Positions 1 through 64,000 of a stretch of 64,000 nucleotides of DNA are shown here, in pieces (positions within the stretch are counted from its first letter, which is position 1; the number at the start of each line of letters is the position of its first letter). The position numbers and the translations under genes are program-made. The DNA lies in contig JBBTZT010000003.1 in assembly GCA_038061225.1 (NCBI GenBank), positions 257,515 to 321,514 of the forward strand. Reading direction: 5' to 3'. The notes beneath the pieces were generated by a model. The model was not told the DNA's origin. It did no database searches and saw only the letters and a program-made list of their open reading frames with translations. Source of the stretch: Patescibacteria group bacterium (GTDB lineage Bacteria; Patescibacteriota; Microgenomatia; UBA8517).

Positions 1-1
1 A

Positions 2-871
2 GATGAAACCAGAAGACAATTTCATTTAAAATTATGGAATATATATAACTTTTTTATTACATATGCCAATATGGATGCATGGCGTCCAGTACAAAGTACA
101 AAGTACAAAGTACAAAGTACTGATATCTTAGATAAATGGATACGGATACGATTAAATGAAACAATAAAAATTGTTACAGATAGTTTAGAAAAATTTGATC
201 CATATGCTTCAAGCAACGCGATTTATCAATTTGTTGATGATTTGTCCGTTTGGTATATTAGAAGATCAAGAGAAAGAAGAAACAATGATTTCTATCAGAC
301 TACATACTATGTGCTACTTACCACAAGCAAACTATTGGCTCCATTTACACCATTTATTTCTGAAATCATATATAAAAATTTAACAAAAGAAGAAAGTGTA
401 CATTTAGTAAGTTGGCCTCATACGAAGATATTAAGTGAGAATGATACAAAGATATTAAATGAAATGAAAATAGTTAGAGAAATTGTTGAGCGTGGCCACG
501 CTTTGAGAAAGGAAAATAATGTTCCTGTTAGACAACCTTTGTCAAAATTACAAATTACAAATACCAAATTTCAAATTGACCAATTAGAACAGATACTTCT
601 GGACGAACTAAATCTTAAATCTATAAAATATGATCAAAAAGAAAATAAATTAGATCTAGAAATAACACCAGAATTAAAAGAAGAAGCTGATACTAGGGAT
701 TTGGTTAGAAAAATACAAAATGCAAGGAAAGAAATAGGAGTTACACTTAATCAAAAAATAGTTGTTACTAACTCATGGTATCCATATAACAAAAAGTTAA
801 TTGAATTTTTAAAAAACAAGACTTTAGCTGTAGAATTAAAAACAGGTGAATTTAACGTAAATGAAGTTTGA
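2..871 (+). CDS. ileS: isoleucyl-tRNA synthetase, C-terminal (anticodon-binding) portion; 5' end lies outside the window
   Basis: The reading frame is open from base 2; the ORF track starts at internal Met 71. The translation ...KLWNIYNFFITYANMDAW... and LSVWYIRRSRERRNNDF match the class Ia aaRS (IleRS-type) anticodon-binding region. Confidence 0.7.
   Translation, partial: DETRRQFHLKLWNIYNFFITYANMDAWRPVQSTKYKVQSTDILDKWIRIRLNETIKIVTDSLEKFDPYASSNAIYQFVDDLSVWYIRRSRERRNNDFYQTTYYVLLTTSKLLAPFTPFISEIIYKNLTKEESVHLVSWPHTKILSENDTKILNEMKIVREIVERGHALRKENNVPVRQPLSKLQITNTKFQIDQLEQILLDELNLKSIKYDQKENKLDLEITPELKEEADTRDLVRKIQNARKEIGVTLNQKIVVTNSWYPYNKKLIEFLKNKTLAVELKTGEFNVNEV
88..120. repeat. heptanucleotide tandem repeat (AGTACAA x4 plus a partial copy) inside ileS, encoding VQSTKYKVQST
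   Basis: The run agtacaaagtacaaagtacaaagtacaaagtac is read directly from the sequence. Confidence 0.8.
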
Positions 872-1892
872 TGCATTTTTTCACATACCAATATTTTTAC
901 TTCTATTTTTTGGTTTTTTTATACTGAATTCTATTGCTCCATCTCTTTTTCCATCGTATTACTGGTATTTTGGTTTAAGTATTGTTGCATTTTTCTTTTT
1001 TTCTCTTTTTGATTTTGAAATTATTTCATCCTTTTCTAGATTTTTTTATATTATTAGTATTGTTTTACTTTTAATAACTTTAGTTATTGGTCAAGTTACA
1101 AGAGGAACTGTTCGCTGGATTCCGATTGGCTCAATTTCGCTACAACCATCAGAAATAGTAAGACCATTTTTACTTATCTTTTTTGCAAATTTTATTGCGG
1201 AGAAAAAATTTAATTTTAAAAGACTAATACAAATTTTATTATTAATGGCCTTGCCATTATTTTTAATTTTAATTCAGCCCTCACTTGGAGTTACTGCCCT
1301 CACCGCTATTGGTTTTTTTGGCCTATTTCTTGCAAGCGAGATTGAAAAGAAATATTTTTTGTATCTTATTCTAATAGCTAGTATTCTAGTGCCTAGTGCC
1401 TTTTTCTTTTTAGCTCCATATCAAAAAAATAGAATCACAACATTTTTAAATCCTTCAAGAGATCCGTTGGGGGCAGGGTATAATGCAATTCAATCAACTA
1501 TTTCAGTCGGTTCTGGAATGATGCTAGGAAGGGGCTTGGGAAAAGGAGTGGGAACTCAACTATCATTTCTTCCTGAACGTCATACTGATTTTATTTTTGC
1601 CTCTGTTGCTGAAGAAATGGGTTTTTTAGGAGCTGTAGTTTTACTTATTTTAACTTTATTTTTATTATATAGAATAATTTACTATTCAGAAAATTCAATT
1701 AATATTTCTGCTAGAATTTTTCTTTCTGGGCTTTTTTTGACTTTGTTTGTACAAACAGTAATTCATGTGGGTATGAATATGGGACTATTTCCAATTACAG
1801 GTGTTCCATATCCATTAGTTTCTGCAGGCGGTTCATCCCTTCTTGCTACTATGACTTCACTTGGTATTGTAATGGGGACAAAAAGAAGTTAA
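861..1892 (+). CDS. SEDS-family peptidoglycan polymerase (FtsW/RodA)
   Basis: Polytopic membrane protein. It has the motif LPERHTDFIFASVAEEMGFLGA and GSGMMLGRGLGKG typical of FtsW/RodA/SpoVE. Its start overlaps the ileS stop. Confidence 0.75.
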   Translation: MKFDAFFHIPIFLLLFFGFFILNSIAPSLFPSYYWYFGLSIVAFFFFSLFDFEIISSFSRFFYIISIVLLLITLVIGQVTRGTVRWIPIGSISLQPSEIVRPFLLIFFANFIAEKKFNFKRLIQILLLMALPLFLILIQPSLGVTALTAIGFFGLFLASEIEKKYFLYLILIASILVPSAFFFLAPYQKNRITTFLNPSRDPLGAGYNAIQSTISVGSGMMLGRGLGKGVGTQLSFLPERHTDFIFASVAEEMGFLGAVVLLILTLFLLYRIIYYSENSINISARIFLSGLFLTLFVQTVIHVGMNMGLFPITGVPYPLVSAGGSSLLATMTSLGIVMGTKRS

Positions 1893-1902
1893 AATACGCT
1901 CT

Positions 1903-2214
1903 ATGGATAAATTTGCAGTAATTAGAATTGGTGGAAAACAATATAGAGTTACTGAGGGCGAAGAAATTTTAGTTGACAAGTTGTCAGACTTAAAGAAAAT
2001 CACTCCAGAAGTTTTACTTTTTGTTGATGGTGATAAAGTAGAAGTAGGAACTCCTGTACTTACAAAAATAAAGGTTAAAATAAAAGTTATAACAGAAGTT
2101 GAAAAAGGAGAAAAAATTAGAGTGTTCAAGTACAAAGCAAAAAGCAGAGAAAGAAGACATGTGGGTTTTAGAGCCCAATTCACAAGACTTCTAGTTGAAA
2201 AGATATCAAACTAA
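1903..2214 (+). CDS. rplU: 50S ribosomal protein L21
   Basis: N-terminus MDKFAVIRIGGKQYRV; length 103 aa; followed by L27. Confidence 0.85.
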   Translation: MDKFAVIRIGGKQYRVTEGEEILVDKLSDLKKITPEVLLFVDGDKVEVGTPVLTKIKVKIKVITEVEKGEKIRVFKYKAKSRERRHVGFRAQFTRLLVEKISN

Positions 2215-2228
2215 TATTTTTTGATCTA

Positions 2229-2257
2229 TTGACAACTGTGAAAACCTAAGTTATATT
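2229..2257 (+). promoter_or_regulatory. sigma70-like promoter upstream of rpmA (TTGACA-17bp-TATATT)
   Basis: TTGACA at 2229-2234, a 17-nt spacer, TATATT at 2252-2257, then the rpmA start at 2268. Confidence 0.35.
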
Positions 2258-2267
2258 CTTTTTAGTT

Positions 2268-2519
2268 ATGTCAACACACAAAGCAGCAGGAAAAGCAAAA
2301 CAACATGTATCGCCAGCCGGTAAAAGGCTTGGTACTAAAGTTACTGCTATGCAAAAAGTAGCTTCAGGTGAAATACTAGTTCGCCAAAATGGAACAAAAA
2401 TTGGAGCAGGTAAAAATGTAAAAGTTGGTAGAGATCATACTTTGTACGCGGTGGCGTCGGGTGTTGTTGGGTTTACTACCAAACTAGGAAAGAAATTAGT
2501 TAATGTTGTTAAGAATTAA
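2268..2519 (+). CDS. rpmA: 50S ribosomal protein L27
   Basis: Contains GKRLGTK...IVRQNGTKIGAGKNV.VGRDHTLYA, the canonical L27 motifs. Confidence 0.9.
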   Translation: MSTHKAAGKAKQHVSPAGKRLGTKVTAMQKVASGEILVRQNGTKIGAGKNVKVGRDHTLYAVASGVVGFTTKLGKKLVNVVKN

Positions 2520-2587
2520 CCTAATTGCACTAATTGACCTAAATTAGAGTACTTAGAGTAATTAGAATAATTAGAAATTTTAAATAT

Positions 2588-3403
2588 ATGGCAGAAGAAG
2601 TAATACAACTTGATATAAATCAACTTCAACCAAATCCATTACAGCCACGTGGAGCTATTACTCCAGAAAGTTTAGTAGATCTTGTGGATTCTATAAGAGA
2701 ACATGGAATTTTAGAACCTTTAGTTATTGCTAAAACTCCAGCAGGATTTCAAATAATTGCAGGGGAGAGAAGATGGAGAGCAAGTAAACTTGCAGGTTTA
2801 ACCCATGTACCTGTAATTATTCGTGAGACAACTCCAAAAGGAATGCTTGAAATGGCAATTGTTGAAAACGTTCAAAGAGTTGATCTTAATGCACTTGACA
2901 GGGCCAAAGGTTTTGAAAGATTAATGGATGAGTTTGGTTTAACAACTTCAGAAGTTGCAGTTAGAATTGGAAAATCAGTTGCCTATGTTAGTAATTCTTT
3001 AAGGCTATTAACTTTACCAGATGCTTTAAAAGATGGACTTCTTTCAGGACTTATTTCTGAAGGTCATGCAAGAGCTTTAGCCGCAATCGACGATACCGAT
3101 TTGATGATTGAAGCCTATAAAATAATACTTCGTGAAAGTGGATCAGTCAGACGTGCAGAAGAATTAGCCAGAAGAATGAAAGCAGAACATAATGAAAAAA
3201 GAAAAGTCAATTTACCAAAGATGCATATAGTATCTGATGAAATAGACAAAATGAAATCTGACTTTGAGCGTGCATTAGGTGAGAAACATCAAGTAAAACT
3301 TGCAAGAAGTAGAAGAGAGACAAGGCTTACATTTATTTTAAAAGGATCACTTGATGAAACAGAAAATACACTTCAATTAATCTACAAAGCAGTAGCAAGC
3401 TAG
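2588..3403 (+). CDS. parB: ParB/Spo0J chromosome partitioning protein
   Basis: ParB box motifs GERRWRA and LVENVQR, plus an HTH region. Confidence 0.85.
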   Translation: MAEEVIQLDINQLQPNPLQPRGAITPESLVDLVDSIREHGILEPLVIAKTPAGFQIIAGERRWRASKLAGLTHVPVIIRETTPKGMLEMAIVENVQRVDLNALDRAKGFERLMDEFGLTTSEVAVRIGKSVAYVSNSLRLLTLPDALKDGLLSGLISEGHARALAAIDDTDLMIEAYKIILRESGSVRRAEELARRMKAEHNEKRKVNLPKMHIVSDEIDKMKSDFERALGEKHQVKLARSRRETRLTFILKGSLDETENTLQLIYKAVAS

Positions 3404-3413
3404 TGACTAATGA

Positions 3414-3956
3414 CTAGTAGCTAGGTTTTGAAACAAAACCAGAAAGTTTCATTGGCCAATAAATAATCCAAGCTTTTCCTGTAATTACTTTTTTGGTTAT
3501 TGGTCCCCACGCTCTTGAGTCTGAAGAATGTGATCTATTATCTCCCAGTACAAAATAATTTCCGTCAGGAACTTGATATTTTTCCTCTTCAGAGAGAAAA
3601 CTTCCAGGATATGAACTCATTTTTATATAATCTTCTTTTAATTCAATATCATTAACAAAAATTCTACCATTTATTAAAGTAATAGAATCTCCAGGTAGTC
3701 CAATTATCCTTTTTATAAATTCGTCTTCAGAAATTGGAGGTTTAAAAACAACAACATCACCTCTTTTGGGATTATCTTTATAATAGCTCACCTTTTCGGT
3801 TAAAAGATATTCGCCGTCTGGGAAATTTGGTTCCATTGAAGCCCCTTTAATTTTATGTGGTCTTAAAATTAATAAATAAACAATCAAAAATATTCCAACA
3901 GCTAGGACAATAACTTCCAAAATATCCATAAAAAAAGCACCAAGACGTTTAAACAT
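3414..3956 (-). CDS. lepB: signal peptidase I
   Basis: N-terminal TM, GASMEPNF (Ser box), KRIIGLPGD and VLGDNRSHSSDSR boxes. Confidence 0.85.
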   Translation of the reverse strand: MFKRLGAFFMDILEVIVLAVGIFLIVYLLILRPHKIKGASMEPNFPDGEYLLTEKVSYYKDNPKRGDVVVFKPPISEDEFIKRIIGLPGDSITLINGRIFVNDIELKEDYIKMSSYPGSFLSEEEKYQVPDGNYFVLGDNRSHSSDSRAWGPITKKVITGKAWIIYWPMKLSGFVSKPSY

Positions 3957-3961
3957 ACTGT

Positions 3962-5029
3962 TTATAATAGTATCACATCATGAGGACCACTCTCTACCAT
4001 TCCTTGTGCTGTGATTTGCACAAATTTAGCATTTTTCCACAAAGAATTAATGTCATTTGCCCCAGAATAACTAAAACCAGATCTTATATTGGCTGTTAAT
4101 TTTTCAATTAAAGCCGACAGTGATCCTTTATATGGAACAATTGATTCAACTCCCTCAATCTGTTTTATAGAATGAGCCTCTGTATCTTTTCTGTTAAATA
4201 ATGAATTTTTCTTTTTTTCAGCTAAGGATGTAGATGCGTTATAGACTTTATATTTTTTGCTGTTTCTTTTAACAAGTTTTCCAGGAGTTTCATCACAACC
4301 GGCAAAAATACCTCCTGCCATAATAGCAGATGCACCAGCTGCTAAACCTTTAACAATATCACCTGAAGTTTTTACACCACCATCTGCAATAATAAACTTT
4401 TTGTGGAGTCTTGCTACCCTTGCTGATTCAAGAATGGCTGTAATTTGGGGAACACCTGAACCTGTTTCAATTCTTGTTGTACAAATTGACCCTGGTCCTA
4501 TCCCGACTTTGACACAATCAGCTCCTGCTTTAAAAATAGCATCAGTTGCTTCATATGTTGCAGAATTTCCTGAAACTATGTCAACACTGTTTCCAAACAT
4601 TTGTTTTAATTTAATTGTTGCATCTAAATTTTTTTGCATATGGCCATGTGCTACATCTATAAACAAAATATCAACTCCTGCTTTAACCAAGGCGCTAGCG
4701 CGTTCAACTATTCCATTTCTGGCCCCAACTGCAGCTCCAACTAATACTTTTTCTAGTTTTACTTTTTTAACTTCGTCAGCTTGTAAATCAATTGGCATAA
4801 ACCTTGGAATTACACCAAGTCCGCCCAGTTTAGCCAGTGCAATTGCCATTTTAGAATCTGTGACGTCACTCATATTTGCAGAAATAAGAGGGATGTTTAA
4901 AGTGATTCGTGGACTAATTTTGGTTTCTAGCGAAATATCATTTCTGCTATTAATATTTGAGTATTGGGGTACTAAAAGAACATCATCATAAGACAAAGCT
5001 AGCGGTATGTTATATATATTTTTTGACAC
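3962..5029 (-). CDS. IMP dehydrogenase/GMP reductase family protein (no CBS pair)
   Basis: N-terminus ALSYDDVLLVP; catalytic loop GIGPGSICTTR; 355 aa. Confidence 0.75.
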   Translation of the reverse strand: MSKNIYNIPLALSYDDVLLVPQYSNINSRNDISLETKISPRITLNIPLISANMSDVTDSKMAIALAKLGGLGVIPRFMPIDLQADEVKKVKLEKVLVGAAVGARNGIVERASALVKAGVDILFIDVAHGHMQKNLDATIKLKQMFGNSVDIVSGNSATYEATDAIFKAGADCVKVGIGPGSICTTRIETGSGVPQITAILESARVARLHKKFIIADGGVKTSGDIVKGLAAGASAIMAGGIFAGCDETPGKLVKRNSKKYKVYNASTSLAEKKKNSLFNRKDTEAHSIKQIEGVESIVPYKGSLSALIEKLTANIRSGFSYSGANDINSLWKNAKFVQITAQGMVESGPHDVILL

Positions 5030-5115
5030 AACATGAATTACTTTAAATTAATATAGAACTCATGTCAATTCTATAAAAAACATTTCAAAAGTGGTATTAT
5101 TACTCTAATATACTG

Positions 5116-5187
5116 GGGCGCTTGGTCCAGTGGTAGGGCGCTTCGTTCACATCGAAGAGGTCGCAAGTTCAATTCTTGCAGCGCCCA
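5116..5187 (+). tRNA. tRNA-Val (anticodon CAC)
   Basis: Cloverleaf read by eye. Acceptor GGGCGCT/AGCGCCC, D-arm GGTCCAGTGGTAGG, anticodon stem CTTCG/CGAAG with loop TTCACAT, T-arm GCAAG-TTCAATT-CTTGC, discriminator A. No CCA is encoded. Confidence 0.8.
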
Positions 5188-5194
5188 CAAAAAA

Positions 5195-5419
5195 ATGACT
5201 AAAAGAAAAAAAAGAGAAAAAGGAATTTTGTTAGAAGAACATCCTAATAGACCTGGGTATCCTGATCTGATTGGACACAGACAATTAAGAATAATGAAAA
5301 TGGGTGTGGTAGTTCGTGGTAAAGGTATTATTGAATCTTTGGAGAACAGATTAAAAAGATCAAAAAAAGAATTAGGTCTTGATGTAGCAGATGATAATTT
5401 TGGAGAAAGACGGATATAA
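5195..5419 (+). CDS. small basic hypothetical protein
   Basis: 74-aa ORF immediately 3' of tRNA-Val; no recognisable motif. Confidence 0.3.
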   Translation: MTKRKKREKGILLEEHPNRPGYPDLIGHRQLRIMKMGVVVRGKGIIESLENRLKRSKKELGLDVADDNFGERRI

Positions 5420-5426
5420 TTGATTA

Positions 5427-5921
5427 ATGACAAGATTGGGAATTGTAAATTTAACACAAAGTATAACTGCAATAATTGCATTTATTTTTTTGACCTTGCA
5501 AATTTATTCAAATGCAAAAATATTTAAAATTTTAACTTATTTTTTTATTTTTATTCAACCAATTTTAATAATTATTTCTATTTACTTTTTATACGCCAGA
5601 TTTGACCCTTTTTATATGTACACAGATCTTTGTCTTCTTTGTGGTAAAAAATATGAATATGATATTAATTTTTTAAGAATTGCCTTCTATGCTGTTAGCT
5701 TTGCAGTTTTTGCTCCATATTTTAAAAATATAAACAATTGGTTTAAAACAAACTGGAAGTTATTAAGATATTTATATTATCTAGGTTTTTATTCACTTTC
5801 TATTTATTTATACAACACCAGCCCATTTAGCAACTCAAAATTATTTATTATATTATTTTATCTGGCTCAGGCAGTAGTCTTATACCAATTATTATTAGTA
5901 TTAAGAAAGAAGCAAGACTAA
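5427..5921 (+). CDS. hypothetical polytopic membrane protein
   Basis: 164-aa hydrophobic ORF. Its 3' end overlaps the convergent surface-protein gene, so the real extent is uncertain. Confidence 0.3.
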   Translation: MTRLGIVNLTQSITAIIAFIFLTLQIYSNAKIFKILTYFFIFIQPILIIISIYFLYARFDPFYMYTDLCLLCGKKYEYDINFLRIAFYAVSFAVFAPYFKNINNWFKTNWKLLRYLYYLGFYSLSIYLYNTSPFSNSKLFIILFYLAQAVVLYQLLLVLRKKQD

Positions 5922-8067
5922 TTAAAAAGATATCTATTTTATCTAAGTGTTTAACAATTGTTTTTACAGTTTCAGTTTTTGAACCAAGAACTTCCTTTTT
6001 TTCATCTTTCTTTTCTTCTTCTTGATCCTTGTAATATACATCTTGATAGATAATATATTTTTTAAAAATATCACTACCCAAAACTTGAACGTTATTATTT
6101 TGTGTACCGTTTGCAATTGGTGGACCAGCTTTTGATAAAGTTCTAAAAGTATGTTCACTACTTATAGATACAGGAGAACCTTCTGAAATAACTCTGTAAT
6201 AATAAAGAGTGCCACTACCAAGCCCTGTAATGGTTACTGAATGAGAAGTTACTTTTGAAGACTCATTGTATGTAGCTGTTGAAAATGCATATCCATAATT
6301 AGGAGCGCTTCCCAATGAATCATGCGAGACGGTGTCGTAAATAACTCTACTTGAAGAAAGTTTATCCGTAGTCCAAGTAATTGTAGCTGTTCCATAAGTT
6401 GATGAAACACCGTTTTCACCAGAAATAGTAGCTAGTACATCAACAGTGTTTGTTGCAGTTTCGCTATTTTCTTTTGTGTAAACAATATCATAGGTATCAG
6501 TACCATCAGATAGCAAAGTCTGACTGAAAGAATTTTGAGTAACAACACCATTAACATTATATAAATAACTCTCAAGAGTGTATTCTCCCGTACTTCCCTT
6601 AACTCTTAATTTATAATTAGCTGAATTTGGTTTTTCAAATAATAAAATAGAGAGTGGCTCGCCACTTTTATTATTTGGATCAGAAATATCATTTATAGGG
6701 TCTTCAGTAAAAGATGTTGCAATAACATTACCATTTGAATCAATAAGTTCCAAAGTAATACCACTACTTGCTACAAACATCATGTATGACAAATCAGAAT
6801 GGGTTGGAGAATATGAATTAATTGCAAGAAAAGAATTACCATATGAAGTTAGATCATTCCTGTCTGCATATCCTGGATCATTTATTGCATAAACTCCATT
6901 AAACAGCTTTCCTGTTGCAACTACAAAATGCCCTTCCTCTTTTAAAATTGCAGGACGATTATTATTTAATTCATTATCAAGATTATTTTCAGTTGCTGAT
7001 AATCTTTTATATTCAAGAGTCGGGGAAGAGGGAGAATCATTATTTTTTGTATATCTTGAAATAGCTAGCCAATTAATTAAACCATTTCCAATATATCCAT
7101 CAGATTGGCTTTTTAACCAAGTGTTTAATGCATCGGGCAATATATCATGTCCATGATATTTCAAAACCATTGATGCAGAGGTTAATACACACCCCCATTG
7201 TTTTATGGTTGTAACAGTATGGTCATATAGATTACCTTGCCATGGTTCAGAGTATTGCTTTAAACTTGGAACAGATAGAATAGGAATAATTGGAGTGGGA
7301 CTTGCAGTCGACGTTGCTGTCGCGGTGGCGGTTGCTGTTGGACTGGGTGTTGGGGATGGAGTAGAACTTGCAGTGGGAGTTGGAGTAGGCGTTGGAGTAG
7401 CTGATGGTGTTGCCGTAGGACTTGCAGTTGCAGTCGGCGCCGCAGTCGCATCCATTATCTCCGTCACCACCACATTATCAAACCAAACTTGAGATGGAGA
7501 TACTGCGCCAGCACCAACTCTTAATCCTATTTTACCTTCAAGTAATGGTGAATTTGCATCAGTATAGTCGATATAGAGTACATCATCTACGTATATTTTG
7601 TAATTATTGTTATTGGCAATAATTTTTATTTTATAATTTATATTATCAACAAAATTTCCAGAATTCGCGGTTAAATTTACAGATGATCCTGGAATATGCT
7701 TCTCTAAAGAAATATCATTTGTTGTCAGATGAATTCCGTATTTTGAATTTGACGCTGTATATCTAAACATTGCATTTTTATCCACACCTTGCTTACCTAA
7801 GAGCTCAAATTCATATATATAGTTTTTCCATAAGATATTTCCAGCGACCGACTCAGCACAACAGGTTGCATAAGTTGAACCATAGCGTTTACTGCCATCA
7901 ATTGTGTTCCAATCCCATGTACCACTGGTTGGTGTCCATTGAGATGTGTTAGTTTCAAAATCTTCCTCAAATAGTGAAGCTGAAACTAAAGGTGAATTGA
8001 AAATCACAATTGATGTACAATATACTAAAATAAATACCGAAACTATTAACTTTTTATAGTTAAGCAT
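5848..8067 (-). CDS. large cell-surface protein with several domains
   Basis: Domain order is signal peptide, LamG/ConA-like lectin domain, Thr/Pro-rich linker, peptidase C39-like papain-fold domain, Fn3-like domains, C-terminal TM anchor. Signal peptide is MLNYKKLIVSVFILVYCTSIVIFNSPLVSAS. The N-terminal jelly-roll-like region contains WFDNVVVTE. The C39-like core reads KQWGCVLTSASMVLKYHG. A YYYRV Fn3-like signature is present. The C-terminal hydrophobic anchor is IFLISLASFLILIIIGIRLL. Confidence 0.7.
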   Translation of the reverse strand: MLNYKKLIVSVFILVYCTSIVIFNSPLVSASLFEEDFETNTSQWTPTSGTWDWNTIDGSKRYGSTYATCCAESVAGNILWKNYIYEFELLGKQGVDKNAMFRYTASNSKYGIHLTTNDISLEKHIPGSSVNLTANSGNFVDNINYKIKIIANNNNYKIYVDDVLYIDYTDANSPLLEGKIGLRVGAGAVSPSQVWFDNVVVTEIMDATAAPTATASPTATPSATPTPTPTPTASSTPSPTPSPTATATATATSTASPTPIIPILSVPSLKQYSEPWQGNLYDHTVTTIKQWGCVLTSASMVLKYHGHDILPDALNTWLKSQSDGYIGNGLINWLAISRYTKNNDSPSSPTLEYKRLSATENNLDNELNNNRPAILKEEGHFVVATGKLFNGVYAINDPGYADRNDLTSYGNSFLAINSYSPTHSDLSYMMFVASSGITLELIDSNGNVIATSFTEDPINDISDPNNKSGEPLSILLFEKPNSANYKLRVKGSTGEYTLESYLYNVNGVVTQNSFSQTLLSDGTDTYDIVYTKENSETATNTVDVLATISGENGVSSTYGTATITWTTDKLSSSRVIYDTVSHDSLGSAPNYGYAFSTATYNESSKVTSHSVTITGLGSGTLYYYRVISEGSPVSISSEHTFRTLSKAGPPIANGTQNNNVQVLGSDIFKKYIIYQDVYYKDQEEEKKDEKKEVLGSKTETVKTIVKHLDKIDIFLISLASFLILIIIGIRLLPEPDKII
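7296..7452. repeat. low-complexity GC-rich repeat encoding the Thr/Pro/Ala/Ser linker of the surface protein
   Basis: GC-rich repetitive nucleotides (ggagtaggcgttggagtagctgatggtgttgccgtagga...) encode ATAAPTATASPTATPSATPTPTPTPTASSTPSPTPSPTATATATATSTASPTP on the minus strand. Confidence 0.6.
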
Positions 8068-8114
8068 TACAACTATAGTATTTATATTTATTATTTCTTT
8101 GTCAATAGTTATAT

Positions 8115-8762
8115 ATGAAAATTAATCAAAACACTTCCAAATTTTGGGGTAACAAGATTTTTGAACAATTTACAACAATCATCAAAAGTCCAATATACAA
8201 ACATAAATTAAAATTAGTTTTTAACGAAATTAAAAATGGAAAAGGTAATATTTTAGATGTTGGTGTCGGTTATGGGTTTATAGAAGATTTAATAGTTAAA
8301 AATAATCTCAATTTTAATATGAGTGGGTTAGATATTTCTAAACAAATAATTATTAATGCAAATAAAAAATACAGAGGTAAATTTATAGTTGGAAATATAA
8401 CAAAAATAAAATTCATTGATAACCAATTTGATTATGTTTTAGCGTTAGATATCTTAGAACATTTATCTTCTGAGGAATTAAATAAAGGATTAGGTGAGAT
8501 ATATAGAATTATGAAAAGCAATGGTAAATTAATTATTTCAGTTCCATTAAATGAAAATGATCATGATTCAAAACAAAATCATCATATACAAAAATTTAAT
8601 CTAGAAAAAATTATTAAAACACTAAAAAAATCAAATTTTTTGGTAACAAAAAAATATGAATTAATTTCTTACAAAAAATATTATTTTTTGAAAAACGTAA
8701 TTAATAGAATAGTAAAACTGTCAAAACCAAACCTTCTTATTTTAATTTGTAAAAAGGAATGA
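8115..8762 (+). CDS. class I SAM-dependent methyltransferase (type 11-like)
   Basis: Motif I ILDVGVGYGF, motif II-like DYVLALDILEHL, and SNGKLIISVP. Confidence 0.65.
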   Translation: MKINQNTSKFWGNKIFEQFTTIIKSPIYKHKLKLVFNEIKNGKGNILDVGVGYGFIEDLIVKNNLNFNMSGLDISKQIIINANKKYRGKFIVGNITKIKFIDNQFDYVLALDILEHLSSEELNKGLGEIYRIMKSNGKLIISVPLNENDHDSKQNHHIQKFNLEKIIKTLKKSNFLVTKKYELISYKKYYFLKNVINRIVKLSKPNLLILICKKE

Positions 8763-9574
8763 AAAACAGAAATATACTTTTCATAGCAAAACAAAAATGG
8801 CCACATATTGGTGGGGTGGAAAGGCATATTGAGGGGATAGCGAATAGGTTACAGGGGACAGATAACAAAGTAACAACAGTTTCTGAAGAGGATATAAAAC
8901 CACCGCACACTAAAATTTTAGGACTTTTATATATTTGGTATTGGTTATTTAAAAACAGACATTTAATAGCCACGTCAGACGTGGTGCATATACATGATGT
9001 TTTTATTTGGTATATACCTTTTAGGTTTATTTTTCCAAAGAAAAAAGTATATATAACTTTTCATGGATGGGAGGGAAAATGGCCACTCCCGATGTGGGCA
9101 ATATTAAACAAACGCGTTGCTAACTTTTTATGTAATGGCAGTATTGCAGTTGGTATATATATTGAGAAATGGTATGGAATAAAAGCTACATACACCACAT
9201 ACGGTGGTGTAGATATAAGATGTATGATCAAAGATGTAAGAAAAACAAAAAAAACAATTGTTTTTTTAGGTCGACAAGATAATGATACTGGAATAAAAGA
9301 ATTTAAAGAATGGCTATTAAAACAAGAAGTAAAATATTCAGTTAAATATATAACTAATAGTCTATACCCTGAAAAATATTTAAAAACTGCAGAGTATTGT
9401 GTTCCATCTGGTTATTTATCTTACCTTGAAGCAAAAAGTTTTGGATGTAAAATACTAACTTTTCCAAACAACCCATTAAAAATTGATTATTGGAAAGAAA
9501 TACAAAATATTAATAAAATTCCAACTTGGTCAGAAGTAGCTGATATTTATATAAAATTATGGCAAAACAACTAG
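8759..9574 (+). CDS. compact glycosyltransferase, GT1/GT4-like
   Basis: N-terminal NILFIAKQKWPHIGGVERHI and C-terminal SYLEAKSFGCKILTF (the E-x7-E-like GT1 motif). Confidence 0.5.
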   Translation: MKNRNILFIAKQKWPHIGGVERHIEGIANRLQGTDNKVTTVSEEDIKPPHTKILGLLYIWYWLFKNRHLIATSDVVHIHDVFIWYIPFRFIFPKKKVYITFHGWEGKWPLPMWAILNKRVANFLCNGSIAVGIYIEKWYGIKATYTTYGGVDIRCMIKDVRKTKKTIVFLGRQDNDTGIKEFKEWLLKQEVKYSVKYITNSLYPEKYLKTAEYCVPSGYLSYLEAKSFGCKILTFPNNPLKIDYWKEIQNINKIPTWSEVADIYIKLWQNN

Positions 9575-10425
9575 TTTCAGTTTGTATAACTACATATAAT
9601 GAAAAAGGGGAAGATATAAAAAAACTTCTCGATGCATTAAATAATCAAACATTAAAACCAGACGAGATTATCATAATTGATGCTAAAGACTACAATAACT
9701 GTAGTAGAAGTAAAGGCAGAAATATTGCAATCAAAAAAGCAAGAAATGAAATTATTGCCATAACTGATGCGGGTTGTGTACCACACAGGGATTGGCTAGA
9801 GGAAATTACAAAACCATATACCGAGGTGGCAAGGAGAAACCACATCGGGAGTGGGATTGTTATTGTCGTCGCTGGGGGATATACAATGGTTTTTAATAAT
9901 AATTTTGAAAAAGCAGAGAGTATTTTTCTAGGTGTCAATTCAAATAATATGGATGATGACTTCATGCCATCTGCAAGATCTATGGCTTTTACTAAGAGTA
10001 TGTGGAAAAAAGCAGGTGGTTTTCCTGAAAAAATGGGGGATACTGCAGAAGATACAGTTTTTAATATAAATCTAATAAAAGCTGGAGCAAAATTTGTAGT
10101 AGCTAAGGATGCTTTTGTGGATTGGCAAATGCCTAGAAAGATATCTGATTTTGGATTTAAGATATATAGATATGCAAAAGGGGATGCTATAAGTGCTATC
10201 TGGTGGCACCCAGTTAAAAAATGGCAAACACACAATCTTAAAATATTAACAATATTTGTAAGATATATATTATTTGCTATTTTCCCTTGGTTAATATTAT
10301 TTTATTTTTTTTACGCTTATATAAAAGCTGGCTTTTGGGGAATAGTGTTGCAATTTACCTCTGATATTAGTTGTATAATAGGTTTTAGTCATGGGATATT
10401 ACAAAAAAGCTTTAAAAGGTCTTAG
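9559..10425 (+). CDS. glycosyltransferase family 2
   Basis: VSVCITTYNE...DEIIIIDAKD (DxD) at the N-terminus; C-terminal TM segments. Confidence 0.75.
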   Translation: MAKQLVSVCITTYNEKGEDIKKLLDALNNQTLKPDEIIIIDAKDYNNCSRSKGRNIAIKKARNEIIAITDAGCVPHRDWLEEITKPYTEVARRNHIGSGIVIVVAGGYTMVFNNNFEKAESIFLGVNSNNMDDDFMPSARSMAFTKSMWKKAGGFPEKMGDTAEDTVFNINLIKAGAKFVVAKDAFVDWQMPRKISDFGFKIYRYAKGDAISAIWWHPVKKWQTHNLKILTIFVRYILFAIFPWLILFYFFYAYIKAGFWGIVLQFTSDISCIIGFSHGILQKSFKRS

Positions 10426-11620
10426 TTGGATGGGGGCGCTACGTGTGGTTACAAGGTCTCTTGCTTTTGTTAAAATCGCAATTTTAGCTCGTATTCTTTT
10501 ACCTGCTCAATTTGGAATTTATGGCATAGCCTCTTTGGTATTAGGTTTTCTTGAAACATTAACTGAAACTGGCATTAATATATTTTTAGTTCAACAACGC
10601 GAAAAGCTAGATGAATATATAGATTCTGCTTGGGTTGTTTCTATAATCCGTGGGTTTTTAATTTGTATCGCTATTTTAGTTTTTACTCCCACTATTGCTT
10701 CGTTTTTTAATACTCCTCAAGCATCATACATCCTATATCTTACATCACTTGTGCCACTAATCCGAGGGTTTATAAACCCTGCATGCATTAAATACCAAAA
10801 AAACTTGGAATTTAACAAGCTGTTTAAATACGATTCATTCATTTTTTTTGTTGATGCAGTATTTGCCATTTTTTTAGGAATAATTACAAAATCTGAAAAT
10901 AGTTTAGTTTATGCAATGATTATATCAACTTCTTTAGAAGTTGTTATGTCATTTATATATTTTAAACCAACACCAAAATTTGTTTTTCAAAAAGAAAAGA
11001 CACTAAAAGTAATAAATCGTGGTAAATGGATAACTGCTGCAGGAATTGCTAATTATTTATTTCAAAATTTAGATGATATTGTAGTAGGTAAAATATTAGG
11101 GGCAAACAGTCTAGGTATTTATCAACAAGCATATAAAATATCGACATTACCAGTCGCAGAAGTAGGAGAAGTTTTTAATAGAGTAACTTTTCCTATTTAT
11201 GTAAATTTGAAGGATGATCTAAAAAGGTTAAATCAGGCATTCTTAAAAACACTTTTAATTATTTGTTTATTTGTAATTCCATTTGGATTTTTAGTTTTTA
11301 AGTTTCCGCTAATAATAGTTAAATTTGTACTAGGAGATAATTGGATATCTGCGGTTCCTGTATTACAACTTTTGGCTATTTATGGAAGTATTAAGGCAAT
11401 ATCAAATTCATTTTTCTCGCTGTTTTTGGGAATAGATAAACAAGAAGTGGTTACGTATATTACATTAATAAGCACCCTTTGTTTAATTGTAATTTTGTAC
11501 CCATTAATTAAGATATTTGGTATTTTGGGTGCAGGTTATGCAACTATAATTTCGACCCTTTTTTCAATTCCATTATTACTAATATATTATGTTAAGTACT
11601 TTTACCCTAAACAAGCCTAA
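10391..11620 (+). CDS. polysaccharide biosynthesis protein / oligosaccharide flippase (Wzx-like, MOP superfamily)
   Basis: About 12-TM protein, 409 aa, with the pattern of a typical Wzx/RfbX family member. Confidence 0.65.
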   Translation: MGYYKKALKGLSWMGALRVVTRSLAFVKIAILARILLPAQFGIYGIASLVLGFLETLTETGINIFLVQQREKLDEYIDSAWVVSIIRGFLICIAILVFTPTIASFFNTPQASYILYLTSLVPLIRGFINPACIKYQKNLEFNKLFKYDSFIFFVDAVFAIFLGIITKSENSLVYAMIISTSLEVVMSFIYFKPTPKFVFQKEKTLKVINRGKWITAAGIANYLFQNLDDIVVGKILGANSLGIYQQAYKISTLPVAEVGEVFNRVTFPIYVNLKDDLKRLNQAFLKTLLIICLFVIPFGFLVFKFPLIIVKFVLGDNWISAVPVLQLLAIYGSIKAISNSFFSLFLGIDKQEVVTYITLISTLCLIVILYPLIKIFGILGAGYATIISTLFSIPLLLIYYVKYFYPKQA

Positions 11621-12110
11621 TATTATCGACTTCGCAGAAGCGAGAAACGACTTATTAAAAAAATCAAAGACTGACTGGGTTTTATTTTTGGATAGTGACG
11701 AGAAAATCGATAGTTACTATTTGAAACGCAAAAACTACTTTCTAGGTCAATATGTAGGAACAGACAAGATAATCAGACTTGTCAAAAAAGGAACAGGAAA
11801 ATTTGCTCGTGCAGTTCATGAGATTTGGATTCCTAATGAAAAACACAAAATTGGAATTATCAAAGAAAAAATAATTCATAATACTGCCGATAATTTAAGA
11901 GACTATATGAAAAAAATGAATTATTATAGTGATTTACATGCAAAAGAAAATTTAAAAGAAGGAAAAAGATCCACGCTATATAAAATTATATTTTTTCCAA
12001 TTGCAAAGTTTTTTGTTAGCTTAATAAAATCAAAACACATTGTTTTTAGTATAATGCAATCATTGCATTCATATCTTTCATGGACAAAATTATATTTTTT
12101 ACAGCACTAG
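11589..12110 (+). CDS. short glycosyltransferase family 2-like protein
   Basis: WVLFLDSDEKID (DxD-type motif); 173 aa; may be N-terminally truncated. Confidence 0.4.
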   Translation: MLSTFTLNKPNIIDFAEARNDLLKKSKTDWVLFLDSDEKIDSYYLKRKNYFLGQYVGTDKIIRLVKKGTGKFARAVHEIWIPNEKHKIGIIKEKIIHNTADNLRDYMKKMNYYSDLHAKENLKEGKRSTLYKIIFFPIAKFFVSLIKSKHIVFSIMQSLHSYLSWTKLYFLQH

Positions 12111-13123
12111 TATTATTTCCATTTGGACAGCTTATAAAAATTGGAATTTTTAATCTGTTTGACGCAGTTATTTTATTGCTTGCCATAATTACTTTTTTTA
12201 AAAAACCAAAATACCCAGAATGGTATAGATATTTTATTTATTTTATTTTAGCTTGTGTTTTTGGTTTAATTCTTAATTATTCACTATTAACTCTTAATTC
12301 AGTTTTGTATCTTATTCGTTTAGTTTCATATTCGTTTGTTGCAGTATATATTTCAAATTATTTCAGAAATCTTAAATCTTTAATCCTATATCTTATATCT
12401 ATTGCCTTCGCCTCAGCGATTTTTGGATGGGTGCAGTACATATTTTGGCCTGATTTAACTTCATTAAAATATTTAGGTTGGGATGACCACCTTCTTCGCA
12501 TGGTGGGAACATTTTTAGACCCCACTTATTTGGGACTAATTCTTGTACTAGGTGTTGTTCTTGTAGCTCAACTTAATCTTAAACTTATACTTTATTTTCT
12601 ACTCTCAAGTTTAGCATTTACTTATTCAAGATCTTCGTATTTAACAGTTAGTTTGTTTTTAATTTACAAAAAGAAATTTTTACCACTAATTATTTTTATA
12701 TTAATAATATTACTTTTACCAAAAAATATTGGAGAAGGTACAAATTTAACAAGAACCGTAAGTGGAAATAATAAATTAATAAATTATCAAGAAACTTGGC
12801 AAATTTTTAAAAAATCTCCTCTACTTGGAGTTGGATTTAACAATATCTGCAAAGCGCGTCAGAAGTATTTAGGTGATATGAATATTGATTCACATTCTTG
12901 TAGTGGATCTGATTCATCAATTTTATTTATTCTTGCAACAACTGGAATTGTTGGTCTAATATTATTTTTGAATTTTGTTCTACATGCGCCCAAATTATTA
13001 ATTCTTCACTATTCATTCATAATTGTGTTGATTCATAGTCTTTTTGCAAATAGCCTTTTCTATCCTCAGATTATGTTTTGGATGTTTGCACTTTTAGGAT
13101 TAGGGAGTAAAAGTAACAGTTAA
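12080..13123 (+). CDS. O-antigen ligase/polymerase-like membrane protein (Wzy_C family)
   Basis: Polytopic, with an AFTYSRSSYL loop motif characteristic of O-antigen ligase-like proteins. Confidence 0.55.
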   Translation: MDKIIFFTALVLFPFGQLIKIGIFNLFDAVILLLAIITFFKKPKYPEWYRYFIYFILACVFGLILNYSLLTLNSVLYLIRLVSYSFVAVYISNYFRNLKSLILYLISIAFASAIFGWVQYIFWPDLTSLKYLGWDDHLLRMVGTFLDPTYLGLILVLGVVLVAQLNLKLILYFLLSSLAFTYSRSSYLTVSLFLIYKKKFLPLIIFILIILLLPKNIGEGTNLTRTVSGNNKLINYQETWQIFKKSPLLGVGFNNICKARQKYLGDMNIDSHSCSGSDSSILFILATTGIVGLILFLNFVLHAPKLLILHYSFIIVLIHSLFANSLFYPQIMFWMFALLGLGSKSNS

Positions 13124-13813
13124 AGAAGTTGCTGTTTCATTTTTAGCAGGATCTGTTGCAACAATGTCAAATTTATTTTCTCCCTCAGATAATGTTGTAG
13201 CAAAGGAAAAAGAACCATCATCTTTAGTTGAAACAACTCTTCCATTTATTGTTAAATCTACTTTTTCATTGACTGTTCCCTTTATAGATAATTGTCTTTG
13301 GCCACTGCCAAAAAATTCTGCAGCGTCTGCTGGCGAACTTATTTCAAGAATTGGCTCTTCATTATCAAATACTATTTTATATGTTTTTGTTTGTACACTT
13401 TCATTATTTGAAGAGTCAATAGCTTTAGCATCAATTGAATTTTCACCATCATTTAAATTGAATATAAAACTAAATCGTCCATCACTGTTTGCTACTACTT
13501 CATCTGAATGGTTATTTGACCTAATAACAATTATCGCTCCATCTTCAGAAGTTCCTTCGATTTTAATACTTTCACTATTTGTAAATTCTGGAATTTGATC
13601 AAATTGAGGAGGAGCTGGGGGAGTAATATCGTTTATTTCCACAGGTTTGTCAGATTTTGCAACATCTCCAATAAATCCTGCAAATTTAACTAAAGTAGGT
13701 AAGCCAAAGAAAATAAGAAAAATTAGAGCTAGGATTGATAAAATAATATACCAATATGCTTTTTTAATATTTTTTCTTTCCTCAACCAATGCCAATCTTG
13801 AATATCTTTTCAT
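13100..13813 (-). CDS. membrane-anchored protein with tandem bacterial Ig-like domains
   Basis: N-terminal TM (YWYIILSILALIFLIFFGL) followed by two repeated beta-rich segments (DGRFSF..., DGSFSF...). Confidence 0.45.
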   Translation of the reverse strand: MKRYSRLALVEERKNIKKAYWYIILSILALIFLIFFGLPTLVKFAGFIGDVAKSDKPVEINDITPPAPPQFDQIPEFTNSESIKIEGTSEDGAIIVIRSNNHSDEVVANSDGRFSFIFNLNDGENSIDAKAIDSSNNESVQTKTYKIVFDNEEPILEISSPADAAEFFGSGQRQLSIKGTVNEKVDLTINGRVVSTKDDGSFSFATTLSEGENKFDIVATDPAKNETATSLTVTFTP

Positions 13814-13853
13814 CTGTCTATTATACTACATCATTACAAATCAAAAAATTTGA

Positions 13854-14216
13854 TTGATTGTGTATAATATATTTATGTCAGCAGAAGATATAAAGGTAAT
13901 TAATACTAGACGAGAAGCGGCATATGAATTTGTAAGAAAACATATAAAAGGTCGTGGGGGGGTAGGTTTTGGCGATATCGATCTTGATCCATTAGTGTTA
14001 GATACAATAGAAGTTGTTAGTAATCCTAAACAAATACAGACAAAAGAAGGGATTAAAACTGTTGTTCGTAAGTCAAGAATCATATTTTTATCAAATGGTG
14101 AAGTTGACATAATAGGTGGTGGTTTGAATGCACCAATTTCAGAAAAAGATGCAAATAGAATACTGGGTCGAAAATTGAAAACCCGTTTAACTAAGAGTTT
14201 TCATTTAAAAAAATGA
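13854..14216 (+). CDS. hypothetical protein (possible start at Met 13875)
   Basis: 120-aa ORF directly upstream of the Cas4-like nuclease gene; no recognisable motif. Confidence 0.35.
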   Translation: MIVYNIFMSAEDIKVINTRREAAYEFVRKHIKGRGGVGFGDIDLDPLVLDTIEVVSNPKQIQTKEGIKTVVRKSRIIFLSNGEVDIIGGGLNAPISEKDANRILGRKLKTRLTKSFHLKK

Positions 14217-14228
14217 TAAAATATCTTC

Positions 14229-15056
14229 ATGAGGGATAAATATAAAGCAGTTTGGGTCAGTCACTCTTCAATTTCTGATTTTTTAGCCTGTCCAAGGAGC
14301 TATTATCTTAGAAATGTATATAAAGATCCAAAAACTGGTCATAAAATTACTGTTACTTCTCCCGCACTTTCTTTAGGTTCTGCTGTTCATGAAGTTATTG
14401 AAGGATTGTCAGTTTTAGCTGTTGAAGATAGACTTAAAACACCACTTCTAAAAAAATTTGATATAGCTTGGCAAAAAGTTAGTGGCAAAGTTGGTGGATT
14501 TAAAGATAAAAAACAGGAAGATGAATTTAAAGAAAGAGGGAGAGAAATGCTTAAAAGAGTAGAAAGTCATCCTGGCCCAATTTTAAAAAAAGCAGTAAAA
14601 ATAGCTACTGATTTTTTACCAAATTATTATCTTTCAGAAGAAGATGATATAATTCTTTGTGGAAAAATTGATTGGCTTGAATATTTAGAAGATTCAGATT
14701 CAGTGCATATTATTGACTTTAAAACTGGAAAAAACGAAGAGAATGATGAATCATTACAACTCCCAATTTATTTACTTCTTGCAACAAACACACAAAATAG
14801 AAAAGTTGAAAAAGCTTCATATTGGTATATGAATAAATCTGACGATTTAGTAGAAAAAAGTCTTCCAAATATTGTGGATAGTAAAGATAAAGTGTTGACG
14901 GTTGCAAGAAGAATTAAACTAGCTCGTCAACTTAACCATTTTGTTTGTCCAACAAAAGGTTGTATGAAATGTAGACCATTAGAGCGAATTTTAAAAAGTG
15001 AGGGAGAAAAAGTAGGAGTATCTGACACAAAACAAGATATTTATATATTAGATTGA
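14229..15056 (+). CDS. Cas4-like / RecB-family PD-(D/E)XK nuclease with a 4-Cys (Fe-S) cluster
   Basis: N-terminal Cys in FLACPRSYYL; GKIDWLEY...VHIIDFKTGK (D...DxK); QLPIY (QxxxY); C-terminal CPTKGCMKC (C-x4-C-x2-C). Confidence 0.7.
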   Translation: MRDKYKAVWVSHSSISDFLACPRSYYLRNVYKDPKTGHKITVTSPALSLGSAVHEVIEGLSVLAVEDRLKTPLLKKFDIAWQKVSGKVGGFKDKKQEDEFKERGREMLKRVESHPGPILKKAVKIATDFLPNYYLSEEDDIILCGKIDWLEYLEDSDSVHIIDFKTGKNEENDESLQLPIYLLLATNTQNRKVEKASYWYMNKSDDLVEKSLPNIVDSKDKVLTVARRIKLARQLNHFVCPTKGCMKCRPLERILKSEGEKVGVSDTKQDIYILD

Positions 15057-15078
15057 TTAAAAATGGTATTATAAAAAC

Positions 15079-15780
15079 ATGTCATTGCTACCGTTTATAA
15101 AAGATGATGATTTTATATCAGAGGTAAAAAAAGTTTTAGAGGTGGATAAAAATGATTCAAGAAAAAACAAGTCAATAAGAAATTCTATAGACCCTTTTTC
15201 AGCAATATTTGATGCATCAATTCAAAGCATCCCGATTAATTTGTGGTTTGAACTTGAGGCTAGAAGACAATCTCAAAAAACCCTTCAAAATAAACTTGGA
15301 TTATTTCATCAGAATATATTAGGCCATGTAAGAGGGTGGATCAACTTAAATACTGGAAAGGTAGTTGATTTACTAAACACCAAAAAGAAGGTAATTGCTG
15401 AAGTTAAAAACAAATTTAACACAACTAAAGGTTCAGATAAAGTTCAAATTTATGATAACATCAAATTTTTATTAGATACAAAATACAAAGGATATGTTGG
15501 TTACTATGTTGAAGTGATACCACAAAATAAGAAAATGTACGATTCTGAATTTACTCCATCAGATAATAAGATCAAAAAAAGAAGACCAAGAAACAAAAAT
15601 ATTAGAATCATAGACGGATCCAGTTTCTATGACTTAGCTACAGGATATAATGACTCATTGTTTATGTTGTATATGGCAATACCAGAAGCTATTACAAAGA
15701 TATTAAAAATTCCTGTAATGAATATTCTAGGCAAGAACGAAATGCTAGAACTTTATAAAGAGGTATATCAAACAAAGTAA
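15079..15780 (+). CDS. putative Type II restriction endonuclease (PD-(D/E)XK-like)
   Basis: 233-aa ORF immediately upstream of a C5-MTase gene. Candidate catalytic motif VVDLL-x9-AEVKNK (D...ExK). No database match could be run. Confidence 0.45.
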   Translation: MSLLPFIKDDDFISEVKKVLEVDKNDSRKNKSIRNSIDPFSAIFDASIQSIPINLWFELEARRQSQKTLQNKLGLFHQNILGHVRGWINLNTGKVVDLLNTKKKVIAEVKNKFNTTKGSDKVQIYDNIKFLLDTKYKGYVGYYVEVIPQNKKMYDSEFTPSDNKIKKRRPRNKNIRIIDGSSFYDLATGYNDSLFMLYMAIPEAITKILKIPVMNILGKNEMLELYKEVYQTK

Positions 15781-15818
15781 CCATTGCATAATGTATTGGT
15801 TATTGATATATTTTATTC

Positions 15819-17114
15819 ATGGATAACTTGCTCACTGTTTCAGATGCGGCCGAATTGGTTGGAGTTTCTACCGATACAATTCGAAGATGGGAAAAGGTTG
15901 GACTTCTTAAATCTCATCGTTCGGAACATAATTATCGTCTTTTCAATTTTGAGGAAATTCAAAGAGTTAGAAATAAAATTAATGGTAGTGATCAGATTAA
16001 CAATTATAAAATTCTCAAAAGCAACAAAACGACTAAATATACAACAATAGAATTGTTTACAGGAGCTGGAGGTACAGCTTTAGGGTTAGAAAATGCAGGA
16101 TTAAAACATTTATTAAATGTTGAATTCGATAAAGATGCAATAAACACAATAAAAAATAATAAACCTGAATGGAACTTAATTGGTAACGATATTTCAGAAG
16201 TTGATTTTAATTCATGGAAAAATAAAGTTGACGTAGTCGAGGGTGGATTTCCATGCCAGTCTTTTAGTTACGCAGGAAAAGGGAAAGGATTCGGAGATAC
16301 TCGTGGTACTTTGTTTTTTGAATTCGCCCGTTGTGTTAAAGAAACAATGCCAAAAATAGCAATTGGTGAAAATGTTAAAGGTTTATTAAGACATGATAAT
16401 GGTAAAACATTATCTACTATGGTTAAAAAACTTCAAGATATTGGTTACAAAGTTGGTTATAAAGTTTTAAGGTCTCAATACCATGATGTACCACAGAAAC
16501 GAGAGAGATTGATAATTATTGGGATAAGAAATGATTTAAATATACCAATGTTAGTTCCAAGAGAAAAAGACTATTACATTTCTATAAAAGAGGCACTAAA
16601 AAATGTTCCTTTATCAAAAGGACAAAATTATCCTGAAAAGAAGAGAAAGGTTTTAGATTTGGTTCCTCCCGGAGGTTGTTGGAGAAATTTACCGCTTGAT
16701 ATTCAAAGAGAATATATGGGCGCTAGTTTTTATTTAGGTGGGGGTAAAACAGGAATGGCAAGAAGACTGTCTTTTGATGAGCCATCATTAACGCTTACTT
16801 GTTCTCCTGCCCAGAAGCAAACTGAAAGATGTCATCCCGTTGAAACAAGACCTTTTACCGTGCGTGAATATGCCAGAATACAAACTTTTCCTGACGATTG
16901 GGAATTTTGTGGTTCTTTGACTTCCCAGTATAAACAAATTGGAAATGCAGTCCCTGTTAACTTAGGTTTTCATATTGGGGAGGCTATAATTGCTATGTTA
17001 CAAAATAAGTATGATTTAAATGATATGGAAATAATCGAGCCTGTAATTTTAGAAAATAATGAAAATCATATATTAAGTAACAACTTTTTATATGTCCAAG
17101 AAAACATATTTTAA
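15819..17114 (+). CDS. DNA (cytosine-5)-methyltransferase with an N-terminal MerR-like HTH domain
   Basis: Motif I ELFTGAGGTALG, motif IV GGFPCQSFS, ENV, motif X QIGNAVPV. The N-terminus LLTVSDAAELVGVSTDTIRRWEKVGLL is a MerR/excisionase-type HTH. Confidence 0.9.
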   Translation: MDNLLTVSDAAELVGVSTDTIRRWEKVGLLKSHRSEHNYRLFNFEEIQRVRNKINGSDQINNYKILKSNKTTKYTTIELFTGAGGTALGLENAGLKHLLNVEFDKDAINTIKNNKPEWNLIGNDISEVDFNSWKNKVDVVEGGFPCQSFSYAGKGKGFGDTRGTLFFEFARCVKETMPKIAIGENVKGLLRHDNGKTLSTMVKKLQDIGYKVGYKVLRSQYHDVPQKRERLIIIGIRNDLNIPMLVPREKDYYISIKEALKNVPLSKGQNYPEKKRKVLDLVPPGGCWRNLPLDIQREYMGASFYLGGGKTGMARRLSFDEPSLTLTCSPAQKQTERCHPVETRPFTVREYARIQTFPDDWEFCGSLTSQYKQIGNAVPVNLGFHIGEAIIAMLQNKYDLNDMEIIEPVILENNENHILSNNFLYVQENIF

Positions 17115-17169
17115 AACAAGATATTTATGTCCTAAATTAATTATTTATATAATAATTTCCTTAGTATAA

Positions 17170-17395
17170 TTTGAGGACTTGGGCTCACAGCAACAGTATT
17201 GTCTGGATGTGGACATAATATTGGTCTAAGGGTGGTACCTGAGTGATGATTCCTGCCGATAATATTTTGGTGTTTTCTATTGGCTTGTCCAAGTCTCCAC
17301 GGCTGACAGATAATTCCCTCTGAAGATATTGTTTTTGCGGCACAGATGGTACACGCTGGATTTGTAGCATTTATTCTGTCTGGCATTTACTTATT
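17170..17395 (+). ncRNA. candidate structured ncRNA, possibly a reduced RNase P RNA (rnpB)
   Basis: A roughly 230-nt GC-rich segment in an AT-rich intergenic context, next to tRNA-Thr. It has blocks resembling RNase P conserved regions: GAGGACUUGGGCUCACAG (cf. GAGGAAAGUCCGGGCUCCAUAG), CUAAGGGUG (cf. GUAAGGGUG), and ACAGAUGG...CGCUGGAUUU (cf. ACAGAACCCGGCUUAU). The only ORF (81 aa, minus strand) has odd composition. Confidence 0.3.
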
Positions 17396-17510
17396 AAAGA
17401 TCATTATTAAATTTAATTCAATCCTATATTTAAATAAAATAAGATGTTAAGATTAGAATTGCGTCTCAGAAGAAATTAAGGATTAGATTGTACTATTTTC
17501 CATAATTTTG

Positions 17511-17581
17511 AGCTGGTGAGTGTAATCGAAACACTGTCGATGGTTTACGATACCACTGCTCTACCACTGAGCTACACCAGC
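17511..17581 (-). tRNA. tRNA-Thr (anticodon CGU)
   Basis: The reverse complement reads GCTGGTGTAGCTCAGTGGTAGAGCAGTGGTATCGTAAACCATCGACAGTGTTTCGATTACACTCACCAGC. Anticodon loop ATCGTAA; T-loop TTCGATT. Confidence 0.85.
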
Positions 17582-17597
17582 ATGAAGCAATTATATA

Positions 17598-18269
17598 TTA
17601 ATATCCAATGAATTTCTCTGTTCTAACATGATCTTCAGGTATTCTGAATTTTTCTAAAATATCTTCCATAGCATTGACAAAAGGTGGAGGACCAACAACC
17701 CAGAAAACAGAAGATATAGAGTGATCAGATATATAGTGATTAAGCGAATTTTTATCAAGATGACCTGAAACTGAGGTATCAATATAATCAATTTTTATAA
17801 AATTATTTTCTTTTTTCCACTTATCTAAATCTTTTTTGAATACAAACTCATTATCTGAATTTGAATAAATTAAATAAATATCTTTTTTTATTTTATTATC
17901 AATTATATTTTTAATCATTGCCCTAAATGGAGTAATTCCAATTCCACCAGCTATAAAGCAATTAATAGTTAATAATGAAGAATTAATAATTGGAAAGACA
18001 AAACTACCAAATGGTCCTCTGGCTTTTATAGTTGATCCAATTTGTAGTTTATTTAACAGCTTTTTAAATTTAGACTCTTTTCTAATTCTTGTAGTAACTT
18101 GAATAAATTTTTCGGTGGGAGATGAAGCAATTGTAAATTGTTTAGTAATTCCATCTAGTGTTAAATACAAATATTGCCCTGCTTGCCACGAGAGTTTTTC
18201 GTTTGCTGTAAAGAAAAAAGATTTTGTATCTTTAGCTTCATCCATCTTCTTGACAAGAGTTAGTTTCAT
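17598..18269 (-). CDS. FAD/NAD(P)-binding oxidoreductase, ferredoxin-NADP reductase family
   Basis: KQFTIASSP (RxYS-type FAD motif) and GGIGITPF (NAD-binding glycine motif). Confidence 0.6.
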   Translation of the reverse strand: MKLTLVKKMDEAKDTKSFFFTANEKLSWQAGQYLYLTLDGITKQFTIASSPTEKFIQVTTRIRKESKFKKLLNKLQIGSTIKARGPFGSFVFPIINSSLLTINCFIAGGIGITPFRAMIKNIIDNKIKKDIYLIYSNSDNEFVFKKDLDKWKKENNFIKIDYIDTSVSGHLDKNSLNHYISDHSISSVFWVVGPPPFVNAMEDILEKFRIPEDHVRTEKFIGY

Positions 18270-18325
18270 TAATATGATGATAGCATATGTGTTATAACTG
18301 TGGTTGTGATATTCCAGACGATAAT

Positions 18326-18460
18326 ATGGGTAAATCTGATGCTAAAGGAGCTTCTTTAACTGACGCTTCGTTTGAAAGTATGGCAAAGGAGTGGAGCATG
18401 ACAGTTGAGGAAACAAAGAAAAATGTATATAAACTTTTAAGAAAACAATTAGAGAAGTAA
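18326..18460 (+). CDS. possible small ORF (44 aa), below the ORF-track cutoff
   Basis: ATG at 18326 to TAA at 18458, encoding MGKSDAKGASLTDASFESMAKEWSMTVEETKKNVYKLLRKQLEK. No motif. Confidence 0.2.
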   Translation: MGKSDAKGASLTDASFESMAKEWSMTVEETKKNVYKLLRKQLEK

Positions 18461-18553
18461 CTATTTATCCTCTTTTTTAATCAAATTTTTATTTGGCCAA
18501 ACGATGTATAATAGTCTTATGCTGAATTTCATATAATATAATTATACACTAAA

Positions 18554-19585
18554 ATGTCAAACGTAATAAAATGCAAGAATTGTGGAACTGAAATAGATGT
18601 TGGAGAGCAATTGGCTCATGATATTAAAGAATCTGTTGTTCTTGAGGAAAGAAAAAAAGCACAAGAAGAAGTAGATATTGTACGACGAAAGTTCAATACT
18701 GATATGGGCAAGCTTCTTGACGAAATTAAAACTTTGCGTGAGAAAGATCAAATGAGAGATTTGGAAATGAAGAAAAAACTTCTAGAAAGTGAGGAAACAA
18801 TTAAAAATGATTTAAAAATTAAACTTGAAGATGAACATAGATTAAAAGATTTGGAAAATTATAAGAAAATGCAAGATGTTTTGAAAGCTAATGAAGAATT
18901 AAAAAGAAAATTAGAACAAGGATCACAACAAACACAAGGTGAAGTATTAGAACTAACTATAGAGAAAAAATTACGTCAGGATTATCCACAAGATGAAATA
19001 AAAGAAGTTAAAAAGGGAGTAAAAGGAGCTGATGTTATCCAAATTGTTATTGATAAAAAAGGGCAAAAATGTGGAAGCTTACTTTGGGAATCAAAAAATG
19101 CTAAGTGGAGTGAAACATGGATAACAAAACTTAAAGAAGATCAAAGACAGGCCAAGGCAGACCTAGCTATACTTGTCTCAGTTGATTTGCCAGAAGACAT
19201 TAAAGAAAAAGGAATTGGTTATAAAAACGGTATTTGGATATGTGGTGCAACTAATTTTAATCAACTGGCAATGTCTTTAAGATTTAATTTAGTTAATATT
19301 TACTATGAAAAACAAAACGCTGTAGGAGTAGATGAGAAAATGAAAGTACTATATGAGTATTTAACAGGAAATGAATTTAAACATAGAGTAGAGGGAATTG
19401 TGGAAGCTTTTGGAACACTTCAGGACGACATCGAAAGAGAAAAAAGGTGGTTTAGTGCAAAATGGGCAAGACAAGAAAAAGAAATTAGAAAAGTAATTGA
19501 TCATACACATGGAATGTATGGTGATCTTCAAGGTGTTACAGGTAGGGCACTTCCTGAAATAAAATCATTGGAATTAGAAGAATAA
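18554..19585 (+). CDS. DUF2130-like protein: N-terminal CxxC, long coiled coil, C-terminal restriction-endonuclease-like (PD-(D/E)XK-like) domain
   Basis: CKNCGTEI at the N-terminus; an E/K-rich heptad region about 100 aa long; C-terminal GADVIQIV...LLWESKNAKWS (D...ExK-like). Assigned to DUF2130 from memory of the family architecture. Confidence 0.45.
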   Translation: MSNVIKCKNCGTEIDVGEQLAHDIKESVVLEERKKAQEEVDIVRRKFNTDMGKLLDEIKTLREKDQMRDLEMKKKLLESEETIKNDLKIKLEDEHRLKDLENYKKMQDVLKANEELKRKLEQGSQQTQGEVLELTIEKKLRQDYPQDEIKEVKKGVKGADVIQIVIDKKGQKCGSLLWESKNAKWSETWITKLKEDQRQAKADLAILVSVDLPEDIKEKGIGYKNGIWICGATNFNQLAMSLRFNLVNIYYEKQNAVGVDEKMKVLYEYLTGNEFKHRVEGIVEAFGTLQDDIEREKRWFSAKWARQEKEIRKVIDHTHGMYGDLQGVTGRALPEIKSLELEE

Positions 19586-19627
19586 ACAACCTCTTGACTT
19601 CGGTTTTGATTGGGGTTAAATTAAATT

Positions 19628-20624
19628 ATGACAACTTCTAAAATTAAAATTCAAAATAATACTTTCAAAGAAGTGATGATTTACCAGACTCCAGACAAGA
19701 GTGTAAAAGTCGAGATTTATTTAAAGGATGAAAATTTATGGCTAACTCAGATTAGAATAGCTGAATTGTTTGGCGTTGAAAGAAGTGTTGTCACAAAGCA
19801 TTTAAAGAATATTTTTTATGAACGAGAGTTAGATTTAAAAAGCAATGTGCAAAAAATGCACATTGCTAAGTCTGATAAACCAGTTAAATACTATAATCTT
19901 AATGTAATTATTGCTGTTGGGTATAGAATCAACTCAATTAAGGCCACAAAATTTCGTATTTGGGCTACTCAAGTTTTAAAGGAATACATAGGACGATGAA
20001 AGATTAAAAGATCCTGATCAAATATTTGGTAAGGATTACTTTGAAGAGCAGCTCGCGAGAATCAGAAATATCCGTTCAAGCGAGAGAAGGATGTATCAAA
20101 AGATTACTGATATCTATGCAGAATGCAGTGCCGACTATGATCCAAATAGTGATATGACCAAAGACTTTTTTGCTACAGTTCAGAATAAACTGCATTTTGC
20201 TATTACTGGTCAAACCGCCGCAGAAATTATAGCTAAGAGAATTGGTAATAAAAAGTTAAATATGGGATTAACAAATTGGAAAAATGGACCAAAAGGCAAA
20301 ATTAGAGAAACTGATGTGGTAATTGCAAAGAATTATTTAAATGAAATAGAGCTGGATAAATTAAACAGAATTGTAACTGTTTACTTAGATTATGCAGATA
20401 TGATGGCAAAAGATAGGATTGTTATATATATGGAAGATTGGATCAAGAAACTGGATGCTTTTCTTAAATTTAGTGAGAAGGACATACTTTCAGATAATGG
20501 AAAAGTAAGTTATGAAGTTGCAGAACAATTGGCATTGGGAGAATATAAAAAGTTTAGAATTAAACAAGACAAAAATTATATCTCAGATTTTGATAGAGAA
20601 GTTAAAAAACTTTTAAAAAAATAG
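19628..20624 (+). pseudogene. rhuM: rhuM-family (virulence RhuM) gene disrupted by a frameshifting deletion
   Basis: ORF 19628-19999 carries the RhuM N-terminal part (...QIRIAELFGVERSVVTKHLKNIF...). ORF 20091-20624 carries the C-terminal part (YQKITDIYA...). The +1-frame translation of the gap (DDERLKDPDQIFGKDYFEEQLARIRNIRSSERR) is also RhuM. About 14 nt encoding IKGFVL appear to be missing at about 19990. Confidence 0.75.
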
Positions 20625-21064
20625 CAAAAACTAGAACTGGGATTCGAAAACTTGTTCTGTCTTATAACTCCTAACTTTAAGAATTTGAAGTGTTGGGTCA
20701 GTAACTTTATAGTCCGAGTTTTCTGCAACAAACAACCCGATTCCAATGTGCGGAATATAACCCAAATCTTTTCTGAAAAATGGAGCCAATATACCAGTAT
20801 AAAGCTTATCGTGAAGGGCAATCACAATGATCCCAAGATTTATCTAATCCTAGTAAATGAATTTTAAAAGACCTCTCATCTTTAACTTAATTATCGGTTT
20901 ATGTAAGTTTCTACTAATTTAGCCTTGAAGTTTCCTAATTCCTCATAATAGGTCACTTTTACCCCTTATTTACCTTCTTTTAACTATTGTTAACTAAGCA
21001 TTTTAGCTGTACAATTATGCATAATAGGAATTATCTAAAAGTAATACTTTTTTGACGACCAAAA

Positions 21065-21259
21065 ATGCCAAAAGACGATAAAAGGTTGCCGGAACTATTA
21101 ACCATTGCGCAGGTGGCGAAAATTCTTAATGTCCACCCGACTACGCTTAGGCGGTGGGATAAGAAAGGAAAGTTAAAAGCCATTCGTGTAGGCACGAGAC
21201 GCGGTGTTGGCGAAAGACGCTATCACCGAGAGGATATTATAAAGTTAATAACAAAGTAA
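21065..21259 (+). CDS. excisionase-family HTH DNA-binding protein (Xis/AlpA-like)
   Basis: LLTIAQVAKILNVHPTTLRRWDKKGKLKAIRVGTRRGVGERRYHREDI matches the excisionase-family HTH consensus. Confidence 0.75.
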   Translation: MPKDDKRLPELLTIAQVAKILNVHPTTLRRWDKKGKLKAIRVGTRRGVGERRYHREDIIKLITK

Positions 21260-21263
21260 ATTT

Positions 21264-24200
21264 ATGTATACGCCGAATAAATCAATTATTGATAATGATA
21301 AAATTAAGCTCTTTACAGAGTTAAAGAACATTCTTAATGACCAGCCTAGCAACTTTGACGTAGCTACCGGCTATTTTAATGTTGGAGGCTTCGAGTTAGT
21401 CGCCCAAGAAATAAAAAATGTCAAAAAGTTCAGATTATTACTTGGAAAGTCACCAAGTGTTGATGACAAGTTGGTACCGGATTTATTCGAGCCAGTAGCG
21501 TTTTATAAGACCAATCTTAAAGAAGACCTCGAAAACGAAGAATTTACCTCTAAAAAGTCTCAGGCGGTCAAAAACCTCATAGCTTTTCTTGAAAAGCAGG
21601 ATGTTGAAGTTAAACTACTGGAAAAACCCTTTCTTCATGGCAAGGCTTACATTTTTAATGATCTGGCTATCATTGGCTCTAGCAACTTCACTTATTCGGG
21701 ACTTGCCGGCAATACAGAATTAAACGCAGTGCTCATTGATCCGCACCCCGTTTATCTTAAAAAAGAATGGTTTGATAAGTTTTGGGAGCAAGCCCGCGAT
21801 TTTAAGCAAGAGCTTATTGAAATCCTCAAAAGCTCAAAGTTAGGTACAAGGGAATACTCGCCTTACGAAGTTTATATTAAAGCGCTCTATGAACTTCAAA
21901 AGAAAGAGCTGGAACCTACGGAAGCCCCCAGAAACGAGCGTTTGCCCGAAAGCGTAGTAGATTTAGCAACATTTCAAGAAGACGCGGTTAATCGTGTGTA
22001 CTCATCGCTCACCAACTATAATGGCGTCTTAGTTGCTGATTCTGTCGGTCTTGGTAAAACATGGATTGCAAAAAAAGTCATTGAGGACTTTGGTTTTTAT
22101 AGAAGACGTAAGTTCTTGGTTATATGTCCAGCTTCACTTCACCGAATGTGGCAAGCTGAGCTTAAAGACTTGGGTGTTTCAGAAAATATCATCCATCAAG
22201 AGTATTTAGGAGGAGAAGGCTTGGACTTTGAAGATTTAGAGAAACGCCATCAGATAAAGTTTGCCGATATCTCCCTCATTGTAATTGACGAGTCTCACAA
22301 CTTCAGAAATCCCATATCTAACCGCTATGAAAACCTTTTTTCACTTATAGAAAAAATTCGCTCATTCGGTAAAACCCCAAAGGTAATTTTAATGACTGCA
22401 ACTCCAATGAATAACACTATTTGGGACTTTTACTTTCAACTTATGCTTATTGGTCAAAACAATAAGCGCATGTTTATTAAGCAAGGAATTTTTGACTTGC
22501 AAAAAGAGTTTAGCAAAGCCCAGAAAGGAAATACCAACCACATTAACGATGTTTTGCAATCAATCTCCATTCGTAGAACACGCCAATATATTAGAGAAAA
22601 CTACAAAGATGCAAAATTCAAAACAGAGACAGGGGAATACAAAAAGATTGAATTCCCAGATAGAAAACTGGAAGAAGTACACTATTCTCTTGATAAAGCC
22701 TATGATGGCCTCTATGCCGAGATTTCGCGCAAGATAGAAGCCGATTTGACTCTTGCTTACTACAAACTCTCCGAGTACAAAGTATCCGAGAAAAAAGATT
22801 TAGTAGAAGTCCACAGAGGACAGGCTTTAGCCGGTATCTTCCAAACAGTTCTTCTAAAAAGATTGGAAAGTTCAGTCGAGGCATTTCGCAAAAGCGTTAA
22901 AAGCCACAAAGAGTTCTTGGGTGAATTTAAAAATGTTGTCCAGAAAGGGAAAATACTACGCAAAAAGTTCTTCCTAAAATACATAAACAGTTTAGATGAA
23001 TCAATCGAGGATATAGATGGCTTGGGAGACTTTGGTAATAGCTTGGAAGATATAGACCTTAAAGACTACGACAAAGAGAAGATGTTTGCTGATATTGACC
23101 AAGATATTAAGGTTTTTTCAACTATTTATGAAGATATAAAAAATATAGATGAAAGCCAAGATGCAAAACTTATTAAATTTAAGGAACATTTACTCAAAAA
23201 TCTTAAAGAGGAAAAAGCCGTTATCTTCTCCTACTACTCCGACACTGTTAAGTATGTCGCTCAAGCATTAGATAAAGATGAGGATTTTAAGAAAAAGTAT
23301 GGTAAGAAGATAGCTTTCATTACTGGTGCTAATTCTTCAAACGAGCGCCAGACTATTATTGAAGATTTCTTAAACGGCAAGACAAATGTTGTTATTTCAA
23401 CCGATATTCTCTCCGAAGGTCAAAACTTGCAACAAGCAAAAACAGTTACTAATTACGATTTACATTGGAATCCGGTGAGAATGATTCAAAGAGCGGGAAG
23501 AATTGACCGTATTGGTACCCCTTTCAAAGAAATTATTATCTATAACTTTTACCCAGAGGATGAGTTGGAATCGCTCCTTGATCTAGTAGAAACCTTACAG
23601 AAAAAAATTATGATGATTAACGATACCATTGGTCTTGACGCCTCTGTTTTAGGTGAGCAGATAAACCCTAAAGTATTTGGTATTATACGGGACTTAAAAA
23701 GTGAGGAAGAAGAAACGAAAGATAAGACAATGGAACTTTTGGAAGCCGAGCAGTTCGGAGGCGGAGAACTTTTCTTCCAGCCCCTGAAAAACTTTGGACT
23801 GGATAAACTCCCCGCGTTTGCCGATGGTTTGCCTCACGGAATACAAAGTGGACTAAAGAAGGGTTATAGAGGCATTTTCTTTTATTTCCAGTATGCAGAG
23901 GAGTATCACTTCTGGTACCTGTACGATTTAATTGACAAAGAATTTAAAACCAACAAGACAGAAATTTTAGACTTTATAGCCTGCAAGCAAGTTGAGCGTC
24001 GAGTTGTCCCCGAAGATTACGATGTTTATTCAGCTCACGATGAAGTAAAAAATCGTATTGCAGAGCTTTTTAATGAAACAAGGTTTGAGGTTGAAATGCG
24101 TACTCCCTCCGGTAAGAAAGAAAAGTTTTTAATTGATATGCGGGATGAATTGGAACATATAAAAACAGAGGTTTTGTTTGAAGAAGATCAAAAGGAGAGA

Positions 24201-24431
24201 ACAAAAATAGAAGAAATTGTTACTAAGATAAACGAGGTCAACTTTACTAAAAAGCGTTTGCAGTATTTAAGGCGTTCTTGGCAGGCTTACAAAAAATCAC
24301 ATCAGAACTGGCGAAAACTGGTTGCAGAGCTTGGTGACTTTTTAGCGGACAAGGTTGAAACACCAACAGAAATTATTGAGGAATTTAATGACAAGAAACT
24401 CAAACTTATTTGCGTTGATTATATTTCATGA
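21264..24431 (+). CDS. fusion of an N-terminal PLD-family (HKD) nuclease domain and an SNF2-family helicase
   Basis: PLD motif FLHGKAYIFNDLAIIGSSNFT (HxK..D..GSxN). SNF2 motifs LVADSVGLGKTW (I), VIDESHNFRN (II), LMTATPMNN (III), ISTDILSEGQNLQ (V) and NPVRMIQRAGRIDRIG (VI). Confidence 0.85.
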   Translation: MYTPNKSIIDNDKIKLFTELKNILNDQPSNFDVATGYFNVGGFELVAQEIKNVKKFRLLLGKSPSVDDKLVPDLFEPVAFYKTNLKEDLENEEFTSKKSQAVKNLIAFLEKQDVEVKLLEKPFLHGKAYIFNDLAIIGSSNFTYSGLAGNTELNAVLIDPHPVYLKKEWFDKFWEQARDFKQELIEILKSSKLGTREYSPYEVYIKALYELQKKELEPTEAPRNERLPESVVDLATFQEDAVNRVYSSLTNYNGVLVADSVGLGKTWIAKKVIEDFGFYRRRKFLVICPASLHRMWQAELKDLGVSENIIHQEYLGGEGLDFEDLEKRHQIKFADISLIVIDESHNFRNPISNRYENLFSLIEKIRSFGKTPKVILMTATPMNNTIWDFYFQLMLIGQNNKRMFIKQGIFDLQKEFSKAQKGNTNHINDVLQSISIRRTRQYIRENYKDAKFKTETGEYKKIEFPDRKLEEVHYSLDKAYDGLYAEISRKIEADLTLAYYKLSEYKVSEKKDLVEVHRGQALAGIFQTVLLKRLESSVEAFRKSVKSHKEFLGEFKNVVQKGKILRKKFFLKYINSLDESIEDIDGLGDFGNSLEDIDLKDYDKEKMFADIDQDIKVFSTIYEDIKNIDESQDAKLIKFKEHLLKNLKEEKAVIFSYYSDTVKYVAQALDKDEDFKKKYGKKIAFITGANSSNERQTIIEDFLNGKTNVVISTDILSEGQNLQQAKTVTNYDLHWNPVRMIQRAGRIDRIGTPFKEIIIYNFYPEDELESLLDLVETLQKKIMMINDTIGLDASVLGEQINPKVFGIIRDLKSEEEETKDKTMELLEAEQFGGGELFFQPLKNFGLDKLPAFADGLPHGIQSGLKKGYRGIFFYFQYAEEYHFWYLYDLIDKEFKTNKTEILDFIACKQVERRVVPEDYDVYSAHDEVKNRIAELFNETRFEVEMRTPSGKKEKFLIDMRDELEHIKTEVLFEEDQKERTKIEEIVTKINEVNFTKKRLQYLRRSWQAYKKSHQNWRKLVAELGDFLADKVETPTEIIEEFNDKKLKLICVDYIS

Positions 24432-24434
24432 GTT

Positions 24435-27400
24435 ATGGGAACAAATATAGACTTAGACGAATTTTTGCCAACAATGGATGCACCGGACAAGGTGTATCAA
24501 CTTTTCGAATCTCTTGGTTTTAAGGTACTCGATTCTCACCTCAAGACAAACCCGTCAGTTTATAACTTACCGGTCAAAGAAGCCGCATTAGTTGAGAAGA
24601 TTTATGCAGTCTCAAATTATGACCGCCGTTTTCAGATTCTTTTATTTAAACTCAAAGAGGAAAACAAAGAAGCAATCCGTACAATACCGGAGAAAATTTT
24701 ACGCGAGGTAGACTTCCCTTTCATTATCTTTACCCCAGATTTTAAGACTTACACTTTTACTCTTGTTGAAAAAGTCCGTGAGGGACCCGGAGAGTTCAAA
24801 CGCAAACTCACAAAACTTGTAGTTGATAGCAGTCAGCCCTATCACACGGACAAAGAAATACTAGGAAGCCTTGCGCTATCTGTTGATACCAAAAACCCCG
24901 TTGAGGTTTATAAAATGTTTCAAAGCGCTTTTAGCGTTGAGAAAGTCACTAAGAAATTCTTTACCGAATATCGGGAAGTTTTTGAAAGATTAGTAGGAGA
25001 AGTTACTAAGCAGAATAAGCACCTGAAATTTACGCTTTTTTCCAGAGATGCTTCTGTAGAAAACTTTGTCAAAATACTTTTAGGTCGTTTAATGTTTCTC
25101 TACTTTATACAAAAGAGGGGCTGGCTTAACTGCTTTGATGGTTGGGGTAGCGGAGATAAAAAGTTTCTCTATAATAAATTTCAAGAGGCAAAGAAAGAAA
25201 AGAAAAACTATTTTAAGGATTACCTCGAACCGCTTTTCTTTGACACTCTCAACAATCCCCGCCGCGATAAGCCAGATCAAGCAACACAGTTTGGCGGTAG
25301 AATCCCTTTCCTAAACGGAGGACTATTTGAACCAGAGTACGACTATCAAGATGTAAGAAATCACATACTTTTAGAAAACTCCACCTTTGATGATGTTTTC
25401 TCGGTTTTTGAGAAATATAACTTTACTGTTAAAGAGGATGAGCCGCTTGAAAAAGAAGTAGCCATTGACCCTGAAATGTTGGGTAAGGTTTTTGAAAATC
25501 TCTTGGAGGAAAACTTACGTAAAGGCAAGGGCACGTATTACACCCCTCGAGAAATCGTCCACTACATGTGCCATGAAAGCCTTATAAACTATCTGGCTTC
25601 CGAAGTTAGCCTAGATCAAGATGTGATAAGGAATTTCTTGGATCGTGAGCAGTCCCTAGAAAAGAAGGAAACTTTAAGTTCTGCTATAAGAGAGAAAGCA
25701 AAGGAAATAGACGAAAAATTAGCTGATATTAAGGTTTTAGACCCTGCCTGCGGTTCTGGCGCTTTCTTGGTTGGTATGCTCCACGAAGTTATAAATGCCC
25801 GCCTAAGTCTTAATCGGGAGCTTGGGCGCAGTCTCTCGGAGTATGAAGTTAAAAAAGCAACAATTCAAAATAATATCTATGGTGTAGATATTGACCCCGG
25901 AGCTTCTGAAATTGCCAAACTTCGTTTATGGTTGACACTTGTTGTTGACCACAATCTCTCCGAAATAGAACCGCTCCCTAATCTTGACTATAAAATTATG
26001 GTCGGTAATTCACTACTCGATGAATTTATGGGCGTAAAACTCTTTAATCCCGAGAACGCAAAAGCTCAAGCAAATGGTAAGAAAATGATTAGTCTTTTTG
26101 ACGAAGATTCACAAGTTTCACTCTTTGAAAATGATGATAAAAAAACAAGTGTCCTAAAAGCCTTGCAAGGGCTACATGCTTTATATTTCAAAGAGTCTGA
26201 CCCCGAAAAGAAGAAGCAAATTAGAACTCAAATAGACAAGATTGAGTTTGATCTTATCGAGGCAACTGTTAATGATGAAGTATCACAACTGGAAAGAAAA
26301 ACTAAAGGAATTGTTGAACCGTATTTGTCTCATGGTATAGGAATTCCAGCGAAAGAAGCGGAGAGAATTTCAAAACTAAGTTCTCAACAAGGACAGATTT
26401 TAGAAACTTTTAATGAGATAAAGAAAAGTAATGTTAAACCATTTTTCTTGTTTCAACTCCATTTCTCCGATGTTTTTGAAAAGAAAGGCGGGTTTGATAT
26501 TGTTATCGCAAACCCACCTTATATGAAAGAGAGAGATAATAAAAAGGTTTTTGAAATAGTCAATAATTCTAGTTTTGGTAAAAAGTATCATCAAGGGAAA
26601 ATGGATTACTGGTATTATTTCTTGCATAAAGCTATTGATATCACAAAAGATAACGGGTTCATCTCCTATATAACGTCTCGGTACTGGATAAATAGTTATG
26701 GTGCAAAAAAACTTATTGAAAGAGTTAATAAAGAGTTATCTTTTGTAAACTTCGTTGATATTGGTAAGTTGAAGGTATTTGATGAAGTAGCTGGCTACCA
26801 TATGATTGCTGTTTATAAAAAGACAGTAGATATTGATCTGTTTACTTATAAAAAACTTCAAAACGAAATTAGTGATATAAGTAAAAGTTCTAATACTGAA
26901 AACCTAGAAATAAAAACATTATCAAAGAAGGAAATATTTACTGATAATGACGAGATTATTTTGGAAACCGATGGTTTAAAATATGATAATGTTGTTTTAT
27001 TAGGTTCAATCGCAGATACCTCGGTTGGAGTTCAAGAATCCCCTGACAAAATTAATAGTAAGCTCCTTCTAAGTGCAAAGCGAACAGATATATCTGTTGG
27101 TGATGGTGTTTTTGTTTTATCGCAAAAAGAATTAGATAACCTACGGCTAAAAGAGATTGGCCGACTGCCAATAATTAAAAAATATTTAGACCCTAATGAT
27201 GTGTACCGTTATCGAGTTAGTTGGAAAAGTAAGTATCTCATTTATTCTGACAATAAAATTAAGGAGGACATTAAAAGTAACAAGGAATACATTAGTATCA
27301 AGAATCATTTAGACAAATTTAGAGAATTTATTTCCTCTTCAAACAAGCCTTACGGGTTACATAGATCACGCGACATAAAGTATTTTATAGAACCCAAGAT

Positions 27401-27827
27401 TATATTTAAAAATATGTTTATCATGCCCGATTTTACCTACGATGATAAAGGATACTTTTTTGGATTTTCTTTTTCTTCAATAATTCAAAAAGATAAAACT
27501 TTTGACTTGAAATACATTCTAGGTATTTTAAATTCAAAAGTTGCATTTAATTGGTTCCAAAAGAACGGAAAAAGAAGGGGTGCTGGGTTTGATATTGGTG
27601 TTGAAAAACTAAGGCTTTTTCCGATCAAGAAAATTACGCTCCAAGAACAAAAACCAATTATCGAAATTGTCGACAAACTTCTAGATATCACAAAAGATGG
27701 TGATTATTTACAAAACCCCACAAGGCAAACTCAAGTTAAAGACTACGAAAAGCAAATTGACCAGTTAGTTTATAAACTCTATGGCCTAACGCCGGAGGAA
27801 ATTTTAGTTGTGGAGGATCAAAAATGA
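24435..27827 (+). CDS. large gamma-class N6-adenine DNA methyltransferase with a C-terminal TRD-like region (type IIG/Eco57I-like, PglX/DrmMI-like)
   Basis: Motif I VLDPACGSGAFLVGM followed by motif IV VIANPPYMKE (gamma order). N-terminal helical region with ILLGRLMFLYFIQKRGWL. C-terminal YKLYGLTPEEILVVE, typical of the type IIG/PglX family. 1130 aa. Confidence 0.85.
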   Translation: MGTNIDLDEFLPTMDAPDKVYQLFESLGFKVLDSHLKTNPSVYNLPVKEAALVEKIYAVSNYDRRFQILLFKLKEENKEAIRTIPEKILREVDFPFIIFTPDFKTYTFTLVEKVREGPGEFKRKLTKLVVDSSQPYHTDKEILGSLALSVDTKNPVEVYKMFQSAFSVEKVTKKFFTEYREVFERLVGEVTKQNKHLKFTLFSRDASVENFVKILLGRLMFLYFIQKRGWLNCFDGWGSGDKKFLYNKFQEAKKEKKNYFKDYLEPLFFDTLNNPRRDKPDQATQFGGRIPFLNGGLFEPEYDYQDVRNHILLENSTFDDVFSVFEKYNFTVKEDEPLEKEVAIDPEMLGKVFENLLEENLRKGKGTYYTPREIVHYMCHESLINYLASEVSLDQDVIRNFLDREQSLEKKETLSSAIREKAKEIDEKLADIKVLDPACGSGAFLVGMLHEVINARLSLNRELGRSLSEYEVKKATIQNNIYGVDIDPGASEIAKLRLWLTLVVDHNLSEIEPLPNLDYKIMVGNSLLDEFMGVKLFNPENAKAQANGKKMISLFDEDSQVSLFENDDKKTSVLKALQGLHALYFKESDPEKKKQIRTQIDKIEFDLIEATVNDEVSQLERKTKGIVEPYLSHGIGIPAKEAERISKLSSQQGQILETFNEIKKSNVKPFFLFQLHFSDVFEKKGGFDIVIANPPYMKERDNKKVFEIVNNSSFGKKYHQGKMDYWYYFLHKAIDITKDNGFISYITSRYWINSYGAKKLIERVNKELSFVNFVDIGKLKVFDEVAGYHMIAVYKKTVDIDLFTYKKLQNEISDISKSSNTENLEIKTLSKKEIFTDNDEIILETDGLKYDNVVLLGSIADTSVGVQESPDKINSKLLLSAKRTDISVGDGVFVLSQKELDNLRLKEIGRLPIIKKYLDPNDVYRYRVSWKSKYLIYSDNKIKEDIKSNKEYISIKNHLDKFREFISSSNKPYGLHRSRDIKYFIEPKIIFKNMFIMPDFTYDDKGYFFGFSFSSIIQKDKTFDLKYILGILNSKVAFNWFQKNGKRRGAGFDIGVEKLRLFPIKKITLQEQKPIIEIVDKLLDITKDGDYLQNPTRQTQVKDYEKQIDQLVYKLYGLTPEEILVVEDQK

Positions 27828-28855
27828 AAGCAGCAGAAAAACCAAAATATGTTCAAGAAGCACGGAAGTTACTAACTTCAATTGACATTAACCATTTGAT
27901 TTCAAACCCTAATGACCTCAGGGAAATAGACAAAATTAATCGTCTAGTAGCTATTTTTACTAACTTTTCTTCCAATGATGGTCAAGAATTGAAAAGACTC
28001 TTTCAAGAATTTCAAGAGACAGGAAGACGTAGTACTAGTTCGGGAACTATCAAAAATAGAGCCGTAGATGTAATCCAATTTATTGGCCAGAAGATTGAAG
28101 AAATGGATATTTATGTTATAGAACCTGATGAGAAACCACTATTAGAGACGCTGGAAAAATTAAGAAAAATTCAAAAACTAATTCAGGAAGGTTTAGCTCG
28201 GAGTGATGAAAAAACACAAATTATACGGGAGGCTCAAGAAAAATCTAAGTTGTTTAAGGACGATATCTACAAAAGGAAAGCGGAAAAGCTTTCAAAACAG
28301 ACCGTTTGGTCAAAGCAGAGTCATGATGGTTTCGTGGCCGCAGATGAATATGGCCAATTAACTCCTTGGATAGAATTGCTTGAAGATTATTTGGGAGAAG
28401 AAAAGCTCTTAATAAGAGAAAAGGTTATTGAAGATACAACCCCGTATGAAGGAAGAAAATTTCTGAGGTCTATCTTAGAGAAGGCTAACAATGAAGTGGT
28501 TGTGGTTGATAATTTTCTTTCCCACGAGATTTTGGCAATTATTGAACCATATGTATTAAAGGGGGTAGGCTTTAGGTTACTGACACGACAGGCGCACAAT
28601 AGTAAATTTAGGAGTTTTACAGCTGATTATAAAGTCTTTAGACTTCAGCACCAAAATAAAATAGCCGCCAAGGAAAACAAAAAATGCCATGACCGCTTTG
28701 TGATGGTTGATGGTCATATCATATATCATTTCGGAGCCAGCTTAGTTGAATTGGGAAATACCTTATCTGTGGCTCATTTAATTGAAGATCAAAAAGAGAA
28801 AGATAAACTGTTATCTAAATTTACCGATTGGTGGGATACGGGAAAGGACGTTTAA
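27824..28855 (+). CDS. hypothetical protein with a C-terminal degenerate PLD-like (HxRxxxxD...GAS) domain
   Basis: C-terminal HDRFVMVDGHIIYHFGASLVELGN aligns with HxKx4Dx6GSxN but has K->R. Preceded by VVVVDNFLSHEILAIIE. The N-terminal 200 aa are helical and unknown. Its start overlaps the MTase stop by 4 nt. Confidence 0.45.
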   Translation: MKAAEKPKYVQEARKLLTSIDINHLISNPNDLREIDKINRLVAIFTNFSSNDGQELKRLFQEFQETGRRSTSSGTIKNRAVDVIQFIGQKIEEMDIYVIEPDEKPLLETLEKLRKIQKLIQEGLARSDEKTQIIREAQEKSKLFKDDIYKRKAEKLSKQTVWSKQSHDGFVAADEYGQLTPWIELLEDYLGEEKLLIREKVIEDTTPYEGRKFLRSILEKANNEVVVVDNFLSHEILAIIEPYVLKGVGFRLLTRQAHNSKFRSFTADYKVFRLQHQNKIAAKENKKCHDRFVMVDGHIIYHFGASLVELGNTLSVAHLIEDQKEKDKLLSKFTDWWDTGKDV

Positions 28856-28867
28856 GTTTTAATAATC

Positions 28868-30313
28868 ATGGATATTACAGATATCACTGGCTATACATTA
28901 AAAAATCTTAGCAAAATTAACATTGTTTTAGGGAAAAATGGTTGCGGTAAAAGCACACTGTTACGATCAGTTGAACAAGGTTTATCTTCGCAATCGCAGT
29001 CGTATGGAAAAACAAAATACATAACACCGGAAAGAGGAGGATCTCTTATTTATGAAGCTGGTATTGAACAGAGTTTAACAACCGATATAAATTGGCTTTC
29101 AGGTCAAAGGAGAAAAAATCAAGCTGTTGGTTTTAGACAACAAAGCGTAGCTCAGTATCGCAGACTTGAAACTTTGGTATTAAGAGAAATAGAAAAGGAA
29201 AAACGACAACAAAACGATTACACCTTCGACATTTATGTTAATAAAATCAACTCTTTGCTTGACAATATTGAAATAAAAAGACATGATATGACTTTCAAAA
29301 TATACCATAGAGGAACAATCAATGAATTAGGGGCAGAAGTAATCAGCAGTGGCGAAAGCGAACTGATTTCCTTGGGTATTGAATGTTTAATTTTTGGCAA
29401 AGAGTGTATTCCGGACAAAGAAAATATTTTATTTTTAGATGAGCCAGACGTACATTTACACCCAGATTTACAGGTTCGTTTAATGAATTTCCTAGAAGGT
29501 TTGGTTTCGGATAGTAACTTCAAAGTTTTAATTGCCACACACAGTACTGCTATTTTGGGAGCGTTGGAAACTTACACTGATACTCACTTGGCGTTTATGT
29601 CCTTTGAGCAGAAAGAGCTAAACTTTAGAGAAATTTCAGCAGTTTATAGAAAAGTTCTGCCCGTTTTTGGAGCACACCCCTTGTCTAATATTTTCAACGA
29701 AGCACCAATCTTACTTGTTGAAGGTGAGGATGACGAAAGAATTTGGCAACAAGCTGTCCGATCTTCTAATGGCACTATTAAATTATATCCCTGTTCTGTA
29801 GATAGTGTGAGTAATATAAACGATTTTGAACAGGAAGCAAAAGAGATTATTCAATCTGTTTATGACAAAGCCAAAGGTTATTCATTGAGAGATAAGGACA
29901 ATAACACTGAAGAAATCAATGATCTGCCGCCGATAATCAGAATGAGACTAGCATGCAGAAACTCGGAAAACCTTTTGCTTACGGACGAGGTACTTGGAGC
30001 ACTTAATATAACATGGGATCAACTTAAAGAGCGTATTGATATTTGGTTGAGTACCAATACACAACATCCTCACTTTTCGGTTATGAATGGGTTTAAGGAA
30101 GGCGGATACGATAGAAGAAACTTTGATATTAAAGAAGTGCGTAACGATTTAATGGGTGTTGTTGGAAGCGCAAAACCTTGGGAAGTTGTAGTGGGTCAAT
30201 CAATTTCAAGTCTGACTTGGGATGACAGTTCTAATTTTGAGGAAGATGGAAAAATTCTATCCTTTCTTGGACGAAAGATTACAGAAAATCTTATCCCTAA
30301 ATCGAGTAGATGA
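28868..30313 (+). CDS. OLD-family ATP-dependent endonuclease (AAA_21/ABC-type ATPase + TOPRIM)
   Basis: Walker A GKNGCGKSTLL; signature-like ISSGESEL; Walker B ILFLDEPDVHLHPD; TOPRIM-like ILLVEGEDDERIW with downstream acidic residues (VDSVSN). Confidence 0.75.
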   Translation: MDITDITGYTLKNLSKINIVLGKNGCGKSTLLRSVEQGLSSQSQSYGKTKYITPERGGSLIYEAGIEQSLTTDINWLSGQRRKNQAVGFRQQSVAQYRRLETLVLREIEKEKRQQNDYTFDIYVNKINSLLDNIEIKRHDMTFKIYHRGTINELGAEVISSGESELISLGIECLIFGKECIPDKENILFLDEPDVHLHPDLQVRLMNFLEGLVSDSNFKVLIATHSTAILGALETYTDTHLAFMSFEQKELNFREISAVYRKVLPVFGAHPLSNIFNEAPILLVEGEDDERIWQQAVRSSNGTIKLYPCSVDSVSNINDFEQEAKEIIQSVYDKAKGYSLRDKDNNTEEINDLPPIIRMRLACRNSENLLLTDEVLGALNITWDQLKERIDIWLSTNTQHPHFSVMNGFKEGGYDRRNFDIKEVRNDLMGVVGSAKPWEVVVGQSISSLTWDDSSNFEEDGKILSFLGRKITENLIPKSSR

Positions 30314-30358
30314 CATAAGGTTAAAGTAAAAGGGTTAAGGTTATTAACAAATTAGTAA

Positions 30359-31006
30359 ATGAATAACTTATTTATTTTCCAGTTACCTATAGATTTAGCC
30401 TCATCACTTACTGGAGGTGCTATTGGGTTAATATTAGCTTTTGGACTTTACCTTTTTGATAAGTCAATTAACCCCGACCTAGAAATACAGATAGCCGATC
30501 CGTCAAAACTATCATTGGCTCAAGGTGAATTTAAGTCTCTAAATTTAAAAATAATTAACAAAAAGAGAGACGGCATTTTACGATTTTTGAATAGATCAGC
30601 AACTCAAGTTAAGGTATTTCTTTACTTTTCAGACTTTTCTTCAAGAGTGCTTATGAATACAGTGATAGCTAGGTGGAACAATAGTCGAGAACCGCTAACT
30701 CCGGATTATAAAAATGTTGATCTTGGACTTGCTCTTACACACCCTAGAGAGGTTCTCGTACCTGGTGATGAAAATGAAATCTCTGTGGCTATTCGGAAAA
30801 AAGATAATAGATACTGCTTCCCTTTCAGCAACGAAAGCTACATATATCAAAGTAAAGACTTTGAGGTTCCTGGTTGGAAAATTGAAGATGATAAATTTGT
30901 CGTTACTGTGCGCATACAGTCAGCTGAAGTTGATAAAATGGGTGGCGTGTTTATTGTGCTAAATAAAAGTACATTAGAGCAGTTTAAGATCGAAAAAATA
31001 GGATAA
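30359..31006 (+). CDS. hypothetical membrane-anchored protein (single N-terminal TM)
   Basis: 215 aa; TM at about 17-33 (LTGGAIGLILAFGLYLF); no motif. Lies 45 bp downstream of the OLD-family gene. Confidence 0.4.
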   Translation: MNNLFIFQLPIDLASSLTGGAIGLILAFGLYLFDKSINPDLEIQIADPSKLSLAQGEFKSLNLKIINKKRDGILRFLNRSATQVKVFLYFSDFSSRVLMNTVIARWNNSREPLTPDYKNVDLGLALTHPREVLVPGDENEISVAIRKKDNRYCFPFSNESYIYQSKDFEVPGWKIEDDKFVVTVRIQSAEVDKMGGVFIVLNKSTLEQFKIEKIG

Positions 31007-31041
31007 TACTTTGGGATTATAAATTTTTGAATCATATTTAA

Positions 31042-31302
31042 ATGAAACGAATTGATGCATACGCACTCGCTAGATTTCTTATATTAGTTGCCTTGCTTAT
31101 TGGTGTCATCTATACGGGTTCTAAAATTGACACTCTTAGCAAGCGACTAGAAAGAATTGAGGCAAAACTTGGTGGTCCCGAAAAAATCGGTTGTAATGAG
31201 AAGGATTCTATCGAGAAAGTTCGCCAGTCTGTTGTCCGGATTGTAGGCGGAGAGGGCGAAGGTTCTGGTTTATCACCGTATGGAGCAGTGGACCGGATTT
31301 GA
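31042..31302 (+). CDS. small membrane protein; possible N-terminal remnant of a trypsin-like (HtrA-type) protease
   Basis: TM helix, then ...VRQSVVRIVGGEGEGSGL, resembling the start of an S1C protease domain. The ORF's last ~22 nt (including its stop codon) overlap the tRNA-Gly 3' end. Confidence 0.3.
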   Translation: MKRIDAYALARFLILVALLIGVIYTGSKIDTLSKRLERIEAKLGGPEKIGCNEKDSIEKVRQSVVRIVGGEGEGSGLSPYGAVDRI

Positions 31303-31355
31303 ACCGGCGACCTTCTGCTTGGGAAGCAGACATTCTACCGCTGAACTACCACTGC
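31281..31355 (-). tRNA. tRNA-Gly (anticodon CCC), CCA encoded
   Basis: The reverse complement reads GCAGTGGTAGTTCAGCGGTAGAATGTCTGCTTCCCAAGCAGAAGGTCGCCGGTTCAAATCCGGTCCACTGCTCCA. Confidence 0.85.
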
Positions 31356-31393
31356 GAATCTAGCAGCAGGGGATTTCAGAGGCCAAGCTTTGC

Positions 31394-31416
31394 TTATCGC
31401 TGAACTACCACTGCTG
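31394..31416. repeat. partial direct repeat of the tRNA-Gly 5' end (17 nt identical: GCAGTGGTAGTTCAGCG), about 40 bp upstream of the tRNA
   Basis: cgctgaactaccactgc occurs at 31339-31355 (in the tRNA) and again at 31397-31413. Confidence 0.6.
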
Positions 31417-31441
31417 GTAAATTCAGTTTAGTATATACCTC

Positions 31442-31885
31442 TTATCTAGGTAAAACCAATATATTTCCAGAGTGGATTATACTTGGGTTTAGCATGTTGT
31501 TTGCGTTTGCAATTTCTACCCATTTATAACCATCTCCATAAGCTCTAACAGCTATATCCCAAAGATTATCACCTTTAACAACTTCATATGTTGCTGTTGT
31601 TATGCTATCAACATTTGGAATAGTTAATTCTTGTCCTACTTCAATAATACTGGCATTGTCTAACTTGTTTTCAGTTGCAATTTCTACCCATTTAAACCCA
31701 TCACCATAATAAGTAACAGCAATGTTCCAAAGATTATCACCTTTAACAACTGTGTGAACTTTAGTTGAGATCTCAGTTGAATTTGAACCATTTAATAATT
31801 CTTGTGGAATTGTACCCCTGTCTGTTTTTAAGTATTTAACTACTAAAACACCAACAATAACTATGACAAAAAAACCTAAGACCAT
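31442..31885 (-). CDS. LysM domain protein (2 LysM repeats, N-terminal TM)
   Basis: Two copies of the pattern YxVVKGDNLWxIAVxxYGDGxKWVEIAxxN...I.xGxxLxxP. Confidence 0.8.
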   Translation of the reverse strand: MVLGFFVIVIVGVLVVKYLKTDRGTIPQELLNGSNSTEISTKVHTVVKGDNLWNIAVTYYGDGFKWVEIATENKLDNASIIEVGQELTIPNVDSITTATYEVVKGDNLWDIAVRAYGDGYKWVEIANANNMLNPSIIHSGNILVLPR

Positions 31886-32077
31886 GCTAATAGATGACTC
31901 ATTGAGTTTTATAGTTTTTAGAAGTTTTTTTAAGTTAAAATTTTTGATTGTTATTCACCACCCTTCGCTTTAAGCTTCGGAGTGGCAGGCCCCCTTACTT
32001 GACAACCGCAATTTATACCAGAAGCTAATTGAAGTCAAGAGGGTTTTAATGTAAAATTGACAAGTAAAGTTTTTGCT

Positions 32078-32154
32078 GGGGTCGTAGCTCAATTGGTTAG
32101 AGCGCTTCCCTGTCACGGAAGAGGTTGCGAGTTCGAGTCTCGTCGATCCCGCCA
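32078..32154 (+). tRNA. tRNA-Asp (anticodon GUC), CCA encoded
   Basis: GGGGTCGTAGCTCAATTGGTTAGAGCGCTTCCCTGTCACGGAAGAGGTTGCGAGTTCGAGTCTCGTCGATCCCGCCA. Confidence 0.85.
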
Positions 32155-32238
32155 AGAACTTTAGAAACAAAAAATTGTATTCCAGATAGTAGATCATCAG
32201 TGAAAAGATAAAATATCAGAAGGTGCAAAATTATCTTA

Positions 32239-32493
32239 TTGCATTTAACTTATGTTTATTTTATATTATTCATAATAATGTCAGAAGCAACTGCAAATAC
32301 AAATAAACTTACCGAGTCAGCACAGGATGAGGCTTTAAATAGACCGGTTATTGGCGCAACTCAAGATGGGAACAGACAAAAAAAGTTGAATGAGGAAATA
32401 GGTTTAAATCCTGATGTGATTAAAGCGAAAGAATTGTTAAATCAAGGTAAAATTAGTATTGAAGAATTTGAAAGATTAACAAAAAAGAAGTAA
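32239..32493 (+). CDS. small hypothetical protein with an SHOCT-like C-terminus
   Basis: C-terminal LLNQGKISIEEFERLTKKK resembles the short C-terminal SHOCT motif. Confidence 0.3.
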   Translation: MHLTYVYFILFIIMSEATANTNKLTESAQDEALNRPVIGATQDGNRQKKLNEEIGLNPDVIKAKELLNQGKISIEEFERLTKKK

Positions 32494-32504
32494 AGTTGAT
32501 TTAA

Positions 32505-34232
32505 ATGACTAATCTTCAAATTGCAGAGTTACTTAGAAATGTTGCAGCTAGTTATCAACACAAGCAAAGCTTGAAATCAGAATTTGAAAAAGACCCAAAC
32601 AAATACAGATTTCAAATTATTGCCTACAATCGTGCAGCTGACTCTGTTGAGCATGCAACTTCTGAACTTAAAGATCTTTGGGATGATGGAAAACTAGATG
32701 AAGTTCCCAGTATAGGAGTTTCAATTGCAAAACATTTGGATGAGATATTTATAACAGGAAAATCTACTCATTTTGAAAAAATAATGAAAGGAATTTCTAA
32801 TGAAGCATTTCGTTTAACAGCACTTTCAGGTGTAGGTTTAAAAACGGCTATGAAAATGCTTCAAGAACTTACAAAGAGCGAAATTAAACAAAAATTGATA
32901 GAAGCTGATAAATTAATTAATAAAGTCAAAAGACATTTACTTCCTTATGCTGAATCTGTAGCCTCTGAGGTCACAGAATGGCTTTCTAAGTGCCCTGAAA
33001 TAGAAAAGATAGATGTGCTCGGTTCTCTTCGCAGAAAAACAGCCACAGTAGGGGATATAGATATATTGGCTTCGCCAAAATTTTCAATTAACAATTTTCA
33101 ATTTTCAAGTAAACAAATAATAGAATATTTTATCAAATACCCCAAAGCTCAAAAAATTATTGAAGCTGGTGAGCATACGGCTTCAATTTTACTTCCTTCA
33201 AATGTTCAAGTTGATTTATTAGTTATGAATCCTGAAAGTTATGGATCAGCCCTACAACATTTTACAGGTAGTAAATTCCACAATATAGCTCTTCGTGAAC
33301 ATGCACTAAAAAATGGATTTTCTCTTTCAGAATATGGAATAAAAAGTGTAAAAAACGAAAAGACAAATATTAAATTTAAAACAGAACAGGAATTATATAA
33401 ATTTTTAAAAATGGATTACGTTGAACCTGAGTTACGTGAAGATACAGGAGAAATTGAAGCGGCGATAAATCAAAAGTTACCCAAACTAACAAAGTTAGAT
33501 GATATTAAAGCAGATTTACAAATTCATTCTGATTTTGATATTCAAACCTCACATGATTTAGGTATAGATTCGATGGAAAAAATAATTGAGAAGGGTAGAG
33601 AATTAGGTTATGAATATATAGCCTTTACAGAACATAACCCAAGTAAGAAAGGACATAATGAAAAACAAGTTGAAGAATTGCTAAAAAGAAAGCGTGAAAG
33701 AATTGACCAACTAAATTACTCGCGTGAAAAGAGAATACCTTTTGTATTCAATAGCCTCGAAATAGATATAAATAAAGATGGTAGTTTACCAATATCTGTG
33801 AAAGGTTTAGAAACATTAGATTTTGCACTTGTTTCCGTTCATTCTGTATTTGATCTCTCAAGAAATGAAATGACAAAAAGAGTACTTAATGCACTCTCCT
33901 ACCCCAAAGTTAAAATTTTTGCCCACCCAACTGCAAGAAAGATAAATGAAAGAGAAGGGGTTGAACTTGATTGGCCTAAAATTTTAAACCTCTGTCTGCA
34001 AAAGAATATATGGCTAGAAATTAATGCTGATCCAATGCGTTTAGATTTACCTGACGTATTAGTCCGTGATGCTGTGAAACGTGGTGTGAAATTAACATTA
34101 GGAACTGACACTCATGAAGTTTCTATGATGGATAATATGAAATATGGAGTTAATGTTGCAAGACGTGGTTGGTGTGAGAAAAAAGATATAATAAATACTT
34201 TAAACTTGAAAGAATTTAAAGAAATGATATGA
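32505..34232 (+). CDS. polX: DNA polymerase X family protein with a C-terminal PHP domain
   Basis: Pol-beta-like NT motif GSLRRKTATVGDIDILA; HhH regions; PHP HSDFDIQTSHD...FTEHN. Confidence 0.8.
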   Translation: MTNLQIAELLRNVAASYQHKQSLKSEFEKDPNKYRFQIIAYNRAADSVEHATSELKDLWDDGKLDEVPSIGVSIAKHLDEIFITGKSTHFEKIMKGISNEAFRLTALSGVGLKTAMKMLQELTKSEIKQKLIEADKLINKVKRHLLPYAESVASEVTEWLSKCPEIEKIDVLGSLRRKTATVGDIDILASPKFSINNFQFSSKQIIEYFIKYPKAQKIIEAGEHTASILLPSNVQVDLLVMNPESYGSALQHFTGSKFHNIALREHALKNGFSLSEYGIKSVKNEKTNIKFKTEQELYKFLKMDYVEPELREDTGEIEAAINQKLPKLTKLDDIKADLQIHSDFDIQTSHDLGIDSMEKIIEKGRELGYEYIAFTEHNPSKKGHNEKQVEELLKRKRERIDQLNYSREKRIPFVFNSLEIDINKDGSLPISVKGLETLDFALVSVHSVFDLSRNEMTKRVLNALSYPKVKIFAHPTARKINEREGVELDWPKILNLCLQKNIWLEINADPMRLDLPDVLVRDAVKRGVKLTLGTDTHEVSMMDNMKYGVNVARRGWCEKKDIINTLNLKEFKEMI

Positions 34233-34259
34233 TGAAAATTGAAAGAAGGTGATTAATAT

Positions 34260-34820
34260 ATGAATTTAACAATATTGTTATTAATAGTTTTAGTAGTACT
34301 TATAGGTTGGCTAATTTCTGTTTATAATTTTTTTGTATCAAGTAAAGCTAGAATTAAGGCTTCAATACAAGAAATAGGAAATCAACTAAAAAGACAGGCT
34401 GATTTAATCCCAAATCTTGAAAGTAGTGTTAAAGGATATTTAACTCACGAGAAAGGTATTCTTGAAATGTTATCAGAAGCTAGAAAATTGGTTGCTAAAG
34501 GACAAGATGCATCAAAACAGATTTCTGAGGTTTTATCAGGGCTTAAAATAATAGTTGAAAGTAATCCTGAACTCAAAGCAAATACAGTTGTTTCTGATTT
34601 AATGGGTGAACTTAGAGATACTGCAGACAAAGTAATGTATGCTACACGCCTTATGATTGATCTTACTGCAGACTATAATGTCAAAAGAGTTTCAGTTCCG
34701 TCAAACATTGTTGCAAACATGTTTAAGTTTGATGAACTTAAAGGACTTGAAACAGCTACAGAAGGTGAACATCTAAAAGTAAGCGCAGATGAAATGAAAT
34801 CAACTAAAATTAATCTTTGA
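34260..34820 (+). CDS. lemA: LemA family protein
   Basis: N-terminal TM plus the conserved LemA core (RIKASIQEIGNQLKRQADLIPNL...). Confidence 0.75.
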   Translation: MNLTILLLIVLVVLIGWLISVYNFFVSSKARIKASIQEIGNQLKRQADLIPNLESSVKGYLTHEKGILEMLSEARKLVAKGQDASKQISEVLSGLKIIVESNPELKANTVVSDLMGELRDTADKVMYATRLMIDLTADYNVKRVSVPSNIVANMFKFDELKGLETATEGEHLKVSADEMKSTKINL

Positions 34821-34863
34821 TTAATTTATGCACAGATAAATCTTTAAAAAGATATGTTATAAT

Positions 34864-35085
34864 TTGGGTATGTCAAAAACAGACTTGAAAGCTATGGTGT
34901 GGAAAGAAGAAAATTGGTTCGTGGCCAAAGCTCTTGGCCTGGAAGTTGCTAGTCAAGGTAAAACTAGAAAGGAGGCAATTAAAAATCTTCAAGAGGCAGT
35001 TGATTTGTTATTAGAAAATGAGGATTTAAAAATTCCAAACTATTTTGTACCAAATAATCCTCAAATAAGAGCCATATATGCCTAA
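34864..35085 (+). CDS. HicB-like antitoxin (UPF0150)
   Basis: WFVAKALGLEVASQGKTRKEAIKNLQEAVDLLLE resembles the HicB/UPF0150 fold. It overlaps the next gene by 8 nt. Confidence 0.55.
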   Translation: MGMSKTDLKAMVWKEENWFVAKALGLEVASQGKTRKEAIKNLQEAVDLLLENEDLKIPNYFVPNNPQIRAIYA

Positions 35086-35302
35086 ATTATATAATTCAAG
35101 AGAAACGGTGAAAGCATTTCAAAGAGCTAAATTCGTTAAAATAGTACAAAAAGGAAGTCATCTTAAAATGCGAGGGTTTTGGAATGGTAAAATTCAAACT
35201 ATAATTATTCCAATGCATAAACAAATTGCTTTTGGAACATTTCAAAGCATTTTAAACCAAGCCGGAATGTCAAAATTAGAATTTGAACAATTTTTAAAAT
35301 AA
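35078..35302 (+). CDS. HicA-like mRNA interferase toxin (YcfA family)
   Basis: KVVKAFQRAKFVKIVQKGSHLKM matches the HicA consensus (...GW...RQKGSH..F). Confidence 0.6.
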   Translation: MPKLYNSRETVKAFQRAKFVKIVQKGSHLKMRGFWNGKIQTIIIPMHKQIAFGTFQSILNQAGMSKLEFEQFLK

Positions 35303-35305
35303 ATT

Positions 35306-36238
35306 ATGCAAAATATATATGAGATTGGGCAAAGTAATAAGATTAAGAGTGGTTTAATAACTGCTTTGTTTTTCATATTCTCTGTTATTGCTATTTATTT
35401 TATATCTCAGGCTATTGGTTATTATAATGGCTATGAAACAGGTGGTTTAGGCTATGTTGGAATTGCATTAATATTTTCAGGAATTTCAACTTTTGTAAGT
35501 TATTATTATTCAGACAAAATAGTTTTAAAAATTTCTGGGGCTAGAGTTGCCAATTCTAAAGAAGATAGACTTTTTACTTCAGTTGCTGAAAATTTGTGTA
35601 TTGGTGCAGGTTTACCAAAGCCAAAATTATATGTTATAGAAGATTCTGCTCCAAACGCTTTTGCTACAGGACGAGATCCAGAACATGCAGTAATTTGTGC
35701 TACAACAGGACTTTTAGATAAATTAAGCCGTACAGAACTTGAAGGGGTTATTGCTCACGAATTAACACATATTAGAAATTATGATATTCGTTTAATGAGT
35801 ATAGTTTCTGTCATGGTCGGTTTAATAGCCCTTCTTGGTGATTGGTTCTTTAGAGTAAGAATGTTTGGAGGTGGAAATCGTCGAGACAATGATAATAATC
35901 AATTGGGTGCAATAATAATGATTGTCGGGATATTGTTTGCAATACTTTCTCCAATTATTGCAACGCTCATACAACTTGCAATTTCAAGGAGACGAGAATT
36001 TATGGCAGATGCTGGATCGGTTGAAATTACAAGACAACCGCAAGGATTAATAACAGCTTTAGAAAAAATATCAAAAGACACTGAACCACTTGAAGCTGCA
36101 AATAAAGCTACGGCTCATCTTTATATAGTAAACCCCTTTAAAGGTGGTATTAAAGGGTCTGTTAATACATTTGCAAATTTGTTTAATACTCACCCACCTC
36201 TAACGGAAAGAATTGCAACTCTTCAAAAAATGTCTTAA
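35306..36238 (+). CDS. htpX: zinc metalloprotease HtpX (M48 family)
   Basis: HELTHIRNYD (HExxH), four TM segments, and a C-terminal EF.AD motif. Confidence 0.8.
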   Translation: MQNIYEIGQSNKIKSGLITALFFIFSVIAIYFISQAIGYYNGYETGGLGYVGIALIFSGISTFVSYYYSDKIVLKISGARVANSKEDRLFTSVAENLCIGAGLPKPKLYVIEDSAPNAFATGRDPEHAVICATTGLLDKLSRTELEGVIAHELTHIRNYDIRLMSIVSVMVGLIALLGDWFFRVRMFGGGNRRDNDNNQLGAIIMIVGILFAILSPIIATLIQLAISRRREFMADAGSVEITRQPQGLITALEKISKDTEPLEAANKATAHLYIVNPFKGGIKGSVNTFANLFNTHPPLTERIATLQKMS

Positions 36239-36256
36239 CAATAGTATGATATTCAT

Positions 36257-36529
36257 ATGGCTAGATTAACTAAAAAGGATGTAATTCATGTTGCTGAGCT
36301 TTCAAATCTTAAACTCACAGACAGTGAGATAAAGAAATTTCTTCCACAATTAACTAAAATTGTGGAATTTGTAGGATCTTTAACTGAAGTTAATACAGAA
36401 AATATAGAACCCACAAGTCAAACAACAGGACTTACCAATGTGGTTCGTGAAGACAGAGTGATTAGTGAAAACATGTTGACACAAGAAGATTATTTTAAAG
36501 TTCCAGCAATTCTTACTGAACGAACATGA
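36257..36529 (+). CDS. gatC: Asp/Glu-tRNA amidotransferase subunit C
   Basis: 90 aa with the GatC pattern (VAELSNLKLTDSEIKKF...); located upstream of gatA. Confidence 0.8.
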   Translation: MARLTKKDVIHVAELSNLKLTDSEIKKFLPQLTKIVEFVGSLTEVNTENIEPTSQTTGLTNVVREDRVISENMLTQEDYFKVPAILTERT

Positions 36530-37902
36530 AGACACCTTTAACTATTAAAGAAACACAAGAAGGATTAAAAGCAAAAAAATTTTCTGCTGTAGAACTAGTT
36601 GATTCATATCTTGCTCAAATTAATAAATATAATAAGGAATTTAATATATTTTTAACTGTCACTGAAGAACAGGCATACAAAAAGGCAAAAGAGATAGACA
36701 GATCAAATTTTCAAAGCCCACTCTCAGGTGTAGTAGTTTCGTACAAAGATATATTTTTAACCAAAGATGTAAGAACTACAGCTGGCTCAAAAATACTTGA
36801 AAGTTATATACCTCCATACTCTGCAACATCAGTTAATAGAATTGAAGCTGCTGGTGCAATCCCAATTGGAAAATTAAATTGTGACGCATTTGCTCATGGA
36901 TCAAGCGGAGAAAATTCTGATTTTGGAGTAACTAAAAACCCTTGGAATAAAGAGTATGTCACAGGTGGGTCTTCAAGTGGCCCTGCGGGTGCAGTTAGCG
37001 CTAATATGTCACTTGTTTCACTTGGTAGTGACACTGGTGGATCAACAAGGCAACCTGCAAATTTTTGTAATTTAGTAGGTCTTAAACCAACTTATGGCGC
37101 TATATCTCGTTATGGAGTCATAGCAATGTCTTCATCTTTAGATACAGTTGGTACATTTACACACACCGTAGGTGACATGGAAATAATGTACGACGTACTA
37201 AGAGGTGAAGATGGATTTGATGGAAATGTTAAAAACTTTGTAAAACCAGAGATAAAAAAGAGATTTAAATTAGGAATAGCTAAAGAATATTTTATAGATG
37301 GACTTGATGCTGAAGTTGAAAAAATGATTTTTGAAGTTAAAAAAACCTATGAAAAAATGGGGATTGAAGTTGTTGAAATATCACTTCCCCATACAAAATA
37401 TATGGTTCCAGTCTATTACATAATTCAGCCAGCCGAAGTATCAAGTAATTTGGGAAGATTTGATGGAATAAGATATGGAAATAATAGAAATAGTTTTGGC
37501 GAGGAAGCAAAACGAAGAATAATGCTTGGTAGTTATATACTCTCAGCTGGTTACTATGATGAATATTATGAAAAAGCTATGAAAGTTAGAACTAAAATAA
37601 TTAATGATTTTGATGAAGCTTTTAAAACAGTTGATGCGATTATTTCGCCTGTTTCTCCAACACCTCCATTTAAACTTGGTGAGAATACTAAAGATCCTTT
37701 AAAAATGTATTTAGAAGATGTTTATACAACTACTGCAAATTTAGTAGGTATACCATCATTAGCATTACCATCAACATTTTCTACGTCAGGCCTTCCTATT
37801 GGTTTCCAAATCATGGGGCCAAGGTTTTCTGAACATGCACTTTTTGAATTAGGAAGAAAATATCATCAAGAAATAGATTACAAACCCAAAATCGCATTAT
37901 GA
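36526..37902 (+). CDS. gatA: Asp/Glu-tRNA amidotransferase subunit A (amidase)
   Basis: Amidase signature GGSSSGPAGAVSANMSLVSLGSDTGGSTRQPA. Confidence 0.9.
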   Translation: MKTPLTIKETQEGLKAKKFSAVELVDSYLAQINKYNKEFNIFLTVTEEQAYKKAKEIDRSNFQSPLSGVVVSYKDIFLTKDVRTTAGSKILESYIPPYSATSVNRIEAAGAIPIGKLNCDAFAHGSSGENSDFGVTKNPWNKEYVTGGSSSGPAGAVSANMSLVSLGSDTGGSTRQPANFCNLVGLKPTYGAISRYGVIAMSSSLDTVGTFTHTVGDMEIMYDVLRGEDGFDGNVKNFVKPEIKKRFKLGIAKEYFIDGLDAEVEKMIFEVKKTYEKMGIEVVEISLPHTKYMVPVYYIIQPAEVSSNLGRFDGIRYGNNRNSFGEEAKRRIMLGSYILSAGYYDEYYEKAMKVRTKIINDFDEAFKTVDAIISPVSPTPPFKLGENTKDPLKMYLEDVYTTTANLVGIPSLALPSTFSTSGLPIGFQIMGPRFSEHALFELGRKYHQEIDYKPKIAL

Positions 37903-39182
37903 TTTACCAAATTATTATTGGCCTTGAAATACATATAGAGCCAAATACAAAATCTAAAATGTTTTGTGGTTGTCAAGAGGATCATTTTGGTGCAAAACCC
38001 AATACTCAAACTTGCCCAATTTGTTTAGGTTTACCAGGAGCTCTCCCAATTGCAAACAGTGAAGCAATTAAAAAAACAATGCAGTTGGGATTGGCGCTTG
38101 GATCTAATATTTCAAAAATAAGTAAATTCTATAGGAAACATTATTTTTATCCAGATTTAGCAAAAAGCTATCAAATTAGTCAAAAAGACAACCCATTTTG
38201 TATTGGCGGAAGTTTAATGGGTAAAAAGATAAACCATATTCACTTGGAAGAAGATGCAGGTAAATTAATCCATTCTAAAGATGAGTCACTTATTGATTTT
38301 AATAGATCAGGTTGCGCATTAATTGAAATGGTTACAGAACCAGTATTCCATGATATCTCTGAAGTTATGTCTTTTGTAAAAGAACTTCAGCTGGTTGTTA
38401 GATACTTAGATATTAGCAATGCTGACATGGAAAAAGGAACAATGAGACTTGAAGCCAACATCTCACTTTCTACTAGTGAAAAATTACCCAACTACAAAGT
38501 TGAATTAAAAAATATTAATTCGTTTAAATTTTTAGAGAAAGCAATTAAAACAGAAATTGAGCGTCAAACTAATGCGCTTAACAGCGGCCAGAAGCTGGCT
38601 CAAGAAACTAGAGGCTATGACGAAAAAACAAAAACTACATTCTCTCAAAGAACAAAAGCAGACTCAGACGATTATAGATATTTTCCAGAACCAGATATTA
38701 CTCCAATTGAGATTCCCGGATCAATGATCCTAGATCTAAGATCTAGGATACCAGAACTGCCAGAACAGAAACGCAAAAGATTTGCAGAGAAATATAAACT
38801 ATCTTCAGATTATATAAATATTTTAGTTTCTGATTTAGAAAGAGCAAATTATTTTGAAAAGGCCTGCAGTTTAAGTAAAGAATATAAAACTATTGCAAAT
38901 TTAATAATTAACAAAAATTTTGATAAAGAATATCCTGAACCTGCTGGACTTGTAAAAAAGATTTATGATTTAGGATCTAAGATGTATGAGTCAGCAAAAG
39001 TAACAAAAAATGCAGTAGAGAAAGTATTGATAGATAATCCTGATATTGTAACAAGTTATAAAAATGGTAAAGGTCAAGTAATTGGATTTTTAATAGGCCA
39101 AGTGCAAAAGAAATTAAAAGGGAAAGGAAATCCTAAACTTGTTAATGATAAAATAGTAGAATTGATTAGAAAGAATTTTTAA
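37899..39182 (+). CDS. gatB: Asp/Glu-tRNA amidotransferase subunit B
   Basis: N-terminal IGLEIHIE...CGC...CPICLGLPGALP. Confidence 0.9.
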   Translation: MIYQIIIGLEIHIEPNTKSKMFCGCQEDHFGAKPNTQTCPICLGLPGALPIANSEAIKKTMQLGLALGSNISKISKFYRKHYFYPDLAKSYQISQKDNPFCIGGSLMGKKINHIHLEEDAGKLIHSKDESLIDFNRSGCALIEMVTEPVFHDISEVMSFVKELQLVVRYLDISNADMEKGTMRLEANISLSTSEKLPNYKVELKNINSFKFLEKAIKTEIERQTNALNSGQKLAQETRGYDEKTKTTFSQRTKADSDDYRYFPEPDITPIEIPGSMILDLRSRIPELPEQKRKRFAEKYKLSSDYINILVSDLERANYFEKACSLSKEYKTIANLIINKNFDKEYPEPAGLVKKIYDLGSKMYESAKVTKNAVEKVLIDNPDIVTSYKNGKGQVIGFLIGQVQKKLKGKGNPKLVNDKIVELIRKNF

Positions 39183-39186
39183 AAAA

Positions 39187-39828
39187 ATGGCTGATATAAA
39201 TGTTGACTACATACATGGTATAGCCAATAAAGTTAATGATCGATTTGGCAATATCAGAGATGAATCCGGCAAGAAAATTCTTGAGACAAAAAATGGCACT
39301 TCAATTATAAGTGATTACGAAGACGCAGAACGAGATAAGGATCTATCCTCAAGAGATCCATTAACAAACCTTCATAATAGAAGATATCTCGAGGATATTG
39401 TTTCAAATGATGTTCGCAATAGGAGAACTGATTTTGGAATTTTATTAATAGATATTGATCATTTTAAATCTGTAAATGACATCTATGGTCACCATATTGG
39501 AGATGAAGTATTAAAAGCTGTTGCGTCAGAGATACAAAACGTCACAAGACCTGGTGACTTAGCTGTTAGATACGGTGGAGAGGAATTTGTAATTTATTTA
39601 ACTAGAATTAAGGACAGATTGAGTTTAGAAGCAGCTGCAGAAAGAGTTAGAGAAAACGTTGAAAATGTTGATTTTAAAAAATATGGATTAAAAAATTGCA
39701 CGATAAGCGTAGGGGGTACATTATTTTCACCTATTAAAGACCAGAGTTGGAAAAACGTGGTAAGCAGGGCGGATAAATTAATGTATGAAGCAAAGACTAC
39801 TGGTCGAAATAAAGTTGTTGTGGCATAA
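39187..39828 (+). CDS. GGDEF-domain diguanylate cyclase (stand-alone, no sensor domain)
   Basis: DPLTNLHNRRY, LIDIDHFKSVNDIYGH, RYGGEEFVI. Confidence 0.8.
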   Translation: MADINVDYIHGIANKVNDRFGNIRDESGKKILETKNGTSIISDYEDAERDKDLSSRDPLTNLHNRRYLEDIVSNDVRNRRTDFGILLIDIDHFKSVNDIYGHHIGDEVLKAVASEIQNVTRPGDLAVRYGGEEFVIYLTRIKDRLSLEAAAERVRENVENVDFKKYGLKNCTISVGGTLFSPIKDQSWKNVVSRADKLMYEAKTTGRNKVVVA

Positions 39829-39836
39829 TTTGTTTA

Positions 39837-42800
39837 ATGACTAAATTTGTTCATCTTCATAATCACACAGAATATTCGCTTCTTGATGGACTTTCACGAA
39901 TAAAAAGATTGTTTACATATGTAAGAGAAAACAATATGGATGCAATTGCTATAACAGATCATGGCGCTATGTATGGTGCTATTGAATTTTTTAAAGAGGG
40001 AAAAAGACAAGAAGTTAAACCAATAATAGGTCTTGAAGGTTATGTAACTCGTGATATGAAGGAAAAAATTAAGGATAATTATCACATTACTCTGCTTGCT
40101 AAAAACTATCAAGGTTATAAAAATTTAATGGAATTAACTTCAATTGCTCATATTGAAGGCTATTATTATAGACCAAGATTTACAAAAGAAATATTAAAAG
40201 AACATTCAAAAGGAATTATTTGTTTTTCGGGTTGTCCACAAGCTGAAATACCTCAATTTTTAATAGACGGAAATTTTAAAGAAGCAAAAAAACTTACCCA
40301 GTGGTACGCAGATTGTTTTAAAGATGATTTTTATATTGAACTACAAAGACATAATTATGGGAAAATACTACCAACAATTTCAGATCAAGCTTTGCATGCC
40401 TCACTTTCTGAAATTGAAAAAAATTGTAATAAAATTGAGGAAGGTGTAATTAAATTAAGCAGAACATTAGGTATTCCACTAGTTGCTACTAACGATTGTC
40501 ATTATATTAGAAAAGAAGATGCCGAGGCGCAAGATGCATTAGTTTGTATAGCAACAGGCAAAAATGTCTCTGACATAAAAAGATTAAGATACGTCGATAA
40601 TCCCGATTTCTATGTTAAAACTCCCGATGAAATGGAAGAAATATTTAATGACCTTCCTGATGCTATAGAAAACACAGTCAAAATTGCAGATAAATGTAAT
40701 CTTGAAATTCCATTAGGTTCTTGGTCATTCCCAAAATTTAATCTACCTAAAGGAAAAACAGATGCTGTGTATTTAGAAGAACTTGTAGCTAAAATTCTTC
40801 CTGAAAAGATTGAAAAAATAACTAAAGAAATAAAAGAAAGAATTAATTATGAATTAAATATTATAAACACCAAAGGTTATGCCCCTTACTTCTTAATAGT
40901 GATGGATATGGTTAATTGGTGTCTTGAAAATGGTATCATAACAAACACCAGAGGTTCTGCTGCAGGTTCTCTTGTGTCATATGTTTTAGGAATTACTACA
41001 GTTAATCCACTAACATACAACTTACCTTTTGAAAGGTTTTTAAACCCATACAGACCTTCTCCACCTGACATTGATTTTGATATATCAGATAATAGACGAG
41101 AAGATGTTATTAAGTATATAACTGATACATATGGAGTAGAAAAAGTTGCTCAAGTTTGTACTTTTGGCAGAATGCTTGCTAAAGCTGCTGTTAGAGATAT
41201 TGCAAGAGTTCTAGGTTACCCATATGCAACGGGAGATAAAATTGCAAAACTTATTCCACTTGGAAGCCAAGGTTTTGCTATGACAATGGAAAGAGCATTA
41301 AGTGAAACTCCTGATTTAAAAACTCTCTATGAAAATGATGCTGATACTAAAAAAATAATAGATCTAGCTATAGGAGTTGAAGGTAATGCAAGACATCTAT
41401 CGGTCCATGCTGCGGGAGTCGTTGTAGCTCCAACTAAATTAACAGATTTCGCGCCAATACAAAAAGAACCATCTGGAGAAAAAGTCATTACTCAATATGA
41501 AATGCATGCTTGTGAAGACGTGGGTTTAATCAAATTTGACGTACTGGGAATAAGAAATTTATCAATTTTGGGTAATGCTATAAAAATAGTTAAGGATACT
41601 AAAGGTGTTGATATTAATTTACAAAAAATTGACATTCACAATAAAAAAACATTTGAAATGTTATCTCGCGGCGAAACAATGGGGACATTTCAACTTAATG
41701 GTTCTGGTATGACTAAATTTTTAAAAGAACTAAAACCTACTAGAGTTGAAGATATTATGGCAATGGTAGCTTTATACCGTCCTGGTCCTTTGGCTGTTAT
41801 TCCAGAATATATATCTCGCAAAAATAATCCAAAACTTGTTAAATATTTAGATCCTAGAATGGAAAAGTTCTTGAACATGTCATATGGTTTAATTGTTTAT
41901 CAAGATGATCTATTATTCTGTGCTATTGATCTTGCTGGTTATTCGTGGGAAGAAGCGGATAAATTTAGAAAAGCGGTTGGTAAAAAAATACCTGAAGAGA
42001 TGGCTGCTCAGAAAGATAAATTTATAAAAGGAATTGTTGAAAATGGCCAAACAAAAAAATTTGCTGAAGAATTATGGATGTTATTTGAACCATTTCAATC
42101 ATATGGATTTAACAAAGCTCATGCTGCTTCGTATGGGATGGTAGCTTACTATACAGCTTATATGAAGGCAAACTATCCAGTTGAATATATGAATGCGTTG
42201 TTAACTGCAGAGAGCTCAGATTCTGTTAAAGTAAGCCAAGCTGTCCATGAATGTAGAAGGATGGGTATTGGAGTTTTCCCTCCTGATATAAATGAAAGTC
42301 AAACAGATTTTACTATTATAAATAAGCAGAGCTTGCCACTTCGTGGTAAAAGAGATATTCGTTTTGGACTTTCAGCTATTAAAAATGTTGGTGCTATAGC
42401 AATTGAAGCTATACTTGATGTTAGAAAAGCAGGTTTATTCCTATCTTTTACTGATTTTGTAAACCGTGTTGATGGCCGAAAAGTAAATAAAAGAGTTTTA
42501 GAGAGTCTAATTAAAGTAGGGGCAATGGAAAAGTTTGGTAAAAAGACTGCCTTACTATCTGCAATGGATATGATTAAGGCAAAACTTTCTAAATCAAAAG
42601 ATAATAATGGTCAGTCAGGTTTATTTTCAGAAGAAGATGAATCTAAGATTTCAGCTTTTGTTTCAGATTCTTCTCTAATTGATAACTCAATTGATGATTT
42701 TACGGACGAGGAAAGAGAAAACTTTGAGAGGCAACTTCTTGGTTTTTCAATATCTGCAAAACCAATAAATGAATTACTTGATCCTTTAGAAAATAATACG

Positions 42801-43109
42801 ACACATAAAATATTTGAACTTAATCCTGAAGAACAAAGGGGTAAAACAGTCAAAATTGCAGCTATAATTCGTGAAGCTAGAGTAATTTTAACCAAGAAAA
42901 ATAATTCCGAAATGGCTTTTGTTAAAGCTGAAGATACTACTGGAGTTGTTGATATGGTAGTTTTCCCCAAGATTTATCAAGATGTTAAAAACTTACTAGT
43001 TGATGGAAAAGTGGTTTTAATAACTGGAAAAGTTGAATCCAGAGAAGATGAAATTTCATTTATCGCAGAGCGTATAGAACTTGTAGAAACTATGGTTGAG
43101 AGTAAATAG
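39837..43109 (+). CDS. dnaE: DNA polymerase III alpha subunit
   Basis: PHP N-terminus FVHLHNHTEYSLLDG; polymerase core; OB fold; 1090 aa. Confidence 0.9.
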   Translation: MTKFVHLHNHTEYSLLDGLSRIKRLFTYVRENNMDAIAITDHGAMYGAIEFFKEGKRQEVKPIIGLEGYVTRDMKEKIKDNYHITLLAKNYQGYKNLMELTSIAHIEGYYYRPRFTKEILKEHSKGIICFSGCPQAEIPQFLIDGNFKEAKKLTQWYADCFKDDFYIELQRHNYGKILPTISDQALHASLSEIEKNCNKIEEGVIKLSRTLGIPLVATNDCHYIRKEDAEAQDALVCIATGKNVSDIKRLRYVDNPDFYVKTPDEMEEIFNDLPDAIENTVKIADKCNLEIPLGSWSFPKFNLPKGKTDAVYLEELVAKILPEKIEKITKEIKERINYELNIINTKGYAPYFLIVMDMVNWCLENGIITNTRGSAAGSLVSYVLGITTVNPLTYNLPFERFLNPYRPSPPDIDFDISDNRREDVIKYITDTYGVEKVAQVCTFGRMLAKAAVRDIARVLGYPYATGDKIAKLIPLGSQGFAMTMERALSETPDLKTLYENDADTKKIIDLAIGVEGNARHLSVHAAGVVVAPTKLTDFAPIQKEPSGEKVITQYEMHACEDVGLIKFDVLGIRNLSILGNAIKIVKDTKGVDINLQKIDIHNKKTFEMLSRGETMGTFQLNGSGMTKFLKELKPTRVEDIMAMVALYRPGPLAVIPEYISRKNNPKLVKYLDPRMEKFLNMSYGLIVYQDDLLFCAIDLAGYSWEEADKFRKAVGKKIPEEMAAQKDKFIKGIVENGQTKKFAEELWMLFEPFQSYGFNKAHAASYGMVAYYTAYMKANYPVEYMNALLTAESSDSVKVSQAVHECRRMGIGVFPPDINESQTDFTIINKQSLPLRGKRDIRFGLSAIKNVGAIAIEAILDVRKAGLFLSFTDFVNRVDGRKVNKRVLESLIKVGAMEKFGKKTALLSAMDMIKAKLSKSKDNNGQSGLFSEEDESKISAFVSDSSLIDNSIDDFTDEERENFERQLLGFSISAKPINELLDPLENNTTHKIFELNPEEQRGKTVKIAAIIREARVILTKKNNSEMAFVKAEDTTGVVDMVVFPKIYQDVKNLLVDGKVVLITGKVESREDEISFIAERIELVETMVESK

Positions 43110-43133
43110 ATTTTAATATATAATACTTCTCAA

Positions 43134-43493
43134 ATGGCATTAAGAATTAAACACAAAGAAATAGAATTTGGTGTTGGGGATAAAATAAAAGTCTTCCAGA
43201 AAATCAAAGAGGGTGAAAAAACTAGAATTGCTTTTTTTGAGGGTATGGTTTTATCTATTAGTGGCAGGGAGGATAGAAAAATGTTTACTGTTAGAAGAAT
43301 TGGTGAAGCAGCAATTGGCATAGAAAGAATCTTTCCAATTTCCTTACCTACAATTGAAAAAATAGAAGTTATTAAAAAAGGTACAATGGGAGTAAATCGT
43401 GCCAAGTTATATTACACCAGAGATAAATCCACAAAAGAAATAGATAAAATATATTCAAGATCCAAAAGAAAAGAATTATCTAAAAAGAAATGA
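43134..43493 (+). CDS. rplS: 50S ribosomal protein L19
   Basis: FGVGDKIKV....EGEKTRIAFFEGMVLS..G....FTVRR. Confidence 0.9.
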   Translation: MALRIKHKEIEFGVGDKIKVFQKIKEGEKTRIAFFEGMVLSISGREDRKMFTVRRIGEAAIGIERIFPISLPTIEKIEVIKKGTMGVNRAKLYYTRDKSTKEIDKIYSRSKRKELSKKK

Positions 43494-44008
43494 TAATTTT
43501 AGGAATTGATCCTGGGACAGCAACTACTGGTTTTGGTTGTATTGAAGTAACAGATATTTCAGCCATTTCAGGCAATGGTCTTCGTGTCGTTGAATGGGGC
43601 TTAATTGAAACAAACAAAGAACTTCTCAAAGAAGAACGTCTAGAAATTATCTACGAAAAAACTTTAAAATTGATAGAAAAATTTTCACCTGATGCTTTTA
43701 TTTTTGAAAAAGTGTTTTTTGCTAATAATGCAAAAACTGTAATTGCTGTTGGACAAGCACAGGGTGTAATGCTCTTGGCTGCAAGAAAATTAAATATATT
43801 TGTAGCTGAGTATGCACCTGGGACAATTAAGAAAATGATTACAGGTAGTGGTAGGGCAAATAAAAAAGAAGTACAAATTCATGTCAGAAAAATTTTAGGT
43901 AAAAAGATAAAAAGTAAAAAAGGTAAAAAAACTCATTTTGACAATGCGGTCGATGCTCTAGCAATAGCTATGACACATGCAATGAAAATTTATGGAAAAG
44001 ATGTTTAA
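43490..44008 (+). CDS. ruvC: Holliday junction resolvase RuvC
   Basis: IILGIDPGTATTGFG and a C-terminal AVDALAIA. Confidence 0.85.
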   Translation: MIILGIDPGTATTGFGCIEVTDISAISGNGLRVVEWGLIETNKELLKEERLEIIYEKTLKLIEKFSPDAFIFEKVFFANNAKTVIAVGQAQGVMLLAARKLNIFVAEYAPGTIKKMITGSGRANKKEVQIHVRKILGKKIKSKKGKKTHFDNAVDALAIAMTHAMKIYGKDV

Positions 44009-44267
44009 AATTGGAAAAGTAATTAATTATTATGAAAAAATTGGAATCACTATTGTTAAACTTAGTGCTCCTCTTTCAGTTGGAGATAAAATAAAGTTTT
44101 ACAAAGATGGTGAGTTAATTTTATATCAACAAATTGAAAGAATTATTATGAATCAAAAAAATATTCCCTTCGCAAATTCTAAAGATGTGGTAGCATTAGT
44201 TTTAGATGAAAAAGTACAAAAAGGGTCAGAAGTCTACAAAACAGGTCAGTTGGGAACTAGCTCCTGA
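43992..44267 (+). CDS. hypothetical small protein
   Basis: 91-aa ORF; no motif. Confidence 0.3.
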   Translation: MEKMFKIGKVINYYEKIGITIVKLSAPLSVGDKIKFYKDGELILYQQIERIIMNQKNIPFANSKDVVALVLDEKVQKGSEVYKTGQLGTSS

Positions 44268-44634
44268 TATAGAAACAAGAACTCAGAAATTAATTAAGGC
44301 GTTAGAACTTGAATGGCTTTCATATGGCAGAATTTTCTATTATAGATCAATAAATTCAAAGGCCAGAGCTTATGCTCGCGCATGGGGACTGCCAAGACTT
44401 TGGCAAAGAACCCTAAATGTTGAACCTGCCTATATTGTAGAGGTTATTTCTGAACATTTTGATTCGCTATCTCTAAAAGAACAAGATAAAGTATTACTTC
44501 ACGAATTGACACATATTCCAAGAAATTTCTCAGGTGCGCTTGTGGCTCATACTAGACACAAAAAAGGGAGTTTCCATGATAAACTGGATTTATTAATAGA
44601 AAAATACCATGCGGATAATAATATTACACGGTGA
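44206..44634 (+). CDS. putative zinc metallopeptidase (HExxH; SprT/DUF45-like)
   Basis: VLLHELTHIP...H (HExxH...H). The annotated start overlaps the upstream ORF, so the true start is uncertain. Confidence 0.4.
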   Translation: MKKYKKGQKSTKQVSWELAPDIETRTQKLIKALELEWLSYGRIFYYRSINSKARAYARAWGLPRLWQRTLNVEPAYIVEVISEHFDSLSLKEQDKVLLHELTHIPRNFSGALVAHTRHKKGSFHDKLDLLIEKYHADNNITR

Positions 44635-45160
44635 TGATGTAGTAAAAAGTTACGACAGACTTCAAAAGTTTGTCGGAGAGGCGAAACACCGATCATGGAA
44701 GATTACAGAATTTAGTTTAGAAGAAGTTACTAATCAAAGTCTCTTTGGCGAAGAATCCTTTTACGTGCTTCACGATTATAAAATATTAACTAAGAAAATT
44801 TTAGAAAAACTACAGAAATATTCTGGTAATCTAATCGTTTATAACCAAGGAAAAATTCCTGCACCAACTTTAAAGAATTTAGGAGCAAATAAAATTGAAT
44901 TGTTTGAACTACCACAGTTATTATGGAAATTCTTGGATAATATGACAATAATGGGTCTTCATGAGCTTATTAAATCACAAGCGGTTGAATATATATTAGC
45001 TATGATGGCTTGGAAATTTAAACAAAACTACCTTAAAAACTCATCAGAAAAAAATGCTAAATTAATTTCAGATCTTGCAGAAATAGATATTAAATCTAAG
45101 ACCGGAAAAGCAGATTTACTATTATCCCTTGACTTATTACTCTCAAAAAAGTTAGTATAA
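44609..45160 (+). CDS. possible DNA polymerase III delta subunit-like protein (short)
   Basis: N-terminal MRIIILHGDD..... resembles the HolA N-terminal domain. Low confidence. Confidence 0.3.
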   Translation: MRIIILHGDDVVKSYDRLQKFVGEAKHRSWKITEFSLEEVTNQSLFGEESFYVLHDYKILTKKILEKLQKYSGNLIVYNQGKIPAPTLKNLGANKIELFELPQLLWKFLDNMTIMGLHELIKSQAVEYILAMMAWKFKQNYLKNSSEKNAKLISDLAEIDIKSKTGKADLLLSLDLLLSKKLV

Positions 45161-46543
45161 ATGACTATTATGATTGACCCATCAATTTTCAGAGATTATG
45201 ACATTAGAGCAATAATTCCTACTCAACTTGACCAAGAAGGCGTGAGACGAATTGCAAAAGCTATTGTTAAAATATTCACGCCAAAAACAATGCAAGTTGG
45301 TCGCGACATGAGGGTTTCTTCTCCTGAATTTCAGAAAATTTTTATAGATACTGTCATCGATTGCGGTGTAAGTGTAGTTGATCTGGGACTTATATCAACT
45401 GATATGTTGTATTTTGCCTCAGGTAAATATGACGAAGATATGTCTATTACTTTGAGTGCGTCTCATAATCCACCTGAATATAACGGAATGAAAATAGTTA
45501 AAAAAGGTGCAGTGGCCGTAAGTGGTCAAAGTGGAATTTACGATATTAGAGATCTAGTAATGTCTGATGATAAATTAAATTTTAATAAAACGACTAAAGG
45601 ACAATTGACACAACGCAATGTAATAAACGAGTATGTAAATCATGTATTAAGTTTTATTGATGTTTCTAAAATGAAGCCATTTAATGTTGTAGTTGATACA
45701 GGTAATGGAATGGCTGGCTATTTTATGCCCTTTTTTGAGGAAAAGTTACCATGGAAGGTGGCAAGATTGTTTTATGAATTAGATGGAACTTTTCCAAATC
45801 ATACTCCAAGCCCAATAGAACTTAAAAATATGCAAGATGTTATAAATAAAGTTAACGAAACTAAAGCTGATGTGGGTATGGCATTCGATGGGGATGGAGA
45901 TAGAGTATTCTTAGTTGATGAAACGGGTAGATATATCACTGGAACTTTGATGACGGCAATGATTGCTGAAAATCTATCTATAAAACATCCTGGACAAAAA
46001 ATATTATATAACGCCGTGATAGGTAGAATTGTTCCAGAAATTATTAAAAAATACGGAGGAGACCCGATGCGTGTGCGTGTTGGACACACTTTGATTAAAG
46101 AAGATATGAGAAAATATAACGGCTTGTTTTGCGGTGAACATTCGGGACACTATTTTTTTAGGGATAACTATTTTGCGGATTCGGCAATTATTGCAGCGTT
46201 ATTAGTTTTAGAACTAATGTCTGTAAAGAATAAGAAACTTTCCGAGGTGATAGATGAATATAATAAATATTCTGCATTACAGAGCGAAATTAATTTTGTA
46301 GTTGCAGAGAAAGAAGATGTGATGAAAAAAATTGAAGCAAGGTATAAAAATGATGCAAAATCTATTGACTGGCTTGATGGAGTAAGTATTTGGTTTGATG
46401 ATTGGTGGTTTAATGTCAGACAATCAAACACAGAACCCTTATTAAGATTAAATGTTGAAGCTGATAACGATAAACTATTAGAAGAAAAAACCAAAGAATT
46501 AATAACCTCTATAGAATCTTTGGGAGGAAAAGAGAAAGTATAA
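45161..46543 (+). CDS. phosphoglucomutase/phosphomannomutase family protein
   Basis: Active-site loop TLSASHNPPEYNGMK; metal loop FDGDGDR. Confidence 0.85.
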   Translation: MTIMIDPSIFRDYDIRAIIPTQLDQEGVRRIAKAIVKIFTPKTMQVGRDMRVSSPEFQKIFIDTVIDCGVSVVDLGLISTDMLYFASGKYDEDMSITLSASHNPPEYNGMKIVKKGAVAVSGQSGIYDIRDLVMSDDKLNFNKTTKGQLTQRNVINEYVNHVLSFIDVSKMKPFNVVVDTGNGMAGYFMPFFEEKLPWKVARLFYELDGTFPNHTPSPIELKNMQDVINKVNETKADVGMAFDGDGDRVFLVDETGRYITGTLMTAMIAENLSIKHPGQKILYNAVIGRIVPEIIKKYGGDPMRVRVGHTLIKEDMRKYNGLFCGEHSGHYFFRDNYFADSAIIAALLVLELMSVKNKKLSEVIDEYNKYSALQSEINFVVAEKEDVMKKIEARYKNDAKSIDWLDGVSIWFDDWWFNVRQSNTEPLLRLNVEADNDKLLEEKTKELITSIESLGGKEKV

Positions 46544-47307
46544 TGGACATATTAGGATTTAAAAAATTTTCCGAAAATTTAACTCTTCAGGCGGGAAAGG
46601 TTCTTTTAGATTATCAAAATAAGTTTAAAATAGTCAATCAAAAAGATATCCAGGATATCGCAACTTCGGCAGATATTGCTTCAGAGGAATATATTATTAC
46701 AACTATACTGACTAAATATCCAACACATGGAATTATCTCAGAAGAAAAAGGAGGTATAAATACCGAATCAGAATATAAATGGATAATTGATCCTCTTGAT
46801 GGAACAAAAGAATATGTTCGTGGTATACCTCAATGGAATTGTTCAATCGTTTTACAATTCAAAAACGAAACTATTGTAGCTTGTGTCTATCGCCCGTATG
46901 AAAATGTGATGTATTCTGCAGGCAAAAGTTTAGGAAGTTTCAAAAACGGAGAAAATATCTATGTCTCAGATATTAACAATCTAGAGAATTCTTTTATCTA
47001 TTGCTATATTCCATCTTTTAAAAGAAATCAGGATAAATATGATTGGGCATTTGGTAAGTTAAAAGAAATTGGTAAAAAATCGTATAGATTAAGAGCTTTG
47101 GCAGATGAAAACACTGCTCTTTGTTGGTTGGCTTCGGGCGGGTGTGAAGCATATTTAAATTTATCCAATCCTCCAAAAGATCATGATATTTTACCTGGAC
47201 TTTTTATTGCAAAAGAAGCAGGGGCATTTAATTCAGTTAATGAAATTCCATTAGTTGTTGCAAATAGTGAAGATGTATATAATGAAATTTATAAGATACT
47301 TAAATGA
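46543..47307 (+). CDS. inositol monophosphatase family protein
   Basis: WIIDPLDGTKEY motif. Confidence 0.8.
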   Translation: MDILGFKKFSENLTLQAGKVLLDYQNKFKIVNQKDIQDIATSADIASEEYIITTILTKYPTHGIISEEKGGINTESEYKWIIDPLDGTKEYVRGIPQWNCSIVLQFKNETIVACVYRPYENVMYSAGKSLGSFKNGENIYVSDINNLENSFIYCYIPSFKRNQDKYDWAFGKLKEIGKKSYRLRALADENTALCWLASGGCEAYLNLSNPPKDHDILPGLFIAKEAGAFNSVNEIPLVVANSEDVYNEIYKILK

Positions 47308-47329
47308 ATTTAAGTGAAGATTATACAAA

Positions 47330-47758
47330 ATGACAAAAGACACAGCTAAATTTTTAGTTAAACCTTATGTTTTAAAAGTTGAAAAACCATGGGGTTATGA
47401 GTTAATTTTAACAAATGAGAACTCAAAAAAAATTACAAGTAAAATTTTGCACGTAAATAGCGGTAAAAGAATTAGTCTTCAGTATCATGATAATAAAGAA
47501 GAAGCAATTACACTAATTTCAGGCAGTTCAATTTTGCACATTGAGAACGGTTTAGGTGAAGTCGTCAAAATTAATATGGAATTAAATAAAGGCTATCTAA
47601 TTTTACCTTTTCAAATTCATAGGTTTGAAGCTATAACAGATAGTCAGTTAATTGAAAGCTCAACAGCTGAAAGTGGTAATACATATAGACTTGAAGATGA
47701 TTACAGTCGAGGAACAGAAACAGATGACGATCGTAATACTTCAAGAAAAAAAGCCTAA
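47330..47758 (+). CDS. cupin-domain protein (mannose-6-phosphate isomerase type II-like)
   Basis: EKPWGYE...ISLQYHDNKEEAITLISG. Confidence 0.55.
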   Translation: MTKDTAKFLVKPYVLKVEKPWGYELILTNENSKKITSKILHVNSGKRISLQYHDNKEEAITLISGSSILHIENGLGEVVKINMELNKGYLILPFQIHRFEAITDSQLIESSTAESGNTYRLEDDYSRGTETDDDRNTSRKKA

Positions 47759-48182
47759 AAACATGAAATTAAATACTGCTCAGTTCAAGACACTTTCAAA
47801 AGTTTGTAGTGACATCGCAAAGACTATAATAATAGCTGTCATATTAGGCCAAGGTGTAATCGGTCAAACCTCAGAAGTAATCAGATATCAATTGGTTTTT
47901 TCATGGACTTTCATATCGACATTTCTTTTAATATTAGCTATGATGTTAGATAGACATATAAAAGTATGAACAATGAAAATTTAATTATTGGCTTAAATAC
48001 TGGTTTTTTAGCTGTTGCTATATTTGGTGTGTTTATTGCAATTTTATATTATGTCGATGCAAGATCTAGGATTAAAAGTAATAAATAAATATGGAATGGA
48101 ATGTTACAACATCAACCAGTGCAATAGTATTAACAGTTTTTATAGGTTTATTAATAATTTTATTTGCAAATAAAAAATAAAT

Positions 48183-50486
48183 ATGTCTACACTGCCCCTA
48201 GTAATTGATTTTAAGGATATTGATAAAGATTCAACCTCTCTTGTTGGAGGAAAGGGAGCAAATTTAGGAGAAATGGTAAAAGCAGGTTTTCCTGTGCCTA
48301 ATGGTTTTGCAGTTACTGTTCCCTCATATGAATTGTTTTTGAAAGAAAATAATATAGCTTCTAAAATCTATGAAATTTTAGAAATTACCAATGTAGAAGA
48401 TCCTGCTCAGCTTGAAGAGGCATCTAAAAAGATTCAAAAAATAATAAACACCTCCAAATTCCCAGAATCTGTTTTTAGTGAATTAATTAAATCATATAAA
48501 AAATTGTCAGGCAGATTTTCAAAAGCATTAGTTGCAGTAAGATCATCAGCCACAGCAGAAGATTTACCTGGAATGAGTTTTGCGGGTCAACAAGCTACTT
48601 TTTTAAATGTTAAAGGTGAAGCTAACTTGCAAGTTGCAGTTCGTCAGTGTTGGGCATCACTATTTACACCCCGTGCAATTTATTACAGGAATAGCAATAA
48701 AATCCAAATTGAAAAGGTTGGTATCTCAGTTATTGTTCAAAAAATGGTACAAAGTGAAGTTTCAGGAATTATGTTTTCAATTGACCCAATAACAAACAGA
48801 AAAGACAGAATAATAATTGATGCTGTTTGGGGACTTGGTGAAATGATTGTTCAAGGAAGTTATATTCCAGATCATTATGTAGTGCAAAAAGAAACTTTTG
48901 CAATTCTTTCAAAAGAAGTAAATGATCAGAAAATGCAATATATTAAAAAAGGAAATGAAACAAAAGAGATTGCAGTTCCTAAGAAAAATATAGCAAAAAT
49001 TAAACTTTCTGAAGATCAAATTATATCTCTAGCTAAATTATCTCAGAAACTACAAGATCACTACTATTTTCCACAAGATACTGAATGGGCATTAGAAAAA
49101 GGGAAATTATATATAGTTCAAACAAGACCAGTAACAACAATAGGCCGTGTAAATCCTAAATCAGAAATCCTACCGCGTAGCGGGTTACCTAATCCTAAAT
49201 CTGAATCGGTTATGCCGATTCTTAAGGGAATCCCAGCTTCTCCTGGAATTGGAACTGGAACTGTTAAAATTTTACGATCGCCGAAGGAAATTGATAAAAT
49301 TTCAAAAGGTGATGTATTGGTAGCTCCAATGACATCTCCTGATTATGTTCCTGCTATGAAGAAAGCAACAGCAATTGTTACAAATGAAGGTGGAATGACA
49401 AGCCATGCCGCTATTGTTTCTCGCGAAATGGGAATCCCTTGTGTTGTTGGTACTAAAGATGCTACTAAAATTCTAAAAGATGGAGATGTTATCACTGTAA
49501 ATGGAACAAATGGGGAAATATATCAGGGTGGAATTAAGAACGAAGAATTAAGAATTAAGAATCAACCCGTAACCCACAACTCGTCACCAAAAAACTACAA
49601 AACTGCTACCAAATTGTATGTCAACCTTGCCGAACCTGATAGAGCAAAAGAGGTATCTAAAATGAATGTTGATGGAGTTGGACTTCTTCGCGCTGAATTT
49701 ATGATAGCTGATATTGGAATGCATCCAAAAGAAGCAATTAAACGTAAAACTCAACATCTTTTCATTGATAAAATGGTTGACAAATTAACTATCTTTTGTG
49801 AAGCTTTTTATCCTCGTCAAATTGTTTACCGTGCCACTGACTTTAAAACGAACGAGTATCGAAGTCTTGAAGGTGGAAAACATTGGGAACCATCTGAATC
49901 AAACCCGATGTTAGGTTTTCGTGGCGCATTTAGATACATCAATGATCCTGAAGTGTTTAACTTAGAATTACAAGCAATTAAAATTGTTAGGCAAAAATAT
50001 CCAAACTTACAGATAATGATACCTTTTGTTAGAAGTCCTGATGAACTAAGAAGAGTTAGAAGACTTATAGAATCTCAAGGACTTTTTGATGACCCACATT
50101 TTAAATTATGGATGATGGTTGAAATTCCTGTAAATATTATTATGATTGAAGAATTTATAAAAGTAGGTATTGATGGCATTTCAATCGGCTCAAATGATTT
50201 AACTATGTTAATGCAAGGAACAGACAGAGATAATTCAACAGTGGCAACAGCTTTTAATGAAATGAGCCCTGAAGTTCTGTGGGCTATTAAAAAAGTTATT
50301 AAAGCCTGTAATAAACATGGTGTTACATCATCAATTTGTGGACAAGCTGCAAGCAGTTACAATGAAATGATAGAAATACTTGTTAAGGCAGGTATAACAT
50401 CAATCTCTGTTAATCCTGACGCAGTTACAAGAGTTAGAAAGGAGATATATGATCAAGAGAATATGGTCGCGAGAAATATTAGATAG
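48183..50486 (+). CDS. ppsA: phosphoenolpyruvate synthase (pyruvate, water dikinase)
   Basis: ATP-grasp N-terminal region; phospho-His domain GGMTSHAAIVSREMGIPCVVG; PEP-utilising C-terminal domain; 767 aa. Confidence 0.85.
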   Translation: MSTLPLVIDFKDIDKDSTSLVGGKGANLGEMVKAGFPVPNGFAVTVPSYELFLKENNIASKIYEILEITNVEDPAQLEEASKKIQKIINTSKFPESVFSELIKSYKKLSGRFSKALVAVRSSATAEDLPGMSFAGQQATFLNVKGEANLQVAVRQCWASLFTPRAIYYRNSNKIQIEKVGISVIVQKMVQSEVSGIMFSIDPITNRKDRIIIDAVWGLGEMIVQGSYIPDHYVVQKETFAILSKEVNDQKMQYIKKGNETKEIAVPKKNIAKIKLSEDQIISLAKLSQKLQDHYYFPQDTEWALEKGKLYIVQTRPVTTIGRVNPKSEILPRSGLPNPKSESVMPILKGIPASPGIGTGTVKILRSPKEIDKISKGDVLVAPMTSPDYVPAMKKATAIVTNEGGMTSHAAIVSREMGIPCVVGTKDATKILKDGDVITVNGTNGEIYQGGIKNEELRIKNQPVTHNSSPKNYKTATKLYVNLAEPDRAKEVSKMNVDGVGLLRAEFMIADIGMHPKEAIKRKTQHLFIDKMVDKLTIFCEAFYPRQIVYRATDFKTNEYRSLEGGKHWEPSESNPMLGFRGAFRYINDPEVFNLELQAIKIVRQKYPNLQIMIPFVRSPDELRRVRRLIESQGLFDDPHFKLWMMVEIPVNIIMIEEFIKVGIDGISIGSNDLTMLMQGTDRDNSTVATAFNEMSPEVLWAIKKVIKACNKHGVTSSICGQAASSYNEMIEILVKAGITSISVNPDAVTRVRKEIYDQENMVARNIR

Positions 50487-51711
50487 TCGTGGCATTCCTA
50501 CTGTTGAATGTTATTGTCAATTAGATGATGGTAGATTTGCCACGGCCTCAGTTCCTGCCGGAACTTCCATGGGATCTCATGAAGCCTTAGAACTTAGAGA
50601 TAAAGATAATGATAGATATCGTGGAGAGGGGGTTCTAAAAGCTTGTGAAAATATAAATACAATCTTGGGCCCTGCAATTGTTGGTATGGATCCTACACAA
50701 CAAATTGAAATTGATAAAAAACTAATTTCCTTAGATGGAACTGAAAATAAATCAAAATATGGAGCTAATGCCATACTTGCCATTTCAATTGTTGTTTGTA
50801 AAGTAGCTGCTATTTCTCAATCCAAAGCTCTTTACGCATGGATAAACGAATTAGCAGTTCAAAAAGGAATAGCAAAAGGAATAAAAACGCCTACACCTCT
50901 TTTAAACATGATAAACGGAGGATTGCATGGCGCTGGGAATCTTGATTTTCAGGAATTTTGGGTGATTCCTGCAACTAACAAAAAATTTTCTGATGGACTT
51001 CAAATGGGAGTAGAAATTTACCAAACCATAGGAGATAACTTAACTCGCCGTGGTGCAATTCATTCTGTGGGTCATGAAGGTGGGTATGCCCCAAATTTAT
51101 TTACAAATGCAGATGCATTTGAAGTCTTTGTAGAGTCAGTTAGACAAACAAATTATTCCCTAGGTAGAGATGTTTTTTTGGGTCTTGATGTGGCTGCCAA
51201 TAGTTTCTACAGAGATGGTGATTATACAATTCGTGATAGATCTTCATCCTTAACTGATGATCAATTACTGGATTATTACAAAGAACTCATTGGCTCATAT
51301 AAATTAGCAATACTTGAAGATCCTTTTCAGGAAGACGCCTGGGATTCATGGAAAAAAATATACAACGAACTTAAGGGTACTGCAATTATTGTAGGAGATG
51401 ATATTTTAGTAACAAATCCTAAAAGATTGCAAAAAGCAATTGAAGAAAAGGCATGTAATGGTGCAGTTATTAAACCTAACCAAATTGGGACAATATCTGA
51501 AACTTTAGACGTAGTTAAAATGGCAAAAGATGCTGGTTGGAAACTAATAACTTCACATAGGTCAGGGGAAACAAATGATACTTTCATCGCCGACTTTGCA
51601 GTAGGAATTGCTTCAGACTATGCTAAATTTGGAGCTCCAGCTAGAGGTGAACGAATAGCAAAATACAATAGATTAACTGCAATTGAAATAGAATTAGATT
51701 ATTTTAAATGA
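50449..51711 (+). CDS. eno: enolase
   Basis: REILDSRGIPTVE N-terminus; SHRSGETNDTFIADFAVG. Confidence 0.9.
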   Translation: MIKRIWSREILDSRGIPTVECYCQLDDGRFATASVPAGTSMGSHEALELRDKDNDRYRGEGVLKACENINTILGPAIVGMDPTQQIEIDKKLISLDGTENKSKYGANAILAISIVVCKVAAISQSKALYAWINELAVQKGIAKGIKTPTPLLNMINGGLHGAGNLDFQEFWVIPATNKKFSDGLQMGVEIYQTIGDNLTRRGAIHSVGHEGGYAPNLFTNADAFEVFVESVRQTNYSLGRDVFLGLDVAANSFYRDGDYTIRDRSSSLTDDQLLDYYKELIGSYKLAILEDPFQEDAWDSWKKIYNELKGTAIIVGDDILVTNPKRLQKAIEEKACNGAVIKPNQIGTISETLDVVKMAKDAGWKLITSHRSGETNDTFIADFAVGIASDYAKFGAPARGERIAKYNRLTAIEIELDYFK

Positions 51712-53354
51712 TAGCTAAGTTTGTGATTTTAGCAGTTTTAGATGGATGGGGTATTTCAGCACCATCTGCAGGTAATGCCATTTCTTTAGCCAACACTATA
51801 AACATCAATAGATATATGGCAGGTTACCCCCACACAGAACTAAGTGCTTCCGGGGAATCTGTTGGTTTACCTCATGGTGAAGCAGGTAATACAGAAACAG
51901 GACATTTAAATTTAGGAGCTGGAAGAATTGTCTATCAAGATTTGATGAGAATAAATATGTCGATAGCTGATGGTCTATTTTTTAATAATCAAATACTTCT
52001 TGATGCGATTAATCATGCTAAAGAAAATAATTCTAATTTGCATTTGATGGGTTTAATTGGTGCTGGTGGTGTTCATTCAAATATGGAACATTTATTTGCA
52101 CTTATTCAACTTTGCAGTAGAAATAATTTTAATAGAGTTTTCTTGCATCTTTTTACAGACGGGAGAGATTCACCGCCATCTGCAGCAAAAATATATATAC
52201 AAAGAGTCAGAGAAGTAATAAAAAGAGAAAATGTAGGTCAAATAGCTTCAATTATGGGTAGATACTGGGCAATGGATAGAGATCATAGATGGAATAGAAC
52301 AGCTAAAGCATATTTTGCCCTAACTAATGGTGTTGGCAATTTAGTTAAAACACCAGAGGAAGCAATTGAAGCTTCATATTCAAATGGAAAAACTGATGAA
52401 TTCATTGATCCCGCACTGATCTGCGATCAGACGGGTAAACCTGTTTCAATAATTAAAGACAATGATGCTGTTATATTTTTTAACTTTAGAATAGATAGAC
52501 CAAGGCAACTTTCAAGAGCTTTTGTATATAGTGATATAAATAAAGCAGAAGAGGAACAATCATTTGATCCATTTTTAGTTAAATATAAAAAGAAACATCT
52601 AGTAGTACAAATGCCACAAGCTGTTACTTTTGATAGACCACAAAAATTAAAGAATTTATTTTTTGCCACAATGACGCAATATGAAAAATCTCTTATAGAT
52701 GAAGGTGCAAAAGTTGTTTTTGAACCTGAAGTTGTAGATATGCCATTAGGACGTGTGATATCTGAGGCTGGATACAAACAATTAAGAGTAGCAGAGAGTG
52801 AAAAAGAACGTTTTGTAACATTTTATTTTAATGGGCAACAAGAAATTCCTATGGAAATGGAGGAAAGATTAATTGTTCCCTCACCTAAGATTGCAACCTA
52901 TGATTTAAAACCTGAGATGAGTTCGATTGAATTAACAGACAGTTTGCTTTCAAAGCTTAAAACTTTTGAAGATTATAAATTTATATTAATAAATTATGCG
53001 GCACCTGACATGGTGGGTCATACAGGAAATATTGGATCTGCGGTTAAGGCCTGTGAGACTGTTGATGAATGTATTGCTCGTCTTGCTAATTTTGCTTTGG
53101 CTTATGACGGAGCTTTAATAATAACAGCTGATCATGGGAATTGTGAACAAATGATTAATAATCAAACAGGTCAAATTGAAACAGAACATAGTAGTAACCC
53201 AGTGCCATTAATTATTGTTTATAAAGAATTTATGGGAAATGCACAAACACTTGCTTCGGGAGTTCTAGCTGATGTTGCCCCAACTGTTTTAAAATTGTTA
53301 GAACTGCAAGTTCCAACAGAAATGACAGGCAGAAGTTTAGTATTTTCGGATTAA
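51708..53354 (+). CDS. gpmI: 2,3-bisphosphoglycerate-independent phosphoglycerate mutase
   Basis: 548 aa; iPGM pattern (ILDGWG..., ITADHGN). Confidence 0.85.
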   Translation: MIAKFVILAVLDGWGISAPSAGNAISLANTININRYMAGYPHTELSASGESVGLPHGEAGNTETGHLNLGAGRIVYQDLMRINMSIADGLFFNNQILLDAINHAKENNSNLHLMGLIGAGGVHSNMEHLFALIQLCSRNNFNRVFLHLFTDGRDSPPSAAKIYIQRVREVIKRENVGQIASIMGRYWAMDRDHRWNRTAKAYFALTNGVGNLVKTPEEAIEASYSNGKTDEFIDPALICDQTGKPVSIIKDNDAVIFFNFRIDRPRQLSRAFVYSDINKAEEEQSFDPFLVKYKKKHLVVQMPQAVTFDRPQKLKNLFFATMTQYEKSLIDEGAKVVFEPEVVDMPLGRVISEAGYKQLRVAESEKERFVTFYFNGQQEIPMEMEERLIVPSPKIATYDLKPEMSSIELTDSLLSKLKTFEDYKFILINYAAPDMVGHTGNIGSAVKACETVDECIARLANFALAYDGALIITADHGNCEQMINNQTGQIETEHSSNPVPLIIVYKEFMGNAQTLASGVLADVAPTVLKLLELQVPTEMTGRSLVFSD

Positions 53355-53963
53355 ACCTACTACACGACCTTGAATGGTAACTTCTTTGGCAAAAATAGGG
53401 GACATAGCAGCATTCGCAGGTTCAAGCCTAATTCTTGTTGCCTCTTTGAAGTATCGTTTTAGGGTTGCCATGCCGTTTCTTAAAAGAGCGACTACTATCT
53501 CTCCATTATTTGCAGTTTCTGTTTGTTCACAGATTACAAAATCACCATCATTTATATGATCTTCAATCATTGATAATCCGCGAACTTGTAAAACATAAAC
53601 CCTTTTTTTACCCGAAGCAAAATTTGGTGGAATTGACATGTGTGCATTTGGATCAATCAGAGGTTCAATTGGTTGACCTGCTGCAATGTAACCCAATATT
53701 GGTACAGTTATACCTTCATTATTGATACTAATATCAGTTGTTAATTCCATTTTGCGAAGCCTGCCAGAAGTTCTTTTCAGAAGTCCTTTTTCAACAAGTC
53801 CCTGTACATGTTCATGAACAGTTGCAAGTGAATTAACTCCAATTGCGTTTGCTATATCACGTAGTGTTGGGGCAAAACCTGTATTTTGAATTGATTGTTT
53901 AATAAAATCAAGTATTTGTGCTTGTCTTCTATAAATTACAGGGGCTGAATTAATCTTTGACAT
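53337..53963 (-). CDS. lexA: LexA repressor (S24 peptidase)
   Basis: N-terminal winged HTH; cleavage site AAG in YIAAGQP; GLSMIEDHINDGDFV (Ser); a Lys is downstream. Confidence 0.85.
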   Translation of the reverse strand: MSKINSAPVIYRRQAQILDFIKQSIQNTGFAPTLRDIANAIGVNSLATVHEHVQGLVEKGLLKRTSGRLRKMELTTDISINNEGITVPILGYIAAGQPIEPLIDPNAHMSIPPNFASGKKRVYVLQVRGLSMIEDHINDGDFVICEQTETANNGEIVVALLRNGMATLKRYFKEATRIRLEPANAAMSPIFAKEVTIQGRVVGLIRKY

Positions 53964-54024
53964 GATTACATATTACGAATAGTAACCGAATAAGTCAACT
54001 ATATCTTTCTGATATAATATATCC

Positions 54025-55989
54025 ATGGATTTCAAACTTGTTACAGACCACACACCCATTCCTGAACAACAAAAGGCGATTGACAAACTTGTCGAAAATA
54101 TTAACAACAATGTTAAATATCAAACTCTTTTGGGTGTTACTGGAAGTGGAAAAACATTTACTGTTGCTAATGTAATAGAAAAATTACAACGTCCTACTTT
54201 AATAATTTCTCATAATAAAACACTTGCTGCTCAACTTTATCAAGAGATGAGAGATTTATTTCCCCAAAACGCTGTTTCCTATTTTGTTTCATATTATGAT
54301 TATTATCAACCTGAAAGCTATCTTCCTTCAACTGATACATATATTGAAAAAGATTCTGCAATCAATGAGTTAATAGATAAACTGAGACTTGCTGCAACAA
54401 CCAATCTTTTAACCAGAAAAGATACAATAGTTGTAGCTTCAGTATCTTGTATTTATAACATAGGTTCTCCAAATGAATATGGAAAATTTGCATTTGAATT
54501 TGTATCAGGTATGAAAGTTACAAGAAAACAAATAATTGATAGACTTTTGGATTTACAATATGAAAGAAATGAATTTGAGTTTAAAAGAGGAACATTTAGA
54601 ATAAGAGGAGAAACAATTGATGTTTATCCAGCCTACACAGACGAGGCAGTTCGTATTGAACTAGATACGGAAAAAATCAAAAAAGTCAGTTCGATCCATT
54701 CAGTTACTGGAGCACTAATCACTAATCACCAGTCATCATTCACTTTATACCCAGCCAAGCATTTTATAGCTGACCCTAAAACACATAAAAAGGCGTTTGA
54801 AGATATCAAACGCGATCTAAAATTTAGGATCGAAGATTTAAGAAAACAAAACAAGTTACTCGAAGCTCAAAGATTATCACAACGTGTTACATATGATTTG
54901 GAAATGATTAAAGAGATAGGCTATGTTAAAGGAATTGAGAATTATTCAAGATATTTTGATGGAAGAAAAGCAGGAGATGCACCATTCACACTTCTAGATT
55001 ACTTTAAAGATTATTTAGTTATTGTTGATGAAAGCCATATTACTTTTCCTCAAATAAGAGGAATGTATGCAGGTGATTTTTCAAGGAAATCAACACTTAT
55101 TGATTATGGATTTAGGCTTCCTTCAGCTCTTGATAACAGACCACTTAAATTTGATGAATTTATGAGAAGAATTCCAAACTTTTTAGCGCTTAGCGCCACA
55201 CCAGATGAATGGGAACTATCACTTTCTGGAGGAGATATAGTCGAGCAACTATTAAGACCGACAGGAATCCCTGATCCTAAAGTTGTTGTTAAACCTACTA
55301 CACATCAAATTGCAGATGTTATAAGTGAAATTAAGAAAGAAGTAAAAGAAAAAAGAAGAATTCTAGTAACCACATTAACAAAGAAAACCGCAGAAGACTT
55401 GTCTAGCTATTTAGAAGAACAAGGCTTGAAAGTTGCATATCTTCATTCAGATGTTAAAACTTTAGATAGAACAGATATTTTAGATAATTTGAGAAATGGT
55501 AAATATGATGTACTAGTAGGTATTAATCTTCTAAGAGAAGGTTTAGATCTTCCTGAGGTTGGTCTAGTCGCAATTCTAGATGCTGATAAAGAAGGCTTCC
55601 TCAGAAGTCAAACTTCTCTGATTCAAACAATGGGACGAGCTGCAAGACATGTTAAAGGTAGAGTTATTATGTATGCTGATCGAATCACAGGATCAATGGA
55701 AAGAGCTCTAAGTGAGGTTAAGAGACGTAGAAAATATCAACTAGCAATGAATAAAAAATATAAAATTACACCTAAATCAATTACTAAACCTGTTCGCAAA
55801 AGATTAATAGATAAACCAACAGAAGACCCTGTGATAAAGATGATGACTGAACTTAACATAGAAAGCTTGACTCCAATGGATAAAAAGATACTTATTAAAA
55901 ATCTACAAAAAGAAATGGTTATAGCTGCCAGTGAATTAAACTTTGAACTAGCTATAGAAATACGAGAAAAAATAGCAAAGCTAAAATAA
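54025..55989 (+). CDS. uvrB: excinuclease ABC subunit B
   Basis: GVTGSGKTF; helicase motifs; a C-terminal UVR-like segment (ELNFELAIEIREKIAKL). Confidence 0.9.
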   Translation: MDFKLVTDHTPIPEQQKAIDKLVENINNNVKYQTLLGVTGSGKTFTVANVIEKLQRPTLIISHNKTLAAQLYQEMRDLFPQNAVSYFVSYYDYYQPESYLPSTDTYIEKDSAINELIDKLRLAATTNLLTRKDTIVVASVSCIYNIGSPNEYGKFAFEFVSGMKVTRKQIIDRLLDLQYERNEFEFKRGTFRIRGETIDVYPAYTDEAVRIELDTEKIKKVSSIHSVTGALITNHQSSFTLYPAKHFIADPKTHKKAFEDIKRDLKFRIEDLRKQNKLLEAQRLSQRVTYDLEMIKEIGYVKGIENYSRYFDGRKAGDAPFTLLDYFKDYLVIVDESHITFPQIRGMYAGDFSRKSTLIDYGFRLPSALDNRPLKFDEFMRRIPNFLALSATPDEWELSLSGGDIVEQLLRPTGIPDPKVVVKPTTHQIADVISEIKKEVKEKRRILVTTLTKKTAEDLSSYLEEQGLKVAYLHSDVKTLDRTDILDNLRNGKYDVLVGINLLREGLDLPEVGLVAILDADKEGFLRSQTSLIQTMGRAARHVKGRVIMYADRITGSMERALSEVKRRRKYQLAMNKKYKITPKSITKPVRKRLIDKPTEDPVIKMMTELNIESLTPMDKKILIKNLQKEMVIAASELNFELAIEIREKIAKLK

Positions 55990-56707
55990 TTCTATACCAA
56001 CCAAAGATATTGAAGTTATTGGTTTGCACAAATTTAATTAGCCATTTAATTACTATATAGGCTGTTACAAAACTTCCAAGAAAGCCCACGGCTAATAGTC
56101 TACTGTCTACAGCAGACCAAGCAGAAACATCTGACTTTGCAAAATCTAATACAGTAGCACCCAGCATTGTAGGAATTGCTAAAAAAAATGAAAACTCTGT
56201 TGCATCTTTTCTATTCATGCCAACTACCATACCTCCAAATATTGTTGCAAAAGCACGGGAAACACCAGGAATCATGGAGAGGACTTGGAAAAGACCAACT
56301 AAAACAAAGCTTTTAGCCGTTAGCTGTTGGCTATTAGCTTTATGAAAATGTTCGAACAAGAGCATGACAATCCCACCAATTAGTAAACTTAAAATAACGA
56401 CTAAAGAATTACCAATCAAGTACATCTTGATGTACTTATAGAAAAATAATCCAAAAATTGCAGATGGCAAGAAAGCGATAATTATATTTTTCCACAATTC
56501 AAAATTGCTAAGCAATTTTGTGAAATAAATTACAATTACGGCTAAAATTGCACCAAGCTGAATAATAATTTCAAAAGACTTTACAAATTCAGTTTGTTGT
56601 ATATGAAGTAAATTACTTGTAAGTATCAAATGTCCAGTAGAGGAAATAGGTAAAAATTCTGTTATTCCCTCAACGACTGATAACAGTAATGTCTGAATTA
56701 GATTCAT
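55952..56707 (-). CDS. uppP: undecaprenyl-diphosphate phosphatase
   Basis: EGITEFLPISSTGHL N-terminal motif; polytopic. Confidence 0.85.
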   Translation of the reverse strand: MNLIQTLLLSVVEGITEFLPISSTGHLILTSNLLHIQQTEFVKSFEIIIQLGAILAVIVIYFTKLLSNFELWKNIIIAFLPSAIFGLFFYKYIKMYLIGNSLVVILSLLIGGIVMLLFEHFHKANSQQLTAKSFVLVGLFQVLSMIPGVSRAFATIFGGMVVGMNRKDATEFSFFLAIPTMLGATVLDFAKSDVSAWSAVDSRLLAVGFLGSFVTAYIVIKWLIKFVQTNNFNIFGWYRIILALLFFLVFL

Positions 56708-56726
56708 GCTGTATAATTGTACATCG

Positions 56727-59549
56727 ATGAACGATTATATTAAAGTTTCTGGTGCCCGTCAGCATAATTTAAAAAATGTTAATTTGAATATTCCCAAAAA
56801 TAAATTAACTGTTTTAACAGGTGTTTCCGGTAGTGGCAAAAGTTCATTTGCTTTTGACACACTATATGCAGAAGGTCAAAGAAGATATGTAGAAAGTCTG
56901 TCAACTTATGCAAGACAATTTTTAGGTATTATGGAAAAACCTGATGTTGATTCAATCACAGGTTTATCTCCCGCAATTTCAATAGATCAAAAAACAACTT
57001 CAAAAAATCCAAGATCAACCGTTGGGACAGTAACTGAAATATATGATTATTTAAGACTTCTTTTTGCCAGAGTCGGTCATCCCCATTGTCCAATTTGCGG
57101 AACTGAAATATCAATACAAACCTTAGAAGAAATAGTAAACAAAATTATGTTACTTAAGGGTAGATTTTATATACTTGCCCCAGTTGTAAAAGATAGAAAA
57201 GGAGAATTTAATGCACTTTTTGATAACCTAATATCAAAAGGGTATGCAAGAATAAGAATTGACGGTGTATATAAAGAATTACATGATGATTTTGCTTTAA
57301 TAAATGAACAAGCTTCGCTTATAAAAACTAATAAACACATGATTGATGTGGTAATAGACAAATTTACTATAGATACCTTAAAGGGTCAGACCCTTAAAGG
57401 TAGGTTGTTTGATTCTGTATCTCAAGCCTTAAAACTTGCTGATGGTTATGTAATATTGTCTGAGATCAAGGACGCCTCATTCGTGATCCCTGATTATCCA
57501 AAGGAATATGTGGATCATCTTTTTTCTGAGAAGTTTTCTTGTCCAAATGATAATATTAGTCTCCCAGAAGTAGAGCCTCGCAGTTTTTCTTTTAACTCAC
57601 CCCATGGAGCATGCCCGTCTTGTACAGGGTTGGGTAAATTATTAAAAGTAGTTCCAGAACTTATTTTTTCAGAAGGTTTATCAATTATGGAAGGTGCTAT
57701 TTTGCCATTTTCATCAATGTTTGAAAGAGAGACGTGGTATTCACAAAAAATATTAAAACTGTGTCAAGAAAATAATATCAATATACATATTCCATTTAAT
57801 AATTTATCTATTGAATCCAAAAAAATATTACAAAATAATGTAGTTCACACAATTGAATATCGGTACAAAAAAACTGAGTCAGAATATGTAAAAACAGAAT
57901 TTGAAAAATATATGAGAGAAAAAGTTTGTGAATCTTGTAATGGATTAAGACTTAAAAAAGAAAGTTTGGCTATAACAATAAATAGTGAATCAATATCAAA
58001 AGTTACCAGTAATTCGGTTAAAACAATGATTTCTTGGGCTAGTAAATTAGAACAAACTTTAAACAAAAGAGAAATTTCTATTGCAAAACTTATAATAAAT
58101 GAGATTTTAGGAAGATTGAATTTCCTAAAATCTGTAGGCCTTGAATATTTAACTCTGGACAGAGTTGCAGGAACACTTTCAGGTGGTGAGGCTCAAAGAA
58201 TAAGACTAGCTAGTCAAATAGGATCAGGATTAACTGGAGTTTTATATGTTTTAGATGAACCAACCATTGGACTTCATCAAAAAGATAATCAAAAATTAAT
58301 AGATACACTAAAACACTTAAGAGATTTAGGAAATACTGTAGTAGTTGTAGAGCATGATCAAGAAATGATGAAGGAAAGTGATTTTTTGGCTGATTTTGGT
58401 CCTGGAGCAGGAAAACAAGGTGGTCAACTTGTAGCTTGTGGCACACCAAAGCAAGTTATGAATAACCCAAAATCAATTACTGGACAATATTTAAGTGGGA
58501 GAAAAAAAATTTCCAATTTTCAATTTTCAATTTTTAATCAATTTTCAAATCACAATTTAACAATTTATGGAGCAAAGCAATTTAATTTAAAAAATATAAA
58601 CGTAGAATTTCCACTCGGAAAATTAATTTGTATTACAGGTGTTTCAGGTAGTGGTAAATCAACACTTCTGGTTGAAACTGTCTATCCTGCATTACAACAA
58701 GAATTTAATAATTTTTACAAGGGTGATGTCGGGGCTCATTCTAGAATAGAAGGTATTCATAATAGCTTCGGTGTTTCCATCGTAGACAAAGTAATTTTAA
58801 TTGATCAATCTCCAATAGGTAGAACCCCTAGAAGCAATCCTGCAACATATACTGGCTTATTTGATCCAGTCAGAGATGTTTTTGCTTTAACCAGAGAAGC
58901 AAAAATTCAAGGATACAAAAAAGGGCAATTTTCATTTAATTTAAAAGGGGGAAGATGTGAAGTCTGTGAAGGACAAGGACAAAGCAAAATTGAAATGCAA
59001 TTTATGCCTGATATTTGGATAAATTGTGAAGTTTGTCAAGGCAAACGATATAATTCTCAAACTTTAGAAGTTCTTTATAAAGGTAAAAATATTTCTGATA
59101 TTTTAGACTTAACAATTAATGAAGCGCTAGATTTCTTTAACTCACACCCTAAAATATATGAAAAACTTGACACCCTGCAAAGCGTGGGCTTAGGTTATAT
59201 GCAACTAGGTCAACCTGCCACACAACTTTCAGGAGGAGAGGCTCAAAGAGTAAAACTAGCTACAGAATTATCAAAAAAACAAACAGCTAAAACTTTCTAT
59301 ATCTTAGATGAACCTACAACAGGACTTCATTTTGCAGATATTGAAAAATTATTAAAAGTATTAAGACTTTTGGTTTCAAAAGGAAATACTGTTTGTGTTA
59401 TTGAACATAATTTGGATGTAATTAAAAATTCTGATTGGATAATTGATTTGGGGCCAAAAGGTGGGGATGAAGGCGGAGAAGTAATTGCAGTAGGAACTCC
59501 AAAAGATATCAAAAATAACAAAAATTCAGTTACAGGAAGATATCTTTAA
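56727..59549 (+). CDS. uvrA: excinuclease ABC subunit A
   Basis: Likely start is MNDYIKVSGARQHNLKNV (Met 56727, inside ORF 56706). Two ABC modules with zinc-finger CxxC pairs. Confidence 0.9.
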   Translation: MNDYIKVSGARQHNLKNVNLNIPKNKLTVLTGVSGSGKSSFAFDTLYAEGQRRYVESLSTYARQFLGIMEKPDVDSITGLSPAISIDQKTTSKNPRSTVGTVTEIYDYLRLLFARVGHPHCPICGTEISIQTLEEIVNKIMLLKGRFYILAPVVKDRKGEFNALFDNLISKGYARIRIDGVYKELHDDFALINEQASLIKTNKHMIDVVIDKFTIDTLKGQTLKGRLFDSVSQALKLADGYVILSEIKDASFVIPDYPKEYVDHLFSEKFSCPNDNISLPEVEPRSFSFNSPHGACPSCTGLGKLLKVVPELIFSEGLSIMEGAILPFSSMFERETWYSQKILKLCQENNINIHIPFNNLSIESKKILQNNVVHTIEYRYKKTESEYVKTEFEKYMREKVCESCNGLRLKKESLAITINSESISKVTSNSVKTMISWASKLEQTLNKREISIAKLIINEILGRLNFLKSVGLEYLTLDRVAGTLSGGEAQRIRLASQIGSGLTGVLYVLDEPTIGLHQKDNQKLIDTLKHLRDLGNTVVVVEHDQEMMKESDFLADFGPGAGKQGGQLVACGTPKQVMNNPKSITGQYLSGRKKISNFQFSIFNQFSNHNLTIYGAKQFNLKNINVEFPLGKLICITGVSGSGKSTLLVETVYPALQQEFNNFYKGDVGAHSRIEGIHNSFGVSIVDKVILIDQSPIGRTPRSNPATYTGLFDPVRDVFALTREAKIQGYKKGQFSFNLKGGRCEVCEGQGQSKIEMQFMPDIWINCEVCQGKRYNSQTLEVLYKGKNISDILDLTINEALDFFNSHPKIYEKLDTLQSVGLGYMQLGQPATQLSGGEAQRVKLATELSKKQTAKTFYILDEPTTGLHFADIEKLLKVLRLLVSKGNTVCVIEHNLDVIKNSDWIIDLGPKGGDEGGEVIAVGTPKDIKNNKNSVTGRYL

Positions 59550-59580
59550 TTCCAATTTATTATGCTGTTATACTTATACC

Positions 59581-61407
59581 ATGAATCGATTTAATATATT
59601 CTTTATTTCTTTATTTTTACTTTTTTTTAGTACCTTTAGCTCTGTAAAGGCTGCCAATGAATTTAACACTGATTTTGATGTAACTTATAGAGTTAAAGAA
59701 AGTGGTATTACTGAAGTTAACAACAAAATAACTCTAACTAATGTATTTAGCAATTTATATGCAACCTCCTATTCAATAGTACTTGATAATATAAATCCAA
59801 CAAATATAAAAGCATATGATGAAAAGGGGCCACTGGAAATTATTAAAAATGTTTCTGACAAAACAATTTCATTACAAGTAAAATTTATAAATCCCGTTGT
59901 AGGAAAAGATAAATCAAGGGTTTTTTGGGTTAGTTTTGAAGAAGCCTCATTTGCCATTAGAACAGGTGAAGTATGGGAAGTTTCAATTCCAAGACTGTCT
60001 GAAGATGCTAAGTTTGCAAGCTATTATATAAGTCTTGAAGTACCCGAGAGTTTTGGTCAAGAAGCATATATCTCACCAACTCCAAGAGATACTTTTAAAT
60101 TAGACGGTCTACTAAAATATAAATTTAATAAGGAAGATGTACAAAAAACTGGTATAACTGCAGGATTTGGTCAATTCCAAGTTTTTAGTTTTAATTTAAA
60201 TTATCATTTAGAGAACCCATTGAGCAAAGATTCAATAACCGAAATAACACTTCCCCCTGATACAGCTTTTCAAAAAGTCTACTATTCTAATTTAAATCCG
60301 AGACCAACTGACATGAGCGTTGATAGTGATGGAAATTGGATTGGACAATTTAATTTAAAACCAAGAGAAAGAATAGATGTAACAGCTAGTGGTTATGTAC
60401 AAATCTTTGCAAGCCAACGACCATATCCAAGACCAACACAAGATACATTAAATGAAAACCTGCTTGAACAAACATATTGGGAAACAAAAAATCCAATTAT
60501 TATAGACGAGGCAAAGAATCTTAAAACTGCAAAGGGAATATATGATTTTGTTTCTACTAAATTAAAATATGATTATGAAAGAGTTAAACCAAACGTCGAG
60601 AGATTAGGAGCTGTAAATGCTTTAAACAACCCTAATTCTGCTATTTGTATGGAGTTTACTGATTTGTTTATCGCGCTTGCGCGTGCTGCTGGAATACCAG
60701 CTCGTGAAGTAAATGGTTTTGCCTATACAGAAAATCCAAAAATTCAACCATTATCTCTTGTTAATGATGTTTTACATGCATGGCCTGAATACTATGATTA
60801 CGAAAAAGGTGTGTGGATTCCTGTTGATCCTACTTGGGCATCAACCACAGGAGGTGTTGATTATTTTAATAAACTCGACCTTAGACATTTTACTTTTGTA
60901 ATACATGGAAAAAGTTCTACTCTACCATATCCGGCAGGATCATATAAATTAGGATCAAACCCACAAAAAGATGTTTTTGTATCTTTTGGATCATTACCAA
61001 CAGAAAGGATCTCAAGAATAACAATTAAGGTAAATCTTTCAAAATGGATACCTCTCGTTGCCAACAAGTTAGATATAGCAATAAGTAACTCTGGACCTAG
61101 CGCAATTTATAATATTGTGCCAAAAGTCTATTTTGATGGAGTAGATATTAAATCAAATAATTCCTTTGATATATTAATGCCTTTTCAAACATATAAAACG
61201 TATATTGATATTCCATTTTCATTTTTAGCTACAAAAACCCCAGAAAAAGTTAGAATAATAATCGAGGGAGAAGAAGTAGTGGTTAATACAAATAAAACTC
61301 ATGTTATTATTTATAATCTCCTTTTTATATTTGCCGTTTCAATTATTGTATTATTAACAATACTTATTAAATTAAAGAAATGGAAATTTCCAAAGCTAAA
61401 TTTTTAA
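59581..61407 (+). CDS. secreted/membrane-anchored transglutaminase-like domain protein
   Basis: Signal peptide; transglutaminase-like core NSAICMEFTDLFIALARAAGIPAR with downstream H/D; C-terminal TM. Confidence 0.65.
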   Translation: MNRFNIFFISLFLLFFSTFSSVKAANEFNTDFDVTYRVKESGITEVNNKITLTNVFSNLYATSYSIVLDNINPTNIKAYDEKGPLEIIKNVSDKTISLQVKFINPVVGKDKSRVFWVSFEEASFAIRTGEVWEVSIPRLSEDAKFASYYISLEVPESFGQEAYISPTPRDTFKLDGLLKYKFNKEDVQKTGITAGFGQFQVFSFNLNYHLENPLSKDSITEITLPPDTAFQKVYYSNLNPRPTDMSVDSDGNWIGQFNLKPRERIDVTASGYVQIFASQRPYPRPTQDTLNENLLEQTYWETKNPIIIDEAKNLKTAKGIYDFVSTKLKYDYERVKPNVERLGAVNALNNPNSAICMEFTDLFIALARAAGIPAREVNGFAYTENPKIQPLSLVNDVLHAWPEYYDYEKGVWIPVDPTWASTTGGVDYFNKLDLRHFTFVIHGKSSTLPYPAGSYKLGSNPQKDVFVSFGSLPTERISRITIKVNLSKWIPLVANKLDIAISNSGPSAIYNIVPKVYFDGVDIKSNNSFDILMPFQTYKTYIDIPFSFLATKTPEKVRIIIEGEEVVVNTNKTHVIIYNLLFIFAVSIIVLLTILIKLKKWKFPKLNF

Positions 61408-62630
61408 AAATACCACAAAGCGCTGGAGTTTACACCTTTTGGAAAAGTGAAATTCCCATCTATATAGGTAAATCAGTAAACCTCAAGTCACGCCTTAATA
61501 GTTATCTTTCGCTTGATCTTGGAATAAAAACAGCACAGATGGTGAATGAAGCTAACTCTGTTACATATATTCAAGTAACTTCTGACTTGGAGGCATTGTT
61601 ACTTGAATCATCGCTTATAAAGCGATATAAACCAAAATACAATATAGTTTTAAAAGATGATAAACACGCTTTATATATTGTTATAACTAAAGAGGAGTTT
61701 CCAAGAGTACTTACATCTCGTAAAACTGGTGATTACGGTCCTTTTCCAAATAGCACCAATGTTAAAACAATTTTAAAAATATTAAGAAAAATTTTTCCTT
61801 ACTCTGACCACAAATTAGGTAAAAAACCATGTTTTTATAGCTATCTAGGATTATGTAATCCTTGTCCAAACACAGGATTAAATAGAACTATATATTTAAA
61901 AAACATTAAAAATATTAAACTTGTGCTTTCTAGAAAGTTTAATGTTGTTAGAAAAAACTTAGAAAAAGAAATGAAAAATTTATCAAAATTGGAAAAATAC
62001 GAAGAAGCAAAAATAGTCAGAGACAAAATACGATCACTCGATTATATTACTCAACAAAAAATAGACACGCAACAATTTTTAGAAAATCCAAATTTAGTAG
62101 AAGACATTAGAAATTTGGAAATCGAAAATTTAAAAACAAAATTAAATGAAAATTGTAAATTGCAAATTGTAAATTTACAGCGTATTGAGTGTTATGATAT
62201 TTCTCATTTGTCAGGAGCTGGCGCGACAGCTTCAATGGTTGTCTTAATTAATGGAGAAAAAGAAAATAGTGAATATAGACATTTTAAAGTTAATCAAAAA
62301 AATGGTCAGAGTGATTATGACTCAATGCGGGAAATTGCAAGGCGTCGCGTCAAAACAACTTGGAATAGACCAGATTTAATAATTGTCGATGGGGGATTGG
62401 GACAAGTCAAGATTTTTGATGAAGAATTTAGGAAATTAAAAGAATTTAGTAAATTTAATATTTTAGTCGTTGGTATAGCCAAAAATCCAGATAGATTAGT
62501 ATTTTCAGATGGAACTAAAATGAAGTTGCAAGGTGAGACCTTGCAACTTGTTAGTAGAATTCGAGATGAAGCTCACAGGTTTGCAAGAAGATATCATCAT
62601 TTACTTTTATCGAAAAGTTTACTACACTAA
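61380..62630 (+). CDS. uvrC: excinuclease ABC subunit C, compact form without the C-terminal (HhH)2 domain
   Basis: GIY-YIG (GVYTFWK...IYIGKSVNLKSRLNSY); Cys-rich CFYSYLGLCNPC; UvrBC-like segment; RNase H-like endonuclease region (ECYDISH, VDGGLGQ, RDEAHRFA). Confidence 0.75.
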   Translation: MEISKAKFLKIPQSAGVYTFWKSEIPIYIGKSVNLKSRLNSYLSLDLGIKTAQMVNEANSVTYIQVTSDLEALLLESSLIKRYKPKYNIVLKDDKHALYIVITKEEFPRVLTSRKTGDYGPFPNSTNVKTILKILRKIFPYSDHKLGKKPCFYSYLGLCNPCPNTGLNRTIYLKNIKNIKLVLSRKFNVVRKNLEKEMKNLSKLEKYEEAKIVRDKIRSLDYITQQKIDTQQFLENPNLVEDIRNLEIENLKTKLNENCKLQIVNLQRIECYDISHLSGAGATASMVVLINGEKENSEYRHFKVNQKNGQSDYDSMREIARRRVKTTWNRPDLIIVDGGLGQVKIFDEEFRKLKEFSKFNILVVGIAKNPDRLVFSDGTKMKLQGETLQLVSRIRDEAHRFARRYHHLLLSKSLLH

Positions 62631-62637
62631 ATATTAT

Positions 62638-63039
62638 ATGAAACGAATTTTAAGACATTTTGTAATTGATTCTGTTTCTATATTTTTAGTTTCTTCAATT
62701 GCCTCAGGCATGATTTTTGATAGAGGAATAGAAACACTTCTAATGACTGGTTTAGGATTAACGATAGCCTCTTTAATTGCAAAACCTGTTATTAATATAT
62801 TACTTTTACCCGTTAATTTAATTACTTTTGGTCTTTTTCGTTGGGTTTCAGCAGTAGCTGTTTTATATATTGTTACTTTAGTCGTGCCTGGATTTCATAT
62901 AATTAATTTTAATTATGCAGGGTATAGCAATCTTTGGTTTGATCTTCCTGCTATTGCATTTAGCGGTTTCTTGGCCTATCTTGCCTTTTCATTTTTACAC
63001 TCTATTATCTCATCCTTCATTTACTGGCTAGTTAAGTAG
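62638..63039 (+). CDS. hypothetical small polytopic membrane protein
   Basis: Start moved to Met 62638, just after the uvrC stop; 3-4 TM segments. Confidence 0.4.
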   Translation: MKRILRHFVIDSVSIFLVSSIASGMIFDRGIETLLMTGLGLTIASLIAKPVINILLLPVNLITFGLFRWVSAVAVLYIVTLVVPGFHIINFNYAGYSNLWFDLPAIAFSGFLAYLAFSFLHSIISSFIYWLVK

Positions 63040-63060
63040 CTAATCTGATATAATTAACTA

Positions 63061-63267
63061 ATGAAAGAAATAGTACAAGTAACTCAATCATTAAGTGCAA
63101 TATTATTAATAATATTTGTTCTTCTTCAGGTGAGAGGCGCTGGTTTTTCTAGAAGCTCAAATTCTTCTAGTTTTACAAGACGTGGAATAGAAAAATTAGT
63201 ATTTAGATTAACCTTTGTGGTTACTGCGTTATTTTTGGCAATGTCAGCCTTATCGTTATTTCTTTAA
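63061..63267 (+). CDS. secG: preprotein translocase subunit SecG-like
   Basis: 68 aa, two TM segments with a QVRGAGFS loop resembling the SecG GxG loop. Confidence 0.5.
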   Translation: MKEIVQVTQSLSAILLIIFVLLQVRGAGFSRSSNSSSFTRRGIEKLVFRLTFVVTALFLAMSALSLFL

Positions 63268-63277
63268 ATATCAAAAT

Positions 63278-64000
63278 ATGTCACTTCGATATATATATAG
63301 ATTAATACAAGCCTTTGTTAAAAGGTTTAAAGCAATTATATTTTTAGGTGTTATTTTGGGTATTATTTCGTTTTTATTTTTAACATTTCTATTACCAGAT
63401 ATAGTTTCTACTAAAATCAAAATTGGAATTGTTGGTAGATATACAGTAGATAAACTTCCTGAGGTGATATCAGCTAAAATTTCTGGTGGTTTAACTAAAA
63501 TTGATGAAAGTGGCAATGTTATTCCAAACATTGCCAGATCATGGGAAACATTAGATGGGGGTAAAACTTGGATTTTCAATTTAGATCAAAACATAGTTTG
63601 GCAAGATGGTAAAACAATAACTAGTAATGAAATAAACTATGAATTTAACGATGCAGTTATAGAAAAACCAACTACTGACCAAATTAAATTTATTCTTGAT
63701 AGTCAATTTTCTGCTTTTCCTATTATTCTAACTAAACCATTATATAAAAAGGGTTTACTCGGAGTTGGTGAGTATAAAGTCAAAAACATATCTCTAACAG
63801 GTGGCTACGTCCAAAATATTACTCTGATAAACAATAAAAAAGATAAATTAATATATAAATTTTATCCAACAGAAGATAGGTTGATTCTTGGTTTTAAGTT
63901 AGGAGAAATTGATGTAATTGATAAATTACAAGACATCAGTAAATTTGAAAATTGGGACAAAATTAAAATTGATCAAGATATTGGCTGGAATAATTTTGTA
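63278..64000 (+). CDS. partial (3'-truncated) extracellular solute-binding protein, possibly ABC family 5 (peptide/nickel)
   Basis: ATG at 63278 with an open frame to the window end. Signal anchor ...IIFLGVILGIISFLFL; the rest is compatible with an SBP. Confidence 0.35.
   Translation, partial: MSLRYIYRLIQAFVKRFKAIIFLGVILGIISFLFLTFLLPDIVSTKIKIGIVGRYTVDKLPEVISAKISGGLTKIDESGNVIPNIARSWETLDGGKTWIFNLDQNIVWQDGKTITSNEINYEFNDAVIEKPTTDQIKFILDSQFSAFPIILTKPLYKKGLLGVGEYKVKNISLTGGYVQNITLINNKKDKLIYKFYPTEDRLILGFKLGEIDVIDKLQDISKFENWDKIKIDQDIGWNNFV

What the first reader, a model, noticed from the sequence alone, without database searches (positions are those of the whole stretch)
13854..17114. Type II RM-like module with a stand-alone Cas4-like Fe-S nuclease and no CRISPR array
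Four co-directional genes: an unknown 120-aa protein, a Cas4/RecB-like PD-(D/E)XK nuclease, a 233-aa candidate REase and an HTH-fused C5-MTase.

The Cas4-like protein has QxxxY, DxK and four Cys arranged C...C-x4-C-x2-C. The candidate REase has VVDLL-x9-AEVKNK.

No CRISPR repeats or other cas genes occur anywhere in the window. The Cas4-like protein is therefore a solo accessory, possibly a DNA-end-processing or anti-plasmid partner of the RM pair.
Basis: partly seen in the sequence, partly recalled or inferred. Interest (0 to 1): 0.55.

Follow-up and report, generated by a model that had tools for sequence, protein, structure and literature searches.

The report
Restriction cassette beside a core nuclease
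An ordinary, mobile two-gene restriction-modification cassette has inserted next to a conserved stand-alone Cas4-family nuclease gene of a groundwater Patescibacteria genome, and comparison with relatives indicates the two are neighbours by accident and not a four-gene defence module.

Summary
All four ORFs and the quoted motifs are real. The 233-aa protein is an Eco47II-family type II REase. The 431-aa protein is a MerR-HTH-fused C5-MTase. The 275-aa protein is a PDDEXK_1 iron-staple nuclease that scores below the Cas4 cut-offs.

The four genes do not form one module:
- The nuclease is a vertically inherited, strongly conserved stand-alone gene across Patescibacteria (>6,600 homologs). None of 31 species-representative loci has an Eco47II REase within 6 kb.
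- Only 1 of 63 informative Eco47II loci has the nuclease beside it.
- In the window's closest relative (89% identical nuclease) the nuclease stop abuts tRNA-Thr. In the window, 2.45 kb (15057-17507) lies between them, bracketed by a duplicated nuclease gene end.
- Another relative carries the same pair after DUF2130.
- ORF1 is a narrow-range orphan, absent from several close relatives.

REase→HTH-MTase is a conserved two-gene unit (49 of 56 loci). It has a conserved palindrome over the MTase promoter (window 15779-15801), which implies SsoII/Ecl18kI-like autoregulation.

By fold the nuclease is closest to ACE1 and the AdnAB/Dna2 nuclease domains, not CRISPR Cas4. Solo Cas4-family genes in CPR bacteria were already described in 2017. 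Interest is low.

The parts
13875..14216 (+). Not part of the R-M cassette.
   Evidence: No Pfam, NCBIfam, PADLOC or PHROG hit. Only 3 clusters in 5.8 billion proteins and 20 hits in 1.84 billion representatives. Present in L001 (77%), L006 (48%) and L007 (32%); absent in L004, L019, L020 and L045. AF2 pLDDT 52.
14229..15056 (+). Stand-alone Cas4-family (PF12705) iron-staple PD-(D/E)XK nuclease, a conserved Patescibacteria gene.
15029..15059 (+). Left copy of the junction repeat D1. It is the present 3' end of the nuclease gene (KQDIYILD*) and overlaps a promoter-like site (15022-15049) upstream of the REase.
15057..17507 (.). Segment absent from the closest relatives (L001-L003), in which the nuclease stop abuts tRNA-Thr. 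It contains the R-M cassette, the D1 relic and orf81.
15079..15780 (+). Eco47II-family type IIP restriction endonuclease (predicted GGNCC); catalytic D97...E108-x-K110.
15779..15801 (+). Conserved operator-like dyad AACCATTGCA-TAA-TGTATTGGTT, overlapping the -35 (TTGCAT, 15784-15789) of the MTase promoter. Spacer 17 nt; -10 TATATT at 15807-15812.
   Evidence: the motif is present in 57 of 83 cassette loci, always between REase and MTase, and occurs only once in the window.
15819..17114 (+). C5 cytosine DNA methyltransferase with an N-terminal MerR-type HTH (about residues 4-52; MTase domain residues 74-391).
   Evidence: HTH-MTase lies directly downstream of the REase in 49 of 56 informative loci.
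17113..17143 (+). Right copy of D1: a displaced relic of a nuclease gene 3' end. In frame it reads KQDIYVLN*, identical to the real C-terminus of the L016 nuclease.
   Evidence: the only >=22/31 match among 63,906 window positions.
17141..17386 (-). orf81, a small conserved ORF of unknown function inside the variable slot.
   Evidence: Called as a gene in public assemblies. 51% identical homolog in the same slot of L019. No family hit.
17510..17581 (-). tRNA-Thr(CGT), the conserved right-hand anchor of the variable slot.

Best explanation
The region holds two unrelated things that are adjacent by insertion history.

(1) A self-contained, horizontally mobile type IIP restriction-modification cassette. 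It has an Eco47II-family PD-(D/E)XK endonuclease, predicted to cut GGNCC, followed by its C5 methyltransferase. The methyltransferase's N-terminal MerR-type HTH is inferred to bind a conserved palindrome overlapping its own -35 element. That would repress M transcription once enough enzyme is present (SsoII/Ecl18kI-like negative feedback). The REase is inferred to be read from a promoter in the 3' end of the upstream gene, or by read-through.

The cassette lies in a variable slot between a conserved nuclease gene and tRNA-Thr. Its insertion duplicated the last ~30 nt of the nuclease gene.

(2) The 'Cas4-like' protein is a vertically inherited, strongly conserved stand-alone Cas4-family (PF12705) iron-staple nuclease of Patescibacteria. 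It most likely works as a housekeeping processing nuclease for ssDNA or DNA ends in recombination and repair, in the way the AdnAB, AddB and Dna2 nuclease domains do.

ORF1 is a lineage-specific orphan that is independent of both.

Shown: gene identities, motif conservation, insertion boundaries, phyletic discordance and the conserved dyad. Inferred: GGNCC specificity, HTH-operator binding and the nuclease's cellular role.
For: Identities.

Nuclease is core-like:
- >6,600 homologs and 120 clusters at 70-100% identity.
- Against L001 it is tied with the Ig-like protein as the best-conserved gene of the neighbourhood (both 89%; OxRed 61%, Wzy 78%).
- The synteny GT-Wzy-Big-nuclease-tRNA-Thr-oxidoreductase is kept in relatives.
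- It is found in 31 species representatives across many CPR classes with no recurrent neighbour.

R-M is mobile:
- Only 569 homologs, with identity dropping 93/74/59/~50%.
- Absent next to the nuclease in 31 of 31 representatives.
- The nuclease is beside the REase in only 1 of 63 Eco47II loci.
- The same pair sits after DUF2130 in L004.
- The family is also on Psychrobacter and Vibrio plasmids.

Insertion:
- L001-3 align up to 15056 and resume at 17508.
- In L001 the nuclease stop abuts tRNA-Thr.
- The D1 junction duplication encodes an alternative nuclease C-terminus.
- The slot length varies from 0 to 3.3 kb and holds unrelated cargo.
- In the NJ tree the window is sister to the R-M-less L001 (bootstrap 90).

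Regulation:
- Conserved dyad over a TTGCAT-17-TATATT promoter.
- Precedent in PMC2760811 and PMC3978073.

Nuclease fold.

Literature: solo-Cas4 is over-represented and vertically inherited in CPR, and pfam12705 is not CRISPR-linked (PMC5704561).
Against: - Three lineages (window, L015, L016/17) share the tight nuclease-REase-MTase arrangement, with gaps of 2-22 nt and no terminator. They are not monophyletic in the weakly resolved nuclease tree. That could mean repeated targeting of this site or selection for the adjacency.
- The nuclease's cellular role is untested. Its closest solved relative, ACE1, is a defence accessory, and some solo-Cas4 proteins reduce plasmid load (PMC12094033).
- GGNCC depletion (0.61) is no stronger than for some other sites: CCNGG 0.46 and CGNGC 0.59.
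- The rest of the genome was not examined for CRISPR-cas or for AddAB/RecBCD.
Confidence: 0.8

Rival explanations
1. One reading: the Cas4-like nuclease (with or without ORF1) is a functional accessory of the R-M pair. For example, it might process REase-generated ends or degrade restricted DNA, so that the four genes form one defence operon.
For: Co-directional, tightly spaced genes with no terminator-like site. The same nuclease-REase-MTase order in L015 and L016/17. Precedents for Cas4-family nucleases assisting non-CRISPR defence: ACE1-pAgo (PMC12094033) and UvrD-Cas4 next to type III R-M or Dcm (PMC5704561).
Against: 0 of 31 species-representative nuclease loci have the REase. Only 1 of 63 REase loci has the nuclease. 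The closest relative lacks the R-M pair and L004 has it elsewhere. The nuclease is equally conserved with or without R-M. ORF1 is absent in several relatives. An insertion scar is present.
Confidence: 0.07
2. The nuclease is itself a stand-alone defence gene (a solo-Cas4-type anti-plasmid or anti-phage nuclease). The slot is then a small defence islet in which an R-M cassette landed beside another, independent defence gene.
For: PADLOC Cas4 and Aga_Cas4-like_Nuc hits. The closest solved structure is ACE1. Modest stand-alone plasmid interference is reported for MaACE1 and for a solo-Cas4 (PMC12094033). A defence island lies 2.5 kb further on, at 19.6-30.3 kb.
Against: Very high conservation, fixed synteny and near-universal vertical presence across CPR classes are typical of housekeeping genes, not defence genes. 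The slot's other cargo is not defence-related: NUDIX, hydrolases and DUF4112. The 2017 analysis found solo-cas4 evolving like 'regular' cellular genes.
Confidence: 0.13

Closest known systems
Eco47II / Sau96I type IIP restriction-modification systems (Pfam PF09553 REase + Dcm-type C5-MTase)
   Same: The REase matches RE_Eco47II end to end (171.6 bits) with invariant D...ExK. A C5-MTase with all canonical motifs is adjacent. The same two-gene unit occurs in 49 of 56 informative loci.
   Different: Only ~50% identical to most family members. The host is a Patescibacteria MAG. Specificity (GGNCC) is inferred, not measured.
SsoII / Ecl18kI-type R-M regulation by an N-terminal HTH of the C5-MTase (PMC2760811, PMC3978073)
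   Same: An N-terminal ~70-aa HTH region fused to a C5-MTase. A single long palindromic operator overlaps the M promoter, distinct from the methylation site.
   Different: The genes are co-directional (R then M), not divergent. The HTH scores as MerR-type. The operator sequence is unrelated (AACCnTTGC...GCAnnGGTT against AGGACAAAT-T-TTGTCCT type). Binding is untested.
Solo-Cas4 / pfam12705 Cas4-like nucleases of CPR bacteria (Hudaiberdiev et al. 2017, PMC5704561)
   Same: A stand-alone ~275-aa protein with RecB motifs and the 1+3 Cys iron staple. No CRISPR context, vertical inheritance and wide distribution in CPR.
   Different: None of substance; this protein appears to be a member of that already noted but functionally uncharacterised group.
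ACE1, Argonaute-associated Cas4-family enzyme (PDB 9iab/9iac; PMC12094033)
   Different: 14-17% identity. No pAgo gene is beside the nuclease in the window or in any of the loci examined. ACE1 is restricted to cyanobacteria.
Nuclease domains of AdnAB, AddAB and Dna2
   Different: No helicase domain and no conserved helicase neighbour. It is a full-length stand-alone protein, not a fragment.

Membership tests
CRISPR-associated Cas4 (PF01930 / TIGR00372) | Scores above the curated cut-off of a Cas4 model | tested here: not met
   PF01930 18.7 bits against 22.7; TIGR00372 36.1 against 65.
CRISPR-associated Cas4 (PF01930 / TIGR00372) | Encoded next to cas1/cas2 or a CRISPR array | tested here: not met
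   No array in the window. The flanking genes are an Ig-like protein, ORF1 and the REase. No recurrent neighbour in 22 distant loci. The rest of the genome was not examined.
CRISPR-associated Cas4 (PF01930 / TIGR00372) | RecB nuclease motifs plus four Cys (one N-terminal, three C-terminal) for an Fe-S cluster | tested here: met
   C21, D148, D163xK165, Q177xxxY181 and C240/C245/C248 are invariant in 22 sequences. Metal content is not testable here.
PDDEXK_1 (PF12705) / solo-Cas4-like nucleases | Full-length match above the gathering score | tested here: met
   83.8 bits against 22; residues 10-248 cover model positions 2-240 of 247.
PDDEXK_1 (PF12705) / solo-Cas4-like nucleases | Stand-alone protein, vertically inherited, outside CRISPR loci | tested here: met
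   120 clusters of 266-288 aa. Conserved synteny. 31 CPR species representatives.
   Uniform ~275-aa length across homologs and no helicase neighbour.
ACE1 (pAgo-associated Cas4-family enzyme) | Operon with a long-A pAgo | tested here: not met
   No Argonaute-sized gene is adjacent in the window or in relatives. The fold similarity alone is high.
Type II R-M, Eco47II family | REase matches PF09553 with conserved PD-(D/E)XK catalytic residues | tested here: met
   171.6 bits. D97, E108 and K110 are invariant.
Type II R-M, Eco47II family | Adjacent cognate C5-MTase with motifs I, IV, VI, VIII and X | tested here: met
   PF00145 276 bits. FTGAGG, PCQ, ENV, QKRER and GNAVP are present in the translation. 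The pair is conserved in 49 of 56 loci.
Type II R-M, Eco47II family | Recognises and cleaves GGNCC; the MTase protects GGNCC | not testable with these tools
   Only indirect evidence: 26 GGNCC sites observed against 43-60 expected, but CCNGG and CGNGC are similarly depleted.
SsoII/Ecl18kI-type MTase-autoregulated R-M | N-terminal HTH domain on the C5-MTase | tested here: met
   MerR 48 bits and MerR_1 42 bits at residues 6-51. The domain is retained in all 49 co-directional cassettes.
SsoII/Ecl18kI-type MTase-autoregulated R-M | Palindromic operator overlapping the M promoter | tested here: met
   The dyad at 15779-15801 overlaps -35 TTGCAT. It is conserved in 57 of 83 loci and unique in the window. 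Binding itself is not testable here.
SsoII/Ecl18kI-type MTase-autoregulated R-M | Divergently arranged R and M genes sharing the regulatory region | tested here: not met
   R and M are co-directional with a 38-nt spacer.

The most novel reading that the evidence does not exclude
In one Microgenomates sub-clade the Eco47II cassette has been captured repeatedly or retained specifically at the 3' end of the solo Cas4-family nuclease gene. The reason would be that the two cooperate: the housekeeping nuclease processes REase-generated ends in a RecBCD-like post-restriction degradation step, in genomes that lack RecBCD/AddAB. The cassette would also use the nuclease gene's transcription and its last ~16-30 nt as an attachment site.
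Probability: 0.07. Interest if true: 0.55.

Novelty: new member of a known kind. Interest (0 to 1): 0.2.

Why it matters
As proposed, a Cas4-like accessory to a type II R-M system would have been a new kind of composite defence system. The evidence points against that, which removes a false lead.

What remains is of modest value:
- A clean natural example of an R-M cassette insertion with a readable junction scar in a CPR genome.
- A conserved operator dyad that makes the HTH-MTase autoregulation of the whole Eco47II cassette family directly testable.
- A confident structural model for the widespread but uncharacterised solo Cas4-family nuclease of Patescibacteria. Its role (repair or defence) is a real open question, though one already posed in 2017.

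Tried and rejected
- tRNA-targeted integrative island: tRNA-Thr is the right-hand anchor, but there is no integrase and no repeat of the tRNA 3' end. The only junction repeat is the nuclease gene end.
- General 3'-end-duplication mechanism for the cassette: no equivalent junction repeat in L004 or L015.
- GGNCC avoidance as evidence for specificity: the depletion is real, but matched controls show it is not specific.
- A conserved partner gene for the nuclease across CPR: none found.
- Function of ORF1 and orf81: no family hit. The ORF1 structure model was too poor (pLDDT 52), so no fold search was run.
- Sequence-only PDB search: it gave no Cas4 or AddB hit and only weak ACE1 hits, so fold comparison was needed.
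- Single monophyletic origin of the R-M-bearing lineages: not supported, but the tree is weakly resolved.
- 'mad3/mad8' PADLOC hits elsewhere in the window: they fall in a 947-aa ABC ATPase that is probably UvrA, so they are not taken as defence.
Full report
OBSERVATION

The four co-directional ORFs exist as described.

Profile searches identify them as follows.
- The 233-aa protein is an Eco47II-family restriction endonuclease (PF09553, 171.6 bits; PADLOC REase_II).
- The 431-aa protein is a C5 cytosine methyltransferase (PF00145, 276 bits) with an N-terminal MerR-type HTH (PF00376 48 bits, PF13411 42 bits).
- The 275-aa protein is a PDDEXK_1 nuclease (PF12705, 83.8 bits against a cut-off of 22). 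It matches the Cas4 models only below their cut-offs: PF01930 18.7 against 22.7, and TIGR00372 36.1 against 65.
- ORF1 has no family match in Pfam, NCBIfam, PADLOC or PHROGs. Homolog alignments and public gene calls place its start at ATG 13875, giving 113 aa.

- In 22 nuclease homologs down to 51% identity: C21, D148, D163-x-K165, Q177-xxx-Y181 and C240...C245-x2-C248.
- In 32 REase homologs: D97, E108 and K110.

No CRISPR-like array is in the window. A batch scan of 53 other ORFs listed no cas family, but the output was truncated to the top 25 families.

IS IT ONE MODULE? NO.

The nuclease and the R-M pair have discordant evolutionary behaviour.

The nuclease has more than 6,600 homologs. 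The top 120 clusters are all 70-100% identical and 266-288 aa long, from Patescibacteria/Microgenomates. The REase has 569 homologs, and identity falls 93, 74, 59 and then about 50%.

In the closest relatives, L001-L003 (nuclease 89% identical), the gene order is glycosyltransferases, Wzy, an Ig-like protein, ORF1, the nuclease, then directly tRNA-Thr and an FAD/NAD oxidoreductase. There is no R-M pair. At the DNA level these loci align to the window up to 15056 and resume at 17508. In L001 the nuclease stop codon abuts the 3' end of the convergent tRNA-Thr. The window therefore carries an extra 2.45 kb (15057-17507) holding the REase, the MTase and an 81-aa ORF.

In L004 (nuclease 84%) the same kind of REase + HTH-MTase pair lies 2.7 kb away, after DUF2130.

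Two censuses agree.
- Forward census: 31 species-representative genomes were used, spanning Microgenomates, Woesebacteria, Pace-, Nomura-, Campbell-, Taylor- and Staskawiczbacteria, Parcubacteria and Saccharibacteria. None has an Eco47II REase within 6 kb of the nuclease. Only L035 has a weak C5-MTase fragment nearby. No gene recurs next to the nuclease across orders.
- Reverse census: among 80 metagenomic Eco47II loci, 63 have at least 300 bp upstream. Only one, the L016 contig, has the nuclease there. By contrast, 49 of 56 loci with enough downstream sequence have the HTH-MTase directly downstream on the same strand.

The REase family also occurs on Psychrobacter and Vibrio plasmids.

ORF1 is likewise not a fixed partner. 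It is present in L001 (77%), L006 (48%) and L007 (32%). It is absent in L004, L019, L020 and L045. It has only 3 clusters in 5.8 billion proteins and 20 hits in 1.84 billion representatives.

INSERTION SCAR

A 31-nt direct repeat brackets exactly the R-M pair.
- 15029-15059 is the present end of the nuclease gene and encodes KQDIYILD*.
- 17113-17143 starts within the MTase stop codon and reads in frame as KQDIYVLN*.

That second reading is the actual C-terminus of the L016 nuclease. The 31-mer has no other match at 22 of 31 or better among 63,906 window positions. A 16-nt exact repeat somewhere in this 5.8-kb region is not rare by itself (5.7% of Markov simulations), so the weight of the evidence comes from its position and its reading frame.

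The repeat shows that the last ~30 nt of the nuclease gene were duplicated when the cassette arrived. The exact mechanism is inference: a short-homology crossover with a circular or linear donor, or a target duplication. L004 and L015 show no equivalent duplication.

The nuclease-to-tRNA-Thr interval varies from 0 to 3.3 kb among relatives. It carries unrelated cargo: alpha/beta-hydrolases, three NUDIX genes, DUF4112, PNPOx, orphans, or nothing. It is a general variable slot.

CAVEAT

L015 (REase 93%) and L016/17 (REase 74%) also have the order nuclease-REase-MTase, with gaps of 2-22 nt.

In a neighbour-joining tree of the nuclease, the window groups with the R-M-less L001 (bootstrap 90). L016 branches outside many R-M-less lineages, but most nodes are weak.

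Either an old insertion was lost several times, or the cassette spread among relatives by recombination through the conserved flanks. Neither scenario requires a functional link, but a site preference cannot be excluded.

HOW THE R-M CASSETTE WORKS

The REase is a PD-(D/E)XK enzyme of the Eco47II/Sau96I family (PMC3045609). On my own knowledge, these enzymes recognise GGNCC.

GGNCC is depleted in the window: 26 sites against 43 (mononucleotide or Markov expectation) to 60 (dinucleotide shuffles). CCNGG (0.46) and CGNGC (0.59) are at least as depleted, so this supports the predicted specificity only weakly.

Across cassettes, a palindrome with consensus TAACCcTTGCA-nnn-TGCAAgGGTTA follows the REase stop. 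It overlaps a TTGCAT-17-TATAAT-type promoter for the MTase. The motif occurs in 57 of 83 loci and exactly once in the window.
- Dyad: 15779-15801.
- -35 element: 15784-15789.
- -10 element: 15807-15812.
- MTase ATG: 15819.

This matches the logic shown experimentally for SsoII and Ecl18kI. There, the N-terminal HTH of the MTase binds a single long palindrome and occludes the M promoter (PMC2760811; PMC3978073). Here, however, R and M are co-directional instead of divergent.

The best promoter-like site for the REase, CTGACA-16-TATATT at 15022-15049, lies in the left repeat copy inside the nuclease gene's 3' end. No terminator-like site separates the genes.

WHAT THE NUCLEASE IS

A confident AF2 model (pLDDT 89, pTM 0.84) was compared with solved structures.
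- Foldseek: best matches are the Argonaute-associated Cas4-family enzyme ACE1 (E 6e-9, TM 0.63-0.66). Next come the AdnAB, AddB and Dna2 nuclease domains. CRISPR Cas4 is much weaker (E 2.7e-3 and 3.7e-3).
- By sequence, only ACE1 is detectable in the PDB (E 1.6e-4).

Hudaiberdiev et al. 2017 (PMC5704561) already reported three relevant points. Solo Cas4-family genes are over-represented in CPR and DPANN genomes. They evolve mainly vertically, like ordinary cellular genes. The pfam12705 branch is not CRISPR-associated.

Against L001, the nuclease is tied with the Ig-like protein as the best-conserved gene of its neighbourhood (both 89%; oxidoreductase 61%, Wzy 78%, DUF2130 76%).

I therefore favour a housekeeping role in ssDNA or DNA-end processing. 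This is inferred from fold and evolutionary regime, with about 55-60% confidence for this sub-claim. A stand-alone defence role is the main alternative. ACE1 and one solo-Cas4 show modest plasmid interference (PMC12094033).

VERDICT

The interpretation as a four-gene module with a Cas4-like accessory is not supported.

The locus is an ordinary member of the Eco47II R-M family, inserted beside an already recognised but uncharacterised class of CPR solo Cas4-family nuclease. Novelty: new member of a known kind. Interest: low (0.2).

Noticed in passing
window 19628-30310: A defence-type gene cluster starts 2.5 kb beyond the R-M pair. It contains: a RhuM/PDC-S05 gene split into two ORFs (19628-19999 and 20091-20624, matching consecutive parts of the profile, so probably disrupted); an HKD/PLD+Snf2 helicase (21264-24428, DrmD/BrxH-like); a type IIG REase-MTase (24435-27824); a protein with a RhuM-like C-terminus (27824-28852); and an AriA/PtuA/OLD-like ATPase (28868-30310)..
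   Followed up: partly
window 15779-15801 and 57 of 83 Eco47II cassette loci (L004, L015, L016, L050-L128): A conserved palindrome AACCnTTGC-N5-GCAnnGGTT lies immediately after the REase stop and overlaps the MTase promoter. It is a candidate operator for the MerR-type HTH of the whole cassette family.
   Followed up: yes
window 17141-17386 (- strand): An 81-aa ORF sits in the inserted segment. It is visibly more G+C-rich than its surroundings, is called as a gene in public assemblies, and has a 51% identical homolog in the same variable slot of L019 (5841-6083). No family match.
   Followed up: partly
window 15057-17509; L001, L004, L006, L019, L020, L022, L023: The interval between the nuclease gene and tRNA-Thr(CGT) is a variable slot of 0-3.3 kb. 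Its cargo is unrelated from lineage to lineage: NUDIX x3, alpha/beta-hydrolase, DUF4112, PNPOx, M3 peptidase, or orphans.
   Followed up: yes
whole window: CCNGG is more depleted than GGNCC against a Markov expectation (30 observed against 65.9, ratio 0.46). This may reflect past or present exposure to an SsoII/EcoRII-type system; none was identified in the window.
   Followed up: no
window 13861-13877: An extended -10-like TGTGTATAAT ends 4 nt before the probable ORF1 start codon (ATG 13875), which suggests a leaderless or near-leaderless transcript. The MTase promoter's -10 ends 6 nt before its ATG.
   Followed up: no
window 54025-61404: The PADLOC 'mad3/mad8' hits fall in the C-terminal half of a 947-aa ABC ATPase (56706-59546). 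Window-wide Pfam tallies include UVR, Helicase_C, ResIII and SMC_N, though the batch output does not say which ORFs they belong to. The ATPase is most likely UvrA and not a MADS defence system; a uvrB/uvrC assignment for its neighbours was not checked.
   Followed up: partly
window 18554-19585; L001, L004, L006, L023: The DUF2130 gene is a conserved member of the syntenic block. In L004 it is the left neighbour of the R-M cassette. In the window it is followed by the disrupted RhuM gene instead, so this junction is a second variable spot.
   Followed up: partly

Follow-up and report, generated by a model that had tools for sequence, protein, structure and literature searches.

A probable composite and decayed defence island at the 3′ side of tRNA-Gly(CCC) in a groundwater Woesebacteria-like genome

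In a groundwater Woesebacteria-like genome (Patescibacteria, candidate phyla radiation), a block of defence genes adjoins a tRNA-Gly gene, which raises the questions of where this block ends, what it carries and how it came to lie there. In the original prediction, the DNA between tRNA-Thr(CGU) and tRNA-Gly(CCC) was regarded as an old, immobilised integrative element or as decay at a tRNA-adjacent recombination hot spot. Analysis of the window, i.e. the whole 64-kb stretch of DNA, upheld the foreign, decayed and recombinase-free nature of the block but not the proposed boundaries or att repeat. Both tRNA genes were present as predicted, and the site comprised the following features.

17510-17581, minus strand: tRNA-Thr(CGU), a backbone gene and not an island boundary
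17598-18269, minus strand: FAD/NAD-binding oxidoreductase (Pfam), backbone
about 18326-18460, plus strand: small conserved ORF, backbone
18554-19585, plus strand: DUF2130 protein (Pfam), backbone
19576-19627, no strand: left breakpoint of the insertion (blastn against six relatives; repeat searches)
31281-31355, minus strand: tRNA-Gly(CCC), CCA encoded
31356-31414, minus strand: leader with a vestigial partial tRNA-Gly copy
31442-31885, minus strand: LysM protein, backbone

The gene order tRNA-Thr, oxidoreductase, DUF2130, tRNA-Gly(CCC), LysM was found to be kept in seven related Woesebacteria lineages, so the oxidoreductase and DUF2130 genes belong to the backbone; the oxidoreductase-ORF-DUF2130 order was found in L004, L006, L008, L014, and L032. 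The DUF2130 protein was 94% identical to that of L006, and the tRNA-Thr gene was 99% and 90% identical to those of L004 and L006, respectively. In seven lineages (L004, L006, L008, L011, L014, L016, and L032) the site is empty: DUF2130 stops 0–20 nt from the tRNA-Gly(CCC) 3′ end, and LysM comes next. Comparison with six relatives by blastn placed the breakpoints at 19575, within the last DUF2130 codons, where left-side homology stopped, and at 31441, where homology restarted. The insertion is 19576-31440 (11.9 kb), and repeat searches found no tRNA-derived repeat at its left breakpoint (19576-19627). Insertion of foreign DNA immediately 3′ of tRNA-Gly(CCC) is supported. Alignment to relatives had been proposed as a check; it recovered the empty site, but it also showed that the oxidoreductase and DUF2130 genes have this context in relatives, with no shift in composition. 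The 2.0 kb from tRNA-Thr to 19575 is conserved backbone, so tRNA-Thr does not mark an edge of the island, and DUF2130, syntenic in relatives like the oxidoreductase, is not cargo. The insertion itself carried the following genes.

19628-20624, plus strand: rhuM pseudogene (Pfam PF13310 match on both pieces)
20658-20886, minus strand: decayed 2H phosphoesterase (2′-5′ RNA ligase superfamily, PF13563) fragment
21065-21259, plus strand: small protein of the HTH_17/MerR type with an excisionase-family domain; opens the GC-rich block
21264-24431, plus strand: HKD/PLD nuclease-SNF2 (Swi2/Snf2) helicase (Pfam PLDc_2, SNF2-rel_dom, Helicase_C)
24435-27827, plus strand: Eco57I/PglX-type N6-adenine DNA methyltransferase; TaqI_C specificity domain
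27824-28855, plus strand: 343-aa accessory protein (PADLOC candidate PDC-S05; weak PLD similarity)
28868-30313, plus strand: 481-aa ABC-type ATPase (AAA_15/AAA_21) similar to AriA, OLD, PtuA, and AbiEii
30359-31006, plus strand: 215-aa protein, last intact island gene
31042-31302, plus strand: truncated Trypsin_2 (PF13365) protease gene

Windowed GC and tetranucleotide analysis showed that the higher GC content noted for the defence genes was real, but that it began at 21065 and not at tRNA-Thr. The region 21065-31280 had a GC content of about 0.36, as compared with 0.322 ± 0.008 (maximum 0.335) in 10-kb backbone windows, and the tetranucleotide z-score reached 4.3 in the island; both shifts were confined to this region. 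Backbone-like values were observed for 17113-19575 (0.306), for rhuM (0.304), and for the stretch at about 20630-21064 (0.320), which is without an intact ORF.

Three genes of the island were decayed, as had been suggested for the cargo. The rhuM gene, 74.6% identical in nucleotide sequence to L014 4023-4770, was confirmed as a pseudogene: three-frame translation and tblastn with the L014 rhuM located one +1 frameshift, near 19990-19995, that breaks the gene in two. The interval 20630-21060 had been described as non-coding, but contains a decayed minus-strand 2H phosphoesterase gene, whose 70-aa stop-to-stop translation matched 52 cluster representatives (best E = 6.4e-19); the full-length matches are PF13563 members of about 186 aa. 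The fragment is frameshifted, with two pieces in different reading frames. It corresponds to residues 57–144 or so of these proteins; thus, the minus-strand ORF predicted near 20631-20825 is a remnant, but an internal rather than an N-terminal one. Of Trypsin_2, only about the first 78 N-terminal residues are left; homology ends at about 31273, which leaves 8 nt to the 3′ end of tRNA-Gly, into which the ORF continues. Genes for rhuM and Trypsin_2 are adjacent at the tRNA-Thr 3′ flank in L014 and L032, and the pair is absent from this flank in L031. Because similarity to the L014 Trypsin_2 N-terminus could not be detected past the start of the catalytic domain, the tie of the fragment to a resident rhuM-Trypsin_2 module is one of adjacency and family only.

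The first gene of the GC-rich block (64 aa; GC 0.441) lies 4 nt upstream of the helicase gene. Its product matched TIGR01764 (36 bits; cutoff 28.8), bearing out the predicted excisionase-family domain, and the PADLOC mad1 profile (6.5e-16), mad1 being a regulator-like accessory of a methylation-based defence system. Since this HTH protein heads the defence operon and matches mad1, it is probably an operon regulator, and the Xis role once suggested for it is less likely. The helicase has an N-terminal HKD/PLD domain fused to an SNF2 core (PADLOC 'HKD+Snf2', 1.2e-55), is similar to DrmD, and is predicted to be the restriction effector. Searches of Pfam, NCBIfam, PADLOC, and PHROGs assigned the 215-aa protein to no family.

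The helicase-methylase pair was found in other Patescibacteria at 85–91% identity, once beside a serine recombinase. The helicase was 89% identical to a Gottesmanbacteria protein and 55–57% identical to proteins of unrelated phyla and archaea. The two genes are co-linear in L023, L025, and L026, with nucleotide-level sharing limited to the pair. In Gottesmanbacteria, the pair is in an element-like block that starts with Y1 transposase and serine recombinase genes about 0.9 kb downstream of tRNA-Pro, and the helicase gene lies about 2 kb past the serine recombinase. The horizontally acquired anti-phage gene block is real but ordinary.

As predicted, no integrase or recombinase was present: approximately 50 ORFs scanned across the 64-kb window gave no match to an integrase, recombinase, or transposase. 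Inserts at the tRNA-Gly(CCC) site in other lineages are likewise without recombinases, and in an eighth lineage, L031, this site is occupied by 1.7 kb of other DNA (GHL15, YgaP-like). Gene content of the LysM-PolX interval differed among all relatives, and a separate R-M cassette was inserted left of tRNA-Thr (15045-17112, see below). These observations support the view that a plasticity hot spot extends over the surrounding 20 kb. Among 17 contigs, which came from a number of Hainich wells and from further sequencing runs, the right-hand part of the island (ATPase gene, 215-aa gene, and Trypsin_2 fragment) had the same arrangement in all eight places shown, and every contig reaching tRNA-Gly carried an identical tRNA, spacer, and repeat. 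The island is fixed in the population.

Taken together, the region 19576-31440 is probably a defence island of composite make-up, decayed and no longer mobile, that was built stepwise between the conserved DUF2130 and LysM genes, at a hot spot of recombination adjoining the tRNA-Gly(CCC) 3′ end. A small host-like module (rhuM, Trypsin_2, and the 2H-phosphoesterase gene) would have occupied the tRNA flank first. Horizontal transfer would then have brought in the operon of higher GC content (21065-31006, about 10 kb), placing it between rhuM and Trypsin_2. Frameshifts and deletions would later have inactivated rhuM and the phosphoesterase gene and cut Trypsin_2 at the tRNA, and any recombinase or att site that may have existed would have been lost. 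This order of events is drawn from about 10 lineages; an empty site was not recovered in any near-identical strain, since the contigs of the closest one break inside LysM. Judged from its domains, the operon may act as a restriction-modification-like system, in which the PglX/Eco57I-type N6-adenine methylase would mark self DNA, the HKD(PLD)-SNF2 helicase would translocate on and cut unmodified DNA, and the small HTH protein would regulate the operon, with the PLD-like protein and the OLD/AbiEii-like ATPase as putative accessory or back-up effectors.

The tRNA-Gly(CCC) allele is strongly divergent, having 64–72% identity to the same gene in relatives, as compared with 85–99% for tRNA-Thr and 96% for tRNA-Asp (closer relatives L004, L006, L008, and L014). 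This divergence is explained just as well if recombination in the genes on either side replaced the entire interval. On this alternative, which we consider possible but rather unlikely, the interval from the DUF2130 3′ end to the LysM stop, including tRNA-Gly, the leader stump, and the island, was imported whole from a Woesebacteria-like donor through DNA uptake and homologous recombination in the conserved flanking genes, never by a site-specific recombinase. The location of both breakpoints (19575 and 31441) at ends of conserved genes, the lack of att repeats and of a recombinase here, the recombinase-free inserts of other lineages, and the mosaic identity of the flanks to L006 (87% for DUF2130 versus 76% for the oxidoreductase region) are consistent with such an exchange. 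However, no donor with this tRNA allele or island arrangement was found, the heterogeneous GC content of the island (rhuM versus operon) points to more than one event, and the truncated Trypsin_2 abutting the tRNA would still need a separate deletion.

The 17-mer CGCTGAACTACCACTGC has exactly two copies, at 31339-31355 inside tRNA-Gly and at 31398-31414, 42 nt apart; the repeat reported earlier is therefore real and exact, but one base off the predicted 31397-31413. It extends to 19/20 identity over 31395-31414, and none of 100 shuffles gave a match at ≤2 mismatches. The leader consists of this 20-nt copy of tRNA positions 1–20 (19/20, including the exact 17-mer) and, behind it, a spacer of 39 nt. 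When distances are taken from the LysM stop and a -10-like box, the copy occupies the position of the tRNA 5′ end in relatives. The same architecture was observed without an island in L008 and L009, that of L008 being built from its own tRNA sequence. Since island-less L008 shares it, the repeat is more likely a vestigial partial copy of the tRNA-Gly 5′ end, located between the tRNA promoter and the intact gene, than the att remnant that had been proposed. As an att site of the island it was rejected: it is a copy of the 5′ and not the 3′ end, lies upstream of the tRNA on the promoter/LysM side, opposite to the island, and encloses only 42 nt. Searches for further att-like repeats detected no copy of the tRNA-Gly 3′ end at the distal junction or elsewhere in the 64-kb window.

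A second insertion, left of tRNA-Thr and outside the interval of the original prediction, bears on how this partial copy arose.

15045-17112, plus strand: Eco47II-like R-M cassette (Pfam, PADLOC)
15079-15780, plus strand: Eco47II-like restriction endonuclease
15819-17114, plus strand: Dcm-type C5-methyltransferase with N-terminal MerR/HTH

This cassette is missing from L006, L004, and L008. An exact direct repeat of 16 nt, AAAACAAGATATTTAT, lies on either side of it at 15029-15044 and 17113-17128 (26/31 over 31 nt); the empty site of L006 has one copy of this sequence. R-M gene complexes are known to duplicate a long target sequence on insertion (Furuta et al. 2010, PMC2853133), and the cassette resembles those cases in its Eco47II-like R and M genes, in the single-copy repeat at the relative's empty site, and in having no mobility gene, but its duplication is short, at or below the 30-bp criterion of that study. 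The tRNA-Gly repeat might have been produced by the same recombinase-independent process, with the insert later deleted almost entirely. The tRNA repeats are of similar length (17–20 nt) and are found in two lineages, in each of which they correspond to that lineage's tRNA sequence, and L008 has approximately 240 bp of extra DNA beside the stump. Only 31–42 nt lie between the copies, however, so near-complete loss of an insert would be needed twice, which makes this origin unlikely. The spacer has a weak colinear alignment to the tRNA 3′ half (24/36, P about 0.08); therefore, an internally deleted tandem tRNA copy is favoured.

Least probable, and quite improbable, is a classical integrase-borne island that extends from tRNA-Thr to tRNA-Gly, has the HTH protein for its excisionase and retains an att remnant in the 17-nt repeat. 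This reading would accommodate the abutment of the block on the tRNA 3′ end, the excisionase-family domain, the gene truncated beside the tRNA (consistent with deletion of an int/att end), and the Gottesmanbacteria module near a serine recombinase and tRNA-Pro, but is opposed by the backbone nature of the 2 kb beside tRNA-Thr, by the 5′-end repeat lying outside the island across the tRNA, with identical architecture in L008, by the lack of a 3′-end repeat and of a recombinase in the window, and by the place of the HTH protein in the defence operon and in the mad1 regulator family.

Tyrosine-integrase islands use the 3′ part of tRNA genes as their insertion site. The stepwise-built island resembles such tRNA-associated elements in being a foreign block at a tRNA 3′ end with an empty site in relatives, deviant composition, and an excisionase-family HTH protein. 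It differs from them in having neither a recombinase nor a distal repeat of the tRNA 3′ segment, in that its sole tRNA repeat is of the 5′ end and on the other side, and in being composite and pseudogenised.

By their membership criteria, the operon belongs to none of the named systems with which it was compared. An HKD/PLD-Swi2/Snf2 helicase beside a large PglX-like N6-adenine methyltransferase, with a predicted R-M-like logic, is shared with Type-2 BREX-related (BR) systems (PMC12839542) and DISARM (DrmD/DrmMI). Unlike Type-2 BR, the operon has no DUF499 ATPase or DUF3780 protein, and unlike DISARM it has no DrmA or DrmB; scores for NCBIfam DrmD and phospholipase-D anti-phage models were far under the cutoffs. 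Its accessories (HTH, PDC-S05-like protein, and ABC/OLD-type ATPase) also differ from those of BR and DISARM. Similarity to the methylation-associated defence system (MADS) was seen in the mad1 match and in weak mad2 and mad3 matches of the methylase and ATPase, but the mandatory mad6-8 were not detected and mad1 itself is an accessory.

A parallel in organisation is seen with defence islands and variable hot spots between core genes, among them the genomic islands of aquifer Patescibacteria (PMC12455944), which likewise have clustered defence modules, cargo at one locus that varies between related genomes, and no mobility genes. An R-M-carrying island in groundwater Patescibacteria was already described in that survey, the main text of which makes no mention of tRNA or integrase. 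Beyond it, the empty site, exact breakpoints, and a probable course of stepwise decay are resolved here, in a hot spot around three tRNA genes.

Positions 19576–31440 of the window, between the DUF2130 gene and the LysM gene, hold a genuine, horizontally acquired defence island, built in several steps at a tRNA-anchored hot spot and by now decayed. The window comes from Hainich groundwater (Hain_H41_01um_R3_92), and the closest named relatives of its PolX are from Woesebacteria and other Microgenomates/Patescibacteria. Outside the region, housekeeping genes were found, including those for FtsW, ParB, signal peptidase, IMPDH, polysaccharide synthesis, PolX, GatCAB, DnaE, L19, RuvC, enolase, LexA, and UvrAB. 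Contigs from about ten related lineages were reached via homologues of PolX and DUF2130 and compared locus by locus. The features of the window used in this comparison are listed below; for each of the three tRNA genes, ARAGORN and Rfam agreed.

15045–17112, Eco47II-like endonuclease and Dcm methyltransferase (the latter with an N-terminal MerR-type HTH), a 2,068-bp cassette absent in relatives
17510–17581, minus strand, tRNA-Thr(CGU)
18554–19585, plus strand, DUF2130 gene
19628–20624, rhuM, split by a single +1 frameshift
within about 20625–21064, minus strand, dead 2H phosphoesterase gene (PF13563), recognised by protein cluster matches
21065–31006, GC-rich operon of HTH, helicase, methylase, 343-aa, 481-aa, and 215-aa genes
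21065–21259, plus strand, 64-aa HTH protein of the operon
21264–24431, plus strand, HKD(PLD)-SNF2 helicase of the operon (PLDc_2 at residues 56–174, then SNF2 and Helicase_C)
24435–27827, plus strand, Eco57I/PglX-like N6-methylase directly after the helicase gene (Eco57I/N6_Mtase/TaqI_C domains)
remaining operon genes, a PDC-S05-like 343-aa protein, a 481-aa ATPase of AAA_15/AAA_21 type, and a 215-aa protein without a family match in the libraries searched
31281–31355, minus strand, tRNA-Gly(CCC)
31442–31885, minus strand, LysM gene
32078–32154, plus strand, tRNA-Asp

An empty site, which the original prediction had proposed to seek in related genomes, was found in seven lineages (L004, L006, L008, L011, L014, L016, and L032). 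All seven showed the order DUF2130 (plus), tRNA-Gly(CCC) (minus), and LysM (minus), with 0–20 nt from the DUF2130 stop codon to the 3′ end of tRNA-Gly. The oxidoreductase gene beside tRNA-Thr and the small conserved ORF kept their order and orientation in L004, L006, L008, L014, and L032, and the DUF2130 protein was 94% identical to that of L006. In blastn against these loci, homology stopped at 19575, within the final DUF2130 codons, and restarted at 31441, the LysM stop; 11,865 bp of the window thus stand where L006 has 123 bp, with the tRNA-Gly 3′ end no more than 8 nt from the insert. The island had been predicted to extend from tRNA-Thr to tRNA-Gly with DUF2130 as part of its cargo. The insert at tRNA-Gly was borne out, but the homology breakpoints and the conserved gene order indicate that tRNA-Thr is no boundary and that the two genes next to it, oxidoreductase and DUF2130, are syntenic backbone and not cargo. 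A different insert of 1.7 kb (GHL15, YgaP-like) was located in L031, another relative, at exactly the same DUF2130/tRNA-Gly position, and this site has therefore been used repeatedly.

Assembly chimerism was ruled out, since the right junction was found again in many independent assemblies. Among 17 contigs with the Trypsin_2 fragment of the island's right end (wells H41, H51, and H52, and other runs), the right-hand part had the same arrangement in all 8 places shown, and tRNA, spacer, and repeat were identical in every contig long enough to include tRNA-Gly. The search for an almost identical strain lacking the insert turned up none; a PolX variant of 99% identity occurred only on short contigs ending inside LysM.

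The GC content of 21065–31280 was about 0.36 versus 0.322 ± 0.008 (maximum 0.335) in 10-kb backbone windows, and tetranucleotide deviation rose to z = 4.3 in the genes for helicase and methylase. The predicted rise in GC therefore holds for this segment only; by windowed GC and tetranucleotides, the remaining parts were backbone-like (0.306 for 17113–19575, 0.304 for rhuM, and 0.320 for 20630–21064).

The domains predicted from the sequence (DUF2130, split RhuM, HTH_17/excisionase-family HTH, and defence-type genes) were all recovered. The rhuM gene was approximately 75% identical at the nucleotide level to that of L014, a divergence about equal to that of backbone genes. The stretch at 20630–21060, taken at first to be non-coding, was found to hold the decayed phosphoesterase gene: a 70-aa stop-to-stop translation, matched by 52 cluster representatives (best E = 6.4e-19), corresponds to residues ~89–144 of ~186-aa PF13563 2H phosphoesterases, and a second piece (residues 57–76) lies in a different frame. 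No Rfam match was obtained in the 20.6–21.1 kb stretch or the tRNA leader. At the right end of the island, an 86-aa ORF corresponds to a Trypsin_2 protease cut down to its N-terminal ~78 residues, with homology ending at GSG (about 31273), 8 nt short of tRNA-Gly; the relatives' proteins go on with FAIKDGG.

In L014 and L032, rhuM adjoins a full-length 401-aa Trypsin_2 gene at the tRNA-Thr 3′ flank; the pair is absent from that flank in L031. In the simplest reading, a small rhuM-Trypsin_2 module would first have settled at the tRNA-Gly flank, the GC-rich operon would then have been inserted between rhuM and Trypsin_2, and the remaining changes would have come about by deletions. The module at the tRNA-Thr flank measures 3.4 kb (L014 3774–7129; L032 1–1992) and consists of rhuM, which is also split in L014, Trypsin_2, and a 381-aa protein that adjoins tRNA-Thr in both lineages. 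The 381-aa protein was considered as a hidden integrase and gave no Pfam, PHROG, or PDB-sequence match; it could be an unrecognised mobility protein.

As predicted, no integrase, recombinase, or transposase was detected in the island ORFs, or in about 50 ORFs over the 64 kb, with Pfam, NCBIfam, PHROGs, and PADLOC. The 64-aa HTH, predicted to be Xis-like, does have an excisionase-family domain (TIGR01764, 36 bits with the cutoff at 28.8; PF12728, 49 bits; phrog_66), and it matched PHROG excisionase families, BldC/MerR-type regulators, and PADLOC mad1 (6.5e-16). Its gene has neither an integrase partner nor an att in the same element and sits within the operon, whose high GC it shares, separated by 4 nt from the helicase gene downstream; the same kind of HTH is fused to the N-terminus of the nearby Dcm methylase. 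In the MADS study, a mad1 deletion changed little, and the gene's product was treated as a widespread regulator (10.1101/2023.03.30.534895). Judged from its sequence and position, we read the HTH as a probable operon regulator.

Helicase homologues of 85–91% identity were found in other Patescibacteria, including one of 89% in a Gottesmanbacteria genome, and homologues of 55–57% identity in Deltaproteobacteria, Caldisericia, Omnitrophica, Endomicrobia, and one archaeon. Plasmid-borne homologues were only 31–34% identical, and IMG/VR contained no match for the helicase relatives or for the 5′ 24-mer of tRNA-Gly. Nucleotide similarity to the other Patescibacteria loci was confined to the helicase-methylase pair; the accessory genes were different. 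In Gottesmanbacteria, the block containing the pair (89% protein identity) starts with genes for an IS200-like Y1 transposase and a serine recombinase, about 0.9 kb after tRNA-Pro, and the helicase gene follows about 2 kb past the serine recombinase gene. The block had different left flanks in two contigs (L023; L024 6608–7920), one of them at tRNA-Pro. Elements bearing a recombinase can therefore carry the pair. The HKD-SNF2 helicase and PglX-like methylase make up a widely exchanged pair that moves between Patescibacteria lineages.

A further element of the locus is a stump of the tRNA-Gly(CCC) 5′ end, which lies upstream of that gene and recurs in another lineage. The 17-mer CGCTGAACTACCACTGC occurs at 31339–31355, where it is the tRNA-Gly 5′ end read on the plus strand, and again at 31398–31414, extending to 19/20 identity over 31395–31414; 0/100 dinucleotide-preserving shuffles produced a match, also when two mismatches were tolerated. 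The stump copies tRNA-Gly positions 1–17 (19/20 over 1–20) and lies 39 nt upstream of the gene (42 nt by the exact 17-mer), on the LysM side and away from the island, between promoter and tRNA gene. Directly upstream of it, the sequence aligns to the leader that precedes the tRNA in L004 and L006, with a TATAAT-like box in the aligned part, and the stump therefore stands where the 5′ end of the relatives' tRNA lies. L008 (5637–5688) and L009 (412–463), in which intact tRNA-Gly abuts DUF2130 and the island is absent, have a 19/20 copy of the 5′ end of their own, different tRNA-Gly 31 nt upstream. In the window and in this independent lineage alike, the sole mismatch falls on the GG dinucleotide at positions 17–18 in the D-loop region. 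L011, with a tRNA-Gly of 97% identity, has no stump. Among 36 tRNAs in 423 kb of related sequence, the 19/20 copy was unique to these tRNA-Gly genes; tRNA-Phe of the unrelated Gottesmanbacteria contig L024 showed a weaker 17/20 match.

The spacer in the window is colinear with tRNA-Gly positions ~37–72 (24/36; P about 0.08 versus shuffles), an alignment that hints at an internally deleted tandem copy. The L008 spacer gave no such signal, neither Rfam nor ARAGORN matched a pseudo-tRNA at the stump, and the spacers showed no resemblance to their own upstream leaders, as examined for tandem duplication (P = 0.36 and 0.82). Likeness between the window and L008 spacers was borderline (P about 0.05). 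A more speculative reading, to which we give little credence, is that the stump is not random debris. It would then be either the footprint of recurrent recombinase-independent insertion or gene replacement with 16–20-nt target duplications in Patescibacteria, or a selected leader element competing with the true 5′ acceptor strand in tRNA maturation. The neighbouring R-M cassette has this signature at its flanks too. In RNA folds of leader plus tRNA, the stump pairs with the 3′ acceptor strand; this follows from sequence identity and was not counted as evidence. The copy is real, as originally noted, but it does not qualify as an att remnant, because it is a 5′-end copy on the far side, and the att of the 11.9-kb insert would have to duplicate the 3′ end, near 19.6 kb. 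When both tRNA-Gly types and tRNA-Thr were compared with the whole window by blastn-short, neither a tRNA 3′-end copy nor any further copy of either tRNA-Gly type was detected elsewhere, exact-word comparison found no repeat longer than 10 nt common to both junctions, and comparison of the 20.6–21.1 kb stretch with the right end gave nothing beyond the 17-mer, the only att-like repeat obtained.

The tRNA-Gly allele itself is an outlier, being 64–72% identical to those of all relatives, with an encoded CCA and the acceptor stem GCAGTGG. For comparison, tRNA-Thr is 85–99% identical among closer relatives (99% between the window and L004), and tRNA-Asp is 96% identical to that of L006. The tRNA-Gly of L004 (7654–7725) is likewise aberrant, with an unusual T arm and 64–72% identity to the others. 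At this locus tRNA-Gly(CCC) is hypervariable, and its gene has thus undergone replacement or reshaping more than once.

On either side of the Eco47II-like cassette stands an exact 16-nt direct repeat, AAAACAAGATATTTAT, at 15029–15044 and 17113–17128 (26/31 when extended). The empty site of L006 has a single copy of the repeat, and the cassette has no mobility gene; the arrangement has the appearance of an R-M insertion that duplicated its target.

Other variation was observed nearby. Approximately 0.8 kb of L006 (2776–3592) is missing at window 18464–18542, between the small conserved ORF and DUF2130; in relatives this segment carries a DUF5671-like gene and a 160–183-aa gene, and the gap is one more indel within the same plastic region. 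A DUF7387/HicA toxin-antitoxin-like pair at ~34870–35302, between LemA and M48 peptidase, is present in L031 and absent from L004 and L006, and is one more small variable insertion. In several related Woesebacteria, a ~190-nt group I intron splits the anticodon loop of tRNA-Asp(GTC) (L004 8918–9122; L008 9070–9265; L014 ~14190–14376; L011 ~4839–5035); these genes were overlooked by ARAGORN, and the Rfam model Intron_gpI scored 81.7 and 72.6 bits. The gene is intron-free in the window and L006. LysM contains an internal 108-nt repeat of 79% identity (31476–31583 and 31644–31751), in or near which several population contigs terminate, and this repeat may be the cause of assembly breaks beside the island.

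The locus offers a base-pair-level case in which a streamlined and uncultivated member of the candidate phyla radiation (CPR) has acquired and then eroded defence genes at a tRNA-anchored hot spot without a resident recombinase. It is a useful background to work on horizontal transfer and immunity in CPR bacteria and leaves the current picture unchanged. As practical points, annotations should leave oxidoreductase and DUF2130 out of the island cargo and should not treat the HTH as evidence of an excisable element.

Several known systems resemble the island in part. In the Hma system (PMC8565338, PMC11232893), the Snf2 helicase carries a PD-(D/E)XK nuclease at its C-terminus and is accompanied by an m5C methyltransferase and an ATPase, whereas the helicase of the island has its nuclease, a PLD domain, at the N-terminus and is paired with an N6-adenine methylase. 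PADLOC matches to MADS were limited to mad1, mad2, and mad3, and the mandatory mad6, mad7, and mad8 were lacking (10.1101/2023.03.30.534895). Both identities were rejected, as their defining genes or domains were not found. Similarity to DISARM comprises DrmD-like (NCBIfam DrmD, 179 bits versus a cutoff of 610) and DrmMI-like proteins, but DrmA and DrmB (DUF1998) are missing. Type-2 BREX-related (BR) systems, as defined in PMC12839542, share the N-terminal HKD and Swi2/Snf2 helicase beside an N6-methyltransferase; their DUF499 ATPase and standalone DUF3780 protein were not found by Pfam among the 343-, 481-, and 215-aa proteins. The HTH shares the DNA-binding domain of Xis (HTH_17/TIGR01764) but not a cognate integrase and att. 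Similarly, the island resembles integrase-mediated tRNA islands in its position at the 3′ part of a tRNA and the empty site of relatives, but not in having a recombinase or 3′-segment attL/attR repeats. The neighbouring cassette agrees with R-M insertions with long target duplication, its repeat length being borderline against the >30-bp criterion of PMC2853133. A published account of aquifer Patescibacteria describes genomic islands, one of them bearing an R-M system (PMC12455944). The island agrees with a defence island or variable hot spot both in its clustered defence genes, identified by PADLOC, Pfam, and NCBIfam, and in the differing content of the locus among relatives, as seen in the L031 insert and the variable neighbouring intervals.

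Follow-up and report, generated by a model that had tools for sequence, protein, structure and literature searches.

In the Type ISP enzymes LlaGI and LlaBIII a single polypeptide unites an Mrr (PD-ExK) nuclease, an SF2 translocase, a gamma adenine methylase and a TRD. SauUSI, a Type IV enzyme, reads modified cytosines through a TRD of its own and has no partner methylase, and in CglI and NgoAVII the PLD and the helicase reside in separate proteins and the methylases are C5 methylases. MANTIS, which consists of MtsA, MtsB, MtsC and MtsD, was formerly known as Gao_RL, Gao_29 or the "Type-2 BREX-related system" (bioRxiv 10.64898/2026.09.23.753747; PMC12839542). It restricts phages and plasmids by means of a methylase-directed PLD-SF2 dimer, and its methylase needs the AAA+ loader MtsA together with MtsB to bind DNA (10.64898/2026.09.23.753747).

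Nuclease-less MmeI homologues located beside helicases were noted in 2009, with the prediction that a helicase and a nuclease dock onto them (PMC2731913). In DnmA-YeeB-YeeC clusters, DnmA (YeeA) is an MmeI homologue without PD-ExK, flanked by a helicase and a GIY-YIG/T5orf172 protein, and such clusters have been proposed to form a Type I-like system with single-strand modification (PMC2731913, PMC7261158, PMC9973331). In Vibrio crassostreae, yeeAB is protective (10.1101/2021.05.05.442762). HKD-SWI2/SNF2 fusions have likewise been assigned to R-M systems (PMC3417536, 2012, citing Iyer et al. 2006). The architecture of the locus described here, which the initial annotation did not recognise, is thus foreshadowed by these fusions (PMC3417536), by the nuclease-less MmeI homologues (PMC2731913) and by MANTIS (10.64898/2026.09.23.753747). 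We find that its pairing of a helicase-nuclease with a methylase is widespread, was noticed earlier and is still without a name.

Genomic setting and layout

The window (the whole stretch of 64,000 nucleotides that was analysed) belongs to the chromosome of a groundwater bacterium of the Patescibacteria (CPR), in which a GC-richer island carries a predicted anti-phage gene cluster at 21065–31006. The island recognised initially is apparent in the GC profile, with 0.36–0.39 across most of 21–32 kb, 0.31–0.33 at 26–28 kb and about 0.31 in the surroundings. The genes are as follows.

17510–17581, − strand: tRNA-Thr(CGU), where the wider variable region ends on the left (ARAGORN)
21065–21259, + strand: 64-aa HTH protein of the HTH_17/MerR/excisionase type (Pfam HTH_17 5.8e-13, MerR 1.4e-10; PADLOC mad1 6.5e-16)
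21264–24431, + strand: 1055-aa PLD(HKD)-SNF2 helicase-nuclease, presumed restriction subunit (Pfam, PADLOC, motifs)
24435–27827, + strand: 1130-aa N6-adenine MTase of the gamma class (MmeI/PglX/Eco57I type) carrying a TRD, presumed subunit for specificity and modification
27824–28855, + strand: 343-aa accessory protein (four-helix bundle, helical linker and PLD fold)
28868–30313, + strand: 481-aa OLD-family ABC-ATPase and TOPRIM nuclease (Pfam AAA_15 1.7e-16, AAA_21 1.4e-15)
30359–31006, + strand: 215-aa protein with one N-terminal hydrophobic segment, aa 13–33 (hydropathy scan)
31042–31302, + strand: 86-aa ORF, truncated fragment of a gene of about 520 aa, retaining its N-terminal part (TM helix and beginning of the soluble portion)
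31281–31355, − strand: tRNA-Gly(CCC), right boundary of the variable region (ARAGORN)

All ORFs of the cluster lie on the + strand, exactly where they had been annotated, and their tight spacing holds as well (gaps of 3–45 nt and one 4-nt overlap). The HTH and helicase ORFs are 4 nt apart, the MTase starts 3 nt downstream of the helicase stop codon (a spacing that had been worded as a distance between two stops), the MTase and 343-aa ORFs overlap by 4 nt (ATGA), and gaps of 12 and 45 nt precede the 481-aa and 215-aa ORFs, respectively. From tRNA-Thr inward, the wider variable region contains DUF2130, a split RhuM and then the operon. The right edge of the island is marked by the 86-aa ORF, which overlaps tRNA-Gly and matches a 520-aa ORF in L124 (phmmer 2e-24); in 5 loci, related ORFs of about 520 aa lie downstream of members of the 343-aa family. 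A 20-nt partial copy of the 5′ end of tRNA-Gly is present at 31395–31414.

The helicase-nuclease and the methylase

The following domains and motifs were located in the two large proteins.

21429–21785, + strand: PLD domain of the 1055-aa protein, aa 56–174 (PLDc_2)
21636–21686, + strand: HxK..GSSN motif of the PLD domain
22047–22061, + strand: Walker A GLGKT of the helicase
22287–22298, + strand: DESH of the helicase
23487–23510, + strand: motif VI QRAGRIDR of the helicase
23751–24428, + strand: C-terminal region of the 1055-aa protein, aa 830–1055, conserved among homologues, no fold assigned
24435–24884, + strand: N-terminal alpha/beta domain of the MTase, aa 1–150, without nuclease site
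24897–25424, + strand: MmeI/PglX-like helical spacer of the MTase, about aa 155–330
25737–25766, + strand: motif I of the MTase, aa 435–444
26511–26522, + strand: NPPY of the MTase, aa 693–696
26525–27747, + strand: exchangeable cassette, C-terminal part of the MTase domain and TRD (blastn against L002)

The reading of the 1055-aa protein as a PLD-SNF2 fusion is upheld by Pfam matches to PLDc_2 (4.5e-11), SNF2-rel_dom (1.9e-13) and Helicase_C (6.3e-24) and also to ResIII; its best PADLOC model is "HKD+Snf2" (1.2e-55), with DrmD at 8.5e-44. Every catalytic motif (HxK, Walker A, DESH and motif VI) is invariant in 12 homologues of 47–89% identity.

The 1130-aa protein matches Eco57I, MmeI_Mtase, N6_Mtase and TaqI_C in Pfam, and its structural neighbours are MmeI and PglX, with a phmmer E-value of 2.7e-4 against MmeI itself. 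As motif I precedes NPPY and the TRD is C-terminal, it belongs to the gamma class, in line with its initial description as a gamma-class adenine MTase with a TRD-like C-terminus. The PADLOC model REase_MTase_IIG (1.2e-106) outscores DrmMI (1.2e-28). Spacer, gamma methylase and TRD are united in one chain, as required of Type IIG/IIL enzymes, but residues 1–150 contain no PD-ExK site and no conserved acidic/lysine triad and matched no nuclease model. The MTase alone, a possibility raised at the outset, is therefore not a complete Type IIG enzyme, and we reject membership of Type IIG/IIL (MmeI-like) because the N-terminal PD-ExK endonuclease is missing. Some homologues carry the source label COG1002, which we take to be the YeeA family.

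A near-identical contig (L002), from a sample whose label bears another well code, has had the 1.2-kb cassette cleanly replaced with an unrelated 993-bp segment. By blastn the two sequences are 99.15% identical over 19601–26524 and 99.66% identical over 27748–31228, with no match in between. The MTase proteins are identical over aa 1–696 except for I689V, and again over the last 25 aa; between these conserved ends they share about 20% identity, as estimated from the alignment. Judging by the two sequences, replacement of the TRD cassette is the signature of an R-M specificity swap.

Conservation of the two-gene core

Relatives occupy at least 596 loci in species-representative genomes. Neighbours were clustered for 80 distant loci, and 42 loci had adequate flanks for assessing methylase adjacency. 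A large gamma MTase on the same strand adjoins the PLD-SNF2 gene in 32 of the 42, and another three carry, on the PLD-SNF2 strand, a large NPPY ORF of a different kind (it adjoins the gene in two of them and lies about 1.9 kb upstream in L072), bringing loci with a large same-strand methylase to 35 of 42 (83%); in 7 of the 42 a large methylase is not adjacent. The initial annotation, which treated PLD-SNF2 and MTase as belonging together, is thus right about co-occurrence in other genomes.

The helicase-MTase loci span many bacterial and archaeal phyla, and the pair is seen in closer homologues too, on plasmids, and in defence islands beside TA, SIR2, GmrSD and AbiE genes. Eight helicase/MTase junctions overlap or fall within 10 bp, while in many loci 0.5–6 kb of unrelated cargo separates the genes; the order helicase to MTase is found in the window and in some other loci. 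The L089 contig, with fragmented copies, presents a picture of decay. In 22 further loci the protein adjoining PLD-SNF2 begins with the 150-aa domain seen at the N-terminus of the MTase; these proteins include cyanobacterial sigma-70-like/P-loop proteins in which MTase similarity was not detected. Other MTases that partner PLD-SNF2 have a different N-terminus. Neighbour clustering of the 80 loci revealed no further conserved gene, with no DrmA/DrmB-like, DUF499, DUF3780 or PglZ gene among the conserved neighbours, and in none of these loci was there a homologue of the 343-aa protein, the OLD ATPase, the TM protein or the HTH. The conserved unit therefore consists of two genes, the PLD-SNF2 helicase-nuclease and the nuclease-less MTase-TRD.

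From the sequence data we favor, with some confidence, the reading that the core at 21264–27827 is a two-subunit ATP-dependent R-M system following Type I/ISP logic, with specificity changed by TRD swap and the other genes as add-ons. A different reading, which we consider unlikely, makes the MTase effectively an orphan epigenetic methylase, with a helicase-nuclease that is inactive or has another role. It has a precedent in the B. subtilis DnmA-YeeB-YeeC cluster, which methylates DNA and for which no restriction or phage defence was seen (PMC7261158, PMC9973331). On the other hand, the PLD and SNF2 motifs are all invariant across phyla in a protein of 1055 aa, the pair sits in defence islands, and TRD turnover between near-identical strains fits selection on restriction specificity; decay, moreover, looks like the fragmented copies of L089.

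Accessory genes

The remaining genes of the cluster contain the following features.

27824–28120, + strand: four-helix-bundle adaptor-like domain of the 343-aa protein, aa 1–99
28451–28852, + strand: C-terminal PLD-fold domain of the 343-aa protein, aa 210–343
28685–28711, + strand: CHDRFVMVD, HxR-variant motif of the 343-aa protein
28931–28957, + strand: Walker A of the 481-aa protein (motif)
29345–29362, + strand: signature SSGESE of the 481-aa protein (motif)
29429–29449, + strand: Walker B of the 481-aa protein (motif)
29711–29737, + strand: TOPRIM LLVEGEDDE of the 481-aa protein (motif)
29888–29905, + strand: TOPRIM DKD of the 481-aa protein (motif)

The PLD fold and the CHDRFVMVD motif agree with the annotated HxR-variant PLD-like C-terminus of the 343-aa protein. 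Its rare 99-residue domain also heads TIR- and Mrr-containing proteins and others that are HNH-like by motif only, and such relatives have their genes at the 3′ ends of Type I and Type III operons. Members of the family are found without any R-M genes as well, and we conclude that the 343-aa protein is a member of a small family of modular effectors. The 481-aa protein is an OLD-family enzyme, as annotated: AAA_15 and AAA_21 match its ABC-type ATPase, which is followed by a TOPRIM with the conserved Glu and DxD. As Pfam lists no Toprim model for it, the TOPRIM call draws on motifs and PADLOC profiles (AriAB 2.6e-22, ATPase-Toprim_I-B 5.6e-19, Old 2e-13). The 215-aa protein has no match in Pfam, PADLOC or NCBIfam, and its single N-terminal hydrophobic segment bears out the call of a TM-anchored protein; a weak homologue was seen in one case, in L098, 1.6 kb downstream of a 343-aa homologue. 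In related CPR contigs, Type I and Type III operons are preceded by homologues of the HTH, and the HTH is probably a lineage-specific transcriptional controller of the operon.

The annotation had taken the five genes from PLD-SNF2 to the TM protein as one functional unit, and we think it quite unlikely that they form one obligate system, a new DISARM-like class. They are co-directional and nearly contiguous, the whole block is 99% identical in L001 and L002, and the bundle-plus-PLD architecture of the 343-aa protein parallels that of DrmC (PMC12458937). However, the 80 distant loci keep the helicase-MTase pair and lack the 343-aa, OLD, TM and HTH genes, the OLD gene occurs only in L001 and L002 and is missing where the 343-aa protein is 70–80% identical, the 343-aa family also stands behind Type I/III operons or apart from R-M genes, and the DrmC HMM matches the 343-aa protein only weakly (E 0.012, 13.4 bits). 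The OLD gene stands on its own as an accessory or neighbouring defence gene and, like the genes of the membrane protein and the HTH, is confined to this lineage. The HTH, 343-aa and OLD genes are lineage-specific add-ons outside the conserved machine.

Proposed mechanism

In the two-subunit R-M system that we favor, the MTase-TRD subunit would recognise a short, probably asymmetric sequence and methylate an adenine in it, thereby protecting host DNA, as suggested by its family (MmeI, PglX, DnmA); the PD-ExK nuclease of the MmeI-type N-terminus has been lost. At an unmethylated site the MTase could recruit or license the PLD-SNF2 protein, probably through the MTase N-terminal domain, whose docking role is proposed solely from co-occurrence. 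The PLD-SNF2 protein would then move along the DNA using ATP and cut; two copies would probably come together to form the PLD active site, as happens in MtsD, SauUSI and BfiI. Comparison of the near-identical contigs shows that specificity changes by swapping the TRD cassette, and this swap lends indirect support to the idea that methylation of a defined site would shield DNA from the partner nuclease. In the 343-aa family the conserved N-terminal domain may let PLD, TIR, Mrr and (by motif only) HNH-like effectors be carried behind ATP-dependent R-M operons. The HTH is the probable controller of transcription, and the OLD nuclease may be a separate neighbour or a back-up effector.

We put forward tentatively, as possible rather than likely, the joint proposal that the pair is a distinct minimal loader-less class of ATP-dependent restriction and that the 99-residue domain is a universal effector plug. 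If so, a widespread pair would work without an AAA+ loader, and coupling to the motor-nuclease would fall to the fast-evolving N-terminal domain of the MTase, which in some cyanobacterial loci is seated on sigma-70-like/P-loop proteins instead. In CPR and groundwater bacteria the four-helix bundle would attach interchangeable effectors (HxR-PLD, TIR, Mrr and, by motif only, HNH-like) to translocating R-M machines, whether Type I, Type III or PLD-SNF2/MTase, and so provide a second and possibly abortive layer that the R-M complex would trigger.

Comparison with known systems

The PLD-SF2 layout is shared by SauUSI, which MtsD resembles structurally (10.64898/2026.09.23.753747), and the conserved C-terminal 226 aa of the PLD-SNF2 protein could be a DNA reader of its own. 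Both points would suit an autonomous SauUSI-like, modification-dependent (Type IV) enzyme beside an unrelated Type IIG-like gene, a reading that we regard as very unlikely: a same-strand large methylase in 83% of well-flanked loci, often overlapping or abutting, is unexpected for unrelated genes, and the MTase, having no nuclease of its own, would be left as an unexplained orphan. Unlike SauUSI, the PLD-SNF2 protein has a partner methylase, and unlike CglI/NgoAVII, PLD and helicase are fused and the methylase is an adenine methylase.

With class 1 DISARM the locus shares an SNF2 helicase (DrmD) and a large N6-adenine methylase (DrmMI), with a PLD protein nearby; the four-helix-bundle and PLD layout of the 343-aa protein parallels the one reported for DrmC (PMC12458937). 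Here, however, PLD is fused to the SNF2 protein and DrmA and DrmB/DUF1998 are lacking. Domain scans took in the ORFs of 15.8–36.2 kb, the genes called on the corresponding 23-kb piece of the contig and ten of the largest remaining ORFs of the window. They revealed no DUF1998 (DrmA/DrmB) or second helicase by Pfam, in agreement with the annotated absence of DrmA/DrmB, and no DUF499, DUF3780 or PglZ. The annotation as DISARM-like holds only as a resemblance: NCBIfam DISARM_DrmD matches the 1055-aa protein at 1.5e-52 with 179.1 bits against a cut-off of 610, below family level, and the DrmC match is as weak as given above. We therefore reject class 1 DISARM membership, given that DrmA/DrmB genes are missing among the scanned proteins and that DrmD/DrmMI similarity is below family level. 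Decay of a class 1 DISARM, with DrmA, DrmB and DrmC lost and only DrmD and DrmMI left, would explain the DrmD and DrmMI matches, but is highly improbable in view of the sub-threshold score, the higher-scoring generic IIG and HKD+Snf2 models, the PLD fusion not found in DrmD, and the lack of DUF1998 or a second helicase among the scanned proteins; the absence of a DrmA/DrmB-like conserved neighbour in the 80 loci indicates that the pair stands stably by itself and is no remnant. BREX is rejected too, as PglZ and BrxC/PglY had no match in any neighbour (Pfam, PADLOC, NCBIfam) and the PglX models of NCBIfam score the MTase at 118 bits against a cut-off of 500.

The likeness to the MANTIS effector MtsD is architectural only: MtsD, too, has an HKD/PLD nuclease at its N-terminus, fused to an ATPase of the SF2/SNF2 type. 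A further likeness to MANTIS is that a separate adenine methylase gives sequence specificity for marking and restriction. We reject MANTIS/Gao_RL membership, since DUF499 AAA+ (MtsA) and DUF3780 (MtsB) are absent near the operon, among the scanned window proteins and among the conserved neighbours of the 80 loci, and since MtsC is an alpha-class methylase with a central TRD and DPPY, whereas the methylase here, a gamma-class enzyme, carries its TRD at the C-terminus and has a spacer like that of MmeI/PglX. With the NCBIfam anti-phage PLD model, which we do not equate with MtsD, the 1055-aa protein scores 184 bits against a cut-off of 1100. As there is no MtsA/MtsB here, the coupling step could differ from that of MANTIS.

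As in the DnmA cluster, a nuclease-less MmeI-like gamma methylase-TRD adjoins an SF2 helicase. Where that cluster has a separate GIY-YIG protein, the helicase here carries a fused PLD as nuclease, and no GIY-YIG/T5orf172 domain was found in any gene of 21065–31302 (Pfam, NCBIfam); the MTase is also far more distant from MmeI than DnmA, with its reported 38% identity. Compared with Type ISP enzymes, the parts are distributed over two ORFs, a stop codon and 3 nt apart, and the nuclease is PLD instead of Mrr. By description, the nuclease, SF2 translocase, gamma adenine methylase and TRD match those of LlaGI and LlaBIII and would act on asymmetric, hemimethylated sites, and the resemblance noted initially to a Type ISP enzyme split into nuclease-translocase and MTase-TRD polypeptides was correct. 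In conclusion, the closest known systems are MANTIS/Gao_RL, DnmA-YeeB-YeeC, class 1 DISARM (DrmD and DrmMI) and Type ISP.

A conserved helicase-nuclease and methylase pair

ORF calling reproduced exactly the ORF list of the initial annotation, with every gene on the + strand. The block and the tRNA genes on either side of it are as follows:

17510-17581, - strand: tRNA-Thr, left of the block
21065-21259, + strand: HTH gene
21264-24431, + strand: 1055-aa PLD-SNF2 protein
24435-27827, + strand: 1130-aa methylase (MTase)
27824-28855, + strand: 343-aa protein
28868-30313, + strand: 481-aa OLD protein
30359-31006, + strand: 215-aa TM protein
31281-31355, - strand: tRNA-Gly, right of the block

From the HTH gene to the 215-aa ORF, the successive junctions are gaps of 4 and 3 nt, an overlap of 4 nt, and gaps of 12 and 45 nt.

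By Pfam, the PLD-SNF2 protein consists of PLDc_2 (aa 56-174), SNF2/ResIII (234-445) and Helicase_C (639-751) domains. The motifs HxK...GSSN (125-141), GLGKT, DESH and QRAGRIDR are intact, and invariant among 12 homologues of 47-89% identity. The C-terminal 226 residues are likewise conserved, and gave noise in Pfam at E up to 5 and no match in PADLOC. The top defence-library models in PADLOC are 'HKD+Snf2' (1.2e-55) and DrmD (8.5e-44), while the NCBIfam equivalogs score far below their cut-offs (anti-phage PLD, 184 bits against 1100; DrmD, 179 bits against 610). We cite PADLOC 'C3a139 HKD+Snf2' and NCBIfam NF042964 by model name only.

A scan of one genome per species for relatives of the helicase gave at least 596 loci. 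The 80 that were fetched span Asgard and other archaea, Chloroflexota, Planctomycetota, Cyanobacteria, Acidobacteriota and others. When ORFs were searched with the window proteins, a same-strand, window-like large methylase was found in 45 of the 80 loci, and in 32 of the 42 that have at least 5 kb on both sides; in these 32 it lies upstream of PLD-SNF2 in 28 and downstream in 4. Eight of the methylase/PLD-SNF2 junctions overlap or are at most 10 bp apart. Three further loci carry a different large same-strand NPPY ORF, which in two of them is next to PLD-SNF2 and in the third (L072) is about 1.9 kb upstream. The pair is also present in closer homologues (48-55% identity) and on plasmids of Deinococcus radiophilus, Thermococcus profundus and Planktothrix; PGAP names its members 'helicase-related protein' or 'SNF2-related protein', and 'N-6 DNA methylase' or 'DNA methyltransferase'. 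The gene cluster is real and not the product of chance.

The suggestion of the initial annotation that the five genes form one unit was not borne out, as all-against-all clustering of neighbours across the 80 loci gave no further conserved gene. An ORF search of the same loci found no homologue of the HTH, 343-aa and TM proteins or of an 86-aa ORF beyond them, and OLD-like ATPases in two loci only (L065 and L081), where they are weak matches (E about 1e-7) and non-adjacent. A larger conserved system was also rejected, the clustering having returned nothing beyond ABC transporters, histidine kinases and, in 4 loci, a Fic/RhuM-like group.

In the closer homologues and plasmids, HEPN/MNT, HicA, ParE, SIR2, DUF262, AbiEii and sigma-70-like genes are found between or beside the pair. 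In six loci (L007, L133, L134, L136, L137 and L138), small unrelated defence or toxin-antitoxin genes often take these positions, with HEPN/MNT, HicA, ParE, PIN, AbiEii, DUF262/GmrSD, SIR2, ImmA-like peptidase and Fic/RhuM types represented. Small cargo genes lodged in this way resemble the cargo within Type I R-M operons. On L089, a 211-kb contig, the pair is broken into about 10 short ORFs (2023-8904), and the downstream adaptor-domain gene is intact; the fragmentation reflects either decay of the R-M core or long-read assembly errors.

The methylase and its N-terminal domain

The MTase carries Eco57I, MmeI_Mtase, N6_Mtase and TaqI_C domains, and belongs to the gamma class since motif I precedes NPPY. 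Its closest solved relatives by sequence, all of them distant, are CamA, PglX/BrxX, BseCI and MmeI. The PADLOC Type IIG model matches it at 1.2e-106, and automated tools therefore probably label this gene alone as Type IIG.

The methylase has no nuclease site of its own. Across 34 aligned homologues, aa 1-150 hold no conserved acidic or lysine position, and six MTase N-termini searched against Pfam at E up to 5 gave only noise and no nuclease model. A structural model of aa 1-360 (pLDDT 81) has an alpha/beta domain at aa 1-135 followed by a helical region, and found no match in Foldseek.

An iterative search of the fetched loci showed that the 150-aa N-terminal domain heads the protein adjoining PLD-SNF2 in 22 further loci, with one extra match that is weak and internal. 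Among these proteins are cyanobacterial ones of sigma-70-like/P-loop type, 505-2395 aa long, for which no similarity to the MTase was detected. Other partner methylases have a different N-terminus. As the domain co-occurs next to PLD-SNF2, we regard it as the best candidate for a module coupling motor-nuclease and methylase. In three cyanobacterial loci (L029, L030 and L048), the protein directly 5' of PLD-SNF2 is sigma-70-like and/or P-loop and starts with this domain. In a Planktothrix plasmid locus (L135, 6426-7985), the protein in the same position is labelled 'sigma-70 family RNA polymerase sigma factor' by PGAP.

Exchange of the target-recognition cassette

A related contig, L002, whose name has the well code H52 where the window counterpart has H41, matches the window at 99.15% DNA identity over 19601-26524 and 99.66% over 27748-31228. 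Between these, 1223 bp of the window (26525-27747) are replaced in L002 by 993 bp with no detectable similarity. The two methylases are identical over aa 1-696, through NPPY, except for I689V, and again over the last 25 residues. The divergent middle, at about 20% identity as estimated from the alignment, comprises the remainder of the catalytic domain together with the TRD. The difference is a clean cassette exchange, as would be expected if selection acted on the specificity determinant of an R-M system, and shows ongoing turnover of specificity within an uncultured CPR population.

Two pairs of direct repeats of 23-24 nt, each 83% identical, are present here: 26490-26512/27585-27607 (spacing 1095) and 26628-26651/27675-27698 (spacing 1047). 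The copy at 26490-26512 is just 5' of the swapped cassette and the other three are inside it, with two close to its 3' end. The encoded peptides are GFDI... and ...DITKD, and the repeats may be due to chance or may have served as recombination anchors.

Accessory genes

The 343-aa protein matches the PADLOC candidate family PDC-S05 (8.5e-21), and the DrmC model at E 0.012 only. The motif C288-H-D-R-F...D296...G304.S306 is invariant. It is an HxR variant that may or may not be catalytic; PLD folds without catalysis are known from FAM83 and TrmB. For its N-terminal domain and linker, Pfam at E up to 5 gave only noise. The N-terminal four-helix bundle (aa 1-99, 27824-28120) is conserved at 65-76% identity in two pairwise BLASTP comparisons and at 42-81% over the best local segments in a database search. 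It is rare: 1.84 billion proteins yield 28 clusters at 50% identity, and in all but two of these its position is N-terminal. Its other carriers share a C-terminal domain of another kind, about 250 aa long, with TIR (TIR_2) or Mrr (Mrr_cat) inserts by Pfam, and in one carrier we read a cysteine motif as HNH-like.

Contexts of the 343-aa gene were taken from 45 related loci (within L087-L132, groundwater/CPR contigs), and four settings were found. The gene lies directly 3' of the PLD-SNF2 and methylase pair in the window and in 11 of the related loci, with the methylase alone upstream in six more, mostly truncated contigs. It lies 3' of Type I genes in two (L104 and L112), and 3' of Type III-like genes in three others: Mod and Res (L108), a methylase (L121) or a Res-like helicase (L100). 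In the fourth setting no R-M genes were detected upstream: the gene directly follows an HTH gene in L109 and L129, and a full-length copy is within a resolvase-flanked element in L092 and L093. Because it is found in four different settings, the 343-aa protein is a modular accessory rather than a core subunit. A separate lead, on the wiring of accessory effectors to R-M systems, is the family of adaptor-domain effectors encoded 3' of Type I, Type III and PLD-SNF2 operons.

In the 481-aa protein, TOPRIM motifs come after those of an ABC ATPase, and there are matches to OLD, AriAB and ATPase-Toprim models. Loci in which the 343-aa protein is 70-80% identical lack the gene, and a fixed pairing of the two was rejected, since clustering around the 343-aa family gave no conserved downstream partner. 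The 215-aa protein has a single hydrophobic segment; no homologue of known function was found, and Pfam at E up to 5 gave noise. The HTH protein is mad1-like or excisionase-like, with homologues upstream of R-M genes in four related contigs (L100, L104, L108 and L121).

Genomic setting

Housekeeping genes (DnaE, UvrA, UvrB, GatA/B, PPDK and others) fill the remainder of the window, and the setting is thus a CPR chromosome. An identical (100%) helicase protein is found on 15 metagenomic contigs, including one of 157 kb labelled 'Hain_H41', which we read as the Hainich groundwater wells. In NCBI the protein carries the label 'Patescibacteria group bacterium', and a homologue at 89% identity is labelled Candidatus Gottesmanbacteria. 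GC content is 0.36-0.39 across most of 21-32 kb, 0.31-0.33 at 26-28 kb and about 0.31 in the flanks. A scan for promoter-like sites (37, against 30 +/- 6 in shuffles) and terminator-like sites (7, against 7.4) was uninformative, with a single plausible promoter-like site at 20987-21015, 5' of the HTH gene.

The genes 5' of the block include a second R-M system at 14229-17114, made up of a PDDEXK_1 gene, an Eco47II-type restriction endonuclease and a C5 cytosine methylase whose N-terminus is a fused MerR/HTH_17 domain, followed by a DUF2130 gene and a RhuM gene in two pieces. The DUF2130 gene (18554-19585) has a counterpart near the related operon of the otherwise unrelated contig L089 (13840-14526), and may be a recurrent island passenger. 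The RhuM-family gene consists of ORFs of 123 aa (19628-19999) and 177 aa (20091-20624), and is undivided (337 aa) in L002, L003 and L006, contigs that are otherwise 99% identical; the split is either a recent pseudogene or a sequencing difference.

No integrase is among the genes annotated at the island, and a search for att-like direct repeats around it gave just a partial tRNA-Gly copy immediately outside. This 20-nt copy (31395-31414) is 95% identical to the tRNA 5' end and begins 40 nt past the tRNA. The 86-aa ORF (31042-31302), which overlaps tRNA-Gly, is the N-terminal piece of a gene cut at the tRNA. Intact in a related contig (L124), this gene encodes a membrane-anchored product of about 520 aa. 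The partial copy and the cut ORF may together be the scar of an insertion or rearrangement that made the island edge.

Discussion

The class of PLD-SNF2 and methylase pairs has already been seen in comparative genomics, and in the literature searched we found neither a name for it nor an experimental test of it. HKD phosphoesterase-SWI2/SNF2 ATPase fusions have long been assigned to bacterial R-M (PMC3417536, citing Iyer et al. 2006; see also PMC2292703). We consider three elements most novel: the domain that may couple the two proteins, the swapping of the TRD within an uncultured CPR population, and the family of adaptor-domain effectors.

We suggest that the MTase would hemimethylate an asymmetric site and recruit the motor-nuclease via its N-terminal domain, and that the PLD domains would dimerise, with PLD-SNF2 translocating on ATP before cleaving the DNA. 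Similar docking was proposed by Morgan et al. for MmeI homologues without a PD-ExK motif whose neighbours are the helicase YeeB and the GIY-YIG protein YeeC; their altered N-terminus would dock YeeB/YeeC to give a Type I-like system with single-strand modification (PMC2731913). The B. subtilis DnmA (YeeA) methylates GACGAG without restriction or phage defence (PMC7261158, PMC9973331); yeeAB is, by contrast, protective in Vibrio crassostreae (10.1101/2021.05.05.442762).

DISARM, BREX-3, ARMADA and MANTIS are methylation-based helicase-nuclease defences under active study, and the pair bears on the question of how an unmodified site is handed over from methylase to motor-nuclease, which in MANTIS is complicated by the loader. 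Relatives of the pair number in the hundreds in bacteria and archaea, and include plasmids of cultured Deinococcus, Thermococcus and cyanobacteria. With two proteins, no loader and so many relatives, it therefore offers a simpler system for tests of the coupling step. As current tools would name only the methylase, as 'Type IIG R-M', and give no assignment to the real nuclease, defence censuses probably mis-score such loci.

SNF2 helicase and PglX-like methylase pairs are also contained in class 1 DISARM, BREX-3 and ARMADA II (10.1101/2021.12.28.474362; PMC12458937), and OLD-ABC modules have been described as back-up effectors of BREX loci (PMC12839542). MANTIS (also 'BREX-related type 2' or Gao_RL) comprises a DUF499 AAA+ ATPase, a DUF3780 protein, an alpha-class methylase and an HKD-SF2 effector. 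This effector forms a dimer that resembles SauUSI and has one PLD site; none of the four proteins is dispensable for restriction, inverted sites are favoured, and cleavage was not reconstituted (PMC12839542; 10.64898/2026.09.23.753747). Tested for membership of each system, the locus falls outside DISARM, MANTIS, BREX, Type IIG and Type ISP. It would work most like a split Type ISP enzyme or a loader-less MANTIS: whereas MANTIS needs its AAA+ loader, the PLD-SNF2/MTase pair has none, and is the smallest natural version of the methylase/motor-nuclease logic, with two proteins and their motifs intact.
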